Shown here: positions 1-26,727 of the stretch, piece after piece | How the letters are laid out: each line of letters begins with the position of its first letter | Numbering within the stretch: the first letter of the stretch is position 1 | From: a virus | Lineage: Duplodnaviria; Heunggongvirae; Uroviricota; Caudoviricetes | Length of the DNA: 26,727 nt | Strand: one strand, 5' to 3' | Virus record (IMG/VR): IMGVR_UViG_2675903433_000037 | Made by a program: the position numbers and the translations under genes | The notes under the pieces: model-generated | The model's database searches: none | The model's input: only the letters and a program-made list of their open reading frames with translations | What the model was told of the DNA's origin: nothing

Positions 1-2628
1 ATGAGCGACCTTGCGAGAGAAATTACACCGGTCAACATTGAGGAAGAGCTGAAGAGCTCCTATCTGGATTATGCGATGTCGGTCATTGTTGGCCGTGCGC
101 TGCCAGATGTCCGAGATGGCCTGAAGCCGGTACACCGTCGCGTACTTTACGCCATGAACGTACTAGGCAATGACTGGAACAAAGCCTATAAAAAATCTGC
201 CCGTGTCGTTGGTGACGTAATCGGTAAATACCATCCCCATGGTGACTCGGCGGTTTATGACACGATCGTCCGTATGGCGCAGCCATTCTCGCTGCGTTAC
301 ATGCTGGTAGACGGTCAGGGTAACTTCGGTTCCATCGACGGCGACTCTGCGGCGGCAATGCGTTATACGGAAATCCGTCTGGCGAAAATTGCCCATGAAC
401 TGATGGCCGATCTCGAAAAAGAGACGGTCGATTTCGTTGATAACTATGACGGCACGGAAAAAATTCCCGACGTCATGCCAACCAAAATTCCTAACCTGCT
501 GGTGAACGGTTCTTCCGGTATCGCCGTAGGTATGGCAACCAACATCCCGCCGCACAACCTGACGGAAGTCATCAACGGTTGTCTGGCGTATATCGATGAT
601 GAAGACATCAGCATTGAAGGGCTGATGGAACACATCCCGGGGCCGGACTTCCCGACGGCGGCAATCATTAACGGTCGTCGCGGTATTGAAGAAGCTTACC
701 GTACCGGTCGCGGCAAGGTGTATATCCGCGCTCGCGCAGAAGTGGAAGTTGACGCCAAAACCGGTCGTGAAACCATTATCGTCCACGAAATTCCGTATCA
801 GGTAAACAAAGCGCGCCTGATCGAGAAGATTGCGGAACTGGTAAAAGAAAAACGCGTGGAAGGCATCAGCGCGCTGCGTGACGAGTCTGACAAAGACGGT
901 ATGCGCATCGTGATTGAAGTGAAACGCGATGCGGTCGGTGAAGTTGTGCTCAACAACCTCTACTCCCAGACCCAGTTGCAGGTTTCTTTCGGTATCAACA
1001 TGGTGGCATTGCACCATGGTCAGCCGAAGATCATGAACCTGAAAGACATCATCGCGGCGTTTGTTCGTCACCGCCGTGAAGTGGTGACCCGTCGTACTAT
1101 TTTCGAACTGCGTAAAGCTCGCGATCGTGCTCATATCCTTGAAGCATTAGCCGTGGCGCTGGCGAACATCGACCCGATCATCGAACTGATCCGTCATGCG
1201 CCGACGCCTGCAGAAGCGAAAACTGCGCTGGTTGCTAATCCGTGGCAGCTGGGCAACGTTGCCGCGATGCTCGAACGTGCTGGCGACGATGCTGCGCGTC
1301 CGGAATGGCTGGAGCCAGAGTTCGGCGTGCGTGATGGTCTGTACTACCTGACCGAACAGCAAGCTCAGGCGATTCTGGATCTGCGTTTGCAGAAACTGAC
1401 CGGCCTTGAGCACGAAAAACTGCTCGACGAATACAAAGAGCTGCTGGATCAGATCGCGGAACTGTTGCGTATTCTTGGTAGCGCCGATCGTTTGATGGAA
1501 GTGATCCGTGAAGAGCTGGAGCTGGTTCGTGAACAGTTCGGTGACAAACGTCGTACTGAAATCACCGCCAACAGCGCAGACATCAACCTGGAAGATCTGA
1601 TCACTCAGGAAGATGTGGTAGTGACGCTCTCTCACCAGGGCTACGTTAAGTATCAGCCGCTTTCTGAATACGAAGCGCAGCGTCGTGGCGGGAAAGGTAA
1701 ATCTGCCGCACGTATTAAAGAAGAAGACTTTATCGACCGACTGCTGGTGGCGAACACTCACGACCATATTCTGTGCTTCTCCAGCCGTGGTCGCGTCTAT
1801 TCGATGAAAGTTTATCAGTTGCCGGAAGCCACTCGTGGCGCGCGCGGTCGTCCGATCGTCAACCTGCTGCCGCTGGAGCAGGACGAACGTATCACTGCGA
1901 TCCTGCCAGTGACCGAGTTTGAAGAAGGCGTGAAAGTCTTCATGGCGACCGCTAACGGTACCGTGAAGAAAACTGTCCTCACCGAGTTCAACCGTCTGCG
2001 TACCGCCGGTAAAGTGGCGATCAAACTGGTTGACGGCGATGAGCTGATCGGCGTTGACCTGACCAGCGGCGAAGACGAAGTAATGCTGTTCTCCGCTGAA
2101 GGTAAAGTGGTGCGCTTTAAAGAGTCTTCTGTCCGTGCGATGGGCTGCAACACCACCGGTGTTCGCGGTATTCGCTTAGGTGAAGGCGATAAAGTCGTCT
2201 CTCTGATCGTGCCTCGTGGCGATGGCGCAATCCTCACCGCAACGCAAAACGGTTACGGTAAACGTACCGCAGTGGCGGAATACCCAACCAAGTCGCGTGC
2301 GACGAAAGGGGTTATCTCCATTAAGGTTACTGAACGTAATGGTTTAGTGGTTGGCGCGGTACAGGTAGATGACTGCGACCAGATCATGATGATCACCGAT
2401 GCCGGTACGCTGGTACGTACTCGCGTTTCGGAAATCAGCATCGTAGGCCGTAACACCCAGGGCGTGATCCTCATCCGTACTGCGGAAGATGAAAACGTAG
2501 TGGGTCTGCAACGTGTTGCTGAACCGGTTGACGAGGAAGATCTGGATACCATCGATGGCAGTGCCGCGGAAGGGGACGATGAAATCGCTCCGGAAGTGGA
2601 CGTTGACGACGAGCCAGAAGAAGAATAA
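1..2628 (+). CDS. gyrA: DNA gyrase subunit A, complete 875 aa
   Basis: Full-length ORF matching the recalled E. coli GyrA sequence, including the QRDR '[10 protein letters not shown]' and the acidic C-terminal tail. Confidence 0.97.
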
Positions 2629-2647
2629 TTTTACTTCTTCATGCCAA

Positions 2648-2674
2648 AAGGGAGCTATCTCCCTTGTTTGAATT
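2648..2674 (+). terminator. Putative gyrA terminator hairpin
   Basis: Inverted repeat aaggga-N6-tccctt followed by a T-rich tract, just after the gyrA stop. Approximate coordinates. Confidence 0.35.
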
Positions 2675-2776
2675 GAAAAGTCCAGGCTGCAAAGTCTGGG
2701 CTTTTGTCGTATTAGGGCACGGTAAAGTTTGGCTGTGCCCGTAAAAAATGGCTGGCTATACACAAGGAATGTGGCA

Positions 2777-6130
<3,354 letters not shown>

Positions 6131-6153
<23 letters not shown>

Positions 6154-6349
6154 TTCTGATCCTCTTCAAAAGGCTACTTGTTACTGGTCGATTTAAGTCA
6201 ACCTTTACCGCTGATTCGTGGAACAGATACTCTCTTCCATCCTTAACCGGAGGAGGGAATATCCTGCATTCGCGCACCCATCGACGAACTGTTTCAAGGC
6301 TTCTTGGGCGTCGCTGGCGTGCATTCCACTCCTGAAGTGTCAAGTACAT
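6131..6349 (-). CDS. xis: Excisionase, 72 aa
   Basis: Translation 'MYLTLQEWNARQRRPRSLETVRRWVRECRIFPPPVKDGREYLFHESAVKVDLNRP...' is near-identical to recalled lambda Xis and overlaps the int start. Confidence 0.9.
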
Positions 6350-6454
6350 CGCAAAGTCTCCGCAATTACACGCAAGAAAAGCCGCATTGATGCGGCAATG
6401 GTAGGTCTGGATATCTTGAGAAATGAACAGGCCTCATTGAGTGTGAGGCTGTGG

Positions 6455-6799
6455 TTAGTCCTTGCGTAGCTCGCTAATTCTTCTGTAAGTCTCTGGTGCT
6501 TTGTTTCCGTGTATCTTCATTTCAGACTTCAACAGAGCGACGAGGGAATCCCATTCGTTGAGGATGCCTTTGAATGCCGGAACGCGCTTTGCAACCTTGT
6601 CGAATGAATCTCTGATTTCTGGAATCTGCTCAACAAGTGCAACGCATCGCCGGAAGTCTGCTGCGTCATGTGGAGCGCCGAAGTGATGACCATAGATATT
6701 CTTTTTCAGTCCACATGCGATTGAGGCAAGAGTTGCGCTACTGATGCCAACATCGCCAGTCGATTGCCATTTCAAAACCTTCATAGCCAAATCTGACAT
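6455..6799 (-). CDS. Hypothetical early-left protein, 114 aa
   Basis: ATG with a ggaga RBS; co-oriented with the PL-operon genes. No family recognised. Confidence 0.45.
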   Translation of the reverse strand: MSDLAMKVLKWQSTGDVGISSATLASIACGLKKNIYGHHFGAPHDAADFRRCVALVEQIPEIRDSFDKVAKRVPAFKGILNEWDSLVALLKSEMKIHGNKAPETYRRISELRKD

Positions 6800-6917
6800 T
6801 TCTTGTCTCCATAAAACAAAACCCGCCGTAGCGAGTTCAGATAAAAGAAATCCCCGCGAGTGCGAGGATTGTTATTCATTGCCGATATTCACCTTTATCG
6901 CGAACACCTTTACCGGT

Positions 6918-7160
6918 TTATCTCCTTTGCATGGCGCGTAATTTTTTCAGATGGTTCTCCTGCTCTGTTTCAGCCAGAATTTGTCGGTATTCCTGGTGAT
7001 CGATCCGTTCAAACAGTTCATTAAAATCGTTTATTTTTACCGACTGTGTTCGCCCATCCATTCTTCTGTACAACACAGTGTTGTTTATGCAGCGAAGAAT
7101 TTTTATCGGGTAGCCGGCGCTATCGGTGTATATCTGACCACGTTGAATCAGAGCGAACAT
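6918..7160 (-). CDS. Hypothetical protein, about 80 aa
   Basis: The track ORF starts at a TTG at 7214. The first ATG (7160, MFALIQ...) has an aagga RBS and is preferred. Confidence 0.4.
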   Translation of the reverse strand: MFALIQRGQIYTDSAGYPIKILRCINNTVLYRRMDGRTQSVKINDFNELFERIDHQEYRQILAETEQENHLKKLRAMQRR

Positions 7161-7234
7161 TCCTTTATCCCCAGCGGAAAAGCGAATACAGAATAAATGC
7201 CACCGCGATTGCAACTCCTACAGCGGTGAATGCT

Positions 7235-7585
7235 TCAGGCCAATTCATCATTCACTCCCTGCGGCGGTTCTGGTAGCAGCATCCAGTACAAGGCGTTCCC
7301 TAACCACGATAAAGTGCCGTCGCTCAACTCCACGTATTCCTCTTGTACCTGTCCTGCCATATACTCACCGTGCTTTGAATAAATTAAAATCCAATCATCT
7401 TGAGCGGGCATTCGCTCACTACAGCTTATCCAACCACCCGGACTTACCGGAGAGTTGCCAGTCTTACGCATGGCAATCTCCACGATTTCAACCATATCTC
7501 CTGGCAGAATTTTACAAAGCTGGCCAAAGCGCCTCTGCTGCCTGGCATACTCGAGGATGTGCTCCAGTTTGGTTCGATTAATCAT
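7235..7585 (-). CDS. DUF551-like prophage protein, 116 aa
   Basis: 'WISCSERMP' motif typical of DUF551 proteins; start overlaps the upstream gene's stop. Confidence 0.5.
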   Translation of the reverse strand: MINRTKLEHILEYARQQRRFGQLCKILPGDMVEIVEIAMRKTGNSPVSPGGWISCSERMPAQDDWILIYSKHGEYMAGQVQEEYVELSDGTLSWLGNALYWMLLPEPPQGVNDELA

Positions 7586-8187
7586 GATTTATCTCCCTTA
7601 AGCATGGCTGCACGGCAGGCGTTCCAGCCTCTCACCTCTGCAATAGCTGCAACAGCATCAACTGTGTACATGCTAAGAGGGTTAGGCATTGGTTTTTCTT
7701 CCGGTACTACTGGCGATGGCTGTTTGGCTTCTAAATCAGCAATTCTGTCAACTACGGCATCGACAGCATCTGAAAAACTGAAACAGTTACTCCACTCAGG
7801 CCTATCCCCGGTTGTTGCGAAGTACATATCAGCTAAAGCAGACTCAGCATGGTCACGCTCGTTAATGAGTTGCTCTTCGCTTTTCTCCAGTTCAGCAATA
7901 CGTTTACTCCCATCCGAGATAACACCTTCGTAATACTCACGCTGCTCGTTGAGTTTTGATTTTGCTTCCTCAAGCTCAACACGCAGCTTCCCTACCGTTA
8001 GCGCAATTTCCTCGTTCTCCTGGTCGCGGCGTTTGATGTATTGCTGGTTTCTTTCCCGTTCATCCAGCAGTGCCAGCACAATCGATGGTGTTACCAGCTC
8101 ATGGAAAAGGTCCGCATCAAATCCCCAGTCGTCATGCATTGCCTGCTCTGCCGCTTCACGCAGTGCCTGAGAGTTAATTTCGCTCAC
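7582..8187 (-). CDS. Ead/Ea22-like protein, 201 aa
   Basis: Acidic coiled-coil protein at the lambda ea22 position. Apparent GTG start overlapping the upstream stop. Confidence 0.55.
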   Translation of the reverse strand: MSEINSQALREAAEQAMHDDWGFDADLFHELVTPSIVLALLDERERNQQYIKRRDQENEEIALTVGKLRVELEEAKSKLNEQREYYEGVISDGSKRIAELEKSEEQLINERDHAESALADMYFATTGDRPEWSNCFSFSDAVDAVVDRIADLEAKQPSPVVPEEKPMPNPLSMYTVDAVAAIAEVRGWNACRAAMLKGDKS

Positions 8188-8405
8188 TTCGAACCTCTCT
8201 GTTTACTGATAAGCTCCAGATCCTCCTGGCAACTTGCACAAGTCCGACAACCCTGAACGGCCAGACGTCTTAGTTCATCTATCGGATCGCCACACTCACA
8301 ACAATGAGTGGCAGATATAGCCTGGTGGTTCAGGCGGTGCATTTTTATTGCTGTGTTGCGCTGTAATTCTTCAATTTCTGATGCTGAATCAATGATGTCT
8401 GCCAT
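8184..8405 (-). CDS. TraR/DksA-family C4 zinc-finger protein, 73 aa
   Basis: CxxC-N17-CxxC motif 'CCECGDPIDELRRLAVQGCRTCASC' typical of phage TraR-like proteins. Confidence 0.7.
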   Translation of the reverse strand: MADIIDSASEIEELQRNTAIKMHRLNHQAISATHCCECGDPIDELRRLAVQGCRTCASCQEDLELISKQRGSK

Positions 8406-8454
8406 CTTCCATTAATCCCTGAATTGTTGGTTAATACGCTTGAGGGTGAATGCG

Positions 8455-8481
8455 AACAATAAAAAAGGAGCCTGTAGCTCC
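8455..8481 (-). terminator. Rho-independent terminator (minus strand)
   Basis: Hairpin ggagc-ctgta-gctcc flanked on the plus strand by aataaaaaa, giving a U-run on the minus-strand RNA. Confidence 0.55.
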
Positions 8482-8503
8482 CTGATGATTTTGCTTTTCA
8501 TGT

Positions 8504-8719
8504 TCATCGCTCCTTAAAGACGCCGTTTAACATGCCGATCGCCAGACTTAAATGAGTCGGTGTGAATCCCATTAGCGTTACCGTTTCGCGGTGCTTCTTC
8601 AGTACGCTACGGCAAATGTCATCGACGTTTTTATCCGGAAACTGCTGTCTGGCTTTTTTGATTTCAGAATTAGCCTGACGGGCAATGCTGCGAAGGGCGT
8701 TTTCCTGCTGAGGTGTCAT
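8504..8719 (-). CDS. Hypothetical protein orfX, 71 aa (copy A)
   Basis: [15 protein letters not shown]...GVFKER. The ATG overlaps the stop of a small upstream ORF (ATGA). The track ORF carries a 22-aa N-terminal extension that I reject. Confidence 0.5.
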   Translation of the reverse strand: MTPQQENALRSIARQANSEIKKARQQFPDKNVDDICRSVLKKHRETVTLMGFTPTHLSLAIGMLNGVFKER

Positions 8720-8799
8720 TGAACAAGTCCCATGTCGGCAAGCATAAGCACACAGAATATGAAGCCTGCTGCCAGAAAAATGCATTCTGTTGTTGTCAT
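8716..8799 (-). CDS. Small hydrophobic peptide, 27 aa (copy A)
   Basis: [31 protein letters not shown] overlaps at both ends, with orf63-like upstream and orfX downstream. Too short for the ORF track. Confidence 0.35.
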   Translation of the reverse strand: MTTTECIFLAAGFIFCVLMLADMGLVQ

Positions 8800-8987
8800 G
8801 CCGGGTCTCTCTCGTTTGCTTCTGCTTTCGCCGCCATCATTTCCAGCTTTTGTGAAAGGGATGTGGCTAACGTATGAAATTCTTCGTCTGTTTCTACTGG
8901 TATTGGCACAAACCTGACTCCAATTTGAGCGAGGCTATGTGCCATCCCGATACTCGTTCTTAATTCAACAGGAGATGCTTTGTGCAT
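8796..8987 (-). CDS. Lambda orf63-like protein, 63 aa (copy A)
   Basis: Position and sequence resemble recalled lambda orf63 between exo and ea22. Confidence 0.55.
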   Translation of the reverse strand: MHKASPVELRTSIGMAHSLAQIGVRFVPIPVETDEEFHTLATSLSQKLEMMAAKAEANERDPA

Positions 8988-9148
8988 ACAGCCCCTCGTT
9001 TATTATTTATCTCTTCAGCCAGCCGCTGTGCTTTCAGTGGATTTCGGATAACAGAAAGGCCGGGAAATACCCAGCCTCGCTTTGTAACGGAGTAGACGAA
9101 AGTGATCGTGCCTACCCGGATATTATCGTGAGGATGCTTCATTACCAT
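8960..9148 (-). CDS. Lambda orf60a-like protein, 62 aa (copy A)
   Basis: '[11 protein letters not shown]...' lies immediately downstream of exo, as recalled for lambda orf60a. Confidence 0.55.
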
Positions 9149-9522
9149 TGCTCCCCATATACAAAACCAATTTCAGCCAGTGCCTCGTCCATTTTTTCGA
9201 TGAACTCCGGCACCATCTCGTCAAAACTCGCCATGTACTTTTCATTCCGCTCAATCACGACATAATGCAGGCCTTCACGCTTCATGCGCGGGTCATAGTT
9301 GGCAAAGTACCAGGCATCTTTTCGTGTCACCCACATGCTGTACTGCACCTGGGCCATGTAAGCCGATTTTATTGCCTCGAAACCACCGAGCCGGAATTTC
9401 ATGAAATCCCGGGAGGTAAACGGGCATTTCAGTTCAAGGCCGTTGCCGTCACTGCATAAACCATCGGGAGAGCAGGCGGTGCGCATACTTTCGTCGCGAT
9501 AGATGATCGGGGATTCAGTAAA
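9142..9522 (-). pseudogene. exo: exo 3' fragment (C-terminal ~125 codons), truncated by the IS element
   Basis: Translation equals the C-terminal part of the full exo at 12642-13319. Homology ends at 9522 where IS sequence begins. Confidence 0.8.
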
Positions 9523-9586
9523 TGAGGTAGCCTGAGTTTAACGGACACTCCTTCCTGAAATAGAATGGCATCAGAAGGAGCTAATA

Positions 9587-9889
9587 ATGAGCAGAAAAAC
9601 CCAACGTTACTCTAAAGAGTTCAAAGCCGAAGCTGTCAGAACGGTTCTTGAAAATCAACTTTCGATCAGTGAAGGCGCTTCCCGATTATCTCTTCCTGAA
9701 GGCACTTTAGGACAATGGGTTACCGCCGCCAGAAAAGGGCTCGGTACTCCTGGTTCCCGCACGGTGGCTGAACTGGAATCTGAAATTCTGCAACTGCGTA
9801 AGGCGTTAAATGAAGCTCGCCTTGAGCGAGATATATTAAAAAAAGCAACAGCGTATTTTGCACAGGAGTCGCTGAAAAATACGCGTTAA
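9587..9889 (+). CDS. IS3-family transposase OrfA (HTH), 100 aa
   Basis: 'MSRKTQRYSKEFKAEAV...' with a leucine-zipper-like C-terminus; slippery aaaaaaag at about 9838-9845. Confidence 0.85.
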   Translation: MSRKTQRYSKEFKAEAVRTVLENQLSISEGASRLSLPEGTLGQWVTAARKGLGTPGSRTVAELESEILQLRKALNEARLERDILKKATAYFAQESLKNTR

Positions 9890-9924
9890 TCGAACAATGG
9901 CGACAACAATTTCCCATTGAAGCG

Positions 9925-10743
9925 ATGTGTCAGGTATTTGGTGTATCCAGGAGCGGTTATTACAACTGGGTACAGCATGAACCCTCAGACAGAAAACAAA
10001 GTGATGAGCGGCTAAAACTGGAGATTAAGGTGGCACATATCCGCACTCGCGAAACATATGGAACCCGGCGGCTCCAGACGGAGCTGGCAGAGAATGGCAT
10101 CATCGTTGGTCGTGACCGACTGGCACGTCTTCGTAAGGAGCTAAGGCTACGCTGTAAGCAGAAACGCAAGTTCAGAGCGACTACGAACTCGAACCACAAT
10201 CTGCCAGTTGCGCCAAATCTGCTGAACCAGACGTTCGCTCCTACAGCACCAAATCAGGTCTGGGTGGCGGACCTGACGTATGTTGCCACACAGGAGGGAT
10301 GGTTGTACCTCGCTGGCATCAAAGATGTTTATACGTGCGAAATTGTCGGCTACGCCATGGGAGAGCGCATGACAAAAGAGCTGACAGGTAAAGCTCTGTT
10401 TATGGCGCTCAGGAGCCAGCGCCCACCTGCCGGGCTAATCCACCACTCTGATCGAGGTTCACAGTACTGCGCATACGATTACCGGGTCATACAGGAGCAG
10501 TTTGGTCTGAAAACATCAATGTCGCGTAAAGGTAACTGTTACGACAACGCTCCGATGGAAAGCTTCTGGGGAACGCTGAAAAATGAGAGCCTGAGCCACT
10601 ATCGTTTTAATAACCGGGATGAAGCCATCTCAGTAATACGGGAATACATTGAGATTTTCTACAATCGTCAGCGTCGTCACTCTCGTCTGGGGAATATCTC
10701 CCCGGCAGCCTTCAGGGAAAAATATCATCAGATGGCTGCTTAA
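9925..10743 (+). CDS. IS3-family transposase OrfB (DDE integrase core)
   Basis: 'WVADLTYV...HHSDRGSQY...CYDNAPMESFW' DDE motifs. The native product is probably an OrfAB fusion by -1 frameshift, so the true 5' end lies upstream of this ATG. Confidence 0.85.
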   Translation: MCQVFGVSRSGYYNWVQHEPSDRKQSDERLKLEIKVAHIRTRETYGTRRLQTELAENGIIVGRDRLARLRKELRLRCKQKRKFRATTNSNHNLPVAPNLLNQTFAPTAPNQVWVADLTYVATQEGWLYLAGIKDVYTCEIVGYAMGERMTKELTGKALFMALRSQRPPAGLIHHSDRGSQYCAYDYRVIQEQFGLKTSMSRKGNCYDNAPMESFWGTLKNESLSHYRFNNRDEAISVIREYIEIFYNRQRRHSRLGNISPAAFREKYHQMAA

Positions 10744-10790
10744 AAAAAGAACAAATGGTAGTGTCCGCTATTGCCAGTACACCTCAGTTC

Positions 10791-10979
10791 TTAACTCAAC
10801 AGGAGATGCTTTGTGCATACAGCCCCTCGTTTATTATTTATCTCCTCAGCCAGCCGCTGGGCTTTCAGTGGATTTTGGATAACAGAAAGGCCGGGAAATA
10901 CCCAGCCTCGCTTTGTAACGGAGTAGAAGAAAGTGATCGTGCCTACGCGGATATTATCGTGAGGATGCTTCATCGCCAT
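10791..10979 (-). CDS. orf60a-like protein (copy B, divergent)
   Basis: Same family as 8960-9148 with several substitutions. Confidence 0.5.
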
Positions 10980-11650
10980 TGCTCCCCAAATACAAAACCA
11001 ATTTCAGCCAGTGCCTCGTCCATTTTTTCGATGAACTCCGGCACCATCTCGTCAAAACTCGCCATGTAATTTTCATCCCGCTCAACCACGACATAATGCA
11101 GGCCTTCACGCTTCATTCGTGGGTCATAGTTGGCAAAGTACCAGGCATCTTTTCGCGTCACCCACATGCTGTACTGCACCTGGGCCATGTAAGCCGACTT
11201 TATGGCCTCGAAACCACCGAGCCGGAATTTCATGAAATCCCGGGAGGTAAACGGGCATTTCAGCTCAAGGCCGTTGCCGTCACTGCATAAACCATCGGGA
11301 GAGCAGGCGGTGCGCATACTTTCGTCGCGATAGATGATCGGGGATTCAATAACATTTACGCCGGAAGTGAACTCAAACAGGGTTCTGGCGTCGTTCTCGT
11401 ACTGTTTTCCCCAGGCCAGCGCTTTAGCGTTAACTTCCGGAGCCACACCGGTGCAAACCTCAGCCAGCAGGGTGTGGAAGTAGGATATTTTCATGTCAGG
11501 CCACTTCTTTCCTGATCGGGGCTTTGCTATCACGTTGTGAACTTCTGAAGCGGTGATGACGCCGAGCCGTAATTTGTGCCATGCATCATCCCCCTGTTCG
11601 ACAGCTCTCACGTCGATCCCGGTACGCTGCAGGATAATGTCCGGTGTCAT
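10970..11650 (-). CDS. exo: Lambda-type exonuclease, 226 aa (copy B, divergent allele)
   Basis: Full-length ORF ending GEQWR like recalled lambda Exo; differs from copies A and C at several residues. Confidence 0.85.
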
Positions 11651-12219
11651 GCTGCCACCTTCTGCTCAGTGGCTTTCTGTTTCAGGAATCCAAGAGCTTT
11701 CACTGCTTCGGCCTGTGTCAGTTCTGACGATGCGCGAATGTCGCGGCGAAATATCTGGGAACAGAGCGGCAATAAGTCGTCATCCCATGTTTTATCCAGG
11801 GCGATCAGCAGAGTGTTAATCTCCTGCATGGTTTCATCGTTAACCGGAGTGATGTCGCGTTCTGGCTGACGTTCTGCAGTGTATGCAGTATTTTCGACAA
11901 TGCGCTCGGCTTCATCCTTGTCATAGATACCAGCAAATCCGAAGGCCAGACGGGCACACTGAATCATGGCTTTATGCCGTAACATCCGTTTGGGATGCGA
12001 CTGCCACGGATCCTTAAAGACGCCGTTTAACATGCCGATCGCCAGACTTAAATGAGTCGGTGTGAATCCCATTAGCGTTACCGTTTCGCGGTGCTTCTTC
12101 AGTACGCTACGGCAAATGTCATCGACGTTTTTATCCGGAAACTGCTGTCTGGCTTTTTTGATTTCAGAATTAGCCTGACGGGCAATGCTGCGAAGGGCGT
12201 TTTCCTGCTGAGGTGTCAT
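11647..12219 (-). CDS. Chimeric ORF: orfX N-terminal 69 aa fused in frame to the Bet C-terminal 119 aa
   Basis: Translation is MTPQQ...[15 protein letters not shown]...KVAA. The junction near 12005 joins bet-internal sequence to the orfX 3' end. Confidence 0.6.
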
Positions 12220-12299
12220 TGAACAAGTCCCATGTCGGCAAGCATAAGCACACAGAATATGAAGCCTGCTGCCAGAAAAATGCATTCTGTTGTTGTCAT
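12216..12299 (-). CDS. Small hydrophobic peptide, 27 aa (copy C)
   Basis: Identical to 8716-8799, offset by 3500 bp. Confidence 0.3.
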   Translation of the reverse strand: MTTTECIFLAAGFIFCVLMLADMGLVQ

Positions 12300-12487
12300 G
12301 CCGGGTCTCTCTCGTTTGCTTCTGCTTTCGCCGCCATCATTTCCAGCTTTTGTGAAAGGGATGTGGCTAACGTATGAAATTCTTCGTCTGTTTCTACTGG
12401 TATTGGCACAAACCTGACTCCAATTTGAGCGAGGCTATGTGCCATCCCGATACTCGTTCTTAATTCAACAGGAGATGCTTTGTGCAT
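12296..12487 (-). CDS. orf63-like protein (copy C)
   Basis: Identical to copy A. Confidence 0.55.
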   Translation of the reverse strand: MHKASPVELRTSIGMAHSLAQIGVRFVPIPVETDEEFHTLATSLSQKLEMMAAKAEANERDPA

Positions 12488-12648
12488 ACAGCCCCTCGTT
12501 TATTATTTATCTCTTCAGCCAGCCGCTGTGCTTTCAGTGGATTTCGGATAACAGAAAGGCCGGGAAATACCCAGCCTCGCTTTGTAACGGAGTAGACGAA
12601 AGTGATCGTGCCTACCCGGATATTATCGTGAGGATGCTTCATTACCAT
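12460..12648 (-). CDS. orf60a-like protein (copy C)
   Basis: Identical to copy A. Confidence 0.55.
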
Positions 12649-13319
12649 TGCTCCCCATATACAAAACCAATTTCAGCCAGTGCCTCGTCCATTTTTTCGA
12701 TGAACTCCGGCACCATCTCGTCAAAACTCGCCATGTACTTTTCATTCCGCTCAATCACGACATAATGCAGGCCTTCACGCTTCATGCGCGGGTCATAGTT
12801 GGCAAAGTACCAGGCATCTTTTCGTGTCACCCACATGCTGTACTGCACCTGGGCCATGTAAGCCGATTTTATGGCCTCGAAACCACCGAGCCGGAACTTC
12901 ATGAAATCCCGGGAGGTAAACGGGCATTTCAGCTCAAGGCCGTTGCCGTCACTGCATAAACCATCGGGAGAGCAGGCGGTGCGCATACTTTCGTCGCGAT
13001 AGATGATCGGGGATTCAGTAACATTCACGCCGGAAGTGAACTCAAAGAGGGTTCTGGCGTCGTTCTCGTACTGTTTTCCCCAGGCCAGAGCCTTAGCGTT
13101 AACTTCCGGAGCCACACCGGTGCAAACCTCAGCCAGCAGGGTGTGGAAGTAGGACATTTTCATGTCAGGCCACTTCTTTCCTGATCGGGGTTTTGCTATT
13201 ACGTTGTGAATTTCTGAAGCTGTGATGACGCCGAGCCGTAATTTGTGCCACGCATCATCTCCCTGTTCGACAGCTCTCACGTCGATCCCAGTACGCTGCA
13301 GGATAATGTCCGGTGTCAT
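12642..13319 (-). CDS. exo: Lambda exonuclease (Red-alpha), 225 aa
   Basis: Near-identical to recalled lambda Exo; ends GEQW-stop, one codon shorter than copy B. Overlaps the bet stop. Confidence 0.9.
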
Positions 13320-14101
13320 GCTGCCACCTTCTGTTCAGTGGCTTTTTGTTTCAGGAATCCAAGAGCTTTTACTGCTTCGGCCTGTGTCAGTTCTGACGAT
13401 GCACGAATGTCGCGGCGAAATATCTGGGAACAGAGCGGCAATAAGTCGTCATCCCATGTTTTATCCAGGGCGATCAGCAGAGTGTTAATTTCCTGCATGG
13501 TTTCATCGTTAACCGGAGTGATGTCGCGTTCCGGCTGACGTTCTGCAGTGTATGCGGTATTTTCGACAATGCGCTCGGCTTCATCCTTGTCATAGATACC
13601 AGCAAATCCGAAGGCGAGACGGGCACACTGAATCATGGCTTTATGACGTAACATCCGTTTGGGATGCGACTGCCACGGCCCCGTGATTTCTCTGCCTTCG
13701 CGGGTTTTGAATGGTTCGCGGCGGCATTCATCCATCCACTCGGTAACGCAGATCGGATGATTACGGTCCTTGCGGTAAATCCGGCATGTGCAGGATTCAT
13801 TGTCCTGCTCAAAGTCCATGCCATCAAACTGCTGGTTTTCGTTGATGATGCGGGACCAGCCATCAACGCCCACCACCGGAACGATGCCGTTCTGCTTATC
13901 AGGGAAGGCGTAAATTTCTTTCGTCCACGGATTAAGGCCGTACTGGTTGGCGACGATCAGCAATGCGATGAACTGCGCATCGCTGGCATCACCTTTAAAT
14001 GCCGTCTGGCGAAGAGTGGTGATCAGTTCCTGTGGGTCGACAGAATCCATGCCGACACGTTCAGCCAGCTTCCCAGCCAGCGTTGCGAGTGCTGTACTCA
14101 T
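13316..14101 (-). CDS. bet: Bet (Red-beta) single-strand annealing protein, 261 aa
   Basis: '[75 protein letters not shown]...' matches recalled lambda Bet. Confidence 0.95.
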
Positions 14102-14106
14102 CCGTT

Positions 14107-14403
14107 TTATACCTCTGAATCAATATCAACCTGGTGGTGAGCAATGGTTTCAACCATGTACCGGATGTGTTCTGCCATGCGCTCCTGAAACTCAACATCG
14201 TCATCAAACGCACGGGTAATGGCTTTTTTGCTGGCCCCGTGGCGTTGCAAATGATCGATGCATAGCGATTCAAACAGGTGCTGGGGCAGGCCTTTTTCCA
14301 TGTCGTCTGCCAGTTCTGCCTCTTTCTCTTCACGGGCGATCTGCTGGTAGTGACGCGCCCAGCTCTGAGCCTCAAGACGATCCTGAATGTAATAAGCGTT
14401 CAT
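14107..14403 (-). CDS. gam: Gam (RecBCD inhibitor), short 98-aa form
   Basis: '[60 protein letters not shown]...' matches recalled lambda Gam. Confidence 0.9.
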
Positions 14404-14478
14404 GGCTGAACTCCTGAAAATGGCTGTGAAAAAATCGCCCGCGGAATGCCAGGCTGATTCGGAAAACAGGAAAGGGGA

Positions 14479-14769
14479 TTAGTGATTCAGACCGTTGCCG
14501 CGTCCGTCGAGAAAAACTTCCACGAGCAAGTCACGGGTATAAGTGCGCTCAATGCCGCGATGCAGATAAAGTCGTCCGCGTAAATTAGCTGATGCAGTCC
14601 AGGTACCATCTTTGCGTTTGACCAGCATTCCTGGCATGACCGCACCGCGATTAACGGTCTGCGTTCCGTAATGTTGATGAACCATAAAAACTCCTGCCCG
14701 TAAGCTGGGCTGCTGAACATATAAAGACTTCTGCGCGTATTCAGGCGGTGGATGGCCGCCGGTTGTCAT
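14479..14769 (-). CDS. Hypothetical protein at the kil position, 96 aa
   Basis: First gene of the leftward operon after the putative OL/PL; ATG with a gagg RBS. Identity to Kil not verifiable from memory. Confidence 0.4.
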   Translation of the reverse strand: MTTGGHPPPEYAQKSLYVQQPSLRAGVFMVHQHYGTQTVNRGAVMPGMLVKRKDGTWTASANLRGRLYLHRGIERTYTRDLLVEVFLDGRGNGLNH

Positions 14770-14939
14770 AACTAAGCCGCCTCGTTGAAGCGACTAAGGT
14801 ATGAAATGTTGAGTTGATTTCAGCTGGTCACACCGACGTTCACGCGTCCGTTTCATCCCTCGCACTCCCCGAAGCCTGCTGAAATTCAAGCTGCGGATCT
14901 AAGCGGTCATCGCAACGGTGAATCAGGTGATTGCCGTAT

Positions 14940-15060
14940 CGTTGTGTTGTTGCGATGAACTCATTTAAAACTATAGTTGTTTTATCGTCAACAACAAAAG
15001 TTGTTTTGTTGGTTGTTTTAGATATAACTGGTTGTATTTAAGATGGATTTATTTTGTGAC
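14940..15060 (-). promoter_or_regulatory. Putative OL/PL operator-promoter region
   Basis: AT-rich tract with repeated gttgtt / aacaac half-sites, for example 'aaaactatagttgtttt', related to the inverted repeat in the cI-cro intergenic region. Confidence 0.4.
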
Positions 15061-15120
15061 TTGCATCGCATAGCGATAACTGAAGCGAGGTCGTGGTGGT
15101 TTTTTTGAACGGTGTATGAT

Positions 15121-15151
15121 GAGGGGAGGGCAAAAGAAAACCCGGCACGGT
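15121..15151 (-). terminator. Rho-independent terminator ending the cI operon (tIMM-like)
   Basis: Hairpin cccggc-acggtg-gccggg flanked by aaaagaaaa on the plus strand, giving a U-run on the minus-strand RNA. Confidence 0.65.
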
Positions 15152-15235
15152 GGCCGGGTTTAGATGATTGGTTAAGAGCGAGGGTAATGGGGAATGAAAA
15201 ATCGCTTTACCTAATGCAAGGGTGCGAGCATTTTC

Positions 15236-15679
15236 TTAAGCACTAAAGAAAAAGTACATTGATAGCTTATAAAGTCCTGTTCCTGCAGCGATGATTGCTG
15301 GAACACCAAGCAATACCGCAAGCTTTGCGTCTGAAATCTTTCTATCGACAGCATCACTTGATGGCTTGTTTGTTAAGGATTCTTTTATAGAGTCCAGACG
15401 TGCAAGAATAGTTATCATATTTTTGTCGATAGCTTTAACGTCTGTTTTAAGTTCATCAACGTCTCGTTTGATATGAGCAACATCGGACTCCAGTTTTGCA
15501 ACTTTTTCAGGCATGTTATCACTCCCAGACCCACTGCTACCACTTGATTGTAGCATGTCCCATCTTTTTCCAGATATACCTGCTAGCTGGGAAGACGCAC
15601 TGGAGTGCAAACAAAATGATTCTGCCGCCTTTGCAATTTTATCATTTAGGTTTGGAGCTTCGTAATAATCGTGTTTCAT
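15236..15679 (-). CDS. Coiled-coil protein with C-terminal membrane anchor, 147 aa (rex-position gene 2)
   Basis: Ser/Gly-rich linker, heptad-like 'VAKLESDVAHIKRDVDELKTDVKAIDKNMITILARLDSIKESL', hydrophobic tail 'LAVLLGVPAIIAAGTGLYKL'. Starts 12 nt after the upstream stop. Confidence 0.6.
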   Translation of the reverse strand: MKHDYYEAPNLNDKIAKAAESFCLHSSASSQLAGISGKRWDMLQSSGSSGSGSDNMPEKVAKLESDVAHIKRDVDELKTDVKAIDKNMITILARLDSIKESLTNKPSSDAVDRKISDAKLAVLLGVPAIIAAGTGLYKLSMYFFFSA

Positions 15680-15691
15680 AATTAATTACGA

Positions 15692-15955
15692 TTAGTTTGT
15701 TTTAGCTTTGTCATGCTGGTCGCGAATGAAGTCAGCCAATTTAAGCATCAATTCTTCGGGCATTCTAATGGTTGCAATGTTGTACTTTATGTTCTCAACA
15801 TCGTCACTTTCATCAACAGGCCATTCAGTTACATTATGAAAAAAAGAAATTGAACCTAGGCGCTGAGAGCCGTCACCAAACGAAGAGTAGCCAAACGCGT
15901 CGGCGTATGCATCGACACAGTTATTTGATTTTTTAACAAGTGTTTTATTACTCAT
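15692..15955 (-). CDS. Hypothetical 87-aa protein with C-terminal RHH-like motif (rex-position gene 1)
   Basis: ATG with a gggaaagg RBS directly downstream of cI. C-terminal 'IATIRMPEELMLKLADFIRDQ' resembles a ribbon-helix-helix strand-helix. Confidence 0.55.
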   Translation of the reverse strand: MSNKTLVKKSNNCVDAYADAFGYSSFGDGSQRLGSISFFHNVTEWPVDESDDVENIKYNIATIRMPEELMLKLADFIRDQHDKAKTN

Positions 15956-16036
15956 TTTTGCCTTTCCCGTAATGTTATTTTTTATAAGGTATTTTCTTCA
16001 GCGTATTACCCAAAAGCCTCATCAACACGCGGCTGA

Positions 16037-16726
16037 TTATCCGTGTTTTCTGTACGTCTGCGGCATGCTCCCAATAACCTTACCGAATATGAATACCCGG
16101 TTCATCTCGTCTTTCTCGATAGGGTCCCACGGTGAGTAGCTCTTGTTATCAGAGATAACCAGCAGTTTATCCTTCATCATTTGCAGGCGCTTTACATGGG
16201 CGGTGTCGTCGTACAGAAATGCATAGATACCATCACCGTCGAAAGATTTAACCGTGATATCAACGAACAGCAGATCACCTGGTTCGATCGTTCCTGACAT
16301 GCTGTCACCACGCACGTTAATGATGCGGATATTTTCTGCCTTCCTACCATCGAACATGTGACGAGCATCGTCAAACGAGTACTCAACCGAGCGTAGAACT
16401 TCTACAAACTCACGGTTGATGACTCCCGGCCCAGCACTGACTTCTATATCAAGAACGTCAATCTTGAAGTATTTGGAATGGCTGACAGTTGATTGTATTG
16501 GTTGCACTGTACTGTCTGACATATTTCCAACGCCAGAAGATAACCATTCTGCGCGCACACCCAAAGCGTTCGCGATCTCCACGATTTTAGTTGTTTGATT
16601 AGCTTTCCCTGTTTCGATTTTCTGAATAGCAGCCTGGCTAACCCCGACCAAATCCCCAAGCGCCTTTTGTGTAAGGCCTCGCGCTAATCTGGCTTCTTTA
16701 AGTCTTTCTGAGAGTGTTGTTTTCAT
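16037..16726 (-). CDS. cI-type prophage repressor (N-terminal HTH plus S24 peptidase domain), 229 aa
   Basis: HTH 'LTQKALGDLVGVSQAAIQKIETG' and S24 signature 'VRGDSMSGTIEPGDLLFV' with a downstream Lys in 'HVKRLQ'. Start chosen at MKTTL; the track's upstream ATG at 16792 lies inside the operator. Confidence 0.85.
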   Translation of the reverse strand: MKTTLSERLKEARLARGLTQKALGDLVGVSQAAIQKIETGKANQTTKIVEIANALGVRAEWLSSGVGNMSDSTVQPIQSTVSHSKYFKIDVLDIEVSAGPGVINREFVEVLRSVEYSFDDARHMFDGRKAENIRIINVRGDSMSGTIEPGDLLFVDITVKSFDGDGIYAFLYDDTAHVKRLQMMKDKLLVISDNKSYSPWDPIEKDEMNRVFIFGKVIGSMPQTYRKHG

Positions 16727-16830
16727 AGTCCAAATGTACAACCAAGGTTTTATTCCATCAAACGAAAATGGTTGTTGACTAAAAACAACCATAGTTTTAA
16801 TCTTGATTCAAATTAACCACGGAGGTTGTT
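16727..16830. promoter_or_regulatory. Divergent PRM/PR-type promoter-operator region
   Basis: 104-bp spacer between the divergent cI-like and cro-like genes. Inverted repeat atggttgtt-N9-aacaaccat at about 16768-16795; the cro-like gene has a ggagg RBS. Confidence 0.6.
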
Positions 16831-17061
16831 ATGAACCCAGCTATCAAAACAGCGATCAATATCGTTGGTTCACAAAAGAAACTGGGCGCTGCCTGCGAAG
16901 TTTCACAGCAGGCCGTCTATAAGTGGCTTCACAACAAAGCAAAGGTATCCCCTGAACATGTCGGCAGCATTGTTACGGCTACTGGTGGAGTAGTGAAGGC
17001 ATACCAGATTCGCCCGGATCTTCCGAAGTTGTTTCCACACACCGAAAAGAACGCAGCTTAA
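16831..17061 (+). CDS. Cro/YdaS-like HTH regulator, 76 aa
   Basis: Small HTH protein ('AACEVSQQAVYKWL') transcribed divergently from the repressor. Confidence 0.75.
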   Translation: MNPAIKTAINIVGSQKKLGAACEVSQQAVYKWLHNKAKVSPEHVGSIVTATGGVVKAYQIRPDLPKLFPHTEKNAA

Positions 17062-17130
17062 ATTTCCATTTCACGCTCTTTAACAATAAGCAATCAACTT
17101 AACAGTCAATTCAAACTAAAGGAGTCAATT

Positions 17131-17670
17131 ATGCAACCACTTCCATACCAACAGACTAGCGGATTTAGCCCGACTGCGGTGATAAATCGTTCTCAAACAA
17201 AACAGGTGCCAGGCCACGAAAAAATCCGTGATGCCGTCCGCGCCTGGTCGGCTGTAGATAATCAGGATGTCGTTGCCACACTCATTGTGAATGAGTATCG
17301 GGAGCAGGGCGGCGGCACCATCGATTTCCCTGATGATGTCAGCCGTACACGCCAGAAGCTGTTCCGCTTCCTCGATAACAAATTCGATTCTGAAAAATAC
17401 CGAAATAACGTGCGTGAACTGACCCCGGCAATTCTGGCGGTACTACCGCTGGAATATCGCGGTTACCTGGTTGAGCAGGATAGCTTCATGGCTAGGTTGG
17501 CTGAAATGGAAAAGGAACTCAGTGAGGCAAAACAGGCTGTCATTCTCAACGCACCACGCCACCAGAAACTGAAGGAAATTAGTGAAGGTATTGTGTCGAT
17601 GTTTCGTGTGGACCCAGAGCTGGCTGGTCCATTGATGGCGATGGTTACTACCATGCTGGGGGCGATATGA
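17131..17670 (+). CDS. YdaT-like protein at the cII position, 179 aa
   Basis: 'EYREQGGGT' and 'LTPAILAVLPLEYRGYL' resemble recalled Rac-prophage YdaT; aaggag RBS. Confidence 0.55.
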   Translation: MQPLPYQQTSGFSPTAVINRSQTKQVPGHEKIRDAVRAWSAVDNQDVVATLIVNEYREQGGGTIDFPDDVSRTRQKLFRFLDNKFDSEKYRNNVRELTPAILAVLPLEYRGYLVEQDSFMARLAEMEKELSEAKQAVILNAPRHQKLKEISEGIVSMFRVDPELAGPLMAMVTTMLGAI

Positions 17671-17756
17671 CAGGTTCAGAAATGGCGAAAGCCGGTCTGC
17701 TGGAACAGAACCGACTTTCAGGTGCAAATCGTAACACACTCATTGCGGGAGGAATT

Positions 17757-18686
17757 ATGGCAAACACTGCTGAGATATTCAATTTTCCAGTGCCGGATGC
17801 GGCACAAAAGGAGCCGCGCGTGGCAGATCTCGATGATGGTTATACGCGCATTGCAAATGAGTTGCTGGAAGCTGTAATGCTGGCCGGATTAACACAGCAC
17901 CAGCTTCTGGTCTTCCTGGCTGTCATGCGCAAAACATATGGCTTTAATAAAAAACTGGACTGGGTGAGCAACGAGCAACTTTCCGAGTTGACCGGGATAT
18001 TGCCGCACAAGTGTTCTGCTGCAAAAAGTGTTCTGGTAAAGCGTGGGATTTTTATTCAGAGCGGGCGGAATATCGGCATTAATAATGTGGTCAGTGAATG
18101 GTCAACATTACCCGAATCAGGTAAGAAAAATAAAGTTTACCTGAAAGAGGTAAATTTACCTGAATCAGGTAAGAAAAGTTTACCCAAATCAGGTAAAGGC
18201 ACTTACCCGAATCAGGTAAACACAAAAGACAAACTAACAAAAGACAATATAAAACCTTATTCGTCCGAGAATTCTGGCGAATCCTCTGACCTGCCAGAAA
18301 ACGACCTTCCTGTGGTGAAAGCGGATGCTGCGATTCAGAGCGGCAGCAAGTGGGGGACAGCAGAAGACCTGACCGCCGCAGAGTGGATGTTTGACATGGT
18401 GAAGACCATCGCGCCATCAGCCAGAAAACCGAATTTTGCAGGGTGGGCTAACGATATCCGTCTGATGCGTGAACGTGATGGACGTAACCACCGCGACATG
18501 TGTGTACTGTTCCGCTGGGCCTGCCAGGACAACTTCTGGTCCGGTAACGTGCTGAGTCCGGCCAAACTCCGCGACAAGTGGACCCAGCTCGAAATCAACC
18601 GGAACAAGCAACAGGCTGGCGTGACAGTCGGCAAACCAAAACTCGACCTGACAAACACAGACTGGATTTACGGGGTGGATCTATGA
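17757..18686 (+). CDS. O: Replication initiator O-like protein, 309 aa
   Basis: N-terminus resembles lambda O ('ADLDDGY...RKTYG'); ori iterons lie inside the gene; stop overlaps the P start. The track ORF starts 90 nt upstream; ATG 17757 has a gggagga RBS. Confidence 0.85.
   Translation: MANTAEIFNFPVPDAAQKEPRVADLDDGYTRIANELLEAVMLAGLTQHQLLVFLAVMRKTYGFNKKLDWVSNEQLSELTGILPHKCSAAKSVLVKRGIFIQSGRNIGINNVVSEWSTLPESGKKNKVYLKEVNLPESGKKSLPKSGKGTYPNQVNTKDKLTKDNIKPYSSENSGESSDLPENDLPVVKADAAIQSGSKWGTAEDLTAAEWMFDMVKTIAPSARKPNFAGWANDIRLMRERDGRNHRDMCVLFRWACQDNFWSGNVLSPAKLRDKWTQLEINRNKQQAGVTVGKPKLDLTNTDWIYGVDL
18105..18270. repeat. Origin of replication: four to five palindromic ~18-bp iterons plus an AT-rich tract
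   Basis: Repeated tTACCcgAATCAGGTAAg units at about 18109, 18136 (degenerate), 18155, 18179 and 18201, followed by an A-rich stretch. Confidence 0.7.
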
Positions 18687-19384
18687 AAAACATCGCCGCA
18701 CAGATGATTAACTTTGACCGTGAGCAGATGCGTCGGATCGCCAACAACATGCCGGAACAGTACGACGAAAAGCCGCAGGTACAGCAGGTAGCGCAGATAA
18801 TCAACGGTGTATTCAGCCAGTTACTGGCAACTTTCCCGGCGAGCCTGGCTAATCGTGACCAGAACGAACTGAACGAAATCCGCCGCCAGTGGGTTCTGGC
18901 TTTCCGGGAAAACGGGATCACCACGATGGAACAGGTGAGCGCCGGAATGCGTGTTGCCCGTCGGCAGAATAGACCATTTCTGCCATCACCCGGGCAGTTT
19001 GTTGCATGGTGCCGGGAAGAAGCATCCGTTAACGCCGGGCTGCCAAACGTCAGCGAGCTGGTTGATATGGTTTACGAGTATTGCCGGAAGCGTGGCCTGT
19101 ATCCGGATGCAGAGTCTTATCCGTGGAAATCGAACGCGCATTACTGGTTGGTTACCAACCTGTACCAGAACATGCGGGCCAATGCGCTGACTGACGCGGA
19201 ATTACGGCGCAAGGCTGCCGATGAACTGACCTGTATGACAGCGCGAATTAACCGTGGTGAGACGATACCTGAACCAGTAAAACAACTTCCTGTTATGGGC
19301 GGTAGACCTCTAAATCGTGCACAGGCTCTGGCGAAGATCGCAGAAATCAAAGCTAAGTTTGGGCTGAAAGGAGCAAGTGTATGA
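18683..19384 (+). CDS. P: Replication protein P (DnaB helicase loader), 233 aa
   Basis: 'MKNIAAQMINFDREQMRRIANNMPEQYDEKPQVQQVAQIINGVFSQLLATFPASLANRDQNE...' is near-identical to recalled lambda P. Confidence 0.95.
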   Translation: MKNIAAQMINFDREQMRRIANNMPEQYDEKPQVQQVAQIINGVFSQLLATFPASLANRDQNELNEIRRQWVLAFRENGITTMEQVSAGMRVARRQNRPFLPSPGQFVAWCREEASVNAGLPNVSELVDMVYEYCRKRGLYPDAESYPWKSNAHYWLVTNLYQNMRANALTDAELRRKAADELTCMTARINRGETIPEPVKQLPVMGGRPLNRAQALAKIAEIKAKFGLKGASV

Positions 19385-19413
19385 CGGGCAAAGAAAGATT
19401 CTTCGTTACTTGA
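19381..19413 (+). pseudogene. ren: ren remnant: 10-codon ORF MTGKERFFVT-stop
   Basis: ATG overlaps the P stop (ATGA) as in lambda P/ren, and the first four codons match recalled lambda Ren (MTGKE). Confidence 0.45.
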
Positions 19414-19565
19414 AGAAATACAGTGTTTATTGTTCTTTTGAGATGTTGCGAAAACAGGAATTACCACGGTAAACATTTTGTAGCTGACCCATGCATTGAT
19501 GAAATATTGTGGGTATTTAATAGAGCATAATTATCAAGTTGCGTAAGATGTGGAGTAATGGTATG

Positions 19566-19590
19566 GGCGGTGTTAGCACCGCCTTTAATT
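19566..19590 (+). terminator. Hairpin terminator downstream of P
   Basis: ggcggtg-ttag-caccgcc followed by tttaatt. Confidence 0.5.
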
Positions 19591-19936
19591 AAAGCTCAGA
19601 AAGCTGTGATAATATTTTTTCTGGAGTGGTTTCGTTGGAAATGCTAAATAATACAGCACCTTTGACTGATTCATCTCTCATTTCAATTTCACATGAATTA
19701 TGGTTGTATGAGATTGCATAATTTTTTAATGTTCTTTCGCTTTGCCACCACACCATATTTGCAAGACTTCCGTTATACGTTCTTATCTCGATTGATCCGG
19801 GCAGGGCTTTCCAGATAACACCTCCTAGCAATGTAAGAGCGGCTGCACCAACATTTTTTGCATGATGGTTAGAACGTTCCATTACCCCTTCAGCATAACG
19901 ATGAAGAATCTCTATGTCAGTCGCTTTGATAGTCAT
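19589..19936 (-). CDS. Hypothetical protein, 115 aa, on the opposite strand to flanking genes
   Basis: ATG-initiated ORF opposing the rightward early operon, with AT-rich upstream DNA. No family recognised. Confidence 0.5.
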   Translation of the reverse strand: MTIKATDIEILHRYAEGVMERSNHHAKNVGAAALTLLGGVIWKALPGSIEIRTYNGSLANMVWWQSERTLKNYAISYNHNSCEIEMRDESVKGAVLFSISNETTPEKILSQLSEL

Positions 19937-20164
19937 GTTATTTCCATGTAATTGCTGTGTGAAACGTAGTGTTAGTTAGGTGTTAGCAGAATATAGCATC
20001 AAAGTCGAAACCGGTAGAAAAAATATTGGTGATTATTTCGCTGCATTTGGAACTGGAACAACAATGATTATTAGCATGATTGCTTTTTCCAGTCATAAGA
20101 ATGAGTCGTGTTAATTTTTTCTATTCAATAGGAAATTATCATGTCATCAGAATATGAACAACTA

Positions 20165-20257
20165 CGGTGACTTCTGCGCTAAACGGGGACGTTTATGCGC
20201 ACATACAATCCAAACTCTCTTCTCCCTCCACAGATGCAGAAATACACCTGCGATTTT
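20165..20257 (+). repeat. Direct repeat R1 (93 bp) carrying an RBS and the 5' end of a ylcH-like small ORF
   Basis: About 94% identical to 22487-22579. Contains ggggacgtttATGcgcacatacaat..., with the ATG at 20195 opening a 46-codon ORF. Confidence 0.8.
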
Positions 20258-20414
20258 TTGCATTCGGTGTTTTTGGCAGCCAAGAACAGGGAGTCTCTGT
20301 TTGTCTGGCGGCTAAAGGTGATATGGAAATCGTGATGTCTTAGCCTAAAGTAGTTGCAACAGTTGGAGCGATTATGGTGGTAGTAGTGATCATCGCGCCC
20401 CCCATATGCAAGGG

Positions 20415-20444
20415 TTGACGACATTATTTATCCGGCGCTATATT
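20415..20444 (+). promoter_or_regulatory. Sigma70-like promoter
   Basis: -35 TTGACG, 18-bp spacer, -10 TATATT. Confidence 0.45.
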
Positions 20445-20504
20445 CTGTGCGTTGCCGCAAAATCGGCACACGGGATTGGCGTCCCGGACATCAAAACGAC
20501 GCAT

Positions 20505-20527
20505 AACCGCGTTCGCGGTTTTTTTAT
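20505..20527 (+). terminator. Intrinsic terminator in the leader upstream of the Bro-N gene
   Basis: aaccgcg-tt-cgcggtt hairpin followed by ttttttt, about 60 nt downstream of the predicted promoter. Confidence 0.55.
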
Positions 20528-20688
20528 GCGCAGTGCACGTCTACACAAAAATTATGGTGGGCTGTGTGAGGGCTTCTTCGGAAGCGCCGGATTTCGTTTT
20601 GACCGGTTACGCCAACCTTGCACAGTCCACCACCAGTCGATTGGCGTCGTCGGTGGTGATAGCTCAAATTCAAAACGAGATTATCGCT

Positions 20689-21297
20689 ATGGTCACTCAG
20701 CTCGCATTCCGCGATGTAAAATTCACTCCTATAAATCACAACAACCAGATCTGGTTTACCAGCAAAGAATTGGCGGCAGCATTAAAATATGCCAGCACCA
20801 AAGCAGTAACCGACATCTACAACAAAAATATTGATGAGTTTACTGACGGAATGTCTCAGGTCGTCGAATCAACGACCTCAGGAAATTATCGTAAGAAGAC
20901 TCGCATTTTCTCCCTCCGTGGCGCCCATCTGATCGCCATGTTCGCCCGCACTCCTGTGGCCAAAGAATTCCGCCGCTGGGTGCTGGATATTCTCGATCGA
21001 GAAATTCAACAATCCCCAATCACAAAACAATTCACTGATAACGAACTTTGCACACTTGCTTGGTTATGGCGGGCAAGTGACACAATGTTAACCGCTTGCC
21101 AAAACGTCACTCCGCTTCTTCAGGTAGCAGAACACCGCGAAGCCGGTCGCTTCACTTCAATCGAACAAGAATATCCCCGGATACTCAATAAGGCACAGGC
21201 AATCCTTGCCAGAGAAACGGCACATGTAAAATTCCGGCCGTGGCAGGATGATAAGTGGAGTCGAGTATTGACGCATTTACGTTCTGAACGGCTGTAA
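20689..21297 (+). CDS. Bro-N domain antirepressor-like protein, 202 aa
   Basis: N-terminus 'FTPINHNNQIWFTSKELAAAL...RIFSLRGAHLIAMFARTPVAKEFRRWVLDIL' fits the Bro-N pattern. The track's 281-aa ORF would span the promoter and terminator. Confidence 0.65.
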   Translation: MVTQLAFRDVKFTPINHNNQIWFTSKELAAALKYASTKAVTDIYNKNIDEFTDGMSQVVESTTSGNYRKKTRIFSLRGAHLIAMFARTPVAKEFRRWVLDILDREIQQSPITKQFTDNELCTLAWLWRASDTMLTACQNVTPLLQVAEHREAGRFTSIEQEYPRILNKAQAILARETAHVKFRPWQDDKWSRVLTHLRSERL

Positions 21298-21596
21298 TAA
21301 AGTTGCGGGAGAGAAATGCCGCTAGTATTTTGTAATTAATTGAATGCTGACGGTTTAATGAGAAGTCAAGAACACTACTTGTACTATAATCGTTCGATGT
21401 TAGTGAGGGTTTGATGCAAAAAATGAAGTGATTGACCCTAAATTTGCGCGATCAGCGACAGATTGTACACCGAGATCCTGTGGGCTGGAATTTGCAGAGA
21501 AATACCGAAAATGATATCCAATATTGTTTTCAGTTCCTACATCATACCTGATAAGGGTATAATCATAAAAATTAGGATAATTCAAGTTATAATTGT

Positions 21597-22013
21597 ATGA
21601 ATAAAAACGACCTTGAAGCATTATCTGACACTAGGCTTAATGAGGCCAAATGCTTGCTTGATCATGGCTTTTTTCATGGTGCATATTATCTTTGTGGGTA
21701 TGCAGTTGAATGTGCATTGAAGGCCTGTATTGCCAAGTCATTTTTACAACATGAGTTTCCAAACAAAAAAGTCGTAAATGATTCATATACTCATGATTTG
21801 TCGCAACTTCTCAAAATTGCCAACTTACATCAAATTTTGATTGCTGACGCAAAAAATGATGTTTCGTTGGAGATTAACTGGTCGGTCGTTAAAGACTGGA
21901 GCGAGCAATTTAGATACGACAATAACATAAGTAAAGCTATGGCCGAACAATTGTTTGATGCTGTAGGTGACCAAAATTCTGGAGTTTTGAAATGGGTAAA
22001 AGCACACTGGTAA
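21597..22013 (+). CDS. HEPN-like domain protein, 138 aa
   Basis: 'AYYLCGYAVECALKACIAK', 'YTHDLSQLLKIA' and 'EQFRYDNN' resemble the PF05168-type HEPN helical signature. AT-rich gene. Confidence 0.6.
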   Translation: MNKNDLEALSDTRLNEAKCLLDHGFFHGAYYLCGYAVECALKACIAKSFLQHEFPNKKVVNDSYTHDLSQLLKIANLHQILIADAKNDVSLEINWSVVKDWSEQFRYDNNISKAMAEQLFDAVGDQNSGVLKWVKAHW

Positions 22014-22393
22014 TCGGCAGAGAGTTGACAAAAGATATGGAATTCTCAGGTCAATTTTTGTTAAAAAAACTCAAGTTACAGAATTTAACTATTGATGCTG
22101 CAATGTGGTTTTATTACCCAGATCTATCTTGGAGATATATTTTAGTTATCAGTGACTTCTCAGAACGTGGGCCGGCAGAAATATATAGAAAAATCAGTGA
22201 GATAAATAGAAATAGCATATCAAAAAAGTATAAGCCGATACCATTAGAAGCAATTGAGGCTAAGGGGGATTCAGCTTTTGTTTATAAAATGTTAAAAGGA
22301 TTTGCTAGAGTCAACGATGGTAAAGTTCGCGTTTCTAATTCTATGGTAAATGGTTTAGAAATCGTTGACTGTCTGATCTATGAGTTAAAATAA
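21992..22393 (+). CDS. Hypothetical 133-aa protein overlapping the HEPN-like gene by 22 nt
   Basis: ATG with a ggag RBS 7 nt upstream, inside the 3' end of the HEPN-like ORF. No nucleotidyltransferase motif seen. Confidence 0.5.
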   Translation: MGKSTLVIGRELTKDMEFSGQFLLKKLKLQNLTIDAAMWFYYPDLSWRYILVISDFSERGPAEIYRKISEINRNSISKKYKPIPLEAIEAKGDSAFVYKMLKGFARVNDGKVRVSNSMVNGLEIVDCLIYELK

Positions 22394-22486
22394 GAAATCT
22401 CTTGCTGGGTATCATTATTGTTTAAATGACTTTTGATTTTCAATAATCAACTTGTCATAATTAAGTCACCGGAGTTTGAACTCCTC

Positions 22487-22579
22487 CGGTGACTTCTGCG
22501 CTAAACGGGGACGTTTATGCGCACATACAATCTAAACTATCTTCTCCCGTCACAGATGCAGAAATGCACCTGCGATTTT
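22487..22579 (+). repeat. Direct repeat R2 (93 bp)
   Basis: Second copy of R1, preceded by a perfect 9-bp-stem hairpin (tcaccggag...ctccggtga). Confidence 0.8.
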
Positions 22580-22618
22580 CTTTATCCAGCGTTTGACCTC
22601 TGCGGAGGTGAAGCGTGA
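22517..22618 (+). CDS. ylcH: YlcH-like small protein, 33 aa
   Basis: gggga RBS; [21 protein letters not shown]...; stop overlaps the GTG start of ybcN. Confidence 0.45.
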
Positions 22619-23070
22619 ACCTCCCACAAGACGGCATCAAACTGCATCGCGGTAACTTCACCGCTATCGGTCAGCAGCTCCAGCCTTATTTGGAAGACGG
22701 CAAGTGCTTTCGCATGGTGCTTAAACCGTGGCGCGAGAGACACAGTCTTTCCCAGAATGCACTTAGCCACATGTGGTACAGCGAAATCAGTGAATACCTT
22801 ATCCGCAGGGGGAAATCGTTCGCTACCGCAGCATGGGTAAAAGATGCTCTCAAACACACATACCTCGGTTATGAAACCAAGGACCTGGTTGATGTCGTAA
22901 CCGGCGAAATCACTACTATCCAGTCGTTACGCCATACCTCCGATCTTGATACCGGAGAGATGTATGTCTTCCTGTGTAAGGTTGAAGCCTGGGCGATGAA
23001 TATTGGCTGCCACCTGACTATTCCGCAGAGCTGCGAGTTCCAGCTGCTGCGCGACAAGCAGGAGGCGTAA
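22615..23070 (+). CDS. ybcN: YbcN-like protein (DUF1367), 151 aa, GTG start
   Basis: Translation matches the recalled DLP12 YbcN sequence. Confidence 0.85.
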
Positions 23071-23240
23071 TGGCTACACCGCTTATTCGTGTCATGAACG
23101 GACACATCTACAGAGTACCAAATCGTCGTAAGCGTAAGCCTGAGCTAAAACCATCCGAAATACCAACACTGCTCGGATATACCGCCAGCCTGGTTGATAA
23201 AAAATGGTTGCGACTGGCAGCAAGGAGGAATCATGGCTGA
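23070..23240 (+). CDS. ninE: NinE-like protein, 56 aa
   Basis: '[56 protein letters not shown]'; TAATG overlap with ybcN. Too short for the ORF track. Confidence 0.7.
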   Translation: MATPLIRVMNGHIYRVPNRRKRKPELKPSEIPTLLGYTASLVDKKWLRLAARRNHG

Positions 23241-23523
23241 TTTGAGAAAAGCAGCGCGTGGTCGCGAATGCCAGGTAAGAATCCCTGGCGTATGCAATGG
23301 CAACCCTGAAACGTCTGTACTGGCACATATCCGGCTGGCTGGACTGTGTGGCACCGGTATTAAACCGCCAGACCTTATTGCCACCATTGCCTGTTCTGCC
23401 TGTCACGACGAAATCGACCGCCGCACGCATTTTGTCGATGCTGAGTACGCAAAAGAATGCGCGCTGGAAGGTATGGCGAGAACGCAGGTTATCTGGCTGA
23501 AAGAGGGGGTAATCAAGGCGTGA
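23233..23523 (+). CDS. ybcO: YbcO-like protein (DUF1364), 96 aa
   Basis: '[35 protein letters not shown]...' matches recalled YbcO; aggagga RBS. Confidence 0.85.
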
Positions 23524-23882
23524 ATACCTACAGCATCACATTACCCTGGCCTCCGAGCAATAATCGCTATTACCGCCATAATCGCGGGCGCACGCACGTC
23601 AGCGCAGAGGGGCAGGCATACCGCGATAACGTCGCCCGAATCATTAAAAACGCAATGCTGGATATCGGCTTGGCTATGCCTGTGAAAATCCGCATTGAGT
23701 GCCACATGCCGGATCGCCGTCGCCGTGACCTGGATAATCTGCAAAAAGCCGCTTTTGACGCACTCACTAAAGCAGGTTTCTGGCTGGATGATGCTCAGGT
23801 CGTTGATTACCGCGTTGTGAAGATGCCTGTTACCAAAGGTGGGAGGCTGGAACTGACCATCACCGAAATGGGGAATGAATGA
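23520..23882 (+). CDS. rusA: RusA Holliday-junction resolvase, 120 aa, GTG start
   Basis: '[47 protein letters not shown]...' matches recalled E. coli RusA; start overlaps the ybcO stop. Confidence 0.9.
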
Positions 23883-24019
23883 TGTTTGAGTTTTATATGG
23901 CAGAACGTCTTCGCCACCGCTGGGGGCGTCTGCGCTTATATCGTTTCCCCGGTTCTGTTTTGACCGATTACCGAATACTGAAGAATTACGCCAAAACCCT
24001 GACAGGAGCAGGAGTATGA
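23879..24019 (+). CDS. ylcG: YlcG-like small protein, 46 aa
   Basis: '[46 protein letters not shown]'; overlaps the rusA stop. Confidence 0.6.
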
Positions 24020-24104
24020 AGTCAGAGATAACAATCAACTAATACTGTTTCGTTGATTTTTGCTTGTAATTGGCGTTCTGGTCTGATTTTTGTGGAGTAA
24101 GTTG

Positions 24105-24488
24105 ATGCGTGATATTCAGATGGTTCTTGAGCGTTGGGGAGCGTGGGCGGCTAATAATCATGAAGATGTGACCTGGTCGTCCATTGCCGCCGGTTTTAAG
24201 GGATTAATTACTTCAAAAGTAAAATCTCGCCCGCAATGTTGTGACGATGACGCGATGATCATTTGCGGGTGCATGGCCCGTCTGAAAAAGAACAACAGCG
24301 ATTTGCACGATTTATTAGTAGATTATTATGTAGTCGGTATGACATTCATGTCACTGGCAGGTAAGCATTGCTGCTCTGATGGTTATATCGGGAAAAGGTT
24401 ACAGAAGGCTGAGGGCATAATTGAAGGGATGTTAATGGCATTAGATATCCGGTTAGAGATGGATATCGTTGTTAATAACTCTAATTAA
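24105..24488 (+). CDS. quuD: Q-type late antiterminator (QuuD-like), 127 aa
   Basis: '[24 protein letters not shown]...' matches the recalled DLP12 QuuD / 21-82-type Q family; ggag RBS. Confidence 0.85.
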
Positions 24489-24676
24489 TATGCCAATTGT
24501 TTACTAAAAATTATTAAGAATGGGGCGTTGAAACGCCCCCAAAAATAAAGGGTAATATATAACAGAAGGTTTATATAGTTAGAAGCAAGGTTGTGCTTCT
24601 AAAGGAAGTGGCTTGAGGGAGCCACTTATATGTTGGGGAGGCAAAGCCTCCCACAACATATGTTTTAGTAATCAAA

Positions 24677-25759
24677 TTAGAACTGGTAAACCATACCTAC
24701 AGCAACGATATCATCGGTAGCAACGCCAGATGCTTTCGTGAAATCGCTCTTATCAATCAGGTTGATTTTGTAGTCAACAAAAGTGGACATATTTTTGTTG
24801 AAGTAATAGGTTGCACCTACATCAATATATTCAACCAGGTCCTGATCACCCCAAGCACCCAAGTCTTTCCCTTTAGATTGCAGATAAGCAACGGACGGAC
24901 GCAGACCGAAGTCGAACTGATATTGTGCAACTACTTCGAAGTTTTGTGCTTTGTTGGCAATATGGTTTTTACCAAAAACAGTCATGTTTTGGGTTTCAGA
25001 ATAGGTAGTAGCCAGATAGATGTTGTTCGCATCATATTTCAGACCAGCTGCCCATACTTCAGCATTTTGACCAGATGCATTCAGGCTGTTGTTACCGTAG
25101 ATAACCTGATTATTAGTGCGATCAGATTTAGCATAGGTTGCACCTACGCCGAAACCTTCATACTCATAAGTAGTGGAGAAACCGAAACCATCACCATTAG
25201 CTTGAGTTACGTCAGTACGGTCATTTTTACCCTGATACTGAGCAGCAAAGTTCAGACCATCAACCAGACCAAAGAAGTCATTGTTACGATAAGTTGCAAC
25301 ACCTGTGGTGCGACCAGTCATGAATACATCTGTTTGGGTCCAGGTATCGCCACCGAATTCTGGCAGAACGTCGGTCCATGCACCAATATCGTATGCTACA
25401 CCGTAGTTACGGCCATAATCGATGGAGCCGTAGTCACCGAATTTCAGGCCAGCGAAGGCAAGACGGGTTTTATCTTTGGAGGAACCTTGAGATTCAGCGC
25501 GGTTGCCTTTGAATTCATATTCCCACTGACCGAAACCAGTCAGTTGATCGTTGATTTGGGTTTCACCTTTGAAGCCAAGACGGGCATAAGTAGTATCACC
25601 ATCATCTGCATCATTAGAGGAGAAGTAGTGCTTAGCATTAACTTTCCCGTACAGATCCAGCTTGTTACTGTCTTTATTATAAATTTCAGCTGCCTGAGCA
25701 GACATCGCCATCAGTACTGATGCAGCTACAGCAGAAATTGCCACTGTTAATTTTTTCAT
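24677..25759 (-). CDS. nmpC: Prophage-encoded OmpC-family porin (NmpC/Lc-type), 360 aa
   Basis: Signal peptide [23 protein letters not shown] followed by '[17 protein letters not shown]...' and a C-terminal F; OmpC/OmpF-like porin, opposite strand between Q and S. Confidence 0.9.
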
Positions 25760-26186
25760 CGTGAGCCCTTTTTTTTGAACTATTATTAAAAAATGATGTC
25801 ACTGCGCGATAAATATTCATCTAATCAATGTGATTATTTCAAGATGTAAGTTTTGGTTTCTCATTTGATTTGTGAAGTAGATCTCTATTTTTATCTGAAC
25901 TTTTTCTATCGAATCCTATTCATGGCTCTTGGCTGAATAAAAATAAATCTATTAGCCAATTTATATTAATGGCTGTTATTTATAAGTGCCCTATAATTTG
26001 AAGGTTCAATTTAAATCGGCTAAAAATAACGCTGGAAATTATTTGTTGGTTATTTGTTGAGATTTGTTTATGTATTTGTAGTGGTGTTTTCAATACTCGG
26101 TAGCATTCTCGCAAATATCATTTAGTGGTTTACGTACGTAAAAAATTGGTTATGCTGTTAAGAGTGGTTACTTCGTCACACAGCTT

Positions 26187-26219
26187 AAACCCGCCGTCGA
26201 GCGGGTTTTTCCATTTTTT
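26187..26219 (+). terminator. Rho-independent terminator upstream of the lysis genes (tR'-like)
   Basis: aaacccgc-cgtcga-gcgggttt followed by ttccatttttt. Confidence 0.6.
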
Positions 26220-26347
26220 GAGTCTCGATATTAGCTGATAACCCAATACCTGAGTTATTCACTGACTCCGAGTCTGTTACGTTTCTGCTTTTTTGCGATA
26301 CGTTGTATTCCCTCAATTTACACCCGCTTTGTCTGCGAGGTGGGGTT

Positions 26348-26563
26348 ATGAAATCCATGGATAAGTTAACAACGGGTGTCGCCTATGGCACCTCAGCAGG
26401 TAGTGCCGGTTACTGGTTTTTACAGCTGCTCGATAAAGTCACGCCCTCACAGTGGGCAGCAATAGGTGTGCTGGGTAGCCTGGTATTTGGCCTGCTGACG
26501 TACCTGACAAACCTTTATTTCAAGATTAAAGAAGATAAGCGCAAGGCTGCGAGAGGTGAATAA
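26348..26563 (+). CDS. Pinholin S (phage-21 S21-like) with dual-start motif, 71 aa
   Basis: '[31 protein letters not shown]...' with two transmembrane segments; the MKS...MDK dual start resembles S21. Stop overlaps the R start. Confidence 0.85.
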
Positions 26564-26727
26564 TGCCTCCATCATTACGAAAAGCCGTTGCAGCTGCTAT
26601 TGGTGGTGGGGCTGTTGCCATAGCGTCTGTGCTCATCACTGGTCCAGGTGGTAACGATGGTCTGGAAGGTGTCAGCTACATACCATACAAAGATATCGTT
26701 GGCGTATGGACTGTATGTCACGGACAC
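26563..26727 (+). CDS. SAR endolysin (R21-like lysozyme), N-terminal 55 aa, partial at the window edge
   Basis: '[55 protein letters not shown]' gives a Gly/Ala-rich signal-anchor-release domain. Confidence 0.85.

Follow-up and report, generated by a model that had tools for sequence, protein, structure and literature searches.

The locus analysed here raises the question of whether a lambda Red recombination module is truly present in three partial copies around an insertion sequence, or whether such an arrangement was created during genome assembly. In the window, i.e., the whole 26,727-nucleotide stretch of DNA that was analysed, comparison of the sequence with itself by BLAST and a repeat search agreed with the preliminary description in finding three partial copies, of which A and C are near-identical, with 8511-9521 and 12011-13021 sharing 99.70% identity over 1011 bp, with 3 mismatches and no gaps. 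Additionally, 10787-12009 matched 12456-13678 (96.7% over 1223 bp, no gaps), and 8956-9521 matched 10787-11352 with about 96.5% identity. These repeats far exceed chance expectation. As detailed below, the apparent triplication of the exo and bet genes around IS600 is, with high probability, not a real feature.

The genes involved are those of a lambda Red module, in which a YqaJ-family exonuclease, a RecT-family annealase and Gam are adjacent. The called genes carry the Pfam families YqaJ (PF09588), RecT (PF03837), Gam (PF06064), DUF1317 and DUF1382, and RefSeq names the exo, bet and gam genes in four reference loci (L001-L004). The open reading frames agree with the earlier observation of two exo alleles (ending in GEQW and GEQWR), one intact bet and one bet fragment, while the divergence of about 5% at the protein level previously attributed to copy B has to be lowered, the exo products being about 3% different (218/225 residues identical). 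The IS3-family element noted between A and B proved to be a complete IS600, as judged from its length, its imperfect terminal inverted repeats of the TGAGGT...GGACAC type and the orfA/orfB genes of a DDE transposase. The called 385-aa product carries the Pfam domains HTH_Tnp_1 and rve, and the RefSeq transposase of IS600, to which the element in the window is 100% identical, is annotated with a programmed frameshift. The flanks of this element are non-collinear, with pieces A and B sharing a 566-bp overlap. The features are listed in Table 1; in the text, x denotes the equivalent position in copy C.

Table 1. Coordinates of the pieces, joins, insertion sequence and genes in the window.
Feature	Position	Strand	Remarks
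Piece A	8511..9521	-	ZapA-like orfX, orf63, orf60a, exo 3' fragment; 99.7% to C
Piece B	10787..12009	-	orf60a, full exo, bet 3' fragment; divergent prophage allele
Piece C	12011..14403	-	full single-copy module, orfX through gam
Scaffold join	9522..9522	.	N in CYGC01000016.1, A in window
Scaffold join	12010..12010	.	N in CYGC01000016.1, A in window
Switch interval, yfaA-prophage to argU-type alleles	14076..14181	.	SNP table
IS600, complete, IS3 family, 1264 bp	9523..10786	+	100% identical to annotated copies in L001-L004
IS600 orfA	9587-9889	+	
IS600 orfB	9925-10743	+	
orfX, ZapA-like (piece A)	8504-8785	-	
orf63 / DUF1382 (piece A)	8796-8987	-	
orf60a / DUF1317 (piece A)	8960-9148	-	
exo 3' fragment (piece A)	9142-9521	-	
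orf60a (piece B)	10791-10979	-	
exo, full, 226 aa (piece B)	10970-11650	-	ends GEQWR
bet 3' fragment (piece B)	11647-12009	-	Bet residues 142-261
ZapA-like orfX (piece C)	12011-12285	-	without last 2 codons and stop
orf63 (piece C)	12296-12487	-	
orf60a (piece C)	12460-12648	-	
exo, 225 aa (piece C)	12642-13319	-	ends GEQW
bet, intact, 261 aa (piece C)	13316-14101	-	
gam (piece C)	14107-14403	-	

The source contig of the window is CYGC01000016.1, from the E. coli draft genome GCA_001283185.1 (locus L008). Comparison of the two sequences revealed that 12,679 of 12,681 positions match, and that the only two differences are single N characters in the record, at window positions 9522 and 12010, each of which had become an A in the window. 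The first N falls exactly on the junction between A and IS600 and the second exactly on the junction between B and C, which lies at 12009/12010/12011 and not at 12005/12006 as initially proposed. The A displayed by the window is carried by no allele at either position, the alleles there being C or T. The A/IS600 and B/C adjacencies, two of the three junctions, are thus scaffold joins without sequenced DNA behind them. A single N alone does not prove an adjacency false, and the scaffolder presumably had read-pair links. The third junction, between IS600 and B (10786/10787), is the only one without an N, has a B-specific SNP 8 nt away and is probably real. A literature search for assembly accessions, GCA_001283185.1 among them, found no paper mentioning them.

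The replacement of the N at 12010 by an A also accounts for an apparent fusion gene, since it places the bet fragment in frame with the ZapA-like ORF in an uninterrupted 212-aa ORF (11647-12285). In the source record, a 190-aa gene was called at this site. Exact look-up of the 190-aa fusion product of the window returned no match, which is the outcome expected from the X caused by the N at 12010, and exact look-up of the 212-aa product likewise returned none. Moreover, no ZapA-like::Bet fusion was present among 4,583 homologues retrieved from 5.8 billion protein clusters. The B/C junction also reads GGATCC, and a BamHI/Sau3AI cloning junction was considered and rejected, because the record has an N in place of the central A, and GATC is present at this site in neither parent.

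The allele identity of each piece was determined by comparison with related prophages. Piece A continues without a break from the left arm of a prophage at the yfaA site, and positions 1-9521 of the window, piece A included, match the prophage at this site in the complete genome 95_0274 with 99.94% identity. Piece C is 100% identical, from 12011 to 13678, to the single-copy locus of that same genome (L004), and when A and C are overlapped, they collapse onto this single-copy locus. Piece A carries the C allele up to x=12867 and then the alleles of an argU-type prophage (L003) at 12873, 12897 and 12933, which means that all three A/C differences are argU-type alleles. Such a switch is the change of phase expected when k-mer extension runs through paralogues. 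Since short reads are unable to resolve two 1011-bp copies with three clustered differences, the assembly offers no positive evidence for two copies. To the right of the allele switch at 14076-14181, the argU-type arm runs on to about 26723 and is 99.4-99.9% identical to argU-site prophages.

Piece B represents a third prophage allele, differing at one position out of 1223 bp from single-copy prophages of three E. coli drafts (L006, L009 and L013), its best match in a complete genome being only 99.1% identical. Its differences from C start 8 nt and 32 nt from its ends. Two further candidates were discarded. A tandem duplication into which IS600 was later inserted conflicts with the 566-bp overlap between A and B and with the divergence of B to within 8 nt and 32 nt of its ends. 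If, instead, another prophage had converted a duplicated copy, the conversion tract would need to have its ends within 8 nt and 32 nt of heterologous positions.

The identity of B also bears on the idea that the arrangement is partly real, with IS600 truly inserted in this prophage (at exo x=13021/13022 or at x=12456) and with the duplicated flank and the placement of B being artefacts of gap-filling through paralogues. The IS600/B junction, sequenced without an N and with its nearby B-specific SNP, is consistent with this idea, as are the tie made by the scaffolder between IS600 and this region and the occurrence of IS600 within the same module in related complete genomes. However, links made via a multi-copy IS are unreliable, and the B allele, at 96.7% identity, is distinct from those of A and C on either side, which argues that IS600 was inserted in a B-type copy rather than in the type-1 module into which the yfaA left arm runs. 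An insertion of IS600 in this very prophage therefore seems hardly probable.

The position of the piece ends points in the same direction as the Ns. All four ends that adjoin an N are places where repeats diverge: the IS600 + B piece begins at the first base of IS600, A ends one base short of x=13022, B ends one base short of x=13679, and C begins one base past x=12010, the last three positions being C or T among the alleles. Based on a density of 4.5% polymorphic sites among the three allele types, the chance that three piece ends are all flush with polymorphic sites is about 9e-5. Comparable breaks are found in other assemblies, with left-arm contigs stopping at x=12986/12987 (L015-L017) and right-arm contigs of short-read assemblies beginning at 13894 (L023) and 14198 (L024). 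Majority-rule extension would likewise be halted at exo x=13021/13022 if IS600 were truly inserted there.

In contrast, a real partial triplication, with the scaffold order correct, would have been made in vivo by two events. In the first, homologous recombination between IS600 copies located at different sites in two prophages (exo x=13021 in a type-1 phage; x=12456, downstream of orf60a and inside orf63, in a B-type phage) would yield A-IS600-B with the 566-bp overlap. In the second, an illegitimate, microhomology-mediated join would connect bet (x=13678) with the ZapA-like gene at its 3' end (x=12011). The flanks of IS600 lack a 3-bp target-site duplication (left AA(N), right GTT), which fits inter-IS recombination; nevertheless, the left flank is a scaffold join, which explains the missing duplication. 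The limited microhomology at the B/C junction (CACGGCCCC in bet and CATCGCTCC in the zapA-like gene) is also compatible with in vivo events, as is the activity of IS600 in the Red module of related complete genomes, and chimeric Bet fusions of other kinds are indeed contained in E. coli databases. Against this, the record gives an N for each of the two decisive junction bases, and there is no reason for illegitimate junctions to coincide with paralogue-polymorphic sites. IS600 would have had to insert twice independently, with two rare recombination events thereafter, the single-copy reference still matches C at 100%, and the structure would be beyond short-read resolution even if present. One-ended IS600 transposition carrying B was also considered and is no simpler, because a prior 13021/12011 junction is still needed.

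The arrangement was, furthermore, found in no other genome searched. In 5,426 complete E. coli genomes, not one of the three junctions was present, and the B/C junction was absent from one genome per species (185,579 species) and from viral contigs. Neither the B/C nor the IS/B junction was found in genome, viral and metagenome contig collections, and more than one Red module per locus or prophage was not seen in any complete genome or phage record examined. Thus, the two marks of a genuine duplication, a sequenced base at the B/C junction and an independent occurrence in related genomes, are both missing, and the in vivo origin of the triplication appears very unlikely. The real, recombinogenic inter-prophage mosaic given as one option in the preliminary description is not supported, in view of the single-N joins at two of three junctions, the piece ends at branch points and the junctions absent elsewhere, and the assembly artefact that it named as the alternative gains support from the same Ns and piece ends.

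Therefore, the three-copy structure is very probably a scaffolding and gap-extension artefact in a short-read draft of an E. coli strain with several near-identical lambdoid prophages. According to this explanation, three separately assembled pieces would have been chained via read-pair links: the left arm, as far as exo, of the prophage at the yfaA site; IS600 together with an orf60a-exo-bet' stretch from a different prophage; and the same yfaA-type module continuing into an argU-type right arm. The first and third pieces would represent one locus read twice, and the second would have been wrongly interposed between them. Greedy extension from both sides may then have overlapped by 1011 bp without ever merging, leaving a single N at each join between pieces. 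It has been described that GapFiller adds single nucleotides to the edges of a gap, with a majority rule of 0.7, and that gaps stay open in repeats with equal-ratio alternatives (PMC3446322). A widely used pipeline combining Velvet, SSPACE and 120 GapFiller iterations has been called greedy and prone to false joins by its authors (PMC5320598). A runaway extension of 1-2 kb by a gap-filler is plausible under this explanation, in which we infer the assembler, scaffolder and gap-filler used as well as the true layout. Most likely, this layout comprises one Red module at the locus and an ordinary IS600 insertion in another, B-type prophage, where the element would lie just downstream of orf60a, inside orf63. 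The different alleles do come from different prophages, and it was most likely the assembler, not the cell, that brought them together.

The main value of this locus is one of caution, since single-N joins in a short-read draft had become ordinary bases. Once its N is turned into a base, a false join looks like a clean novel junction, and even like an in-frame fusion gene, and the same artefact will be met in any search of draft genomes for prophage modules that are mosaic or duplicated. It can be recognised by piece ends that lie right against paralogue SNPs or IS termini, by a duplicated stretch that reduces to the single copy of a reference, and by junctions confined to one assembly. The only biology that probably remains is that IS600 inserted, in the ordinary manner, into a lambdoid prophage of a many-prophage strain. 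Were the triplication true, an in-frame fusion of the ZapA-like protein with the Bet C-terminal domain would stand beside two exo alleles.

Compared with known systems, the module resembles the lambda Red module of lambdoid and Stx prophages (933W, O26) in its gene order (gam, bet, exo, orf60a, orf63, ZapA-like) and is 98-99% identical to those of Stx phages and of O26/O103 prophages. Unlike the complete genomes and phage records examined, which have one copy per prophage, this scaffold alone displays three partial copies. The IS600 element, in turn, is like other insertions in the early region of prophages, being a 1264-bp copy identical to IS600, of which real insertions are present in the same module of the complete genomes EH2252 (x about 12066, in the ZapA-like gene) and CFSAN027346 (x about 12487, in the orf60a/orf63 overlap). 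It departs from ordinary IS600 insertions in that its flanks are non-collinear, no 3-bp duplication is present and the left flank is reached via an N. With regard to assembly, the 1011-bp duplicate is larger than one gap estimate with a 300-500 bp library, so that many extension rounds must be assumed for an assembly method that we infer. In other respects, the locus is like the false joins of Velvet/SSPACE/GapFiller-type pipelines, with which it shares single-N joins, ends at branch points and at an IS terminus, a duplicate on both sides of an interposed repeat contig, and switches of allele phase.

The preliminary description had reported three partial copies of the Red module with near-identical direct repeats, and this arrangement was recovered in the self-BLAST of the window. 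Copy A (8511-9521) aligned with 12011-13021 of copy C at 99.70% identity over 1011 bp, with three mismatches and no gaps, in agreement with the repeat search, while copy B matched C at 96.7% (10783-12009 against 12453-13678) and A at 96.5% (10783-11352 against 8953-9521). B proper begins at 10787, the four preceding bases being the IS end, which matches the flank by chance, and from there it aligns to 12456-13678 without gaps. The IS3-family element between A and B is also present and corresponds to IS600, with 9523-10786 being 100% identical to RefSeq copies annotated 'IS3-like element IS600 family transposase'. Likewise, the two exo alleles (225 aa and 226 aa) were found, sharing 218/225 residues, and the bet fragment of B comprises residues 142-261, in frame with the ZapA-like ORF of C.

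Features of the Red module locus and its insertion sequence
Feature	Coordinates	Strand	Details
IS600	9523-10786		1264 bp; imperfect terminal inverted repeats; orfA/orfB
ZapA-like small ORF (previously orfX)		minus	
orf63		minus	DUF1382
orf60a		minus	DUF1317
exo		minus	YqaJ family; alleles of 225 aa and 226 aa
bet		minus	RecT family
gam		minus	

An exact look-up of the B-allele Exo protein in public assemblies led to one contig sharing the gene order of the window, CYGC01000016.1 (121 kb) of the E. coli draft GCA_001283185.1. Over 12,681 bases, compared with window 4970-17650, the two sequences are identical except at two positions, in both of which the record has a single N and the window, which itself has zero N, has an A. 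The first (9522) separates the last base of A from the base that opens IS600, and the second (12010) separates the last base of B from the first of C; an A at either site occurs in no prophage allele compared, the equivalent sites being C or T. Thus, of the three junctions behind the three tandem copies, two are scaffold joins, and the adjacency of A with IS600 and of B with C is a software inference that was not sequenced through. In the record, a 190-aa gene is called across the join of B and C, and an exact protein look-up with the corresponding window product returned no match, which an X derived from the N in the recorded product would explain. Further Ns in 1-4969 and 17651-26727, the parts of the window outside the record comparison, would be equally invisible.

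The positions at which the pieces end were compared among three allele types, namely type 1 (L004, the prophage at the yfaA site in complete genome 95_0274), the argU-site type (L003) and the B type (L006), using the coordinates of C (x) as reference. The last base of A is x=13021, that of B is x=13678 and the first base of C is x=12011, and the adjoining positions (x=13022, x=13679 and x=12010, respectively) are all C/T polymorphic among the three types; the fourth end coincides exactly with base 1 of IS600, which is a multi-copy element. With polymorphic sites at a density of 4.5% in the region, three flush ends would arise by chance with P ~9e-5, a test that is not circular since the ends are set by the N positions and the polymorphisms were taken from other genomes. 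Such ends are expected of contigs or of their extensions and have no reason in real illegitimate recombination. GapFiller lengthens gap edges by single nucleotides, requires a 0.7 majority and does not close gaps in repeats whose alternatives are equally supported (PMC3446322), and the authors of a widely used Velvet, SSPACE and GapFiller pipeline (120 GapFiller iterations) call these tools greedy and capable of false joins (PMC5320598). A literature search on the assembly accession found no paper mentioning it. It is very unlikely that the partial triplication is present in the isolate, as it would require four steps, comprising an IS600 insertion in each of two prophages, arising independently, their recombination with each other, and an illegitimate joining of bet to the zapA-like gene, and would leave unexplained both the two Ns and the ends flush with polymorphic sites.

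The allele identity of the pieces was also established. C shows 100% identity over 12011-13678 with the single-copy locus of 95_0274. Window 1-9521, which extends from gyrA and yfaA past int and xis as far as the last base of A, is 99.94% identical to that genome. A carries the type-1 allele at all informative sites up to x=12867 and the argU-type allele at 12873, 12897 and 12933, which are its sole differences from C; at these three sites, a contig of a related strain (L015) agrees with C. B represents a third allele and differs at one base in 1223 bp from the single-copy prophages of other drafts (L006, L009 and L013). These identities indicate that the scaffold holds traces of three co-resident Red modules. 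In fact, related complete genomes carry several such modules, as in strain B1_2, with both yfaA-type and argU-type prophages, and the B query found up to seven matching places per genome. When A is overlapped with C, the usual single-copy module is obtained. Most economically, pieces 1 and 3, ending in A and starting with C, would be one locus approached from both sides, and piece 2 (IS600 and B) would have been wrongly placed between them, so that their extensions never merged. That IS600 truly occupies this locus, the flanking duplication alone being artefactual, is very unlikely, considering that the allele of B is foreign to the two flanks.

Probes of 200 bp over each of the three junctions were not matched over their full length in any of 5,426 complete E. 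coli genomes. Additionally, the junction of B and C was found neither in viral contigs nor in a collection of 185,579 species with one genome each, that of IS600 and B in none of the species, viral or metagenome collections, and a ZapA-like part joined to Bet was absent among the matches listed in a fusion-protein search (4,583 homologues). Complete genomes and phage records always showed one module per prophage. Other short-read assemblies, from related strains, break at the same places, with left-arm contigs (L015-L017) stopping in exo at x=12986/12987 and right-arm contigs (L023, L024) beginning within bet or gam (13894 and 14198). Of the two readings offered by the preliminary description, which was accurate as a description, the evidence supports the assembly artefact rather than the real mosaic, and the three-copy structure is very probably a scaffolding and gap-extension artefact rather than a real feature.

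Recurrent chimeric Bet proteins of other kinds were observed in E. coli databases (P0060, P0067-P0076, and also P0004 and P0066, among the homologues of the fusion-protein search). A 307-aa RecT and phage-integrase chimera (PF03837+PF00589) occurs on 77 contigs, including complete chromosomes, and further chimeras are Gam+RecT and DUF551+RecT; these may be true rearrangements or products of annotation or assembly.

The insertion of IS600 in a B-type prophage, 4 nt downstream of the orf60a stop and inside the orf63 5' end, is probably real, since the 10786/10787 junction is free of N and is 8 nt from a B-specific SNP. No target-site duplication flanks IS600 in the window, and the scaffold join at its left flank accounts for this. 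IS600 insertions in this module are ordinary: complete genome EH2252 carries one in the same prophage, inside its ZapA-like gene (L001 3071-4334), and CFSAN027346 another, in opposite orientation, where orf60a and orf63 overlap in the argU prophage (L020 3555-4821). These independent and apparently genuine insertions in the same small stretch suggest a recurrent IS600 target region.

Beyond the repeats, the allele switches within 14076-14181 (bet start/gam), from L004-type up to 14075 to L003-type from 14182, beyond which the right arm (KilR, S24 repressor, YdaS/YdaT, O, P ... porin, lysis genes) is 99.4-99.9% identical to the argU-type prophage. Coverage of window 1-25000 stays below 80% in every complete E. 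coli genome. Considering this, the allele switch and the contig breaks at 13894 and 14198, the pairing of left and right arms may itself be chimeric, a second such join and not a natural mosaic. The right arm contains a 115-bp direct repeat in its nin-region part (20143-20257 and 22465-22579, 89.6% identity by self-BLAST). Accessory genes were placed at 19589-19936 (-) and 21597-22393 (+) by collinearity with L018, from which a VCH_CASS14-family ORF of 115 aa, a weak HEPN-domain ORF (138 aa) with an ORF of 133 aa next after it, and a Bro-N/P22_AR_C antirepressor-like gene were deduced; these genes are possible moron or defence cargo.

The module is a standard lambda-type Red module, with genes 98-99% identical to those of Stx phages such as 933W, and the element is a standard IS600. 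The 'triplication' fits a known way in which scaffolded, gap-filled short-read drafts of multi-prophage E. coli go wrong.

Follow-up and report, generated by a model that had tools for sequence, protein, structure and literature searches.

The absence of the antiterminator N is already known from several lambda-like phages, and an N-less lambdoid has been described (PMC12315714). The other features considered here are also individually precedented: leaderless repressor mRNAs (lambda cI and CP-933P paaR2), YdaT as a CII analogue, and the lack of CIII (PMC8630535). In CP-933P, with its leaderless repressor mRNA, YdaT activates PRE, which lies between ydaS and ydaT (PMC8630535, PMC9986795), and the CII protein of phi80 is YdaT related (PMC8630535).

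Here, we compare these systems with positions 14940-17670 of a 26,727-nucleotide sequence (the window, i.e., the whole stretch of DNA analyzed) and with the genes on either side. A first-pass annotation had read the region as an immunity region, and this is borne out by gene families, gene order, and operator clusters at OR and OL. Judged from sequence, the region is likely the lysis/lysogeny control (immunity) switch of a common lambda-like Escherichia coli prophage. Of 5426 complete E. coli genomes, 197 carried the same region at a coverage of at least 80%, and in other genomes of this species, the prophage occupies the DLP12 (argU) site. Furthermore, plaque-forming phages show the same arrangement, and N is annotated in none of them.

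The predicted layout matches the lambda and 434 switches nearly base for base. As in those phages, cI and cro diverge ~100 bp apart, three operators are spaced 23 to 24 bp, a second operator cluster lies at PL, the repressor is of the self-cleaving S24 type, and cargo genes and a terminator lie between cI and OL (compare rexAB). However, Cro belongs to the YdaS family, a YdaT-family protein occupies the position of CII, cIII, N, and nutL are missing, and boxA stands alone at the nutR position. In addition, the 2.3 kb between PL and gam in lambda is replaced by ~0.55 kb holding a leader and a KilR-type kil gene. The YdaS-type Cro, YdaT-type CII analogue, KilR-type leftward kil, and lack of cIII are shared with Rac and CP-933P. 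In contrast, RacR and PaaR2 have no peptidase domain, the recombination genes here are lambda gam/bet/exo rather than recET, and the leader of Rac kilR (kilS) is not homologous to the PL leader of the present phage. The label "Rac-like" given in the first-pass annotation thus holds for ydaS, ydaT, and kil but not for the repressor, which is 434/lambda-like, or for the recombination genes.

Repressor, operators, and promoters

16037-16726, minus strand: cI repressor gene, 229 aa (434-like HTH domain plus S24 autopeptidase domain)
16733-16803, no strand assigned: OR, PRM, and PR, with predicted operators OR3 (16738-16751), OR2 (16762-16775), and OR1 (16785-16798)
16761-16756 and 16738-16733: putative PRM (-35 TTGATG, -10 TACATT; +1 at the A of ATG 16726)
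16775-16780 and 16798-16803: putative PR (-35 TTGACT, -10 TAATCT; +1 at ~16810)
14963-15004, minus strand: PL/OL, with operators predicted by pattern matching, OL1 (14967-14980, ACAACTATAGTTTT) and OL2 (14991-15004, ACAACTTTTGTTGT)
14991-14986 and 14968-14963: putative PL (-35 TTGACG, -10 TTAAAT; +1 at ~A14956)

The repressor matched the Pfam families HTH_3 (E = 5e-13) and Peptidase_S24 (E = 1e-18), in agreement with the domain structure first proposed for it, and its translation shows the Ala-Gly (SAGPG), GDSM, and VKRL motifs. It thereby combines the N-terminal HTH domain and the C-terminal self-cleavage domain (Ala-Gly, Ser, Lys) of lambda/434-type repressors and is not of the peptidase-less RacR/PaaR2 type. 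Its best solved relative is the 434 repressor (E = 4.5e-9), to which its HTH domain is closest. RefSeq uses the 229-aa version (ATG 16726). A 251-aa version from 16792, found in one phage record, would start within the operators. The present map favors the 229-aa start for annotation.

The best reading of the operators is as 14-bp ACAAC-N4-GTTKT sites, of which OR has three and OL two. All five copies are exact; with at most one mismatch, there were 14 matches (4.4 expected), and none of 100 shuffles reached 14. When 120-bp clusters were ranked by ACAAC/GTTGT density over the 26.7 kb, the top two were OL (7 copies) and OR (5 copies), and OR3 and OR1 were detected as a direct repeat 47 bp apart. 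Measured from the cI ATG, the OR operator centers lie at 18.5, 42.5, and 65.5 bp, compared with 19, 42, and 66 bp in lambda. The space between the divergent cI and cro genes thus contains three related operators that overlap PR and PRM, and a further cluster lies at PL. The clear OL sites number two, not three, which counts against an account of the lambda/434 type. The half-sites, ACAA...TTGT, are 434-like. The earlier proposal of related operator clusters at both OR and OL is supported by these five sites, but the unit proposed then, a ttgtt-N7/8-aacaa inverted repeat, is not. The window does contain exactly two copies of TTGTT-N5-10-AACAA, one each in OR and OL (0.46 expected; two reached by 12 of 100 shuffles). 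However, the N7 palindrome consists of adjacent halves of OR2 and OR1, and the 14-bp site is better supported as the operator unit.

As noted in the first pass, the 20 nt upstream of ATG 16726 contain no purine-rich Shine-Dalgarno (SD) sequence, whereas GGAGG or AGGAG precedes the cro, ydaT, and kil starts. The -10 hexamer of PRM is located at -12 to -7 of the cI ATG, with a 17-nt spacer to the -35 hexamer, and OR2 is centered at -42.5. These features are all consistent with the earlier suggestion of a leaderless repressor transcript, and the cI mRNA probably begins at the A of ATG 16726. As the distances of the OR sites from the cI ATG nearly equal those of lambda, a leaderless PRM transcript appears well supported. 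The repressor gene of another YdaS/YdaT-type region was found to be leaderless by 5' RACE (PMC8630535).

Exchangeable cargo in the cI operon

15138-15161, minus strand: predicted intrinsic terminator ending the cI operon (9-bp stem with 6 GC pairs, then a T-run)
15162-16036, minus strand: exchangeable cargo cassette between the cI stop and the terminator, with two genes of unknown function
15692-15955, minus strand: cargo gene
15236-15679, minus strand: cargo gene (coiled coil, hydrophobic C terminus)

The terminator is placed like that after rexB in lambda and is kept in relatives carrying different cargo genes. Sequences of phages IdasGreatGrand and PhiR5_1 cease to be homologous exactly at 15158/15160 and 16037/16038, and these phages carry other cargo genes, annotated HipA/HipD and GevT/GevA. 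The two cargo genes here match phrog_4231 and phrog_3556, families without an assigned function. PADLOC yielded nothing convincing for the two cargo genes, and nothing useful was found in the literature on the PhiR phage series and the names HipD and GevT.

Rightward genes and boxA

16831-17061, plus strand: cro, YdaS family (PF15943, E = 4e-17; phrog_35)
17074-17086, plus strand: boxA, CGCTCTTTAACAA, 12 bases of which equal the rrn boxA core; the cro stop lies 13 nt upstream and ydaT 44 nt downstream
17131-17670, plus strand: YdaT-type CII analogue (PF06254, E = 7e-30; phrog_163, "CII-like")

The Cro/YdaS-like and YdaT-like genes read rightward of the repressor in the first pass were confirmed by the PF15943 and PF06254 matches. 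The YdaT-type product matched the CP-933P YdaT structure 8bt1 weakly (E = 1e-3), with RTRQKLFRFLD and RNTQKIFRWLD forming a similar stretch. Replication genes O and P follow (matches to Phage_rep_O and Phage_lambda_P), completing the order of a YdaS/YdaT module.

The sequence GCTCTTTAACAA has a single exact match in the 26.7-kb window, after cro, where ~0.003 would be expected from the length. No boxB-like hairpin lies downstream of it, and the RNA of the 69-nt cro-ydaT spacer is unstructured (-4.1 kcal/mol, z = +0.4). Distant BLAST searches with this spacer and with the first 150 nt of the PL leader recovered no homologues outside the phage's own family. The motif AATCAACTYAACA, spotted by eye, is common to the PL leader and the cro-ydaT spacer (chance expectation, ~1%); it matches no hairpin or known site.

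Left operon and PL leader

14479-14685, minus strand: kil, KilR-type cell division inhibitor, 68 aa (AGGAG 5 nt upstream of the ATG)
14686-14956, minus strand: conserved 5' leader of the PL transcript, ~270 nt, without N gene, nutL boxA, or tL1-type terminator
14686-14769, minus strand: leader ORF, MTTGGHPPP..., fused in frame to kil here
14775-14795, minus strand: conserved RNA hairpin (predicted fold), AGUCGCUUC-AAC-GAGGCGGCU, sequestering the GAGG before ATG 14769
14794-14856, minus strand: arginine-rich mini-ORF, MKRTRERRCDQLKSTQHFIP followed by a stop, 20 codons, judged not to be an N gene
8465-8483, minus strand: intrinsic terminator-like hairpin (8-bp stem, then T-run TTTTATTGTT) between orf61-like and DksA/TraR-like genes

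The first gene after PL had been described as a 96-aa unknown; it is instead kil (phrog_294, E = 1e-37). Its product is homologous to Rac KilR (E = 2e-11; 61 aa at 34% identity) and falls within the KilR family. The true start is probably ATG 14685, giving 68 aa. The KilR alignment begins at residue 1 of this version, which is Met29 of the 96-aa ORF, RefSeq labels the 68-aa product "phage encoded cell division inhibitor protein," and more distant kil homologues begin at MVHQHYG. The remaining early reading of the operon holds, in that gam-bet-exo, of the lambda Red type and not RecET, follows directly to the left, and the terminator placed at 8455-8481 is present as a hairpin and T-run (8483-8465, minus strand).

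The leader was found after every type-1 PL in the viral and genome loci examined (103 occurrences) and after the PLs of two other immunity types, and homology among the three types starts exactly at the putative PL +1. It contains no boxA at up to two mismatches, and its overall fold is no better than that of shuffled sequences (z = -1.5). The pairing of the hairpin at 14795-14775 is retained with differing sequences in phi80, HK639, and HK225 and, within the family, via wobble or compensatory variants. By alignment, the counterpart of the leader ORF in phi80 and HK225 is a separate 21-codon uORF. The leader ORF itself has very low diversity and no codon-position bias (3, 2, and 2 segregating sites in 84 nt).

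Search for N, cIII, nut, and put

The first-pass annotation recognized neither N nor cIII, and the family searches agree: no N or cIII family (PHROG, Pfam) was found among the ORFs between PL and gam or among 10 other left- and right-arm ORFs, and no ORF in 14400-15250 gave an N-family match in PHROG or Pfam. Likewise, the contention that there is no room for N after PL stands, as the putative PL start is only ~150 nt from the element that follows N and tL1A in phi80. A missed N-like gene was sought, and none was found; the one candidate, the mini-ORF at 14856-14794, was rejected because it fails the coding test (polymorphism and codon-position counts) and has no family match. The small ORFs of the PL leader are best annotated as noncoding.

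Like the present phage, phi80 has a hairpin and MTTGGHPP leader element upstream of its kil gene. However, the element in phi80 comes directly after nutL, an N gene encoding 98 aa, and intrinsic terminator tL1A; no such cassette is present in this family, and the window has ~150 nt of unrelated leader there. HK225 and HK639 have a gene and a terminator before the same element, and neither is found here.

The pairing of boxA with a boxB hairpin in both leaders was likewise not found. A boxA occurs in the right leader only, with no hairpin after it, and no boxB-like hairpin is common to the two leaders. A leftward boxA, CGCTCTTA (15180-15173), appears fortuitous, being upstream of PL in the exchangeable cassette, with ~0.8 such 8-mers expected by chance. 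HK022 and HK639 resemble this phage as lambdoids without N, but we found no match to the put model here: with a covariance model built from only three sequences (HK022 putL, HK022 putR, and HK639 putL), the best cmsearch match (8.3 bits, E = 0.8) lay outside both leaders. Rfam gave no family match in or near the immunity region.

Proposed working of the switch and early transcription

In a lysogen, the 434-like CI would bind the 14-bp operators, shutting PR by occupancy of OR1 and OR2 and PL by occupancy of OL1 and OL2, and PRM is probably activated by CI at OR2, ~42 bp ahead of the cI ATG. As the PRM transcript would start at the A of this ATG, the cI mRNA would have no leader, and it would run on through the exchangeable two-gene cargo cassette to the terminator just before OL. 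RecA-stimulated self-cleavage of CI would derepress PR and PL, and an Ant module further right may contribute. PR would then express the YdaS-type Cro, the YdaT-type CII analogue, and O and P, and PL would express kil, gam, bet, and exo directly via the conserved 270-nt leader. As the nutL-N-tL1 cassette present in phi80 at the homologous spot is missing, we infer that early antitermination of the N type is absent on the left, and PL transcription would not need it to reach kil through exo.

Further observations weigh against this account. Intrinsic terminator-like sites are present downstream in both early operons, so a way past or around them is still needed. In addition to the site in the left operon, the right arm contains the isrK terminator at 20498-20520, and the free phage IdasGreatGrand has a strong terminator-like site between P and Q; the sites predicted here are of the intrinsic type. 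The exact rrn-type boxA at the nutR position, moreover, hints at the involvement of Nus factors. Nus complexes working at boxA alone have been documented for rrn and suhB (PMC5725501, PMC4807359), which provides a precedent for the boxA after cro, the sole exact 12-nt core match in the window, to recruit host NusB/NusE/NusA/NusG/SuhB without N as in rRNA operons. PR transcription would then be resistant to Rho and possibly also to intrinsic terminators; alternatively, boxA would modulate ydaT translation (compare suhB). We consider this unlikely, as relatives with the same ydaT, PL leader, and kil but another immunity type are also N-less and have no boxA within two mismatches, and the PL leader has none either. 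The boxA could also be a relic traveling with the cro module; no homologues of its spacer were found outside its own immunity type.

On the left, the leader itself could be a cis-acting antiterminator RNA unlike HK022 put, formed by a 5' stem (14955-14905) or by the hairpin and MTTGGHPPP element, and RNA-based antitermination is the usual suspicion for N-less lambdoids (PMC12315714). The conservation of the leader, which starts with the first transcribed base and spans three immunity types, the survival of the hairpin pairing through sequence change in four phages, and the 84 nt after the hairpin, which are more conserved than kil codon positions 1 and 2, would fit such a role. It is nevertheless improbable, given the negative put search, the unremarkable fold of the leader, and the lack of a counterpart on the PR side. 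Furthermore, the hairpin/uORF element also follows a working N in phi80 and the phage's own putL in HK639, so it is no substitute for either, and a simpler explanation is that it controls the toxic kil at the level of translation or through Rho. Finally, the mini-ORF (MKRTRERR...), alone or via TAG readthrough into the kil frame, might be a diverged N-like antiterminator. It is the first ORF after PL and in frame with the kil ORF, and its N terminus resembles the arginine-rich motif of lambda N. However, codon 21 is commonly either stop or sense (TAG in 75 and CAG in 53 of 128 loci), and the start codon is variable, with one loss (103 GTG, 24 ATG, 1 GGG). The third-position excess seen in kil (13, 11, and 37 segregating sites by codon position) is absent (5, 2, and 4), and gene callers rarely predict the ORF. 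With no shared boxB-like hairpin and no family match, this identity is very improbable.

Returning to the direct reading of PL into kil-gam-bet-exo after loss of the nutL-N-tL1 cassette, the family may even run its whole early program with no processive early antiterminator, although we regard this as rather doubtful. The nin-Q operon may use its own promoter, a candidate for which is located at 22433-22461. The published YdaT operator (TTGATT-N6-AATCAA) is matched perfectly by a site covering the -35 element of this candidate. If so, the CII analogue would gate late-gene commitment directly, not via an antisense promoter as lambda CII does; in a variant, the consensus boxA after cro would load a host Nus complex without N.

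Overall, the analysis provides a worked, predicted operator and promoter map for the immunity type of prophages of O26 and other pathogenic E. coli and of several cultured phages. It also describes a phage family without an N, nut, or put system, and as this family forms plaques, it would be a tractable model for studying the way in which lambdoid phages without N get to Q and int.

Organization of the lysis/lysogeny switch

Genes of the immunity region and its flanks were assigned by Pfam and PHROG scans as follows.

14107-14403, - strand, gam
14479-14769, - strand, Kil, a 96-aa ORF (phrog_294, E = 1e-37)
15236-15679 and 15692-15955, - strand, two genes of unknown function
16037-16726, - strand, cI (HTH_3 plus Peptidase_S24)
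16831-17061, + strand, cro (YdaS family)
17131-17670, + strand, ydaT (YdaT family, "CII-like")
17667-18686, + strand, O
18683-19384, + strand, P

For the N-terminal domain of cI the nearest match is 434 repressor (E = 4.5e-9), and the relatives of the repressor point to a 14-bp operator unit, ACAAC-N4-GTTKT. Three such units lie between cI and cro (OR) and two at the leftward promoter PL (OL).

16738-16751, OR3, ACAAC-N4-GTTKT form
16762-16775, OR2, 14-bp form with an ACGA half-site
16785-16798, OR1, ACAAC-N4-GTTKT form
14967-14980, OL1, ACAAC-N4-GTTKT form
14991-15004, OL2, ACAAC-N4-GTTKT form

At one mismatch or fewer this unit has 14 matches versus 4.4 expected, a number reached by none of the shuffles, and across the window its half-site clusters most densely, per 120 bp, in OL and OR. 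The first-pass annotation had read inverted repeats in these two regions as operator-like. The repeats are indeed present, TTGTT-N5-10-AACAA occurring exactly twice in the window, once in OR and once in OL; however, the 14-bp unit fits better as the operator. The count of two is weak evidence by itself (12 of 100 shuffles reach it). The large palindrome ATGGTTGTT-N7-AACAACCAT consists of the right half of OR2 adjoining the left half of OR1.

The promoters PRM and PR were predicted by reading the sequence. PRM (TTGATG, 16761-16756; 17-nt spacer; TACATT, 16738-16733) would place +1 on the A of the cI ATG at 16726, and PR (TTGACT, 16775-16780; 17-nt spacer; TAATCT, 16798-16803) would start near 16810. 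The predicted PL (TTGACG, 17 nt, TTAAAT) would start near A14956. Among three different immunity types, sequence identity begins exactly at this predicted +1 base, as would be expected of modules joined at the transcription start.

The earlier suggestion of a leaderless cI transcript gained support. Measured from the cI ATG, the operator centers are 18.5, 42.5, and 65.5 bp away, compared with 19, 42, and 66 bp in the lambda record. Of the computational evidence for the predicted leaderless transcript, this near-identical spacing, which puts OR2 at the activating position, is the strongest. Upstream of ATG 16726 there is nothing like an SD; the starts of cro, ydaT, and kil, in contrast, each have GGAGG or AGGAG. 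Leaderless cI mRNA is established for lambda, and in the YdaS/YdaT-type region of CP-933P the paaR2 repressor mRNA was found to be leaderless by 5' RACE (PMC8630535). One phage record uses a 251-aa cI ORF from ATG 16792. This start would lie inside OR1/OR2 and would put 22 extra residues before a domain whose alignment with 434 repressor begins at its second residue; the 229-aa start is preferred.

The leftward operon

The 96-aa ORF, initially described as an unknown, is kil, because its phrog_294 alignment spans residues 20-96, BLASTP against Rac KilR gives 34% identity (E = 2e-11) from Met29, the ATG of that residue (14685) is preceded by AGGAG at 5 nt, and in RefSeq the 68-aa form is named a cell-division inhibitor. 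Kil homologues in other genera start MVHQHYG.

Neither the ORFs between PL and gam nor ten others from the left and right arms matched an N or cIII family. The earlier reading that the region has no recognizable N or cIII was thus confirmed, and no missed N-like ORF came to light. Downstream of PL the first ORF, MKRTRERRCDQLKSTQHFIP, has 20 codons, is rich in arginine, and shares its frame with kil, from which one TAG separates it. As scored in 128 related loci, its codon 21 is TAG (75) or CAG (53), and its start codon is GTG (103), ATG (24), or GGG (1). Segregating sites at the three codon positions number 5, 2, and 4, with no third-position excess, versus 13, 11, and 37 in kil, where there is such an excess. 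On the grounds of codon 21, the variable start, and the lack of third-position excess, this frame was rejected as a gene for an N-like protein.

In a distant BLAST search, the PL leader (the stretch predicted to be transcribed upstream of kil) gave one shared piece, at 14806-14744, which is also found in phi80, HK225, HK639, and some Enterobacter, Klebsiella, and Salmonella phages. In phi80 it directly follows nutL, a 98-aa N gene, and the intrinsic terminator tL1A and lies upstream of kil; in HK225 and HK639 a gene and a clear terminator stand just before it. At that place the window has ~150 nt of unrelated sequence without a terminator; this phage family thus lacks the entire nutL-N-tL1 cassette. 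PL transcription should therefore extend to kil, gam, bet, and exo without help.

The shared piece combines a hairpin (14795-14775), which differs in sequence among the window, phi80, HK225, and HK639 yet stays paired, with a short ORF starting MTTGGHPP (MTTGGHPPP, polyproline, in the window). In phi80 and HK225 this ORF stands alone as a 21-codon uORF; in the window it runs in frame into kil. The DNA of this ORF is unusually invariant and shows no codon-position bias. We infer that hairpin and ORF (14686-14795, - strand) form a control element for the toxic kil. Hairpin and leader ORF upstream of kil are common to the window, phi80, HK225, and HK639 and may act as a translational or Rho-linked attenuator.

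Antitermination and the route to Q

An N-less lambdoid phage has been described, with a put-like RNA as the usual guess (PMC12315714). That guess was not borne out here: a put covariance model built from HK022 putL, HK022 putR, and HK639 putL found no match in the window (best score 8 bits, E = 0.8, in neither leader), and Rfam returned nothing in the immunity region. The region belongs to neither the N/nut nor the put systems. A boxA that needs only host Nus factors, in the manner of rrn and suhB (PMC5725501), is an improbable route to antitermination. The 69-nt, unstructured cro-ydaT spacer does contain CGCTCTTTAACAA, the sole exact match in the window, which shares 12 bases with the rrn boxA core and sits at the position of lambda nutR. 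However, in relatives of a different immunity type that share this ydaT and PL leader, no boxA is present even at 2 mismatches, and the element may be a relic. No boxB follows it, the PL leader has no boxA, and no homologue of the spacer was found outside this immunity type.

Downstream, polymerase would have to pass or bypass terminator-like sites to get to int/xis and Q. The free phage IdasGreatGrand has a strong terminator-like site between P and Q, and the window has the following.

8483-8465, - strand, terminator-like site in the left operon
20498-20520, isrK terminator

The published YdaT operator is TTGATT-N6-AATCAA (PMC9986795). Its only perfect match in the window (TTGATTTTCAATAATCAA, 22433-22450; ~0.003 exact copies expected by length) covers the -35 of a promoter-like TTGATT-17-(TG)CATAAT with extended -10 (22433-22461). 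The Q gene quuD lies ~1.64 kb downstream. Allowing up to 2 mismatches gives 8 matches to the operator versus 2.4 expected. The perfect site is kept in every retrieved locus that includes the region, among them O26, NCTC10444, and IdasGreatGrand, and the YdaT helix aligned with the CP-933P recognition region is similar (RTRQKLFRFLD here, RNTQKIFRWLD there). Mapping in Gifsy-1 put the transcript start of the Q gene antQ 1.6 kb ahead of that gene (PMC4825925). A promoter dedicated to Q and controlled by the CII analogue YdaT may therefore exist; if so, it would reduce the need for N. A 10-bp perfect hairpin (22466-22494) follows the promoter-like site. The motif AATCAACT(T/C)AACA, which includes the YdaT half-site AATCAA, occurs in the cro-ydaT spacer (17092-17104) and the PL leader (14805-14817, - strand).

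Distribution and other features of the window

The 3.3 kb around the immunity region match, at 100% identity, a prophage that sits beside tRNA-Arg and fimZ, the DLP12 site, in E. coli O26:H11 11368, NCTC10444, and others. Among 5426 complete E. coli genomes, 197 carry the region at >=80% coverage and 2715 carry pieces of it. Cultured phages, among them PhiR34_1, PhiR5_1, PhiR47_2, PhiR26_1, and IdasGreatGrand (the last from swamp mud), have the same region at 96-98% identity with the cargo cassette swapped, so the module functions in phages and is more than prophage debris. Phages with other cargo lose homology at the cI stop codon (16037) and the top of a terminator hairpin (15161), so 15162-16036 is an exchangeable cassette in the rexAB position, closed by the conserved terminator 15161-15138. 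This slot is an exchange hot spot, with two unknown genes in the window and, at the same junctions in related phages, genes annotated HipA/HipD or GevT/GevA or other hypotheticals.

A P1-type antirepressor control module (20438-20637 and 20452-21297), also present in IdasGreatGrand, matches Rfam c4-a1b1 (below threshold), isrK (64 bits), and C4 antisense RNA (82 bits), with an Ant-like ORF downstream and a promoter-like site at 20415-20444. A ~90-nt element (GGTGACTTCTGCGCTAAACGGGGACGTTTATGCGCACATACAATC...) precedes both the isrK/Ant module (20168-20255) and the nin-Q operon (22488-22575), each copy with a small ORF starting MRTYN and a weak terminator-like hairpin at its end. A HEPN-domain gene (RefSeq name; 21597-22013; weak PADLOC match to candidate defense family PDC-M28A, E = 2e-7) and an overlapping small ORF after it may be a nin-region defense or toxin-antitoxin pair. 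A porin gene (ompC/nmpC-like, - strand, 24677-25759) lies between Q and the lysis genes, and a strong terminator (26187-26208) precedes the holin gene by ~100 nt, at the lambda tR' position.

The left arm (8504-13319) is rearranged relative to O26 and lambda. A DUF1317/exo segment occurs three times (8956, 10787, 12456; 96% identity) and an orf61-like segment twice (8511, 12011; 100% identity), and a hybrid ORF (11647-12285) joins the orf61 N-terminus to the Bet C-terminus. An insertion sequence splits one of the exo copies; inside the first copy, two consecutive transposase-like ORFs (100 and 272 aa; 9587-10743) resemble an IS3-family element by eye.

Relationship to known immunity systems

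On every testable feature the switch belongs with those of lambda and 434 and, as read from sequence, probably works like them. Rac and CP-933P share ydaS, ydaT, and kil with the window but differ in repressor type. YdaT as a CII analogue and the absence of CIII have been described (PMC8630535), and every feature singled out at first pass has precedent. Overall, the finding is real, was mostly correctly read, and is ordinary. Its kind is already known; its immunity specificity is new and uncharacterized.

Follow-up and report, generated by a model that had tools for sequence, protein, structure and literature searches.

The window, meaning the whole 26,727-nucleotide stretch of DNA that was analysed, contains two genuine open reading frames on the minus strand, 3' of a cI-type prophage repressor gene. 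One encodes 87 amino acids (15692..15955) and the other 147 amino acids (15236..15679), as an earlier reading made from the letters alone (hereafter the sequence-only reading) had described. The source of this cassette is a lambdoid prophage of E. coli O26:H11, and both genes are annotated in RefSeq for E. coli O26:H11 11368 as hypothetical proteins (WP_000066829 and WP_012565042). The product of the repressor gene (16037..16792, minus strand) carries HTH_3 and Peptidase_S24 domains and was therefore assigned to the cI/LexA type. PGAP places the start of this gene at window position 16726, and it is likely that Met23 at this position is the true start, which gives a protein of 229 aa that matches RefSeq. 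A cluster of AACAAC-N4-GTTGTT-like operators (16761..16830), corresponding to OR, was located by an operator-site scan between the repressor gene and a cro-like gene from the ORF list (16831..17061, plus strand).

An 81-nt spacer (15956..16036, minus strand) follows the stop of the repressor and precedes the 87-aa gene; on the minus strand, neither a terminator nor a sigma-70 consensus was found in it. From this we infer read-through from the repressor promoter, by which the cassette would be co-transcribed with the repressor. The 147-aa gene begins 12 nt past the stop of the upstream gene and lacks a Shine-Dalgarno sequence of its own. At its far end the pair stops at a strong intrinsic terminator (15128..15161, minus strand) that is equivalent to tIMM, with a stem of nine pairs (six G-C) at 15161..15138 and a T-run behind it (fold z-score -3.25). 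The piece at 15100-15161 is common to 1784/5426 complete E. coli genomes and delimits the cargo slot on its downstream side. Just beyond it lie two OL operators, one at 14966-14981 and the other, a perfect palindrome, at 14990-15005, and an overlapping candidate PL (together 14963..15005, minus strand). This candidate promoter was read by eye from the sequence (-35 TTGACG at 14991..14986, a 17-nt spacer and -10 TTAAAT at 14968..14963) and is directed leftward, toward kil-gam-bet-exo; a promoter scan did not call it at 14963..14991. The pair thus fills the interval that runs from the stop of cI to the terminator, and both the rex position and the order of terminator and OL/PL given in the sequence-only reading are borne out. 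A structured put-like or nut-like RNA in the PL leader (14770-14940) was also considered and rejected, since folding was no better than that of shuffled sequences (z = -1.17) and Rfam gave no match.

The 87-aa protein, called the partner below, matches phrog_4231 (7e-54), a PHROG of unassigned function. It has no transmembrane (TM) segment, and its model (pLDDT 78) shows a three-stranded sheet and a single C-terminal helix. The family is very small: 1.84 billion representatives include 8 clusters of it at 50% identity. An RHH-like motif had been suggested for this protein and could not be sustained: Pfam gave no match, with a ribbon-helix-helix profile or any other, even at E<=1, and the three strands and one helix of the model are not a beta-alpha-alpha arrangement, so that an Arc/MetJ/CopG identity was rejected. 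No solved structure was matched by the partner in a PDB profile search.

The 147-aa protein matches phrog_3556 (1.5e-58), again of unassigned function, and in a PDB profile search it matched designed or Lpp-type coiled coils only. An AlphaFold2 model, of low overall confidence (pLDDT 63), comprises a helix at residues 10-26, a disordered Ser/Gly stretch at 27-55, a long helix at 56-103, a break at KPSS and a helix at 108-146. Four parts can accordingly be named, i.e. an N-terminal adaptor (residues 1-26), a Ser/Gly linker (27-55), a coiled-coil segment modelled as one long helix (56-103; 15371..15514, minus strand) and a C-terminal TM helix rich in small residues (118-136, AKLAVLLGVPAIIAAGTGL; 15272..15328, minus strand). 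The a/d heptad positions of the coiled coil are hydrophobic in 14/14 cases, and the top 19-residue hydropathy window, of moderate value (1.80), coincides with residues 118-136 and leaves 11 residues beyond it. Model, heptads and hydropathy agree with the linker, coiled coil and C-terminal TM tail that had been noticed earlier. The coiled coil, like nearly all the rest of the protein, is predicted to lie in the cytoplasm.

Within the 147-aa gene an internal translation start was identified (15512..15526, minus strand), in which a GGGAG Shine-Dalgarno sequence (15526..15522) sits 7 nt 5' of the ATG of Met56 (15514..15512). A Shine-Dalgarno sequence and a start codon (12 ATG, one GTG) are present at the first coiled-coil residue in all 13 family genes compared, with strengths of -6.8 to -12.1 kcal/mol against a background of -1.9 +/- 2.5, and this conservation suggests a nested short isoform. 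The short product, probably 92 aa (15236..15514), would consist of the coiled coil and TM helix alone. Family entries of 90-93 aa are common in the databases, as gene callers often choose the internal start. The Shine-Dalgarno-like sequence could also be a by-product of the Gly-rich linker. Nested in-frame starts of the kind predicted here are annotated in P22 for sieB/esc and for the two starts of the gene 13 holin; homology of the cassette to SieB itself was rejected (BLASTP E = 27).

For the small gene the dN/dS ratio against diverged copies was 0.05-0.09, and for the coiled-coil/TM part it was 0.09-0.13; like the PHROG matches of both proteins, these values show that the ORFs are not chance ones. 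Whole-gene values against two closer copies were 0.05-0.24 for each gene. The exception was the comparison of the membrane gene with that of UPF_BP1 (0.41), where the C-terminal part has been swapped. Residues 1-55 of the membrane protein gave 0.36-0.59, which indicates relaxed constraint.

Two-gene cassettes of this kind are widespread among the temperate phages of Enterobacterales and make up an unnamed family to which the pair belongs. Their hosts include E. coli, Salmonella, Klebsiella, Citrobacter, Serratia and Cronobacter, and their size is about 230-280 aa in total. Among the carriers is the Stx1 phage VT1-Sakai, and one carrier prophage is present in some 3.6% of the complete E. coli genomes. 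In the constant part of the family (288 protein clusters) a cytoplasmic heptad coiled coil is connected by a KKPS hinge to one C-terminal TM helix rich in small residues, and before the coiled coil stand a Gly/Ser linker and an N-terminal adaptor. In the window pair the partner, adaptor, linker, internal Shine-Dalgarno and start, heptads, hinge, TM helix and upstream repressor were all found. The soluble partners encoded upstream are of three unrelated types, and the adaptor varies together with the partner type. Between the window and UPF_BP1 the partner is 95% identical, the adaptor 56% and the coiled-coil/TM part 33%; the adaptor likewise remains with its partner while the coiled-coil/TM part is exchanged when HK544 is compared with Citrobacter P0136. 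These patterns suggest that the partner binds the adaptor. A Serratia pair of 98 aa and 207 aa has the same architecture with unrelated sequences. The two-gene module of the sequence-only reading is real, but that reading had missed the large family with swappable partners to which it belongs, the sites behind P22 mnt and the internal start.

In 13 of the 15 lineages examined, the window included, the cassette lies directly 3' of a lysogeny repressor gene on the same strand, and these repressors are of the cI, RacR or P22 Mnt type. In the other two lineages, one of Pantoea (L003-L006) and one of Rahnella (L013), no recognisable repressor adjoins the cassette. Given that the cassette is inserted between a repressor gene and its terminator, a lysogen would be expected to express it together with the repressor. 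In HK544, which has lambda immunity, a homologous gp41-gp40 cassette exactly replaces rexA-rexB: the two phages are 99.1% identical through cro-OR-cI plus 35 nt, and homology restarts with the final 2 nt of rexB, continuing through tIMM/OL/PL at 97.6%. HK544 gp40 is a member of the family (BLASTP 3e-10 against the window protein; phrog_3556, 1.2e-26). Other prophages whose repressor is the identical protein WP_000858975 have an empty slot or one that holds either a 337-aa protein of no known function or an 81.6%-identical variant of the module, and in close relatives it holds PDC-M11A/B (2e-133 and 7e-52) or PDC-M63A/B (4e-42 and 8e-36) as detected by PADLOC, which lists both as defence candidates and not as validated systems. 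Together with the HK544 exchange this supports the position given in the sequence-only reading. A Citrobacter locus has an extra third gene, whose product weakly resembles a Cor superinfection-exclusion PHROG in its N-terminal ~60 residues (8.2e-06). Where P22-like prophages carry the cassette, it is situated between mnt and the ejection-protein gene 16, which is the sieA slot of P22, and in one such prophage the mnt stop overlaps the partner start (ATGA). Long-tailed lambdoid and Rac-like prophages carry the cassette as well.

Scans of both proteins and of the alternative partners against Pfam, NCBIfam and PADLOC gave nothing beyond coiled-coil noise. In PADLOC-DB v2 (5027 models) the 87-aa protein had no match and the 147-aa protein had coiled-coil noise alone (E>=0.004), six of the alternative partners had no match and the 93-aa type gave a marginal hit to Nhi (E 6e-4, 16.5 bits). 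No homology to any validated defence protein was found, nor did the profile scans reveal a confident relationship to a non-defence function. Literature searches found no study of these genes or of the cassette family. The description of the pair as undescribed, and as resembling neither RexA nor RexB, is therefore upheld within these three databases and this literature.

The location and the architecture, from which the case for exclusion and for a sensor-plus-effector logic is wholly drawn, make an anti-phage function likely and the cassette a strong candidate for a new prophage defence system. The reading we prefer is that of a prophage-encoded exclusion system with a RexAB-like logic, to which we give a probability of roughly 40%. 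The partner would act as a specificity or sensor subunit docked onto the adaptor of the long isoform, and the long and short isoforms would co-assemble via the coiled coil and the TM helix. Upon infection by a heterologous phage, the assembly would damage or depolarise the inner membrane and the infection would abort. We propose more tentatively, and consider rather unlikely, a fuller scheme of modular immunity with three products. A single reading frame would supply both a long and a short tail-anchored coiled-coil protein, and the exchangeable adaptor of the long one would dock an exchangeable sensor. A sensed phage product would then turn the mixed coiled-coil/TM oligomer into a membrane lesion and lead to abortive infection. 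Such a system would substitute for RexAB in phages of lambda immunity and for SieA in P22-like phages, and its carriers include Stx phages of EHEC.

The resemblance to lambda RexA/RexB lies in the place between cI and tIMM, in the expression with the repressor that is presumed for the cassette, and in the pairing of a soluble with a membrane protein, each encoded by one of two genes, whereas sequence similarity is absent in PADLOC, Pfam and NCBIfam. RexA has 279 aa and RexB four TM helices; the cassette combines a partner of 87 aa with a tail-anchored membrane protein that has a long coiled coil and one TM helix (118-136). PDC-M11 and PDC-M63 share the slot between cI and terminator, within the same or a near-identical immunity region, but are unrelated proteins (ASCH-domain and DUF6932 proteins). 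Pairs of one cytoplasmic and one membrane protein that are expressed from lysogens for defence have reportedly been described in the mycobacteriophages Sbash (gp30/31) and Butters (gp30/31). These belong to different hosts and are not known to have detectable homology to the cassette.

A SieA-like entry block, in which the membrane protein and its partner would hinder the ejection or translocation machinery of an incoming phage at the inner membrane and leave the cell unharmed, is suggested by the P22-like prophages, where the cassette takes the place of sieA in phages that lack it. SieA, present in only 22/66 P22-like phages, is polytopic in the membrane and carries a motif, FxRYPxEAxxFNK, that is conserved (PMC10883804). 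Expression in the prophage (presumed for the cassette) and an inner-membrane location (predicted for it) are shared, and constitutive expression alongside the repressor would fit a passive block. A single gene with a promoter of its own encodes SieA, a polytopic protein whose cytoplasmic motif is conserved, whereas the cassette has two genes, translationally coupled to mnt, and a single TM helix, and the FxRYPxEAxxFNK motif is absent from the 147-aa sequence. Furthermore, at most 11 residues follow the TM helix and nearly all of the protein is predicted to be cytoplasmic, so that little of it would face the periplasm, and the presence of the cassette in long-tailed lambdoid and Rac-like prophages also speaks against a block of this kind, which we regard as unlikely. 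A function in the lysogen unrelated to defence, either as a toxin-antitoxin-like addiction module, in which a membrane toxin and its soluble antidote would stabilise the prophage, or as a lysogenic-conversion factor that alters membrane or ribosome physiology of the host, appears quite improbable, even though the order of a small gene followed after 12 nt by a tightly coupled membrane gene is typical of toxin-antitoxin pairs and no defence homology was found. The tail-anchored coiled coil also recalls host stress proteins; ElaB and YqjD are tail-anchored host proteins that affect membrane or ribosome physiology. Pfam matched neither DUF883 nor any family of toxins or antitoxins, and three unrelated partner types with matching adaptors suit a diversity of recognition better than an antidote, while the slot elsewhere holds defence candidates and, in lambda, RexAB.

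The general shape of the 147-aa protein, with a coiled coil on the N-terminal side and a TM helix at the C-terminal end, is also that of XhlA (PF10779; phrog_1193 and phrog_937), and a lysis accessory of this type, acting as a holin partner and lying beside the repressor by chance, would account for the weak matches to PHROG 'hemolysin' groups (phrog_1193, 1.4e-4; phrog_937, 1.2e-3) and for one UniRef entry that labels a family member 'Hemolysin XhlA'. The Pfam score is far under the family threshold (12.1 bits versus a cut-off of 34.7, E 0.23), E<=0.1 was reached by just 4/25 family members, and the prophage has a separate lysis cassette (essD, rrrD and rzpD) about 11 kb away. A place in the repressor operon also implies that the gene is expressed in the lysogen, when a lysis protein should be silent. 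We consider this explanation very improbable.

If the RexAB-like exclusion reading or another anti-phage role is correct, the cassettes would be a new and compact family of defence systems, spread over many temperate phages that include VT1-Sakai. Because HK544 and lambda share the flanks of the exchange (99.1% and 97.6%), the cassette of HK544 and rexAB can be compared directly in one immunity-region background. A constant membrane module with a swappable adaptor and partner, perhaps with nested isoforms, offers a tractable model for the coupling of small membrane effectors to specificity subunits, and cargo between a lysogeny repressor gene (cI or mnt) and its terminator is a hotspot that can be mined.

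One family entry, P0005 (134 aa), joins the N-terminus of the partner to the coiled-coil/TM tail and was considered as a Rosetta-stone functional fusion. This was rejected: DVENIK-coding repeats are present in both genes of UPF_BP1-type cassettes, and P0005 is therefore better explained as a deletion between them.

The window region matches, at 100% identity, a lambdoid prophage that is integrated beside tRNA-Arg both in E. coli O26:H11 str. 11368 and in many other EHEC genomes, and RefSeq annotates both genes of the module as hypothetical proteins. On the minus strand, the gene for a cI-type repressor (16037..16792, HTH_3 and Peptidase_S24 domains) is followed by the 87-aa partner gene (15692..15955), the 147-aa membrane protein gene (15236..15679), an intrinsic terminator (15161..15138) and OL/PL (14966-15005), beyond which lie kil, gam, bet and exo; OL/PL contains operator-like AACAAC-N4-GTTGTT sites and sites of the same type are found in OR (16761-16830). 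This gene order confirmed the placement of the pair between the cI stop and the terminator, upstream of OL/PL. The sequence-only reading had proposed two real genes in the rex position, and this was borne out by purifying selection on both ORFs and by matches to PHROG families. Relative to diverged copies, dN/dS was 0.05-0.09 for the 87-aa gene and, for the 147-aa gene, 0.09-0.13 over residues 56-147 and 0.36-0.59 over residues 1-55. The 87-aa protein matched phrog_4231 (7e-54) and the 147-aa protein phrog_3556 (1.5e-58), both families of unknown function.

The Ser/Gly linker, coiled coil and C-terminal transmembrane (TM) tail described earlier for the 147-aa protein agreed with the AlphaFold2 model and with heptad and hydropathy patterns. 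The model consists of a short helix (residues 10-26), a disordered Ser/Gly stretch (27-55), a helix (56-103) and, after an interruption at KPSS, a further helix (108-146). Within residues 56-103 the a/d heptad positions are hydrophobic in 14/14 cases. Since residues 118-136 are the sole stretch with TM-grade hydropathy and 11 residues remain C-terminal of it, the protein is predicted to be tail-anchored, its bulk lying almost entirely on the cytoplasmic side. A hydropathy scan found no TM segment in the 87-aa protein, which was modelled (pLDDT 78) as an antiparallel sheet of three strands followed by one C-terminal helix.

The Gly/Ser linker ends in codons that make up a Shine-Dalgarno-like (SD) sequence in 13/13 family genes examined, a feature absent from the sequence-only reading. 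Its energies against the anti-SD are -6.8 to -12.1 kcal/mol (background -1.9 ± 2.5), a strength that only 3-6% of random windows reach. An ATG (12 genes) or GTG (one gene) for the first coiled-coil residue follows within a few nucleotides (7 in the window gene); in the window, GGGAG at 15526..15522 precedes the ATG at 15514..15512 (minus strand). The annotated start of the long form is without an SD and is located 12 nt after the partner stop, and gene callers often pick the internal start, leading to many 90-93-aa entries. The conservation of internal SD and start suggests that a 92-aa short isoform may be made alongside the 147-aa form. The same arrangement of nested in-frame starts is annotated in P22 sieB/esc and in holin/antiholin pairs. 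SD-like strings could also arise by chance in a Gly-rich linker.

The interval between the cI stop and the terminator is a cargo hotspot. Among prophages with repressor WP_000858975, the slot is empty in L027, with the same terminator, and holds a module variant (81.6% identical) in L028. Behind the same or a near-identical repressor, E. coli SK1402 (L026, 3989-5002) carries a 337-aa protein without a PADLOC match, a further candidate cargo. Sequenced phages whose immunity region is the same or nearly so have an empty slot (PhiR34_1) or the PADLOC candidate pairs PDC-M11A/B (IdasGreatGrand) and PDC-M63A/B (PhiR30_1). Of 5426 complete E. coli genomes, 1784 contain a 62-nt piece with the terminator hairpin and its flank (15100-15161, 87-98% identical) and far fewer, 198, contain the module itself; this piece could anchor mining of cargo downstream of prophage repressors. 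In Citrobacter prophages L033-L036 the cassette is followed by a third gene (L033:4474-4854) whose 126-aa product matches phrog_3135 and, weakly and in its N-terminal part, a Cor superinfection-exclusion PHROG (8e-6); exclusion-type genes thus appear to stack in the slot.

The replacement is clearest in phage HK544, whose cro-OR-cI region is 99.1% identical to that of lambda to 35 nt beyond the cI stop. From the final two bases of rexB onward, across tIMM, OL and PL, the two phages match again (97.6% identity). Between these lambda-like flanks, 934 bp carry the genes for gp41 (93 aa) and gp40 (183 aa) in place of rexA-rexB, and gp40 is homologous to the 147-aa protein (BLASTP 3e-10; phrog_3556 1.2e-26).

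A lysogeny repressor gene on the same strand immediately precedes the cassette in 13 of 15 lineages, the exceptions being Pantoea and Rahnella, and the cassette is predicted to be expressed in the lysogen. The repressor is of cI or RacR type in lambdoid and Rac-like prophages (window, L010-12, L020/21, L029-39, L040, L043-48) and Mnt in P22-like immI contexts (L001, L007/8, L019, L022-25). In the P22-like prophages the cassette is located between mnt and ejection gene 16, the spot of orf59a and sieA in P22, and the partner start codon in L022 shares bases with the mnt stop (ATGA).

The window module belongs to a large family. Its partner proteins form a very small group, with 10 clusters at 90% identity and, from an HMM run exhaustively against 1.84 billion representatives, 8 at 50% identity. 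A profile search with the coiled-coil/KKPS/TM domain gave 288 clusters, from Escherichia, Salmonella, Klebsiella, Citrobacter, Enterobacter, Cronobacter, Serratia, Pantoea, Erwinia, Rahnella, Tatumella and others, and none of the 120 clusters listed had a Pfam domain. The common domain starts at the position of Met56 in the 147-aa protein and the N-terminal 25-80 residues vary. The gene directly upstream always encodes a small soluble protein without a significant Pfam or PADLOC match, of three types: phrog_4231 (87-98 aa; E. coli, Salmonella, Serratia marcescens), a divergent type (136-153 aa, alignment A5; Klebsiella, Pantoea, Serratia fonticola, Citrobacter, Salmonella) and phrog_12039 (93 aa; Rahnella, Citrobacter, Cronobacter, phage HK544, Stx1 phage VT1-Sakai). 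Sequence comparisons showed that the N-terminal adaptor of the membrane protein (residues 1-26 in the 147-aa protein) tracks partner type and not coiled-coil/TM type: between the window and Salmonella phage UPF_BP1, identity was 95% for the partner, 56% for the adaptor and 33% for the coiled-coil/TM part, and HK544 gp40 and Citrobacter P0136 are nearly identical over the first ~80 residues with a diverged or unalignable C-terminal part. This suggests that partner and adaptor act together, probably by binding. One E. coli protein (P0005, 134 aa; see also L001:3724-4461) is a hybrid in which the first 57 partner residues are followed by the coiled-coil/TM tail of the UPF_BP1-type membrane protein, apparently produced by deletion between DVENIK-coding repeats present in both genes.

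The cassette shares the position of RexAB without homology to RexA or RexB, as had been noted, and the 147-aa protein has one TM helix, whereas RexB has four. SieA was rejected as an identity since it is polytopic and has a motif that the cassette lacks, and SieB was ruled out by the lack of BLASTP homology. No PADLOC v2 entry matched the cassette and PDB profile searches found no relatives among solved structures. The description of the pair as undescribed held up: a literature search found no study of ECO26_0579/0580, ECs2991/2992 or HK544 gp40/41, and nothing on cassettes of this kind in general. The cassette is real, conserved and unstudied, a new protein family pair in a known functional niche.

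Its position coincides with those of RexAB, SieA and candidate defence pairs, and in its design a membrane part that stays constant is joined to a variable, recognition-like one. A prophage-encoded exclusion system would explain this best, and we tentatively favour a Rex-like abortive mechanism (probability about 0.4), in which the partner would sense a phage product and the coiled-coil/TM oligomer would make a membrane lesion with an abortive outcome. The main rival, a block of phage entry at the inner membrane, is doubtful, and a toxin-antitoxin-like or host-physiology role is unlikelier still. An XhlA-like lysis role, to which sub-threshold profile matches alone point, is contradicted by the genomic context and is highly improbable. 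The family is broad and occurs in EHEC and Stx phages, and the lambda/HK544 comparison offers a direct test of the cassette.

The immunity region of the window is of the CP-933P/Rac type and not of the lambda cII type, with a YdaS/Cro-like gene at 16831..17061 and a YdaT-domain protein gene in the cII position (17131-17670, plus strand). No N-like antiterminator gene was found in the PL-to-kil interval (14770-14940, minus strand), where the sole ORF (31 aa, 14794..14889) has an Arg-rich stretch, KRTRERR, and this leader folds no better than shuffled sequences (z = -1.17) and has no Rfam match. Rfam matches to isrK (64 bits) and C4 antisense RNA (82.5 bits) lie adjacent at 20453-20637 (plus strand), just 5' of a gene for an antirepressor-like protein with a P22AR C-terminal domain, which points to a second circuit in this prophage, a P1/P7-style antisense-controlled antirepressor. 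In the nin region (about 21597-22490, plus strand; L002 21498-22294), a RefSeq HEPN-domain protein gene is followed by an overlapping gene for a 133-aa hypothetical protein, and the two could form a HEPN-type toxin-antitoxin or defence pair.

Follow-up and report, generated by a model that had tools for sequence, protein, structure and literature searches.

In phages lambda, 434 and 21, the replication origin lies inside the initiator gene O, between the parts that encode the N- and C-terminal domains, and is made up of four 18–19-bp iterons and a 38–40-bp AT-rich tract; the GenBank record of phage 434 annotates it as "ori lambda, 4 iterons for gpO binding". How such an origin fires is known from lambda, where O dimers occupy the iterons, the DNA is bent or wrapped, and the A+T-rich tract opens when the DNA is supercoiled. 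The C-domain of O then brings P-DnaB, chaperones free the helicase, and the process requires transcription from pR in cis (PMC5043065, PMC7466680, PMC3349717). The locus described here belongs to a lambdoid prophage contained in a 26,727-nucleotide stretch of DNA, which as a whole we call the window. Positions 18108–18261 are very probably the bidirectional (theta) replication origin of this prophage, lying, as in lambda, inside the initiator gene O. The case is built on the anatomy of the segment, its positional homology to an annotated ori, a repetition that exists at the DNA level, and the co-variation of iteron class with the O N-domain, all of which can be read directly from the sequences compared.

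The gene that holds the array spans 17667–18686 (339 aa) by its mechanical and RefSeq start. Its true start is probably the ATG at 17757, giving a gene at 17757–18686 on the + strand with a 309-aa product, because GGAGG lies 5 nt before this codon and the alignment to 434/lambda O begins at M31 of the long ORF. The product matches the full-length Pfam profile Phage_rep_O (PF04492) with E = 8.3e-34 over aa 51–145 of the 339-aa ORF, which puts it in the lambda O family and bears out a preliminary description of the locus that had placed the repeats inside the O coding sequence. Compared with 434 O by BLASTP, it is 67% identical overall (E = 2e-145), a figure that covers two unlike halves. Over its N-terminal 115 residues the identity is 48% to lambda/434 and 84% to Klebsiella phage RCIP0098, and the origin-specific DNA-binding domain (Phage_rep_O) occupies 17817–18101 (+ strand) by Pfam coverage. 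The C-terminal lambda-type, P-interacting domain at 18262–18686 (+ strand) agrees with 434/lambda O at 134 of 140 residues (96%), and its part in contacting P would be the one described for lambda (PMC6022878). A search of PDB sequences with O returned nothing at E <= 0.01; we regard the domain assignment as settled by the Pfam match together with the homology to lambda O. The gene for P, the DnaB helicase loader, lies at 18683–19384 (+ strand; Phage_lambda_P, PF06992, E = 1e-61), and its product is 98% identical to 434 P.

A repeat search of the window finds five repeats of TTACCYGAATCAGGTAA, all of one family, starting at 18108, 18137, 18156, 18180 and 18203. The iteron core is a 17-bp dyad-symmetric unit of the form TTACC-N7-GGTAA, and every copy is itself palindromic. 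With up to 3 mismatches allowed, the TTACCYGAATCAGGTAA pattern occurs at these 5 sites only in the whole 26.7-kb window, where the search reports 10 strand matches, each palindrome being hit on both strands; in dinucleotide-preserving shuffles the mean number expected by chance is 0.10 and the maximum 1. Measured from start to start, successive units are 29, 19, 24 and 23 bp apart (mean 23.75), which agrees with the roughly 23 bp given in the preliminary description, which had also counted four to five copies of a palindromic unit of about 18 bp. The palindromic character stands, the number of copies is five, and the core is 17 bp long. The array of five dyad-symmetric units lies midway along the O reading frame, directly after the part that encodes the N-domain.

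The correspondence with the lambda-type origin can be followed unit by unit. Iteron 1 (TTACCCGAATCAGGTAA, 18108–18124) begins 29 bp upstream of iteron 2 and is an extra promoter-proximal unit, with no lambda counterpart in the 434 ori alignment. Iteron 2 (TTACCTGAAAGAGGTAA, 18137–18153), which has perfect arms and a divergent spacer, aligns with lambda/434 iteron 1, and iterons 3 (TTACCTGAATCAGGTAA, 18156–18172), 4 (TTACCCAAATCAGGTAA, 18180–18196) and 5 (again TTACCCGAATCAGGTAA, 18203–18219) align with lambda/434 iterons 2, 3 and 4, iteron 5 adjoining the A-rich tract. Direct alignment thus matches iterons 2–5, in register, to the four gpO sites annotated in 434. In lambda, 434 and 21, as in the window, each unit has dyad symmetry and a 7-nt spacer whose top strand is rich in A, the last four units are spaced by 19–20, 24 and 23 bp, and the last adjoins a near-identical A-rich tract.

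The half-sites differ. The lambda group has TCCCT, with the consensus ATCCCTCAAAACGAGGGA (TCCCT-N7-AGGGA), and the window has TTACC/GGTAA arms, so that most of the five arm positions are different; the window also has five units rather than four, and its upstream activator is YdaT/phi80-CII-like rather than lambda-cII-like. Phage 21, as deposited, carries lambda-class iterons, and no TCCCT-N7-AGGGA unit is present in the region downstream of the window's N-domain. The arms differ from those of phi80 as well (TTCCC-N6-GGGAA). Because the arm sequence differs, the lambda and phi80 specificity groups are excluded for the window, and the earlier suggestion that the iteron is distinct, to be checked against lambda, 21, 82 and phi80, is upheld in the comparisons with lambda, 21 and phi80.

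Directly after iteron 5 comes the A-rich tract, ACACAAAAGACAAACTAACAAAAGACAATATAAAACCTTATT, which covers 42 bp at 18220–18261 (+ strand) and, by analogy with lambda, would serve as the DNA-unwinding element (PMC5043065, PMC3349717). The presence of such a tract behind the repeats had been noted before, and composition agrees: the 42 nt from 18221 are 74% AT and 57% A on the + strand. The tract is part of a GC minimum in which GC content dips to 0.30–0.38 over 18090–18269, against about 0.45–0.6 in the flanks. It is homologous to the 38–40-bp AT-rich region of lambda, and in ungapped comparison its first 30 nt match 434 at 23 positions and SEN34 at all 30. A tract core of CACAAAAGA...ACAAAAGA is kept in most of the O-family lineages examined, including some with unrelated C-domains. 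From the base after iteron 5, the window and 434 are nearly identical through the tract and the rest of O, and in megablast searches the matches of the window to lambda, 434, Stx phages and others begin only at about 18207–18220, with 93–95% identity. These alignments indicate that the window has lambda's own unwinding element, O C-domain and P, combined with a different cassette made up of the N-domain and the iterons. The architecture is accordingly that of lambda, as first proposed: homologues of O and then P, iterons 2–5 in register with the 434 sites, and the same A-rich tract.

Since this stretch of DNA is also translated, the repeats could in principle be a by-product of a repetitive, flexible linker peptide that O needs. 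The segment does encode the inter-domain linker of O, and iterons 1, 3 and 4, read in frame 0, give LPESGK, LPESGK and LPKSGK; to that extent the preliminary description was right that the repeats encode an LPESGKK segment. Its statement fails for the other two units, since iterons 2 and 5 lie in another frame and give the unrelated peptides VYLKEVN and TYPNQVN. Because the iterons are split over two reading frames, the repetition is one of DNA, and it is the DNA motif, not the peptide, that selection has kept. Each unit is moreover a DNA palindrome, which a peptide repeat would not need, the TTACC/GGTAA arms are conserved across genera while the encoded peptides vary, and in-frame deletions in this part of lambda leave O able to complement (PMC6022878). 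We consider a linker-peptide origin of the repeats extremely improbable and, given the two frames and the palindromes, reject it.

If the iterons are the binding sites of O, then their sequence should follow the domain that reads them. We compared 32 O-family lineages, taken from annotated phages and species-representative genomes, by reading the DNA after each N-domain and counting iteron copies at up to 1 mismatch in the ten arm positions. Nearly all share a common plan of an N-domain, 2–9 dyad repeats and a CACAAAAGA...ACAAAAGA tract, with the last repeat usually adjoining the tract, and most lineages compared retain the 24/23-bp phasing of the last units. TTACC-N7-GGTAA is found in 13 of the 14 lineages (the window counted) with at least 64% N-domain identity to the window. 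These 13, at 64–100% identity and with 4–9 copies, are the window itself, Enterobacter (2), Klebsiella (2, including phage RCIP0098), Pseudocitrobacter, Pantoea (3), Xenorhabdus, Providencia, Arsenophonus and Sodalis. At 47–61% identity, the iterons are TTAGC-N7-GCTAA (SEN34, phiES15, Siccibacter, Scandinavium, an Enterobacteriaceae MAG, a second E. bugandensis prophage, RCIP0114 and HK97). P22, at 60%, has TTACC-N5-GGTAA, and the lambda class TCCCT-N7-AGGGA is found at 45–48% (434, Pantoea multigeneris, P. stewartii, Serratia, Rahnella and Yersinia). Lineages at 41–42% have TTCCC-N6-GGGAA (phi80), GTCAC-N7-GTGAC (SEN22) or AACCC-N7-GGGTT (Aeromonas).

Across the 32 lineages, iteron half-site class therefore tracks the N-domain and not the C-domain. 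Two cases make this especially clear: RCIP0098 shares its iterons with the window and its N-domain is 84% identical, but its C-domain is unrelated, its cII is short and lambda-like, and its immunity region is different, and 434 has a 96%-identical C-domain yet different iterons. Such co-variation is what one would expect of an N-domain that reads the iterons, as is established for lambda O (PMC6022878, PMC5043065). The exception among the 14 lineages is a homologue in Enterobacter sichuanensis (L100; 74% N-domain identity), which has no iterons at this position; here an inserted T5orf172 domain separates the N-domain from the A-rich tract. The N-domain can therefore occur with no array beside it. 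The comparison supports a matched specificity pair formed by the iteron sequence and the O N-domain, unlike the pairs of lambda/434/21 and of phi80. The earlier proposal that a distinct iteron implies a distinct O specificity gains support from this co-variation, on comparative evidence.

The same comparison bears on whether a protein other than O could be the one that binds here. Dyad-symmetric 17-mers are typical of many dimeric regulators, and a YdaT-domain gene (17131–17670) lies directly upstream of O, so a YdaT/CII-like activator, a repressor or a host factor might be considered. The product of the YdaT-domain gene is 66% identical to phi80 CII, and YdaT-type proteins are CII analogues in a related O157 prophage (PMC8630535). 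The TTACC-N7-GGTAA motif, however, is absent from the rest of the window, the cI-cro intergenic region included, and RCIP0098 keeps the iterons although the short lambda-like cII replaces YdaT and its immunity region is different. The tracking of the O N-domain by iteron class across the 32 lineages speaks against another binding protein, as does the position of the units, which fall at the exact place of the annotated gpO/gp15 sites in 434, 21 and phi80. With the motif confined to O and following its N-domain, we reject such a protein as the reader of the array and judge it highly improbable.

Recognition by O would allow the origin to work much as in lambda. Upon derepression, rightward transcription would yield O and P and also activate the origin. 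Dimers of O would bind the five TTACC-N7-GGTAA iterons through the N-terminal Phage_rep_O domain, and the resulting bent nucleoprotein complex, on supercoiled DNA, would destabilise the adjoining 42-bp A-rich tract. The lambda-type C-domain of O would then recruit P-DnaB, from which host chaperones would free DnaB. In this scheme dimer binding, bending, unwinding, P-DnaB recruitment and the dependence on transcription are all modelled on lambda biochemistry. A candidate for the rightward early promoter can also be proposed. Upstream of the ydaT gene lie a cro-like gene and then a divergent S24-peptidase repressor gene, and at 16775–16803 (+ strand) the sequence reads TTGACT, 17 nt, TAATCT. This candidate pR overlaps a 25-bp perfect palindrome (16768–16792) in the cI-cro intergenic region; it is a weak consensus match that falls below the threshold of a consensus scan. 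If it is the promoter, it would transcribe the cro-like, ydaT/cII-like, O and P genes and activate the ori.

The window begins with host sequence (gyrA and yfaA), after which comes the lambdoid prophage; its order in the first part is int and xis; IS600; exo, bet and gam; the cI-like gene, the cro-like gene and ydaT; and O and P. After P come the isrK and C4 RNAs with a P22AR antirepressor gene and then a HEPN-domain gene, and the right part holds the DLP12-type genes ybcN, ninE, ybcO, rusA, ylcG and quuD, a porin gene, and essD and rrrD. A scan of the window at Rfam gathering thresholds finds isrK and C4 only; neither the ori nor the oop-like region is covered by an Rfam family. Assignment of the window to the argU/DLP12 locus of strain E2865 was considered and is wrong for the left 12 kb, since the match to the E2865 prophage begins only at about 12005.

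The origin could be genuine by descent yet functionally dead here, the iterons being a recently inherited relic in a cryptic element. IS600 (9523–10786) sits in the early-left arm, flanked by a partial exo-bet duplication, and because of these two features this prophage copy may not be inducible; the nin/Q/lysis region is moreover of the cryptic DLP12 type. Against this, the cI-cro-cII-O-P-ori block is intact, with the O, P, cI-like, cro-like and cII-like genes all full-length, and the array is identical to that of phage Perceval and present in this form in 72 of 82 loci scanned. We therefore hold a dead origin to be unlikely, and it would in any case concern the activity of one copy and not the identity of the feature, which we continue to read as a replication origin.

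The 82 loci comprise 80 IMG/VR loci with the window's N-domain and the phages Perceval and RCIP0098, and the 72 share five identical units and identical spacings. Locus L054 lacks exactly one 24-bp unit, an in-frame loss. Between Perceval and the window there are 28 differences in O, and none falls in the 85 nt of iteron cores. In complete E. coli genomes, the N-domain plus iteron segment is present in 2,297 of 5,426 with a coverage of at least 80%, and a 216-bp ori segment in 2,368 of 5,426 (about 44%), at up to five places per genome. About 15 sequenced phages carry a full O gene at about 97% identity, several of which list E. coli K-12 or C as host, and lineages with TTACC-N7-GGTAA span Escherichia, Klebsiella, Enterobacter, Pseudocitrobacter, Pantoea, Xenorhabdus, Providencia, Arsenophonus and Sodalis. 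Neither the Perceval record nor the RefSeq record of strain E2865 annotates an origin at O.

From the work of Furth and Yates in 1978 on lambda-82 hybrids, the O protein of phage 82 is said to combine a type-specific N-half with a lambda-compatible C-half. That layout, together with a lambda-compatible P, is also the layout of the window. Lambda-82 hybrids served as classical material for studying how hybrid O proteins are built (Furth and Yates 1978, cited in PMC6022878). The nin region of the window is DLP12-like, and DLP12 ybcN is 97% identical to orf151 of phage 82 (PMC4118853). The window's iteron class is thus possibly the classical phage 82 type (ori82, sequenced in 1979–81), in which case nothing in this origin would be new. 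No phage 82 record is among the matches to the window's O gene, and a full-text literature search for the iteron sequence on either strand found only an unrelated primer in a nutrition paper; the 1979–81 papers on the phage 82 and phi80 origins fall outside that search.

A larger interpretation can be drawn from these observations taken jointly, although we think it distinctly unlikely as a whole: that the window represents a distinct and very widespread specificity group, often common to co-resident prophages, whose O can fire matching origins in trans, with the A-rich tract acting as a recombination joint. If this were so, then O from one induced prophage would fire the origins of neighbouring cryptic prophages, coupling their replication and amplifying the host or virulence genes that flank them, and the conserved A-rich tract would be the joint at which a cassette of N-domain and iterons is moved between helicase-loading modules. 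More immediately, the 32 lineages provide a natural specificity series, with TTACC, TTAGC, TCCCT, TTCCC, GTCAC and AACCC arms and spacers of 5–7 nt, which could serve the study of how the O N-domain reads half-site and spacer length, and the motifs can be used to annotate the origins of lambdoid prophages.

Among other described origins, those of the Stx phages 933W and P27 resemble the window in having more than lambda's four iterons. They carry six, of the lambda sequence class and bound by a lambda-like O, whereas the window's units are of another class; the extra promoter-proximal iterons lengthen O, and there are two in the Stx phages and one in the window. Plasmid replication in the P27 case depends on the extra iterons, though only four are strongly bound (PMC7466680). 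Phage phi80 has the same architecture, with four annotated gp15 sites and a spacer core, CCGAAATCAGG, similar to that of the window. It also shares the cII-like gene upstream (66% identical) and an oop/M3-like promoter that overlaps the start of the initiator gene. It differs in arms and spacer length, in an O that is 42% identical overall, and in an A-rich tract and a C-domain/gp14 that have diverged from the lambda type. P22 shares the TTACC/GGTAA half-site, the A-rich tract and an N-domain of 60% identity, and its gene 18 holds an annotated rep_origin with four repeats of about 20 bp (PMC8022706). Its spacer, however, is 5 nt long against 7 in the window, and its unrelated C-domain has a DnaB-type helicase (gene 12) as its partner in place of P.

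More distantly, the iteron plasmids P1, F, R6K, pPS10 and RK2 likewise place an array of replicon-specific initiator sites beside an AT-rich unwinding element (PMC5043065). In these plasmids the iterons are direct repeats that lie outside the rep gene and are bound by Rep monomers, whereas those of the window are palindromes, presumably bound by dimers, inside the initiator gene. The architecture of the window's origin is thus an already known one, that of the textbook lambdoid origin, and its iteron class is very common but unannotated in the phage and RefSeq records examined. That class ranks among the commonest of E. coli prophage origins, and although this matters little beyond annotation, it adds TTACC-N7-GGTAA, in 4–9 copies, as a defined iteron class to the lambda, phi80 and P22 origin types.

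The O gene, which encodes a lambda-O-family replication initiator, is probably over-extended at its start in RefSeq and in several phage records. The longer start, ATG 17667, overlaps the stop codon of ydaT, the cII-like gene just upstream, whereas ATG 17757 has a GGAGG 5 nt upstream of it and is the codon with which Met1 of the lambda, 434 and phi80 O proteins aligns. Initiation at 17757 would give a product of 309 amino acids, compared with 339 from 17667. Overlapping the O start on the minus strand is a candidate promoter (TTGAAT and CATAAT separated by 17 nt, with a TG; 17782 to 17754) that shows conservation with the M3 promoter of phi80 and the oop promoter of 434, and a candidate oop/M3-like antisense RNA can be drawn on that strand at 17687-17782. 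Its hairpin, at about 17687-17719, has a weak U tail and a fold z-score of −2, and a gathering-threshold Rfam scan reported no family within 17687-17782.

Upstream, the cI-cro intergenic region contains a perfect 25-bp palindrome, ATGGTTGTTGACTAAAAACAACCAT (16768-16792), as well as repeated ACAACC motifs, and together these are candidate operators overlapping a candidate pR. The early-left arm of the prophage is rearranged (8566-13678): an IS600 element at 9523-10786 is flanked by a partial exo-bet duplication, in which 10783-12009 corresponds to a second copy at about 12450-13680 with about 97% identity. The window prophage is possibly a hybrid derived from two prophages.

Downstream of O is a tandem pair of Rfam matches, one to isrK (64 bits) and the other to C4 antisense RNA (82.5 bits), just upstream of a gene for an antirepressor-type protein with a P22AR C-terminal domain. 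This arrangement (20453-20637 and 20689-21297) looks like an antirepressor control module of the P1/P7 or Gifsy type within a lambdoid prophage. By the RefSeq annotation of the matching locus in strain E2865, a HEPN-domain gene overlaps a hypothetical gene; the pair (21597-22393) lies after the antirepressor gene and before the nin genes, and may be toxin-antitoxin or defence cargo.

Among the O-family loci collected for comparison, the genome contig matches L114-L126 and L128 carry lambda-type O genes with 49% identity to that of the window, a level close to the one seen for lambda-type O itself. These contigs have low coverage and are assigned to unrelated taxa, among them Shewanella, Pseudomonas, Neobacillus, Oceanobacillus, Bradyrhizobium and Ruminococcus. 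Several measure about 48.4-48.5 kb, and the assemblies concerned were probably contaminated with lambda control DNA.

An O homologue from Enterobacter sichuanensis (NZ_POVL01000015.1), with an N-domain 74% identical to that of the window, lacks the iteron array. Its place (within 1045-1430 of that locus) is taken by about 100 inserted codons that specify a T5orf172 domain (PF10544, E = 6e-8) and separate the N-domain from the conserved A-rich tract. A single Enterobacter bugandensis genome (CAXYPO010000002.1) holds two O-type prophages, L098 and L113, that differ in iteron class, TTACC-N7-GGTAA and TTAGC-N7-GCTAA, which is consistent with co-resident prophages having separate replication specificities. 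The P22 gene-18 origin (1202-1346 of its locus) has the same TTACC/GGTAA arms as the window iterons (18108-18219), but a spacer of 5 nt instead of 7 nt, and the P22 N-domain is 60% identical to that of the window, making the two a natural pair for studying what fixes half-site spacing in O dimers.

Follow-up and report, generated by a model that had tools for sequence, protein, structure and literature searches.

Directly behind the replication gene P of a lambdoid prophage, in place of ren, lies a gene for a protein of 115 amino acids that faces against the pR operon, in the same direction as the repressor gene. This locus raises the question of what the gene encodes, how it came to occupy the junction, and whether its product takes part in conflicts in which phages are involved. 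In this work, the window is the whole stretch of viral DNA that was analyzed (IMGVR_UViG_2675903433_000037, 26,727 nucleotides), and all coordinates are counted from its first letter. The best explanation of the locus, to which as a whole we give an even chance, is that an intact gene of the PF18315 family arrived in an insert that replaced ren, in the manner of a moron, and that its product would act in such a conflict. The features concerned are the following:

18683-19384, + strand: replication gene P (RefSeq 'replication protein P'); the conserved genes on the left side of the insert end with it
19381-19413, + strand: remnant of ren, 10 codons (MTGKERFFVT*, TGA at 19411-19413), with homology to ren in 19381-19395 only
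~19396-19419, + strand: weak AU-rich stem-loop (-8 kcal/mol, z = -0.13), the 'terminator' of an earlier note on this DNA
19396-20110, no strand assigned: AT-rich accessory insert of ~0.73 kb in place of ren, delimited by mismatch to phages, shared distribution and GC content
19565-19584, no strand assigned: GC-rich hairpin where P/ren' and the 115-aa gene converge, from fold z-scores
19589-19936, - strand: 115-aa gene (ATG ORF; WP_000152742.1), assigned to the PF18315 / Vch_cass14 family
19937-20110, - strand: AT-rich 5' region of the 115-aa gene, GC ~36%
19941-19945, - strand: Shine-Dalgarno-like GGAAA, 5-9 nt before the ATG
20111-20272, + strand: right edge of the insert; here lies the first of two copies of a 162-nt junction sequence of the nin region (direct repeat)

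The host prophage and the truncation of ren

The junction (19300-20200) is 100% identical to a lambdoid prophage of Escherichia coli O26:H11 strain 11368, whose integration adjoins a tRNA-Arg gene, and the same stretch is also present in further EHEC and non-EHEC strains. In the window, an S24 repressor gene on the - strand is followed by the cro-like, YdaT-like, O and P genes on the + strand and then by the insert with the 115-aa gene; to the right of the insert lie an antirepressor unit, a HEPN pair, ybcN-ninE-rusA and Q. The interval from P to ybcN forms a slot of ~3 kb flanked by conserved genes, and it holds three swappable cargo units, namely the insert with the 115-aa gene, an IsrK/C4/antirepressor unit and the HEPN pair. 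The P/nin boundary is a junction where lambdoid mosaicism is expected.

P terminates in ...GASV*, and its TGA overlaps an ATG at 19381 (ATGA). The earlier note, which had been made from the sequence alone, read a ren start preserved in this overlap, beginning MTGKE and stopping after 10 codons, and we read it in the same way. Over the end of P, identity with the corresponding part of the gene in lambda, 434 and 21 is 98-100%. When the window was compared by megablast with 50,697 phage records, lambda, 434, 21 and HK140 matched the end of P together with ~15 nt of ren (98-100%), and the alignments to ren-carrying phages all ended at window position 19394/19395. Since every phage alignment ends at 19394, ren is truncated at a recombination breakpoint of the mosaic, with ~15 nt left. 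Instead of an intact ren homologue of ~96 aa, the junction thus retains 10 codons, of which only those ~15 nt are homologous.

To our knowledge, the sole known role of Ren is the escape of lambda from Rex; the ren product of phage 434 is annotated as 'Rex inhibitor'. No match to a RexA/RexB signature was found in the two genes downstream of the prophage repressor. Because the prophage is without recognisable rexAB, the loss of ren should have been free of cost to it.

The earlier note had also placed a hairpin terminator just after the truncated ren, and this part of its description did not hold. The AU-rich stem found there folds at chance level, 80 of 200 shuffles folding equally well, and the terminator scan is silent at this position. 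The only strong structure found in the region is the GC-rich hairpin that lies ~170 nt beyond the AU-rich stem and comes within four bases of where the 115-aa gene stops; for its 8-bp GC stem, z is -2.2 (+ strand) and -3.7 (- strand). This hairpin is likely a terminator. In E. coli, TTTAATT follows the stem on the + strand, and a T-run is absent on the - strand, which is that of the gene; because the T-rich tract lies opposite the gene strand, the hairpin looks better placed against rightward P transcripts. In Citrobacter, a GC hairpin is also found 3' of the stop codon, with T6 on the gene strand. The stem sequences differ between the two (AGCGGCA/TGCCGCT in Citrobacter and GGCGGTG/CACCGCC in E. 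coli), and the position is kept.

The insert as a unit and its place in related prophages

From 19396 to ~20125, the window has no match in any of the 50,697 deposited phage records. Similarity to phage 82 and to lambda-type nin sequences restarts at ~20125-20165, inside the first copy of the 162-nt sequence, which recurs with 81% identity at 22433-22594. The GC content is 35-42% across 19400-20200 versus 52-57% in P, and the AT-rich region that the earlier note had seen upstream of the 115-aa gene is confirmed by the composition of 19937-20110.

Separate searches of 5426 complete E. coli genomes were made with the gene, with the 193 nt on its 3' side and with the 179 nt on its 5' side. All three were found in exactly the same 181 genomes, in a single copy per genome, and therefore the ~0.73-kb stretch acts as one unit. 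The gene and its 3' flank are at least 99% identical in 181/181 of these genomes, and the 5' flank reaches at least 99% identity in 178 and 95-99% in the other 3. The prophages that bear the insert differ in their immunity region (S24 repressor, or XRE repressor with SIR2) and in their late region, and the insert always lies within one block composed of P, the insert, the antirepressor unit, the HEPN pair and ybcN. The carriers are mostly cattle- and human-associated EHEC. The known carriers of the gene are prophages, at least one of them IS-disrupted. IMG/VR holds 20 loci with the gene, 14 of them identical to that of E. coli and 6 at 49-75% identity. A tblastn search of 50,697 phage genomes with the 115-aa protein gave no match, and among plasmids the E. 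coli protein has two matches only, both in Rhizobiales.

Related prophages carry the gene in the same attitude. In Citrobacter, homologues of 73-78% identity are carried by lambdoid prophages, where they are placed after the replication genes and before Q and oppose the early operon. On five IMG/VR contigs (49-75% identity), the gene strand is opposite to the gene runs on both sides; one of these contigs, L144, has NinB and pol III theta genes as flanks, and another, L148, has DNA methyltransferase, ParB-like and antirepressor genes. No related prophage examined departs from the opposing orientation. A homologue of 63% identity adjoins the portal gene of a P2-like element.

Translation signals are conserved in part of this set: the stretch ATGGAAAT(A/G)A(C/T)ATG is shared by E. 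coli, Citrobacter and L144. The sole promoter-like site upstream of the gene is ATGACT-18-AATAAT at 20096-20067 (- strand), with 9/12 positions matched. The promoter scan returned 4 promoter-like sites versus 3.6 expected from shuffles and no convincing promoter, and no -35/-10 pair common to E. coli and Citrobacter was found.

The DNA between P and its right-hand neighbours is thus extra to the neighbouring genes, deviates in base composition and is missing from the phages that share the P-ren junction, and it combines a 3' hairpin with a conserved opposing orientation. These findings speak for the moron-like anatomy suggested by the earlier note, and we consider a moron architecture probable.

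The 115-aa protein, its pocket and the neighbours of its relatives

The 115-aa ORF almost certainly encodes a PF18315 protein of the Vch_cass14 type. Pfam PF18315 (VCH_CASS14) matches it with 71.7 bits against a gathering threshold of 26.7 (E = 5.7e-20), residues 12-104 aligning with profile positions 2-92/97; the phrog_5959 profile is covered end to end (1-115/115), and PDB 3IMO matches at 1.3e-17. A profile search of PDB sequences gave 3IMO as the sole match. The earlier note had called the gene unrecognised and had proposed a profile and structure search, which has thus yielded both a family and a structure. Its epithet is accurate for RefSeq, where WP_000152742.1 is labelled hypothetical, but not for Pfam and UniRef, which place the gene product in VCH_CASS14 (UniRef name: 'Integron cassette protein VCH-CASS1 chain domain-containing protein'). 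For the same protein, NCBIfam gave no match, none of the families among the 5027 models of PADLOC-DB v2.0.0 matched at E <= 1, and Foldseek against viral structures returned nothing at E <= 0.001. Literature searches by accession and by Pfam identifier, and on defence screens of integron cassettes, gave no phenotype or other functional data for the family.

A profile search of 1.84 billion representatives revealed relatives in 468 cluster representatives at 50% identity. Among the 150 cluster representatives listed, lengths of ~110-120 aa predominate, and the E. coli protein is a stand-alone single-domain protein within this range. The earlier note had allowed that homologues might expose the ORF as a fragment of a larger disrupted gene; the family match is full-length and the relatives are of similar size, typically ~110-116 aa, and therefore the ORF is not such a fragment. 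The few longer family members were considered as two-domain proteins, but beyond a partial IS-type HTH in P0164 the search for an informative extra domain gave nothing, and artefacts of gene calling or of IS elements probably account for their length. Net charge was rejected as a marker of the prophage clade, as the pI is ~5.5-7 throughout and the clade is not set apart.

Across the E. coli, Citrobacter, Serratia and IMG/VR homologues, pN is 0.08-0.23 versus a saturated pS of 0.72-0.89. Judged from these substitution patterns, the gene is under strong purifying selection across genera. Together with the full-length profile match and the mostly uniform length of the 468 representatives, pN far below pS leaves next to no probability for a chance ORF or a piece of a larger gene, in favour of which stands the lack of an identified promoter and nothing else.

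The structure of the family member Vch_cass14 (PDB 3IMO) is a dimer with a deep hydrophobic pocket that fits a ligand of ~15 A and contains linear density, the ligand not being named; the mouth of the pocket is formed by Tyr14, Arg21 and Asn60, where acetate and water are bound (PMC3548836). According to the alignment with 3IMO, the native numbering of Vch_cass14 equals that of the E. coli protein through residue 64, and a 2-residue insertion distinguishes the latter near positions 65-66. PMC3548836 names 12 pocket residues; 8 of them are identical in the E. coli protein (Y14, R21, A26, A33, I49, N60, Y75->Y77 and I82->I84), and at the remaining four positions (I15A, A22S, A37L and I40V) the side chains stay small or hydrophobic. 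Y14, R21 and N60 are invariant in the alignment of close relatives; among 62 diverse members, Y14 and N60 are at least 90% conserved, and the consensus at position 21 is Arg. The two-layer alpha+beta sandwich fold of 3IMO is also predicted for the E. coli protein. From these correspondences, we infer that the E. coli protein may form a small dimer whose ligand would be a small molecule, linear and amphipathic. Because the mouth offers a carboxylate-like contact and the tunnel is aliphatic, the ligand might be fatty-acid-like, which we put forward as conjecture.

The genomic surroundings of the wider family were collected with a degenerate DNA pattern for GVMxRAxHHA, which found 120 stretches in species-representative genomes, ~72 of them with true family members. 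These ~72 loci cover Proteobacteria, Cyanobacteria, Acidobacteria, Planctomycetes and Bacteroidetes. In 11/~72 loci, a conserved 165-aa gene without known family overlaps the 3' end of the family member (ATGA or +4), and a gene for a 229-aa protein is often next after it, as in an example from Rhizobiales; in 5 loci, the overlapping gene encodes a tyrosine recombinase. Upstream of the Serratia marcescens family member, at a distance of 35 bp, lies a gene for a 582-aa AbiU/AIPR protein (5.8e-53); as a homologue of lactococcal AbiUii this partner was rejected, AbiUii being a HEPN protein. Direct neighbours elsewhere include DruA (8e-291), PDC-S11 (6.5e-128) and GmrSD/HEC-05 (2.6e-46), as well as a methyltransferase of type IIG-like character and a nuclease of the HNH kind. 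Shedu SduA_C (1.1e-34), DUF2971/PDC-S31 (2.7e-51), GmrSD_N and a PD-(D/E)XK protein are further direct neighbours, and ArdC, an anti-restriction protein, adjoins one relative. One relative, of metagenomic origin, has DUF6530 on one side and an integrase on the other, with MmeI and a TacA-acetyltransferase pair close by. Many family members are chromosomal and share the strand of the adjoining defence genes.

In total, a recognised or candidate defence gene is the direct neighbour in at least 10 of ~74 contexts, a count obtained with hand-picked neighbours (~30 from ~96 in the defence-model scans) and no matched control, which makes the association one of guilt by association. The PADLOC matches concern only the neighbours of relatives, never the 115-aa protein. 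Mobile cargo genes in general tend to land in such variable regions. The PF18315 family was already known, and the prophage setting of the E. coli gene is new; the opposing orientation in prophages and the defence-island neighbourhoods were not found in the literature searched and represent a modest novelty.

Competing readings and known systems

Taken together, the preferred explanation would run as follows. A foreign, self-contained gene would have been dropped at the P/nin junction, at the cost of ren. Because it points in the same direction as the repressor gene, it could be read independently of pR, and its transcription would then be independent of the lytic cascade and would probably occur in the lysogen. 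The product would be a small dimeric ligand binder serving the prophage or the host in phage conflict. This last step is suggested by the places where relatives are found, namely integron cassettes, a P2-type hotspot and positions beside integrases and beside AbiU, DruA, Shedu and GmrSD. A role in phage-host or phage-phage conflict, for example in defence against superinfection, is accordingly worded here as a tentative proposal, possible and somewhat short of an even chance. A wider version is unlikely: PF18315 as a whole would be an unrecognised conflict component, a ligand-sensing or ligand-sequestering dimer that acts alone, in the way seen for prophages and integron cassettes, or as the first gene of small operons, in which its partners may be the 165-aa protein, AbiU-type nucleases and recombinases. 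Were this version true, the copy that replaced ren would shield EHEC lysogens from superinfection, or the phage from a host system, and would act via the conserved hydrophobic pocket gated by Tyr, Arg and Asn.

The strongest competitor, though we find it rather doubtful, is that the gene has nothing to do with phages and is a passenger or a lysogenic-conversion gene. Its product would bind a small molecule, lipid-like or other, and so serve host physiology (stress, gut colonisation or signalling), or it would bring no measurable benefit and just be carried along with the P-to-nin block. A hydrophobic pocket with a linear ligand, the sole functional clue, fits this reading, as do the silence of all defence models on the protein itself and the prevalence of cattle- and human-associated EHEC among the carriers; the 181 E. 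coli copies, at least 99% identical, are uninformative on selection within E. coli. However, selection across genera is strong and purifying, the orientation is conserved in many independent prophages, and the recurring neighbours are defence genes rather than metabolic ones. The slot itself, formerly that of a counter-exclusion gene, brings to mind a counter-defence 'sponge', a small dimer that would sequester a host immune signal as Tad1, Tad2 and Acb2 do. The predicted small oligomeric form, the conserved ligand pocket and the relative that adjoins ArdC would suit such a function, but the pocket is hydrophobic and linear instead of nucleotide-shaped, and the gene opposes the early lytic operon, the usual place of counter-defence genes, which are read first there. 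In addition, the gene is absent from deposited phage genomes, the protein has no significant viral structural match, and the many chromosomal members on the strand of their defence neighbours do not point to counter-defence. A sponge is thus improbable, and less likely than either the conflict role or the passenger role.

Lower still we place the possibility that the gene is the orphan half of a two-gene module, antitoxin-, immunity- or regulator-like, which perhaps neutralises an effector encoded elsewhere. The 3' overlaps with the 165-aa gene at the species-level loci and with the tyrosine recombinase, as well as the Serratia gene that follows AbiU by 35 bp, are what such a module would leave; yet the downstream partner varies, many loci (including the original Vibrio cassette) consist of a single gene, and the E. 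coli insert contains no partner anywhere, which together make this reading quite improbable. Alternatively, the RNA and not the protein could matter, if a poorly terminated minus-strand transcript ran into ren' and P and dampened expression of the replication gene in the lysogen. The convergence of the two genes and the E. coli hairpin without a T-run on the gene strand would permit it, but the coding sequence is strongly constrained at the protein level and the Citrobacter gene is followed by a proper T-run terminator, so we regard an antisense function as very improbable.

If the gene is expressed and active, its study would provide a function for a structurally solved family of 468 representatives at 50% identity, scattered over integron cassettes, defence islands and prophages. 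Under the same condition, the P-to-nin junction of lambdoid prophages, those of EHEC O26, O103, O111 and O157 among them, would be a cargo hotspot comparable to those of P2 and P4; if the gene is inactive, it would just add a further hypothetical moron to a mosaic junction that is already known.

Of the known systems compared, lambda Ren shares the position: the slot directly after P is the same and the first 5 codons are kept. Homology, however, ends after ~15 nt, the 115-aa gene is encoded on the opposite strand and is of a family unrelated to Ren, and the prophage described here lacks the recognisable rexAB. Examples of lambdoid morons are lambda bor and lom, and the morons of HK97 and HK022 as reportedly defined by Hendrix and colleagues. 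The present locus resembles lambdoid morons as an extra gene among conserved neighbours, with deviant composition, a 3' hairpin and an orientation independent of the operon; it differs in that the E. coli copy has no T-run on its own strand and its promoter is only a candidate.

Vch_cass14 is an integron cassette protein of Vibrio cholerae, while its E. coli relative sits in the insert of a lambdoid prophage. An integron gene cassette was considered for the insert and rejected: when the 205 nt on the 3' side were folded as single-stranded DNA, each of the two strands gave short local hairpins only, and because no attC-like long hairpin is present, as judged by this folding, the insert is not taken as an integron cassette. 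Tad1, Tad2 and Acb2 are small oligomeric anti-defence sponges with ligand pockets, carried on mobile elements. The E. coli protein would share with them the small oligomeric form, the ligand pocket and the mobile-element location, but there is no relation in sequence or fold, no viral structure having matched at E <= 0.001. Its pocket is of a linear, hydrophobic type, and its gene opposes the early operon.

Finally, prophage defence hotspots have been described between gpA and gpQ of P2 and in P4 (Rousset et al. 2022, PMC9122126). The 115-aa gene matches no PADLOC model. The ~3-kb slot from P to ybcN, with its three cargo units, resembles these hotspots, and the portal-adjacent homologue of 63% identity lies in the cos-proximal hotspot of PMC9122126 itself.

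Relatives of the PF18315 gene and their neighbours

At the Serratia marcescens loci L005-L008 (6218-8348), near icd, a two-gene islet is flanked by core genes; its first gene encodes a 582-aa AIPR/AbiU-type protein (PADLOC AbiU, 5.8e-53), and a PF18315 gene with 67% identity follows after 35 bp. A 63% homologue was found in the IMG/VR metagenomic contig L147 (5335-8348), where, at the cos-proximal defence hotspot position, it adjoins a portal gene belonging to a P2-like element. The same stretch holds a 393-aa gene with weak PADLOC matches to dynamin-like proteins (LeoBC).

In 11 species-level loci (L022, L033, L034, L048, L049, L053, L060, L075, L080, L082 and L129), for the most part from alphaproteobacteria, the PF18315 gene is directly followed by an overlapping gene (ATGA or +4) for a conserved 165-aa protein, for which neither Pfam nor PADLOC gave a match. 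A gene for a 229-aa protein comes next in six of them, and DruA is encoded 55 bp upstream in L082. The arrangement represents an uncharacterised small operon.

The rexAB position and the reference-strain prophage

Downstream of the S24 repressor, the rexAB position is filled by two genes, neither of which matched RexA or RexB:

15236-15679, minus strand: 147-aa gene of unknown function
15692-15955, minus strand: 87-aa gene of unknown function

Both are candidates for cargo expressed in the lysogen, and their presence at this position fits with ren being dispensable in this prophage.

In the reference strain, E. coli O26:H11 11368 (L001), the same prophage contains an IS3-family element after the lysis genes (28885-30098), and, outside the window, an ISCro1/IS66 element interrupts its S49 head protease gene (35026-39052); this carrier prophage is therefore probably defective.

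Repeat-flanked cargo right of the insert

A 162-nt direct repeat occurs in the window at 20111-20272 and 22433-22594 (81% identity), and both copies carry the start (19 residues) of one and the same short ORF. Since the repeat matches the nin junction of phage 82 and lambda, it looks like a recombination handle for exchanging cargo. Between the copies lie 2.3 kb comprising an IsrK/C4/antirepressor unit and a HEPN pair:

20415-20637, plus strand: region with two tandem Rfam RNAs, directly right of the insert
20415-20444, plus strand: promoter-like TTGACG-18-TATATT before IsrK
20453-20525, plus strand: IsrK RNA (Rfam, 64.1 bits; gathering score 50)
20505-20520, plus strand: terminator followed by a T-run, in IsrK
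20550-20637, plus strand: C4 antisense RNA (Rfam, 82.5 bits; gathering score 45)
20689-21297, plus strand: Bro-N/P22AR_C antirepressor-like gene, after C4 RNA
21597-22013, plus strand: 138-aa HEPN-domain protein gene (Pfam HEPN, 3e-6; PADLOC candidate PDC-M28A, 1.8e-7)
21992-22393, plus strand: 133-aa partner gene

The last two genes overlap and may constitute a toxin-antitoxin or defence pair; the 133-aa partner had no family match. IsrK, C4 and the antirepressor-like gene together make up an immunity unit of the P1/P7 c4-ant or Gifsy-1 IsrK type, situated here within a lambdoid nin region.

Follow-up and report, generated by a model that had tools for sequence, protein, structure and literature searches.

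We found that the stretch of DNA analysed here (26,727 nt, hereafter the window) is a lambdoid E. coli prophage of the phage-82/DLP12 type, in which the region from replication gene P to the nin genes consists of two variable cargo slots with a conserved antirepressor module between them, each slot ending at a copy of a leader of about 150 bp. Comparison with relatives indicates that the cargo of this two-slot prophage is very probably lost, gained or exchanged by homologous recombination between the leader copies. The locus is a fairly ordinary but clean case of the mosaic exchange known for lambdoid phages, and the uncharacterised leader RNA is its most interesting by-product.

Direct repeats and the two cargo slots

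The boundaries of the two slots, with the cargo of slot 1 and the parts of both leader copies, are as follows.

19381-19413, + strand: ren stub MTGKERFFVT*, left edge of slot 1 (alignment to ren-bearing relatives)
19589-19936, - strand: Vch_cass14-family protein of 115 aa, cargo of slot 1 (Pfam PF18315, E 5.7e-20)
20111-20263, + strand: R_L, left copy of the ylcH leader (repeat comparison, covariance model, MFE fold, terminator-like match), comprising a degenerate -35 (TTAATT, 20111-16) and -10 (AATTAT, 20134-39), a weakened hairpin HP1 (20142-20172), HP2 (20175-20201), the start of ylcH' (20195), and HP3 (20227-20254) followed by a T-run
20165-20210 (= 22487-22532), + strand: 46-bp block identical in both copies, the crossover interval (sequence of the empty-site genomes agrees with the left copy up to 20210 and with the right one from 22533 on)
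22433-22585, + strand: R_R, right copy of the ylcH leader (repeat comparison, covariance model, consensus scan, MFE fold, covariation), comprising TTGATT-17-CATAAT (22433-22461), HP1 (22464-22494), HP2 (22497-22523), HP3 (22549-22576) and a U-tract (22577-22585)
22615-23070, + strand: ybcN (NinB-like), which opens the conserved nin block (RefSeq annotation of the identical locus)

The first-pass annotation had described two 93-bp repeats of about 94% identity at 20165-20257 and 22487-22579. These coordinates proved correct, and the copies, directly oriented on the + strand at an offset of 2,322 bp, are identical at 88 of 93 positions (94.6%), with weaker homology extending about 55 bp upstream to about 20111 and 22433 (162 nt, 81%). 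A covariance model built from relatives found two copies only in the 26.7-kb window, the right one at 22458-22530 (89.5 bits, E 7e-27) and the left one at 20136-20208 (76.7 bits, E 1e-22); the third-best match reached just 10.9 bits, so that the two-copy result is not due to chance. Both repeats contain GGGGA followed by ATG and 21 common codons, in agreement with the ribosome-binding site and the first ~21 codons of a small ORF that had been noted in each. R_R is the working leader of ylcH-ybcN, and R_L is an old duplicate that now lies ahead of a small hydrophobic ORF and the isrK-C4-ant module.

At the left edge of slot 1, the reduction of ren to a 10-codon stub was also borne out: from the ATG at 19381, homology to full ren stops after codon 5 in the alignment to the ren-bearing relatives L002 and L012. 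At the other end of the region, ybcN is followed by ninE, ybcO, rusA, ylcG and quuD (RefSeq, identical locus). The promoter-terminator leader, Bro-N antirepressor-like gene and HEPN-like pair previously placed between the repeats are all present and could now be named by means of Rfam and Pfam. The presumed island is a composite of the conserved antirepressor module and a separately variable slot, which here holds the HEPN pair.

It had been proposed to look for relatives in which the ylcH-ybcN junction occurs once and the cargo differs or is missing, and most relatives appear to be of this kind. The repeat occurs in 2,756 of 5,426 complete E. coli genomes, at 3,124 places (median, one per genome); most of these genomes appear to have one copy, immediately before ybcN, which is the arrangement in K-12, phage 82 and most of the sampled loci. 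The two-repeat layout was found in about 300 genomes and several inducible phages, including PhiR26_1 and IdasGreatGrand, with the recurring order R_L, isrK/C4/ant, slot 2, R_R and ybcN. Two-repeat loci differ both in the cargo to the left of R_L and in that between the antirepressor and R_R: slot 1 is occupied among relatives by PD-lambda-1/SNIPE, Vch_cass14 or others, and slot 2 by a 169-aa protein, theta plus others, IS421 or the HEPN pair. Moreover, slot 1, the ant allele and slot 2 assort independently (L002, L007-L012, L040, L066, L132). For example, L009 and L011 have the same slot 1 with different ant alleles and slot-2 cargo, L040 and L132 carry the HEPN pair of the window with a different slot 1 and ant leader, and L066 has this pair ahead of a divergent leader and without the ant module.

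Two findings that would have spoken for another origin had been named at the outset, namely repeats at unrelated positions and the same 2.2 kb occurring without repeats. The former candidate, a regulatory element scattered over unrelated sites, was rejected, because in 120 viral contigs and in 100 loci searched by means of the covariance model the repeat precedes either ybcN or the antirepressor leader, with no third site in the window or in the 100 loci. The latter was not seen among the relatives: the few that have the antirepressor module without R_L begin their homology at the isrK promoter, and one of these adjoins an IS481 remnant.

The filled and empty forms

E. coli strains NJS001 and STEC799 carry the Vch_cass14 left flank, a single hybrid repeat and then ybcN. 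Their contiguous tract of 1,216 bp is 100% identical to window positions 19094-20210 joined to 22533-22631, and beyond this tract their sequence is diverged from the window at either side. The switch from left-copy to right-copy SNPs maps within the 46-bp identical block, 20165-20210, and because the junction lies within this block common to both repeats, the filled form is longer than the empty form by exactly 2,322 bp. The Vch_cass14 left flank is present in 181 E. coli genomes, all at an identity of at least 99%, and only two of them (finished assemblies) have the empty form, a low number that we counted against the main explanation. The product of repeat-to-repeat recombination that the first-pass annotation suggested searching for thus occurs naturally in NJS001 and STEC799, with the crossover in the 46-bp block. 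The most recent event may have been either an insertion or a deletion.

Deletion, insertion or exchange of the intervening cargo would be feasible because both copies keep the 46-bp perfect match (93 bp at 95%). Recombination of R_L with R_R, or of one of these copies with a leader carried by another phage, would remove, add or swap the intervening DNA. The catalyst would presumably be the YqaJ/RecT-type recombination genes of the prophage or the host RecA; the prophage itself codes for a YqaJ-like exonuclease and RecT, and enzymes of this type recombine homologies of 35-50 bp, as is established from recombineering.

A transposon, an integron-type cassette or an element of a site-specific recombinase would also be bounded by repeats, as target duplications or attachment sites, and the Vch_cass14 family in slot 1 was indeed first described in integron cassettes, while in some relatives the region includes IS elements or ybcK, a serine recombinase. 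However, ybcK is absent from this region of the window, no inverted repeat pairs the island ends in a search for terminal inverted repeats, and Pfam assigned the tested island ORFs to antirepressor and HEPN domains and to no transposase or integrase family. Furthermore, instead of being short duplications, the repeats consist of 93-150 bp from a conserved functional leader, and the crossover lies in the longest identical stretch, as predicted for homology-driven exchange. A transposon or integron origin was rejected, there being neither inverted repeats nor a recombinase in the island, and mobile elements of all these kinds are a most improbable source.

The repeats could instead go back to an ancient tandem duplication whose copies diverged where they stood and exchanged no further sequence, in which case the single-copy relatives would never have had the island. 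The left junction is common to diverged alleles, and faint similarity continues past the repeat in some left copies, such as that of L009; an old junction and faint extended similarity both fit a duplication of the whole ylcH region. On the other hand, the repeats are 89-97% alike, as compared with 78-93% for the adjacent module alleles, variant sites are common to the left and right copies, and the empty form combines both copies exactly, with no difference from the window to the left or right of the junction. These results make divergence in place improbable, and continuing exchange between the leader copies is preferred. Nevertheless, the junction between R_L and the antirepressor leader is identical in alleles that are only 78-93% alike, which indicates that the founding insertion is older than the recent event; with a junction of such age, the founding event needs a duplication or an illegitimate join, beyond homologous recombination. 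The earlier proposal of a module swapped in by recombination within the small gene is supported, with the refinements that the cargo is composite and the founding insertion older.

The ylcH leader and its left copy

The ORFs of the two leader copies and the downstream hairpin of the right copy are as follows.

20195-20335, + strand: ylcH', a chimeric 46-codon ORF and decaying pseudogene (RefSeq: partial)
20323-20418, + strand: small hydrophobic ORF MEIVMS*PKVVATVGAIMVVVVIIAPPICKG, broken by TGG>TAG at 20341-20343
22517-22618, + strand: ylcH (orf33 of phage 82), a leader ORF of 33 aa (ORF list, RefSeq, phage 82 record)
22589-22615, + strand: hairpin HP4, covering the ribosome-binding site and GTG start of ybcN (MFE fold, YbcN-derived leaders)

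The stop codon of ylcH overlaps the GTG start of ybcN (22615), consistent with the coupling of a 33-aa ORF to ybcN that had been read from the right copy, and nearly every right copy preserves an intact ylcH ORF of 31-33 aa. At the position of R_R, a putative promoter and a 'possible regulator-binding site' are marked in the phage 82 record. Hairpins HP1, HP2 and HP3 covary; HP2 encloses the ribosome site and start codon of ylcH, and HP3 is terminator-like, with terminator-like matches of the consensus scan at 22557-22574 in R_R and 20235-20252 in R_L. The repeat is more than a gene stub, namely a conserved structured regulatory leader with a promoter-like site, hairpins and the ylcH start; its first description as the 5' end of a small gene holds for the ylcH start that it carries, but leaves out the structured leader.

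Since the pattern used to scan the viral contigs lies itself within HP3, nucleotide conservation of HP3 among these contigs is no evidence, and the leaders for the HP3 test were therefore fetched by YbcN protein similarity. In the leaders from Siccibacter, Klebsiella and Phytobacter, the HP3 stem is kept by two-sided changes while the encoded peptide varies. The MAFFT alignment mis-registered the inner HP1 pairs and one HP2 class, and the model-based realignment, which mends the registration of HP1 and HP2, is biased towards structure. As a whole, the leader is a four-hairpin element with strong covariation, which at least seven enterobacterial genera have upstream of NinB-like genes.

In the lambda nin region, the terminator tR2 lies between P/ren and ninB, and leader-peptide attenuators are a known regulatory class. 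The ylcH leader resembles the former in having a hairpin and a U-run between the replication genes and a NinB-like gene, here within a short leader ORF, and the latter in the further hairpins that are predicted to mask the ribosome sites of ylcH and ybcN. It has no Rfam match (Rfam 15 scan of 22400-22660, up to E = 10), and termination is predicted from its structure. As our literature search also found nothing relevant on ylcH or on ylcH with ybcN, the leader is the by-product of this analysis with the most potential. A search for a partner of the conserved HP1 loop gave one complementary 8-mer, at 16958 on the minus strand within the cro-like gene, which was treated as a chance match.

We tentatively consider that the repeated unit might be an undescribed cis-regulatory RNA of lambdoid phages, the 'ylcH leader', acting as a gate into the nin/Q operon and a second operon and as a recombination handle. 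Such a leader would have a conserved site resembling a promoter or operator, and its 5' hairpin would bear an invariant CCUGAACA loop. Besides the leader ORF itself, with a hairpin locking the ribosome site and start codon of this ORF, it would include an internal terminator with a tetraloop and a further hairpin that masks the ribosome site of ybcN. These parts would jointly gate the transcription and translation that enter the nin/Q operon. Its duplicate would set a second operon, consisting of a small membrane peptide and IsrK-C4-Ant, behind the same gate, and would double as the recombination handle for two cargo slots.

The left copy does continue as the 46-codon ORF noted at first pass, which RefSeq lists as a C-terminally truncated pseudogene. 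Its frame is kept in two diverged alleles; however, it was rejected as a real gene, because in other alleles it is disrupted by stop codons or a frameshift, or has lost its ATG. In the small hydrophobic ORF that follows, the stop codon falls within the isrK -35. This ORF is intact in other alleles, with its frame kept (6-nt indel), and a 29-aa allele matches phrog_4612 (E 1.7e-16).

In the left copy, the ORF is decaying while the hairpins are retained, and we counted this observation against the main explanation, as the copy could be held for function and not by exchange alone. Retention of R_L for a function, as a promoter-to-terminator cassette that drives or gates the hydrophobic ORF and protects the antirepressor module against read-through, is possible but rather doubtful. 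Such an arrangement of two operons under one leader would be compatible with recombination between the leader copies and would differ only in why R_L persists. The duplicate begins with the -35-like hexamer and ends with the U-tract behind HP3, directly after which the homology drops; other alleles keep HP1 (by compensatory or wobble changes) and HP2 while the ylcH' frame is lost; and R_L occurs together with the hydrophobic-ORF region in every two-repeat locus sampled. In the window, however, the -35/-10 and HP1 of R_L are degraded and the hydrophobic ORF has a nonsense codon, which together indicate that no function is under selection there. In addition, the polymorphisms that left copies have in common with right copies would let repeated exchange explain the conservation.

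Cargo genes and related systems

The antirepressor module and the cargo of slot 2 comprise the following features.

20415-20444, + strand: isrK promoter-like site TTGACG-18-TATATT (consensus scan; relatives without R_L start here)
20453-20525, + strand: IsrK sRNA with intrinsic terminator (Rfam RF01394, full-length, 64.1 bits against a gathering threshold of 50)
20550-20637, + strand: C4-type antisense RNA, counterpart of the Gifsy-1 orf45'/STnc1160 region (Rfam RF01695, 82.5 bits against a gathering threshold of 45)
20689-21297, + strand: antirepressor ant, Bro-N + P22_AR_C (Pfam, PHROG anti-repressor families, ORF list)
21597-22013, + strand: HEPN-domain protein of 138 aa, gene 1 of slot 2 (Pfam PF05168, 27.8 bits against a cut-off of 22)
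21992-22393, + strand: partner of 133 aa, gene 2 of slot 2, overlapping the HEPN gene by 22 nt

The terminator scan located the IsrK terminator at 20505-20520, and ant begins 164 nt downstream of IsrK. The C4 loop (20590-20602) is complementary to 20670-20682 by 13 consecutive pairs, one of them G.U, ending 7 nt ahead of the start codon of ant. By analogy, the antirepressor is probably silenced through pairing of the C4-type RNA at its translation start and switched on via IsrK. The window also has an S24-type repressor of its own (16037-16792). The immI region of phages P1 and P7 is organised as c4-icd-ant; the window module shares with it, and with Gifsy-1, the complementarity of the C4 loop to the antirepressor translation start, but is without icd: none is in the ORF list between c4 and ant, where the only reading frame is an in-frame upstream extension of ant. 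This extension reaches the ATG at 20546 without a stop, giving the orf45-ant fusion type, and an orf45 frame that reads into ant without a stop has been described for S. dysenteriae (PMC4825925). Antirepressor control of the proposed kind was shown for the homologous isrK-orf45-anrP of Gifsy-1 (PMC4825925), with which the window has in common IsrK with its own promoter and terminator, the C4-type region and the antirepressor. In contrast to Gifsy-1, where the module is downstream of a Q-like gene, that of the window lies between P and the nin genes. Moreover, as compared with the Gifsy-1 and P1 systems, the ~300 E. coli genomes with the module, including O157, O26 and O103 strains, have a ylcH-leader copy and the small hydrophobic ORF ahead of it.

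The HEPN pair in slot 2 is a mobile cassette of two genes that occurs in the prophages of several genera, and is probably an accessory cassette of the toxin-antitoxin or defence type. The 138-aa HEPN protein belongs to phrog_5737 and has a weak PADLOC match to PDC-M28A, the sole match in PADLOC, NCBIfam and PDB sequence searches, which gave nothing for the partner; in this protein, no histidine stands 4-6 residues after R13 or R106, as an Rx4-6H motif would have it. The 133-aa partner, which has no Pfam match, shows a remote likeness in its predicted fold to minimal nucleotidyltransferases. In combining an HEPN gene with a small overlapping gene, whose product is predicted to fold most like this type, the cassette is reminiscent of HEPN-MNT toxin-antitoxin systems.

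Lambdoid phages reportedly exchange modules in a mosaic manner via conserved junction ('linker/boundary') sequences, as is said to follow from the modular theory of Susskind and Botstein and from the comparative genomics of HK97, HK022 and HK620. In the present locus, too, accessory genes lie between the conserved ren-nin blocks, short conserved edge sequences serve as crossover points, and relatives display all block combinations. Unlike in classic mosaicism, the junction sequence is doubled within one genome as a direct repeat, so that loss within a single genome would be possible besides exchange between phages. The junction is, furthermore, a structured leader rather than an anonymous linker, and an exact filled/empty pair was found. 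The locus thereby offers a natural example of gain or loss of lambdoid accessory genes resolved to the base pair, in which a 46-bp perfect match in a duplicated regulatory leader appears to suffice.

P2-like phages and P4-like satellites have variable anti-phage 'hotspots' (PMC9122126, PMC9519451), which the present locus resembles in having fixed sites between conserved genes with many alternative small cargo sets, and in that the cargo of relatives includes the validated defence gene PD-lambda-1. It differs from them in belonging to a lambdoid phage and in having two adjacent slots bounded by a repeated leader, and the cargo of the window is only putatively defensive. With two adjacent slots now defined from P/ren to ybcN, these are worth mining for defence or toxin genes, because PD-lambda-1 occupies one of them in relatives. 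The antirepressor switch of the Gifsy-1 type is itself one of the shuffled units, and the antirepressors in O157, O26 and O103 strains could affect the induction of co-resident prophages.

Paired repeats and the variable cargo between them

The observation of a repeat-bounded region next to ren was confirmed, and its interpretation is supported with refinements. The two 93-bp segments, described in the first-pass annotation as about 94% identical, are direct repeats offset by 2,322 bp that agree at 88 of 93 positions, with the first 46 bp identical and a weaker homology extending upstream (162 nt, 81%). They were also the only copies in the window detected with a covariance model of the element (89.5 and 76.7 bits; all else ≤10.9 bits). 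The claims on the small ORF in each repeat agreed with the ORF list, and the left ORF is already marked as a truncated pseudogene in RefSeq; ren is indeed a stub, its homology to the full-length gene ending after codon 5. The features discussed are as follows.

19589-19936, minus strand: Vch_cass14-family protein, the sole slot-1 cargo in the window
20165-20257: left repeat
20689-21297, plus strand: ant, antirepressor gene
22487-22579: right repeat

The window, a phage-82/DLP12-type lambdoid prophage, has an S24-type repressor gene, a cro-like gene, a YdaT-domain gene, O, P, the repeat region, ybcN-ninE-ybcO-rusA-ylcG-quuD, and a porin gene in this order. Its 19380-23100 region is 100% identical to E. 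coli E2865, and the arrangement is common to 176 complete genomes, including O157:H7, O26, and O103 strains. Within the O gene, 18108-18224 (plus strand) contains four to five direct repeats of about 22 nt (TTACCCGAATCAGGTAAG...) with internal dyad symmetry, a cluster that looks like the iterons of an origin in a lambda-type O gene.

Among 5,426 complete E. coli genomes, the repeat is present in 2,756, at 3,124 sites in all (median, one per genome), and a single copy lies directly 5' of ybcN in the sampled loci, for example in K-12, phage 82, and lambda-like phages, bearing out the single ylcH-ybcN junction anticipated for relatives. About 308 genomes also carry the sequence found after the left repeat, the homology beginning at the repeat edge in nearly all. 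All sampled two-repeat loci had the order P-(ren)-slot 1-left repeat-isrK/C4/ant-slot 2-right repeat-ybcN, with Vch_cass14, PD-lambda-1/SNIPE, or other genes in slot 1 and the HEPN pair, a protein of 169 aa, a theta-like gene accompanied by others, or an IS in slot 2. Because these three parts assort independently among the sampled loci, the proposed "cargo island" is bounded by repeats as described but is not a single unit, being composed instead of the conserved antirepressor module and a single variable slot. In a few relatives, the module lacks the left repeat and begins at the isrK promoter, in one case beside an IS481 remnant. The Vch_cass14 family takes its name from Vibrio integron cassettes, and the flank with its gene was detected in 181 E. 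coli genomes.

Filled and empty forms of the locus

The mechanism belongs to a long-known kind: homologous exchange where mosaic lambdoid phages have conserved junctions. With a synthetic repeat-to-repeat deletion junction as the query, two genomes, NJS001 and STEC799, matched end to end. Both contain P, the same Vch_cass14 gene, one repeat, ylcH (its protein identical to that of the right copy), and ybcN, and correspond base by base, with zero differences, to window 19094-20210 joined to 22533-22631; on either side of this tract they diverge, by about 7% in the nin genes. Because the flanks are identical and the switch from left-copy to right-copy variants falls within the 46-bp identical block, the 2,322-bp unit is the exact difference between the filled and empty forms, with which loss and gain are alike compatible. 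The hybrid single repeat agrees with the proposed module swap by recombination within the small gene. Moreover, exchange at the repeat has taken place repeatedly in the past, since left and right copies share variant sites across genomes and three different 3' halves of the repeat are found next to the same slot-1 flank.

Genes for YqaJ-like exonuclease and RecT are present in the prophage, and enzymes of this type work on homologies of such length. This recombination module (8511-14101, minus-strand genes) is itself repeated: one segment, 300 nt long or more, is present in three copies (from 8956, 10787, and 12456; 96-100% identical) and another, starting at 8511 and 12011, in two identical copies, spanning YqaJ-like exonuclease genes (one partial, two full) and RecT genes (one partial, one full).

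Antirepressor module and HEPN pair

The cargo RNAs and the antirepressor belong to known families. The "promoter-terminator leader" of the first-pass annotation was identified as IsrK (RF01394), followed by a C4-type antisense RNA (RF01695), both scoring above the Rfam gathering threshold, and the next gene encodes the expected antirepressor, with Bro-N and P22_AR_C domains. The C4 loop could pair over 13 consecutive positions with the stretch immediately 5' of the antirepressor start codon. This is the same module as that studied in Gifsy-1, where read-through from the isrK promoter yields an untranslated isrK-orf45-anrP mRNA, whose translation is switched on in trans by short IsrK (PMC4825925). 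The Gifsy-1 module, however, follows a Q-like gene, and its orf45/antirepressor junction is an overlapping AUGA stop/start, whereas in the window the orf45-equivalent frame continues into ant without a stop codon (20546-21297, plus strand), a variant reported for S. dysenteriae (PMC4825925). This open frame would allow a longer Ant of 249 aa, with its start within the C4-type RNA.

A small hydrophobic ORF (20323-20418, plus strand) lies after the left repeat and before the isrK promoter, its TGA stop falling within the isrK -35 hexamer. In other alleles it is intact, in frame over a 6-nt indel, 29-31 aa long, and matches phrog_4612; codon 7 is TAG, not TGG, in the window and near-identical relatives. 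In DLP12-type prophages with emrE-ybcK (L003 2501-2813, L004 2472-2638), only an antirepressor 3' remnant was seen, directly after the ybcK recombinase gene, suggesting a module formerly present there and truncated later.

The HEPN-like pair noted 3' of ant consists of a 138-aa HEPN protein and a 133-aa partner from a narrow family without annotation, the genes overlapping by 22 nt. It resembles HEPN-MNT systems but lacks both the Rx4-6H motif and the conserved nucleotidyltransferase acidic motif, and is uncharacterised. The pair recurs at locus positions 3606-4405 or equivalent in the following prophages.

L139-L141: Klebsiella lambdoid prophages, same slot
L135-L138: Acinetobacter prophages, adjoining lysis genes and an integrase, not the nin region

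The exact 22-nt overlap is kept across these genera, and with this recurrence the pair behaves as a mobile two-gene cassette.

The ylcH leader RNA

The part most deserving follow-up is the uncharacterised leader RNA of ylcH. Alignment of 94 distinct repeat copies revealed a conserved TTGATT-17-CATAAT site overlapping a TTGATT/AATCAA palindrome, and then HP1, a hairpin with a nearly invariant CCUGAACA loop on a stem that varies among phages yet still pairs, and HP2, with the GGGGAC ribosome-binding site as its loop and the ylcH start codon in its 3' arm. Among 44-48 distinct sequences, 89-93% of cells were paired, as compared with 29-43% when partners were slid by 1-3 columns, and covariation was 0.38 against ≤0.12, with 0 of 500 shuffles reaching 0.38. 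HP3, inside ylcH, has a GAAA tetraloop and is followed by a U-run, and HP4 covers the ybcN ribosome-binding site. Since most leader sequences had been selected by a pattern within HP3, extra leaders were fetched by YbcN protein similarity; in this set, HP3 is kept in Siccibacter, Klebsiella, and Phytobacter by two-sided changes or a new UUCG-loop stem, with changes in the encoded peptide. The model detected the leader 5' of YbcN homologues in Escherichia, Enterobacter, Citrobacter, Huaxiibacter, Siccibacter, Phytobacter, and Klebsiella, and before none in Pantoea or Rosenbergiella.

An Rfam search with the leader gave no match. The phage 82 record (1996) annotates a putative promoter and a "possible regulator-binding site" at its position, and no later functional work was found in the literature. 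Strong conservation in the duplication begins at the -35-like hexamer and ends with the U-run that follows HP3. Left copies often have a broken ylcH frame but largely retain HP1 and HP2; the left copy of the window, however, has a degraded -35/-10 and HP1. Two leader copies a few kb apart are also present in more divergent viral contigs (locus coordinates on the leader-carrying strand):

L113: about 6873 and about 10975
L041: about 1337 and about 3744

The two-copy layout therefore extends beyond the E. coli alleles. In one such contig, the ybcN-side copy has a GTG start and another HP2 class.

Follow-up and report, generated by a model that had tools for sequence, protein, structure and literature searches.

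The window, a 26,727-nt stretch of Caudoviricetes DNA (IMG/VR record IMGVR_UViG_2675903433_000037), carries an antirepressor-type gene, ant (20689-21297), which coincides with a RefSeq CDS of the same coordinates and encodes a 202-aa product with Bro-N (1e-13) and P22_AR_C (7.8e-17) Pfam domains. This gene and all the features described below lie on the plus strand. The module to which they belong is located between the replication gene P, which ends at 19384, and ninB/ybcN (22615), and shares the orientation of O, P, ninB and quuD. The Q gene quuD is found at about 24105-24488, approximately 3.4 kb downstream of the module. The module is carried by a lambdoid, DLP12-like prophage of E. coli O26/O103. 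Of 5,426 complete E. coli genomes, 173 contain this prophage at >99% identity; the exact matches listed include O26 and O103 strains, and E2865 and RM10386 are among the carriers. A PADLOC search of the neighbouring genes returned only a weak PDC-M28A match, for a HEPN protein.

RNA elements in the leader of ant

A sigma-70-type promoter spans positions 20415-20444 and consists of a -35 hexamer TTGACG (20415-20420), an 18-nt spacer and a -10 hexamer TATATT (20439-20444). A preliminary description of this DNA had reported these same elements, and both reading of the sequence and a consensus scan agree with it. The two hexamers match the consensus at 10 of 12 positions, and promoter-like sites are not enriched in the 18-23 kb interval (7 observed versus 8.9 +/- 3.1 in shuffled sequences). 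Both hexamers are kept when the locus is aligned with Gifsy-1 and nine relatives, and of the 54 related modules considered below, 33 have the motif at an equivalent offset according to a regular expression search. Also, the P1 record (NC_005856) has an annotated promoter, P1c4, at the corresponding place. Transfer of the Gifsy-1 numbering, by which all nine published mutant positions (PMC4825925) were reproduced, places the predicted transcription start at G20451. Inspection of the promoter by eye revealed no LexA or repressor operator.

An intrinsic terminator follows at 20505-20525, composed of the hairpin AACCGCGTTCGCGGTT (AACCGC-GTTC-GCGGTT, 20505-20520) and a T7 run (20519-20525). The hairpin starts 61 nt past the -10 hexamer, as expected from the earlier mention of a hairpin and T7 some 60 nt beyond the promoter. 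Terminator-like sites number 9 in the 18-23 kb interval, versus 4.9 +/- 2.1 in shuffled sequences. Among the related modules, a run of at least five T residues precedes the C4 element in 54 of 54 cases and a GC-rich hairpin does so in 53, with at least six compensatory stems being represented (ACCGC/GCGGT, CACGC/GCGTG, GACGC/GCGTC, CCACG/CGTGG, CCAGC/GCTGG and CACAC/GTGTG). Hairpins were counted by a per-sequence search instead of by RNAalifold on a MAFFT alignment of 46 leaders, which missed the terminator because its stems were aligned out of register.

The region delimited by these signals is predicted to encode a short RNA of about 75 nt (20451-20526), equivalent to the a1b1 leader of C4 modules. 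The Rfam family isrK (RF01394) matches it over the full length of the model at 20453-20525 (64.1 bits, GA 50). Two stem-loops (20453-20468 and 20471-20486) were recovered both in the MFE fold and by RNAalifold, which in the 46 leaders supported the first with changes on both sides and also supported the second. The loop of stem-loop 2 contains the a1 site TTGGCGT (20476-20482), which corresponds by position mapping to Gifsy-1 G28/G31, and the b1 site TCAAAACGA (20491-20499) is single-stranded in the short RNA, between stem-loop 2 and the terminator. The c4-a1b1 family (RF03163) matches positions 20438-20490 with 40.6 bits, under its GA of 46.7 (E = 4.8e-9 in a 381-nt search); the Gifsy-1 copy clears this threshold with 48.1 bits. 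The layout of c4-a1b1 is found in the window, with two hairpins, a1 in the loop of the second and b1 immediately 3', both sites being complementary to the neighbouring C4. So is, at the sequence level, that of isrK, with its own promoter and Rho-independent terminator, both kept in relatives, and a co-oriented antirepressor gene 163 nt past the T-run. Judged from its sequence, the promoter-to-terminator unit is a putative small RNA of the IsrK family. The fold of the 77-nt RNA is no better than those of shuffled sequences (z = -1.29).

The isrK match is adjoined on the same strand by a second one, to the C4 antisense RNA (Rfam RF01695), which covers the model from position 1 to 87 at 20550-20637 (82.5 bits, GA 45); both matches exceed their curated thresholds. 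The MFE fold of this element comprises a closing stem and two hairpins (-42.4 kcal/mol, z = -5.07, with none of 200 shuffles as good). The mature C4 is predicted to extend from about 20556 to 20634, by comparison with the annotated 77-nt C4 RNA of P1, with which the window C4 has the end sequences UUAU^GGUGGG ... CCACC in common. Two segments of C4 are complementary to sites on either side of it, namely the b' loop ATTTCGTTTTGA (20591-20602), which can pair with b1 and b2, and the single-stranded a' ACGCCAA (20609-20615), which can pair with a1 and a2. The a2 target site, TTGGCGT (20641-20647), lies at a fixed offset of +4 to +10 nt past the C4 motif. The b2 target site, TCAAAACGAGAT (20670-20681), overlaps a weak GAG Shine-Dalgarno sequence and stops 8 nt short of the ant ATG; in the fold of the leader it occupies a hairpin loop, with the AUG in the stem of that hairpin. 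Complementarity is exact between a' and TTGGCGT at both 20476 and 20641, and between the b' loop and TCAAAACGA at both 20491 and 20670.

The duplex energies with C4 are matched by only 5 of 500 dinucleotide shuffles for IsrK and by 8 of 500 for the ant start region. The b'-b2 duplex has an energy of -15.2 kcal/mol (13 of 500 shuffles as good), and the b1-b' duplex alone is unremarkable (157 of 500). Single-sequence statistics are thus not decisive for the promoter, the short-RNA fold and the b1-b' duplex, for which reason we have relied on covariance models and comparative data. These results show that the leader holds three RNA elements and not one. The approximately 160 nt noted earlier between the terminator and the Bro-N gene agree with the distance measured from T-run to ATG, and what had been taken for plain leader holds C4 and the a2/b2 sites. 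The short RNA bearing a1 and b1 is the first part of a known three-part switch made up of a decoy RNA, the C4 antisense RNA and the target site, of which C4 would be the actual repressor part. The locus is an ordinary new copy of this switch and would not surprise specialists in phage immunity RNAs.

The closing stem of C4 contains, in its 5' strand, a conserved AUG (20554-20556). This AUG is equivalent to the first AUG of Gifsy-1 orf45, corresponding by position mapping to Gifsy-1 A107, and the annotated 5' end of P1 C4 lies between its U and its G. In the window the frame is open into ant, with no stop, allowing for a possible isoform of 247 aa; 23 of 49 modules have this AUG in the reading frame of the gene that follows. 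A small ORF inside C4 was considered as a conserved protein and rejected, given that variants read the same nucleotides in different frames; the ORFs range from 3 to 45 aa or are fused to ant, and one variant stops after 8 codons. Likewise, the authors who described orf45 noted that its nucleotide sequence is conserved and its peptide is not (PMC4825925). Translation of this frame may still matter.

Covariation of the pairing sites in related modules

In order to compare pairing specificities, 54 related modules with distinct (a',b') pairs were assembled, representing 19 a' types and 42 b' types. In this set a'/a1/a2 and b'/b1/b2 change together, with the complements kept at fixed offsets. The longest exact complement has a median of 7-8.5 nt within a module and of 4-5 nt between non-self partners. 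The b2 site covaries most strongly with b', the longest exact complement of b2 to its own b' having a median of 8.5 nt versus 5 nt for non-self. The 54 modules are not phylogenetically independent, so that the independent events are fewer than these counts suggest.

The a and b types have reassorted independently of each other; three different a types are found with the b type GCATACGG, and a1 and a2 track a' each time. Among the close relatives of the window's ant gene, four b types occur in which b1, b' and b2 have changed jointly while a remained fixed. The 19 a and 42 b types constitute a catalogue of natural two-site specificity variants that behave like an orthogonal set.

The genes following 49 C4 modules nearly all encode antirepressor-type domains (Phage_pRha in 21, ORF6N in 10, Bro-N in 8, P22_AR_C in 6, Derepression in 3, P22_AR_N in 1 and AntA in 1). 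Relatives of Ant at 76-100% identity are accompanied by isrK and C4, and among 19 representative loci whose protein is at most 71% identical, 18 had no Rfam match of any kind. Since the leader is absent from nearly all of the more distant relatives, it constitutes a separable module and not a feature of the Ant family.

That promoter-like and terminator-like motifs merely co-occur here by chance and without function, as could be argued from site counts within or near the shuffle expectation in 18-23 kb, is refuted by two covariance-model matches above curated thresholds, by the three-way covariation, by the conserved positions and compensatory changes of the elements in 54 modules, terminator stems included, and by the experimental precedent in Gifsy-1 (PMC4825925). 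It is homology and conservation, and not simple scans alone, that place the feature above chance.

Relationship to Gifsy-1, P1/P7 and other phage RNAs

In Gifsy-1 of Salmonella Typhimurium, two forms of IsrK exist, one short and terminated, the other a readthrough mRNA, isrK-orf45-anrP (Hershko-Shalev et al. 2016, PMC4825925). The isrK promoter drives transcription of anrP into an mRNA that is translationally silent; provided in trans, IsrK increases antirepressor translation about 139-fold and also raises a transcriptional fusion 8-fold (PMC4825925). This activation in trans and the binding of Hfq by IsrK have been shown only for Gifsy-1 (PMC4825925). The Gifsy-1 mutant pairs G28A/C162U and G31A/C159U are compensatory (PMC4825925), and by position mapping G28/C162 and G31/C159 would be a1:a' pairs, identical in sequence to those of the window.

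Both loci contain, in the same order, a promoter (TTGAC-18-TATATT), two 5' hairpins, a terminator, a C4-like element with the conserved AAUUAUGGUGGG, a2, b2 and an antirepressor gene, and their a1, a' and a2 sequences are identical. They differ in the specificity of b1/b'/b2, which is TCAAAACGA in the window and (A)TCACCG in Gifsy-1, in their location, the Gifsy-1 isrK lying directly after a Q-like gene and the window module between P and ninB, and in their antirepressor proteins, only 19% identical. Also, orf45 ends in an AUGA that overlaps the anrP start, whereas the window frame enters ant without a stop, and therefore the published Gifsy-1 coupling mechanism cannot apply unchanged in the window. 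The published model has a different emphasis from the one proposed below. An Rfam search detected no isrJ homologue downstream of the window module.

The immI region of P1/P7 comprises the c4 antisense RNA, a1/b1, a2/b2, icd and ant (Citron and Schuster 1990, as related in PMC2864571), and the P1 record NC_005856 annotates the same order as that of the window, with the P1c4 promoter followed by a1, b1, c4, a2 and b2. Resembling P1/P7, the window has an antisense RNA upstream of its own target, with which it would be co-transcribed, a predicted two-site (a', b') recognition of a2/b2 at the ribosome-binding region and a duplicate a1/b1 target upstream, within a two-hairpin leader. The promoter-to-a1 spacing of 32-33 nt, the presence of a hairpin and U-run between b1 and c4, and the conserved UUAUGGUGGG and CCACC ends of C4 are shared with P1. 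In contrast, the P1 hairpin/U-run is weaker (T5, long loop) and its carrier is a plasmid prophage instead of a lambdoid one. In P1, icd intervenes between b2 and ant, and b2 lies over the icd ribosome-binding site; in the window b2 directly precedes ant, with no separate ORF for an icd-type small gene between b2 and the ant ATG, the sole upstream frame being the one that starts in C4 and is fused to ant. Expression of P1 ant depends on the translation of icd, and P1 shows Rho-dependent polarity; neither Rho-dependent polarity nor icd is evident at the window locus. Also, no second, C1-controlled promoter similar to P2c4 of P1 was seen there.

More distant parallels exist in other phages. In the immunity region of P4 (seqA - CI RNA - seqC), as proposed for the window, a single transcript has a processed RNA with complementary sites on either side of it, and Hershko-Shalev et al. 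cited P4 as the structural analogue of IsrK (PMC4825925). However, P4 CI acts by terminating the transcription of replication genes prematurely (PMC4825925), whereas a translational block of an antirepressor is proposed for the window. Lambda 6S and StxS, short RNAs made at late promoters under Q antitermination, resemble the window element in having a constitutive promoter and an intrinsic terminator within about 80 nt, an arrangement associated with an abundant short RNA in lysogens (PMC7547250). In contrast to these, the window element lies away from Q and the late promoter, its short RNA is predicted to pair with a cognate antisense RNA of its own operon and control, by homology, would be mainly translational. 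The preliminary description had drawn an analogy with short terminated transcripts at lambdoid late promoters. The position of the module, between P and ninB and upstream of quuD, does not fit it, as the module is neither directly downstream of Q nor the first element of the late (lysis) operon. The same promoter/a1b1/hairpin-U-run/c4 layout occurs in P1.

Proposed switch and alternative explanations

We consider it probable, at roughly 0.7, that the locus is an RNA switch of the P1/P7 immI and Gifsy-1 IsrK type that would keep the prophage antirepressor off, as judged from sequence and by analogy. Transcription from the promoter at 20415-20444 would begin at about G20451, and most transcripts would end at the hairpin and T7 (20505-20525), yielding an IsrK-like RNA of approximately 75 nt with a1 in a hairpin loop and b1 single-stranded. 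Some readthrough transcripts would carry C4 (20550-20637), the a2/b2 sites and the antirepressor gene, and C4 would probably be excised from them by RNase P, as in P1. Pairing of the a' strand and b' loop of C4 with a2 and b2 would then cover the ribosome-binding region of ant, leaving Ant untranslated and the prophage repressed. When abundant, the short RNA, acting as a target mimic, would bind either free C4 or the part of the readthrough mRNA that contains C4, and so free the translation start; the Ant made after this relief would inactivate a phage repressor.

The terminated short RNA, the readthrough mRNA and the relief by the short RNA have been shown in Gifsy-1 (PMC4825925), and the C4 block of target translation in P1/P7. 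We infer that the steps from termination to Ant action operate at the window locus, with C4 acting in cis or in trans and a phage repressor as the target of Ant. The suggestion made in the preliminary description, that a short regulatory RNA accompanied by some readthrough controls the antirepressor, was right by homology to IsrK of Gifsy-1.

For P1, competition of a1/b1 with a2/b2 for the c4 RNA has already been proposed, as reported in Additional file 1 of Weinberg 2010. A more speculative extension, to which we lend limited credence, is that the terminated a1b1 leader (IsrK) could be the universal dedicated decoy, or "anti-antisense", RNA of all C4-type modules, P1 included, with terminator efficiency setting the ratio of decoy to repressor and hence the induction threshold. 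As a second layer, C4 maturation and translation from the AUG of the C4 stem might be alternative fates of each readthrough transcript, mutually exclusive because RNase P processing would split this AUG. Where the AUG is in frame with ant, as in the window and about half of the modules, its translation would therefore give an N-terminally extended antirepressor. An explicit statement that IsrK is c4-a1b1 was not found in the literature searched, in which the two are treated as distinct systems and a single, unrelated paper names both C4 antisense RNA and IsrK; this absence is no proof that the link has never been published. A 2025 review lists IsrK and C4 separately, and the comparison drawn in the IsrK paper is with P4 and not P1 (PMC4825925). 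The exact position mapping presented here links both literatures.

Control could instead reside mainly in regulated readthrough, exerted by a phage antiterminator (N on PR transcripts, or Q) or by attenuation, the short RNA being a by-product similar to lambda 6S RNA. Being part of the early rightward operon and oriented like O, P, ninB and quuD, the module would be crossed by antiterminated transcription coming from upstream. Moreover, the Gifsy-1 isrK directly follows a Q-like gene, IsrK is produced from an antitermination-regulated promoter according to Sy et al. 2020 (PMC7547250), and the 8-fold increase of the transcriptional fusion in Gifsy-1 points in the same direction (PMC4825925). 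However, promoter, a1b1, terminator and C4 move as one module into different genome positions (from P to ninB in the window, following Q in Gifsy-1, immI in P1), and the target-mimic sequences of the short RNA covary with C4, which would be needless in a by-product. In Gifsy-1 the main effect is translational (139-fold versus 8-fold) and needs no added antiterminator (PMC4825925). As for the attenuation contemplated in the preliminary description, neither a leader peptide upstream of the terminator nor an alternative antiterminator helix competing with the hairpin was seen. We thus regard control by readthrough as unlikely.

Similarly improbable is a feedback as in P4, where CI acts with seqA/seqC, by which C4 bound to nascent a1/b1 would alter termination and cause transcriptional autoregulation of C4 and ant. 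Such feedback is suggested by the proximity of b1 (20491-20499) to the extended terminator stem, which starts at about 20500, by the labelling of a1/b1 as putative C4 target sites in the P1 record and by Hershko-Shalev et al., who raised this possibility for STnc1160 (PMC4825925). Yet co-expression of Gifsy-1 STnc1160/orf45 with IsrK made IsrK toxicity stronger, not weaker (PMC4825925), and feedback on termination leaves unexplained both the overlap of b2 with the ribosome-binding region and its strongest covariation with b'. It could coexist with the translational switch as a secondary loop.

It is much less plausible that the short RNA serves chiefly as an Hfq-dependent, trans-acting sRNA on host core-genome mRNAs and that its position before ant is incidental. 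The Rfam name of the family ("isrK Hfq binding RNA"), the Rho-independent terminator and long U tail at the end of the RNA, as typically found in sRNAs of the Hfq class, and the action of other EHEC prophage sRNAs on core targets (review PMC12197685) speak in favor of such a role. However, the exposed a1 and b1 are hypervariable from one module to the next and in every case match the C4 beside them, which favors a cognate partner internal to the module over a conserved host target, and the phenotypes of Gifsy-1 IsrK require an intact isrK locus (PMC4825925). The translational switch remains the reading that we favor.

The possible reach of such a switch extends beyond a single prophage. Prophage induction by antirepressors can occur without the SOS pathway and can extend to co-resident prophages, and an RNA switch gating them therefore bears on induction in multi-prophage strains. 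C4-like elements, which RefSeq leaves unannotated, occur in at least 1,848 of the 5,426 complete E. coli genomes, with up to six per genome.

RNA elements in the antirepressor leader

The preliminary description reported a promoter, a hairpin with a T7 tract and then a Bro-N gene, all of which are present on the plus strand. A consensus scan recovers a promoter-like site (TTGACG 20415-20420, 18-nt spacer, TATATT 20439-20444), followed 61 nt downstream by a terminator (hairpin AACCGCGTTCGCGGTT, 20505-20520, running into T7 at 20519-20525) and, 163 nt farther on, by the ATG of the antirepressor gene ant (20689). The 202-aa product carries Bro-N plus P22_AR_C domains, and the same CDS is found in RefSeq for identical genomes. 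Judged by simple consensus counting alone, the motifs are not beyond chance, promoter-like sites not being enriched (7 versus 8.9 ± 3.1 in shuffles) and terminator-like sites numbering 9 versus 4.9 ± 2.1; the fold of the 77-nt RNA is also no better than that of shuffled sequence (z = -1.29). Evidence of function accordingly comes from homology and conservation.

When the window was searched in full against Rfam, exactly two matches passed the curated thresholds, neighbouring and both on the plus strand. The first, isrK (RF01394, 20453-20525; 64.1 bits, threshold 50), corresponds to the promoter-to-terminator unit described previously. The second, C4 antisense RNA (RF01695, 20550-20637; 82.5 bits, threshold 45), occupies part of the stretch after the terminator that had been taken for plain leader. 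The C4 segment folds into the closing stem and two hairpins of the family (-42.4 kcal/mol, z = -5.07), an energy matched by 0/200 shuffles. In a permissive scan the c4-a1b1 model (RF03163, "a1, b1 targets of C4 antisense RNA") was also placed at 20438-20490, with 40.6 bits, under its threshold of 46.7. RefSeq has no RNA gene at this locus.

Two elements of C4, b' in the loop of hairpin 2 (ATTTCGTTTTGA, 20591-20602) and a' in the single strand 3' of that hairpin (ACGCCAA, 20609-20615), each have two complements on the same strand. Upstream, a1 (TTGGCGT, 20476-20482) lies in the loop of the second hairpin of the short RNA and b1 (TCAAAACGA, 20491-20499) in the single-stranded stretch ahead of the terminator. 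Downstream, a2 (TTGGCGT, 20641-20647) is followed by b2 (TCAAAACGAGAT, 20670-20681), which stops 8 nt short of the ant ATG and spans the weak GAG Shine-Dalgarno of the gene; when the whole leader is folded, b2 falls in a hairpin loop and the AUG of ant in the stem of that hairpin. Duplexes of the b'-a' segment with the short RNA (-31.4 kcal/mol) and with the ant start region (-29.1 kcal/mol) were equalled by 5/500 and 8/500 dinucleotide shuffles, respectively; taken alone, these energies are suggestive of pairing, not conclusive.

Counterparts in phage P1 and Gifsy-1

The order of elements in the phage P1 record is that of the window: promoter P1c4, a1, b1, a 77-nt C4 RNA, a2, b2, icd and ant. 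In both loci the leader has two hairpins, the second carrying a1 in its loop; 32-33 nt separate the -10 hexamer from a1, b1 and c4 are divided by a hairpin with a U-run, and the C4 ends have the form UUAUGGUGGG ... CCACC. They differ in that icd separates b2 from ant in P1, whereas the window has no icd-like gene and b2 directly precedes ant. For P1/P7, the established model is translational repression by c4 via a2/b2 (P1 annotation; review PMC12197685), and competition of a1/b1 with a2/b2 for c4 RNA was proposed earlier for P1 (Citron & Schuster 1990, as related in Additional file 1 of Weinberg et al. 2010). The P1 hairpin (ACCGCA...TGCGGT then ATTTTTGTG, 3283-3317) occupies the position of the IsrK terminator, so that the P1 a1b1 leader may give rise to a short terminated RNA too.

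On the isrK-orf45-anrP locus of the Salmonella Typhimurium prophage Gifsy-1, Rfam matches isrK, c4-a1b1 and C4, the first two overlapping. With the IsrK +1 chosen so that G28 and G31 are the Gs of TTGGCGT, all published mutant positions carry the stated base (C18, G28, G31, A107, U120, C159, C162, G173, C175). By this mapping, the compensatory pairs G28:C162 and G31:C159 (Hershko-Shalev et al., PMC4825925) are a1:a' pairs, the start of "orf45" is the conserved AUG in the C4 closing stem, and the stable processed RNA STnc1160 overlaps the C4 element and is probably the C4 homologue. The same numbering, transferred to the window, places the transcription start at G20451, 7 nt past the -10 hexamer. 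In Gifsy-1, antirepressor transcription is driven by the isrK promoter (280 versus 3 Miller units) and the mRNA is silent in translation; IsrK supplied in trans raises translation 139-fold and transcription 8-fold, an action requiring the a1 bases, and AnrP induces the prophage (PMC4825925). Lysogens contain IsrK and STnc1160 in abundance in every condition tested (PMC7067206).

Variation among modules and the proposed switch

Related loci were collected from viral contigs by two routes, one starting from Ant protein relatives and the other from a pattern matching the conserved C4 ends. The 111 parsable distinct leader sequences comprise 19 a' and 42 b' types in 54 distinct combinations; as the modules are mutually related, counts across them overstate the number of independent events. 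Most modules have one complement of a' about 78 nt ahead of the start of the C4 motif and another 4-10 nt past its end, and complements of b' usually lie about 62 nt before and about 31-42 nt after the motif. The longest exact self complements have medians of 7 (a1), 7 (a2), 7 (b1) and 8.5 nt (b2), versus 4-5 nt when elements of one module are paired with the flanks of another. Among close relatives of the window's ant, a is invariant and b1, b' and b2 vary jointly among four types (TCAAAACGA, CTACTCAA, GGTAATC and TCACCG). Three different a types are found combined with the b type GCATACGG, a1/a2 tracking a' each time; such reassortment argues against pure inheritance. In one viral contig (IMGVR_UViG_2671181028_000005, ~9290-11215), three complete modules stand in tandem, 656 nt apart; their a'/b' specificities all differ, and each has an a1b1 leader and a terminator of its own and is followed by a ~120-aa ORF.

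A run of at least five Ts precedes C4 in 54/54 modules (most often T6-7, some 33 nt ahead of the motif), and in 53 of them follows a GC-rich hairpin whose stems vary by compensatory changes. RNAalifold supports two 5' leader hairpins, stem-loop 1 with many both-sided pair changes. Domains of the genes after 49 modules are Phage_pRha (21), ORF6N (10), Bro-N (8), P22_AR_C (6), Derepression (3), P22_AR_N (1) and AntA (1), the predicted products being antirepressor-type proteins from several unrelated families.

The best-supported reading of the window locus is a three-part RNA switch, in which the terminator would split transcription between a decoy and a repressor-plus-target. C4 from readthrough transcripts would block the ribosome-binding region of ant through a'/a2 and b'/b2 pairing, and the terminated short RNA, a copy of the target, would bind C4, whether as a free RNA or while it forms a domain of the readthrough mRNA, and lift the block. 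C4 might in addition feed back on the terminator in a P4-like secondary loop, given that b1 adjoins the terminator, although one Gifsy-1 experiment counts against it. Antitermination or attenuation as the main control, one of the options raised in the preliminary description, is not supported by location, since the module lies between P and ninB, ~3.4 kb upstream of quuD, and is present in P1 too; it would also leave the covariation of the short RNA with C4 unexplained, yet N-antiterminated transcription from PR would cross the module and could contribute. A host-directed sRNA is unlikely as the main role of the short RNA because the sequences it exposes are hypervariable and in every case match the C4 next to them. 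Chance co-occurrence of the motifs is excluded.

The reading frame that begins at the AUG of the C4 closing stem (20554) meets no stop ahead of ant and would yield a 247-aa product. The small ORF of Gifsy-1 instead overlaps the antirepressor start (AUGA), and its termination-reinitiation coupling therefore cannot work unchanged here. The frame runs into the downstream antirepressor gene in 23/49 modules from viral contigs and ends before it in 20, the overlap being found in Gifsy-1 only. The in-frame fraction exceeds the chance expectation of about one third or less, in modules that are related, and in some database records the C4 region is covered by a CDS ("Rha protein", "putative antirepressor"). 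Because variants read the same nucleotides in different frames, there is no conserved peptide, a lack of conservation also remarked on by the original Gifsy-1 authors (PMC4825925). In a close relative (L025, 1369-1454), a CTTCGG to CTTAGG change in the hairpin-1 loop stops the small ORF after 8 codons and the C4 match still scores 74.2 bits, which is consistent with selection on the RNA and not the peptide. The 5' end of mature P1 C4 falls between the U and G of the equivalent AUG, so that C4 processing and translation from this AUG would be mutually exclusive.

The window copy belongs to a known switch type, its own traits being the b specificity and the in-frame upstream AUG. Rfam-based lists for O157:H7 EDL933 already have isrK (twice) and C4 (PMC5331693); what is added here is that the IsrK and P1 c4-a1b1 descriptions are exactly equivalent and that the terminator is near-universal.

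Occurrence and gene neighbourhood

The window is a DLP12-like lambdoid prophage (S24 repressor, O, P, ybcN/ninB, ninE, ybcO, rusA, ylcG, quuD) found at ≥99% identity in 173 of 5,426 complete E. coli genomes, with O26 and O103 strains among the exact matches listed. C4-like sequences occur in at least 1,848 of these genomes, in up to six places per genome and at 15 plasmid places; in RefSeq they are unannotated or else covered by an "ash family protein" CDS. E2865, a genome matching the window, carries a second copy.

Directly after ant, on the plus strand, lies a cassette of two overlapping genes, a HEPN-domain protein (21597-22013; Pfam 3e-06, weak PADLOC PDC-M28A match, 1.8e-07) and a 133-aa ORF without family match (21992-22393), which could be a toxin-antitoxin or defence pair. 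The entire block from IsrK to the 133-aa ORF is flanked by a 162-nt direct repeat (20111-20272 and 22433-22594; 81% identical, 2,322 nt apart), each copy with a terminator-like hairpin and T-run (20235-20252; 22557-22574) and the start of the same small ORF. Such an arrangement resembles the trace of a recombination event that placed a module between P and ninB. A minus-strand ORF of 115 aa (19589-19936), located between P and the module, matches the integron-cassette family VCH_CASS14 (5.7e-20). Duplicated ORFs in the left half of the window correspond to large direct repeats, comprising an exact duplication of 300 nt or more (8511-8810 / 12011-12310, 3,500 nt apart) and a three-copy 300-nt family with 96% identity (8956-9255 / 10787-11086 / 12456-12755).

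What the first reader, a model, noticed from the sequence alone, without database searches (positions are those of the whole stretch)
21597..22393. Overlapping HEPN-like gene plus unrecognised partner in the nin-region cargo island
The 138-aa protein has helical signatures reminiscent of HEPN (ECALKA, THDLSQL, FRYD). The 133-aa downstream ORF overlaps it by 22 nt with its own RBS, suggesting translational coupling, and shows no nucleotidyltransferase (GS...DxD) motif. HEPN proteins are usually RNase toxins or abortive-infection effectors paired with an MNT antitoxin, so this pairing is atypical. Both genes are AT-rich relative to the surrounding phage DNA, consistent with acquired cargo.
Basis: partly seen in the sequence, partly recalled or inferred. 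Interest (0 to 1): 0.75.

Follow-up and report, generated by a model that had tools for sequence, protein, structure and literature searches.

The report
HEPN gene with unnamed obligate partner
A prophage in pathogenic E. coli carries a self-contained two-gene cassette, a HEPN-fold protein plus an unnamed partner that always travels with it across bacteria and archaea, which is most likely an uncharacterised toxin-antitoxin or phage-defence module but has never been tested.

Summary
Two real, AT-rich genes overlap by 22 nt in the nin-region cargo slot of a DLP12-like lambdoid prophage.

**ORF138** is a genuine HEPN protein:
- Pfam PF05168 scores above its threshold.
- The AlphaFold model has pLDDT 94.
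- It lacks the canonical Rx4-6H motif.

**The new finding is that the pair is not a one-off.**
- The partner follows the HEPN gene in 78 of 80 genome loci; the two exceptions are truncated contigs.
- It also follows in 42 of 42 viral loci.
- The same 22-nt overlap and internal Shine-Dalgarno occur in 60 of 65 delimited pairs, from Proteobacteria to archaea.
- The module has its own conserved −10 promoter element and occurs in 190 of 5,426 complete E. coli genomes.

**Best reading (confidence about 0.45):** a HEPN effector is held in check by a translationally coupled, non-enzymatic partner, giving a toxin-antitoxin or abortive-infection module carried as a prophage moron. Toxicity and defence are untested. 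I rate it a new variant of a known kind, of moderate interest.

The parts
21555..21563 (+). Candidate promoter -10 element GGGTATAAT of the module, with a weak -35 TTCCTA at about 21534-21539
   Evidence: A perfect TATAAT sits at 21558-21563, 33 nt before the ATG. It is conserved in relatives whose proteins are 75-85% identical (L088, L109-L119), while DNA further upstream is unrelated. The simple consensus scan did not report it because the -35 matches only 3 of 6 positions. Function is inferred, not shown.
21597..22013 (+). HEPN-fold protein gene (138 aa), PF05168 type, lacking the canonical Rx4-6H motif; the proposed effector
21981..21984 (+). Shine-Dalgarno (GGAG) for the partner gene, embedded in the HEPN codons around the invariant Gly129
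   Evidence: GGAG lies 7 nt upstream of the partner ATG. A GGAG/GGGG/GGAA-like purine run occupies the same place in nearly all of the 65 delimited pairs.
21992..22013 (+). 22-nt out-of-frame overlap of the two genes (translational coupling)
   Evidence: The overlap length is identical in 60 of 65 delimited pairs from many bacterial phyla and from archaea. The same geometry appears when starting from distant partner proteins.
21992..22393 (+). Partner gene (133 aa): unnamed alpha/beta protein family, obligate neighbour of the HEPN gene; the proposed neutraliser or regulator
22433..22594 (+). 3' boundary: phage-backbone junction element (promoter-like site, two hairpins, terminator-like end). 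It is a second copy of the element at 20111-20272 and is not part of the module itself
   Evidence: A 162-nt direct repeat, 81% identical. A perfect 12-bp hairpin at 22463-22495, z -4.5. The element follows the pair in lambdoid relatives but not in other phyla.

Best explanation
The two genes form a self-contained HEPN-based toxin-antitoxin or abortive-infection-type module, carried as an autonomously transcribed moron in the variable cargo slot of lambdoid prophages. The 138-aa HEPN protein is the effector. It most likely acts on RNA through a non-canonical site built from the invariant helix-2 Glu38 (with Lys42, Cys39 and Cys44), His66 and Arg106-Tyr107, rather than through Rx4-6H. The 133-aa partner is made in fixed proportion by translational coupling. 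It binds the HEPN protein and keeps it inactive without chemical modification, because it has none of the nucleotidyltransferase catalytic residues. It may be a degenerate descendant of the MNT antitoxin. Loss of the partner, or a phage-derived trigger, would free the HEPN protein and arrest growth. That would exclude superinfecting phages or stabilise the prophage.

Shown here: the folds, the motif content, the obligate pairing, the conserved coupling geometry, co-evolution of the two proteins, the conserved promoter element and mobility between prophages.

Inferred: toxicity, the RNA target, neutralisation by binding, and the defence role.
For: HEPN identity:
- Pfam score above threshold.

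Obligate pair:
- 78 of 80 genome loci; the 2 exceptions are contigs that end within about 340 nt.
- 42 of 42 viral loci.
- 3 of 3 look-ups starting from distant partners.
- No conserved third gene among 145 flanking ORFs.

Coupling and co-evolution:
- A 22-nt overlap with an internal SD in 60 of 65 pairs.
- Pairwise identities of the two proteins correlate, r = 0.76. HEPN is more conserved (50% against 34%) and holds most of the invariant polar residues, as expected of an effector with a fast-evolving cognate binder.

Partner is not an enzyme of the NTase kind:
- Motif in 2 of 219 partners against 120 of 120 controls.
- It is a fully folded globular protein.

Accessory, mobile distribution:
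- 325 loci in 100,044 species genomes, about 50% identical across phyla and archaea.
- In Escherichia, Klebsiella and Acinetobacter the pair sits in prophage cargo positions, once next to AbiH.
- 190 of 5,426 E. coli genomes, at several chromosomal sites.
- A conserved own -10 element.

Other support:
- Three loci have a nonsense codon in HEPN with an intact partner, against one with a frameshifted partner.
- All 39 HEPNs match the PADLOC defence candidate PDC-M28A.

Precedents:
- PF05168 HEPNs lacking the motif are reported as still toxic (PMC3710099).
- Legionella HEPN uses a helix-2 Glu/Mg2+ site, with Rx4HxY dispensable (PMC11586414).
- HepS is a HEPN abortive-infection gene in the same prophage region (PMC13043305).
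- RnlAB has the order HEPN toxin first, antitoxin second (PMC8266594).
Against: - No experiment exists; toxicity, neutralisation and defence are all inferred.
- Neither protein has a canonical catalytic motif.
- The partner has no DNA-binding domain and no disordered toxin-binding tail, unlike classical type II antitoxins.
- HEPN is unusually well conserved for a conflict-system toxin.
- Most non-proteobacterial copies sit between housekeeping genes. Only a few neighbours are defence or TA genes: 3 PtuA and 3 PIN among 145.
- The disrupted-gene count (3 against 1) is too small to be decisive, and some cases may be assembly errors.
Confidence: 0.45

Rival explanations
1. Type VII-like system with a cryptic enzyme. 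The partner is a highly diverged nucleotidyltransferase-fold protein, or another kind of enzyme, that covalently modifies the HEPN protein, for example on the invariant Tyr107 next to Arg106, as MntA AMPylates HepT.
Against: GSx10DxD is absent: 2 of 219 partners, at non-homologous positions, against 120 of 120 controls. The only near-invariant polar residues are R113 and D126. There is no Pfam NTase hit in 60 members. hhalign probability against a 123-sequence MNT profile is below 1%. Foldseek is not significant. Mutating the GS or DxD motif abolishes MntA activity (PMC7641770).
Confidence: 0.12
2. Not a conflict system. The two proteins form a stable, non-toxic complex with a cellular role, such as RNA or nucleotide binding or regulation. 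Prophages carry it as a host-benefit moron for reasons unrelated to phage exclusion.
For: Both proteins lack canonical catalytic motifs. HEPN is about 50% identical across domains of life. Most copies outside Proteobacteria lie between housekeeping genes such as purM/purH, ddl and EF-P. PMC3710099 notes that motif-less HEPN domains may be non-catalytic nucleic-acid binders.
Against: The distribution is patchy, about 0.3% of species genomes, with clear horizontal spread. The pair occupies prophage cargo positions in three genera. The HEPN keeps a dense set of invariant polar residues typical of an active site. Nonsense-disrupted HEPN genes occur with intact partners.
Confidence: 0.25
3. Reversed roles. 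The downstream alpha/beta protein is the toxin or effector, and the upstream HEPN protein is the antitoxin or sensor, following the common 'antitoxin first' operon order.
For: In most type II systems, and in MNT-HEPN dyads, the first gene is the antitoxin (PMC3710099). The HEPN here lacks Rx4-6H.
Against: The partner is the less conserved protein (34% against 50%) and has few invariant polar residues. Three loci tolerate a nonsense-disrupted HEPN with an intact partner, which is unexpected if HEPN were the antidote. Toxin-first precedents exist, such as rnlAB (PMC8266594).
Confidence: 0.08

Closest known systems
Class II HEPN/MNT modules (PF05168 HEPN with PF01909 minimal nucleotidyltransferase), as defined in PMC7641770 and as 'HEPN-T' in PMC3710099
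   Same: The HEPN protein is of the same PF05168 type and likewise lacks RX4HXY. Its nearest solved structures (TT1696, AF0298, ST0689) are of this type. It is also a two-gene overlapping operon. The partner's predicted fold is nearest to MNTs, though weakly.
   Different: The partner is not a PF01909 protein by any sequence or profile test and has no GS/DxD residues. The gene order is HEPN first; MNT is 'almost always' 5' in MNT-HEPN dyads (PMC3710099). The conserved motifs differ: SRY here against R..DY in the L025 Class II example.
[quoted passage not shown]
   Different: There is no RX4HXY, no GSX10DXD and no PF01934/DUF86 match, and the gene order is reversed. AMPylation is therefore unlikely.
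RnlAB / LsoAB (HEPN-toxin-first anti-phage TA systems of E. coli; PMC8266594)
   Different: RnlA and LsoA are large multi-domain proteins with canonical HEPN motifs. There is no sequence relation, and RnlB-like proteins are not among the partner's structural matches.
HepS of Salmonella prophage Gifsy-1 (PMC13043305)
   Same: A HEPN gene carried as constitutively expressed cargo in the replication/antirepressor/nin region of a lambdoid prophage. It acts by abortive infection.
   Different: HepS works alone, has a canonical RX4-6H motif, and has no co-occurring partner. It is not a sequence relative.
PADLOC candidate PDC-M28 (untested 'guilt-by-embedding' candidate, bioRxiv 10.1101/2024.01.29.577857)
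   Same: All 39 tested HEPN family members match the PDC-M28A model, which is 138 positions long (best E 7.5e-12; window protein 1.8e-7).
   Different: PDC-M28 is a three-gene cassette. No partner-family member matches any PADLOC model. The matches are weak, so this is a sister subfamily and not the same system.
'HEPN-T (Cpin_6617)' family in Table 1 of PMC3710099
   Same: It is described as lacking Rx4-6H, mostly bacterial, found in Bacteroidetes and Nitrospirae, and associated with alpha/beta ('ferredoxin') domains. That description could fit this family.
   Different: This is unverified. I could not retrieve Cpin_6617 to compare it. That family is described as fused to a dyad of ferredoxin domains, whereas I saw no HEPN-partner fusion among 175 HEPN and 219 partner sequences.

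Membership tests
HEPN superfamily, PF05168 type (ORF138) | Match to the Pfam HEPN model above its gathering score | tested here: met
   27.8 bits against a cutoff of 22, E 3e-6. Most family members carry a precomputed PF05168 hit.
HEPN superfamily, PF05168 type (ORF138) | All-alpha HEPN fold similar to solved HEPN domains | tested here: met
HEPN superfamily, PF05168 type (ORF138) | Rx4-6H catalytic motif at the end of helix 3 | tested here: not met
   Arg106 is invariant, but a His at R+5..7 occurs in only 2 of 175 sequences and an Asp in 19 of 175. PMC3710099 records that PF05168 members often lack the His and keep a conserved His elsewhere; here that is His66, 100% conserved.
HEPN superfamily, PF05168 type (ORF138) | Conserved acidic residue in helix 2 | tested here: met
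   Glu38 is 100% conserved within helix 26-46.
Type VII HepT/MntA (Class I HEPN/MNT) | RX4HXY motif in the HEPN protein | tested here: not met
   Absent from the window protein and from the family. No PF01934 or PF08780 hit.
Type VII HepT/MntA (Class I HEPN/MNT) | GSX10DXD motif in the partner (PF01909) | tested here: not met
   2 of 219 chance matches at non-homologous positions, against 120 of 120 MNT controls. No PF01909 or PF18765 hit in 60 members.
Type VII HepT/MntA (Class I HEPN/MNT) | MNT gene upstream of the HEPN gene | tested here: not met
   The HEPN gene is upstream in all 120+ loci examined.
Minimal nucleotidyltransferase (Pol-beta fold) superfamily (ORF133) | Sequence or profile similarity to MNT families | tested here: not met
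   Pfam scan of 60 members found none. A PDB profile search found none. hhalign against a 123-sequence Class II MNT profile gave a probability below 1%.
Minimal nucleotidyltransferase (Pol-beta fold) superfamily (ORF133) | Pol-beta-like alpha/beta fold | tested here: inconclusive
Classical type II toxin-antitoxin module | Two small, adjacent, co-directional, co-transcribed genes with sporadic mobile distribution | tested here: met
   Overlapping genes, patchy cross-phylum distribution, prophage cargo positions.
Classical type II toxin-antitoxin module | Antitoxin with a DNA-binding domain and a disordered toxin-binding region | tested here: not met
   The partner is globular with pLDDT above 90 throughout, and 60 members have no HTH, RHH or AbrB Pfam hit.
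Classical type II toxin-antitoxin module | One product toxic and the other neutralising | not testable with these tools
   This requires expression experiments. The only indirect hint is 3 loci with nonsense-disrupted HEPN and an intact partner, against 1 with the reverse.
PADLOC candidate PDC-M28 | All components of the cassette present | tested here: not met
   Only the A model matches, and weakly. PDC-M28 is a three-gene cassette. The partner matches no PADLOC model, and there is no conserved third gene.

The most novel reading that the evidence does not exclude
The 133-aa protein founds a structurally distinct, so far unnamed family of HEPN-controlling proteins that replaced the nucleotidyltransferase antitoxin. 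On this reading the pair is a new class of HEPN toxin-antitoxin or abortive-infection system: HEPN first, neutralisation without AMPylation, and a non-canonical and possibly metal-dependent HEPN active site. It would be spread across bacteria and archaea and mobilised by lambdoid prophages of pathogenic E. coli and Klebsiella.
Probability: 0.35. Interest if true: 0.7.

Novelty: new variant of a known kind. Interest (0 to 1): 0.55.

Why it matters
HEPN/MNT is regarded as the most abundant toxin-antitoxin module in prokaryotes, and its accepted logic is neutralisation by AMPylation. Here the same kind of HEPN protein is locked to a different, motif-less partner, in the opposite gene order and with an unusually conserved coupling geometry.

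If the pair is a working TA or defence system, three things follow:
- It would show a second, non-enzymatic way to control PF05168-type HEPN proteins.
- It would give a function to an unannotated protein family (233 clusters at 50% identity; PHROGs 5737 and 5760).
- It would add a defence or stabilisation cargo to the prophages of O26, O103 and O157 EHEC and of Klebsiella.

It would also offer a compact test case for how HEPN proteins without Rx4-6H act.

Tried and rejected
- **Complex model.** I fused partner, linker and HEPN into one chain with 43 paired rows (A3).
- **AFDB50 fold search.** The library was unavailable.
- **Viral scan with the partner alignment.** There was no stretch conserved enough to search with.
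- **Sequence-level PDB searches** of both proteins and both family profiles returned only chance hits.
- **hhalign of the partner family against MNT profiles** was negative.
- **PADLOC and Pfam scans of 60 partner members** were negative.
- **HEPN-partner fusion proteins.** I found none. The only double hit, P0015, is a mis-called gene in a contaminated eukaryotic assembly.
- **Megablast against the GenBank phage collection** found no match.
- **Literature searches** for the accessions, the PHROG ids, PDC-M28 and HEPN in lambdoid prophages found no description of this pair.
- **Membership in PDC-M28** was considered and rejected, because that is a three-gene cassette.
- **HepS and Butters gp57r as relatives** were considered and rejected, because both are solo proteins with canonical motifs.
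- **The hairpin at 22463-22495 as the module's terminator** was considered and rejected. It has no T-tract and belongs to a repeated backbone element.

Full report
**1. The observation**

The window holds two + strand ORFs, 21597..22013 (138 aa) and 21992..22393 (133 aa). They overlap by 22 nt. A GGAG lies 7 nt before the second ATG. GC content falls to 0.34-0.37 over the pair, against 0.47-0.54 on either side.

The window matches a DLP12-like lambdoid prophage integrated at tRNA-Arg in E. coli O26:H11 str. 11368 and many other EHEC strains. The pair lies after replication protein P and an antirepressor-like gene, and before ybcN-ninE-ybcO-rusA-ylcG-Q. RefSeq names the first gene 'HEPN domain-containing protein' (WP_001038620.1) and the second 'hypothetical protein' (WP_000520500.1).

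**2. ORF138 is a HEPN protein of the PF05168 type without the canonical motif**

- Pfam HEPN scores 27.8 bits against a gathering score of 22.
- With a 39-sequence alignment, AlphaFold2 gives an all-helical model with pLDDT 93.6.

The family is wide: 438 hits in the word-indexed search, at about 50% identity to Chloroflexi, Bacteroidota, Acidobacteria, Planctomycetes, cyanobacteria and ANME/Methanosarcinales archaea.

In 175 unique sequences, these residues are 100% conserved: R13, L20, Y31, Y35, E38, F54, P55, H66, L71, W101, R106 and Y107. C39, K42, C44 and E103 are at least 97% conserved.

Arg106 sits where the R of Rx4-6H is expected. A His 5-7 residues on is present in only 2 of 175 sequences. 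This fits the 'HEPN-T (PF05168)' description in PMC3710099: the His is often missing and a conserved His lies elsewhere. It also fits 'Class II' in PMC7641770.

Activity without the motif has a precedent. In Legionella HEPN the RNase centre is a Mg2+ site formed by Gln44 and Glu47 of helix 2, and the motif's Arg and His are dispensable (PMC11586414). The analogous candidate here is Glu38 on helix 26-46. This step is an inference.

**3. ORF133 belongs to an unnamed family**

It has no Pfam, NCBIfam or PADLOC match. Its only family is PHROG 5760, of unknown function. The word-indexed search found only enterobacterial and Acinetobacter relatives. The exhaustive HMMER search found 233 cluster representatives of about 130 aa.

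In 219 sequences W39 and Y130 are invariant. W47, G20, Y65, R113, D126 and G60 are at least 95% conserved.

AlphaFold2 gives a confident globular model: pLDDT 94.7, pTM 0.88, topology a-b-b-a-b-a-b-b.

The evidence on whether it is a nucleotidyltransferase is as follows.
- The scores are low, and unrelated alpha/beta sandwiches score nearly as well.
- Foldseek finds nothing at E <= 0.001.
- Sixty members show no consistent Pfam hit.
- hhalign against a 123-sequence profile of Class II MNTs gives a probability below 1%.
- The GS...DxD motif occurs in 2 of 219 partners, at non-homologous positions, against 120 of 120 MNT controls.

I therefore do not file the partner as an MNT. A descent from MNT with loss of catalysis remains possible, at roughly even odds in my judgement, but it is not demonstrated.

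**4. The pair is an obligate, ancient module**

- A scan of one genome per species found 325 loci encoding the HEPN family.
- In the 80 loci kept, the partner lies immediately downstream on the same strand in 78. The other two contigs end within about 340 nt of the HEPN gene.
- All 42 IMG/VR viral loci have the partner as well.
- Three distant partner proteins looked up independently are each preceded by an overlapping 138-aa gene.
- In 60 of 65 pairs with delimitable starts the overlap is exactly 22 nt. The partner ATG lies inside the codons of the conserved HEPN tail 'GVLxW', and a purine-rich SD sits at the invariant Gly129.
- Pairwise identities of the two proteins correlate (r = 0.76). 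HEPN is more conserved, at 50% against 34%.
- No third gene is conserved. 145 flanking ORFs from 75 loci hit 172 different Pfam families. The commonest are EF-P (5), PIN (3) and Septu PtuA (3).
- No HEPN-partner fusion was seen.

**5. Mobility and expression**

- In Klebsiella the pair (75-79% identical) occupies the same nin slot, before NinG.
- In Acinetobacter it lies at a prophage end, next to UmuDC and AbiH.
- In Bacteroidota, Chloroflexi and others it sits between housekeeping genes. In one Woeseiaceae contig it sits among PIN, HicB and Fic loci.
- In E. coli it is present once, intact and at least 99% identical, in 190 of 5,426 complete genomes. It lies at different chromosomal positions in O26, O103 and O157:H7.
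- A perfect -10 element (GGGTATAAT, 21555-21563) is conserved among relatives whose upstream DNA is otherwise unrelated. This indicates an own promoter, and hence a moron.
- Similarity between relatives ends right after the partner stop codon. It resumes in a backbone element.

**6. Mechanism**

The most economical reading is a HEPN effector with a dedicated neutralising partner. The arguments are:
- the superfamily to which ORF138 belongs;
- the two-gene selfish-module architecture and patchy horizontal distribution;
- the prophage cargo positions and the own promoter;
- the concentration of invariant polar residues in HEPN, not in the partner;
- the faster, correlated evolution of the partner;
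- three loci with a nonsense codon in HEPN and an intact partner, against one with a frameshifted partner.

Because the partner lacks NTase residues, neutralisation would be by binding and not by AMPylation.

Precedents for individual elements of this reading are:
- RnlAB for the toxin-first order (PMC8266594);
- HepS for a HEPN Abi gene in this prophage region (PMC13043305);
- the report, relayed in PMC3710099, that motif-less PF05168 HEPNs are toxic.

I put this reading at about 0.45. The rivals are a non-conflict complex (0.25), a cryptic modifying enzyme (0.12) and reversed roles (0.08). Nothing about toxicity, target or defence has been shown.

**7. Comparison with known systems, and novelty**

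The HEPN half is a member of a known family and is already annotated. The pair fails the defining tests of type VII HepT/MntA: it has no RX4HXY, no GSX10DXD, and the opposite gene order. It fails the partner test of Class II HEPN/MNT.

PADLOC's untested candidate PDC-M28A is a sister HEPN subfamily: 39 of 39 members match, best E 7.5e-12. PDC-M28 itself is a three-gene cassette, and the partner matches no PADLOC model.

Table 1 of PMC3710099 lists a 'HEPN-T (Cpin_6617)' family without Rx4-6H that is fused to ferredoxin-like domains. This might be related, but I could not test it.

I found no paper describing this pair. I rate it a new variant of a known kind, with interest 0.55. It is a well-defined, widespread and testable candidate, but not a surprise in kind, and its function is unproven.

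Noticed in passing
window 20111-20272 and 22433-22594: A 162-nt direct repeat, 81% identical, brackets a 2.3-kb segment holding the isrK/C4 RNAs, the antirepressor-like gene and the HEPN pair. Each copy has a promoter-like TTGATT-17-CATAAT, two hairpins and a terminator-like end; in copy 2 the first hairpin is a perfect 12-bp stem at 22463-22495 (z -4.5). In related prophages the stems differ in sequence at the same positions, which may be covariation. There is no Rfam match. RefSeq calls a 33-aa ORF here. It could be an unannotated small RNA of about 115 nt, or a recombination junction for cargo exchange.
   Followed up: partly
window 20438-20637: Rfam finds isrK (RF01394, 64 bits), C4 antisense RNA (RF01695, 82.5 bits) and, just below its gathering score, the c4-a1b1 target element (RF03163). 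They lie directly upstream of the P22AR C-terminal-domain (antirepressor-like) CDS at about 20689-21297. Together they form a P1/P7-style antisense-controlled antirepressor module next to the HEPN pair.
   Followed up: no
L139 654-1211 (protein P0258): One distant partner homologue carries a C-terminal DUF1508/YegP domain. Several others (P0243, P0248) have basic low-complexity tails, and the L046 partner has an unassigned 140-aa extension. These hint that the partner can recruit extra, possibly nucleic-acid-binding, parts.
   Followed up: partly
L033 about 6147, L083 about 2523, L081 about 6306; L075 about 4560: In-frame nonsense codons interrupt the HEPN gene in three metagenome-assembled or single-cell genomes while the partner stays intact. 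One locus has a frameshifted partner with an intact HEPN. The Catalinimonas assembly (L002) differs from a read-based assembly (L003) at the partner's N-terminus. Sequencing error is not excluded.
   Followed up: partly
L088/L089 3221-5082: In the Klebsiella prophages that carry the pair, a ParB-like HTH gene and a DndB-like gene lie about 2 kb upstream in the same early-region cargo stretch. This may be another defence-related moron.
   Followed up: no
window 21298-21530: About 230 nt of AT-rich DNA lie between the antirepressor-like gene and the module's conserved promoter region. It has no counterpart in the diverged relatives aligned, and its only ORF is an implausible 73-aa one on the minus strand (21400-21621). 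Its origin is unknown.
   Followed up: no
HEPN protein residues 39 and 44 (window 21711-21713 and 21726-21728): Two cysteines in the helix-2 motif ECALKAC are 97-99% conserved, alongside the invariant E38 and H66. This combination would suit metal binding, which is unusual for HEPN proteins.
   Followed up: no
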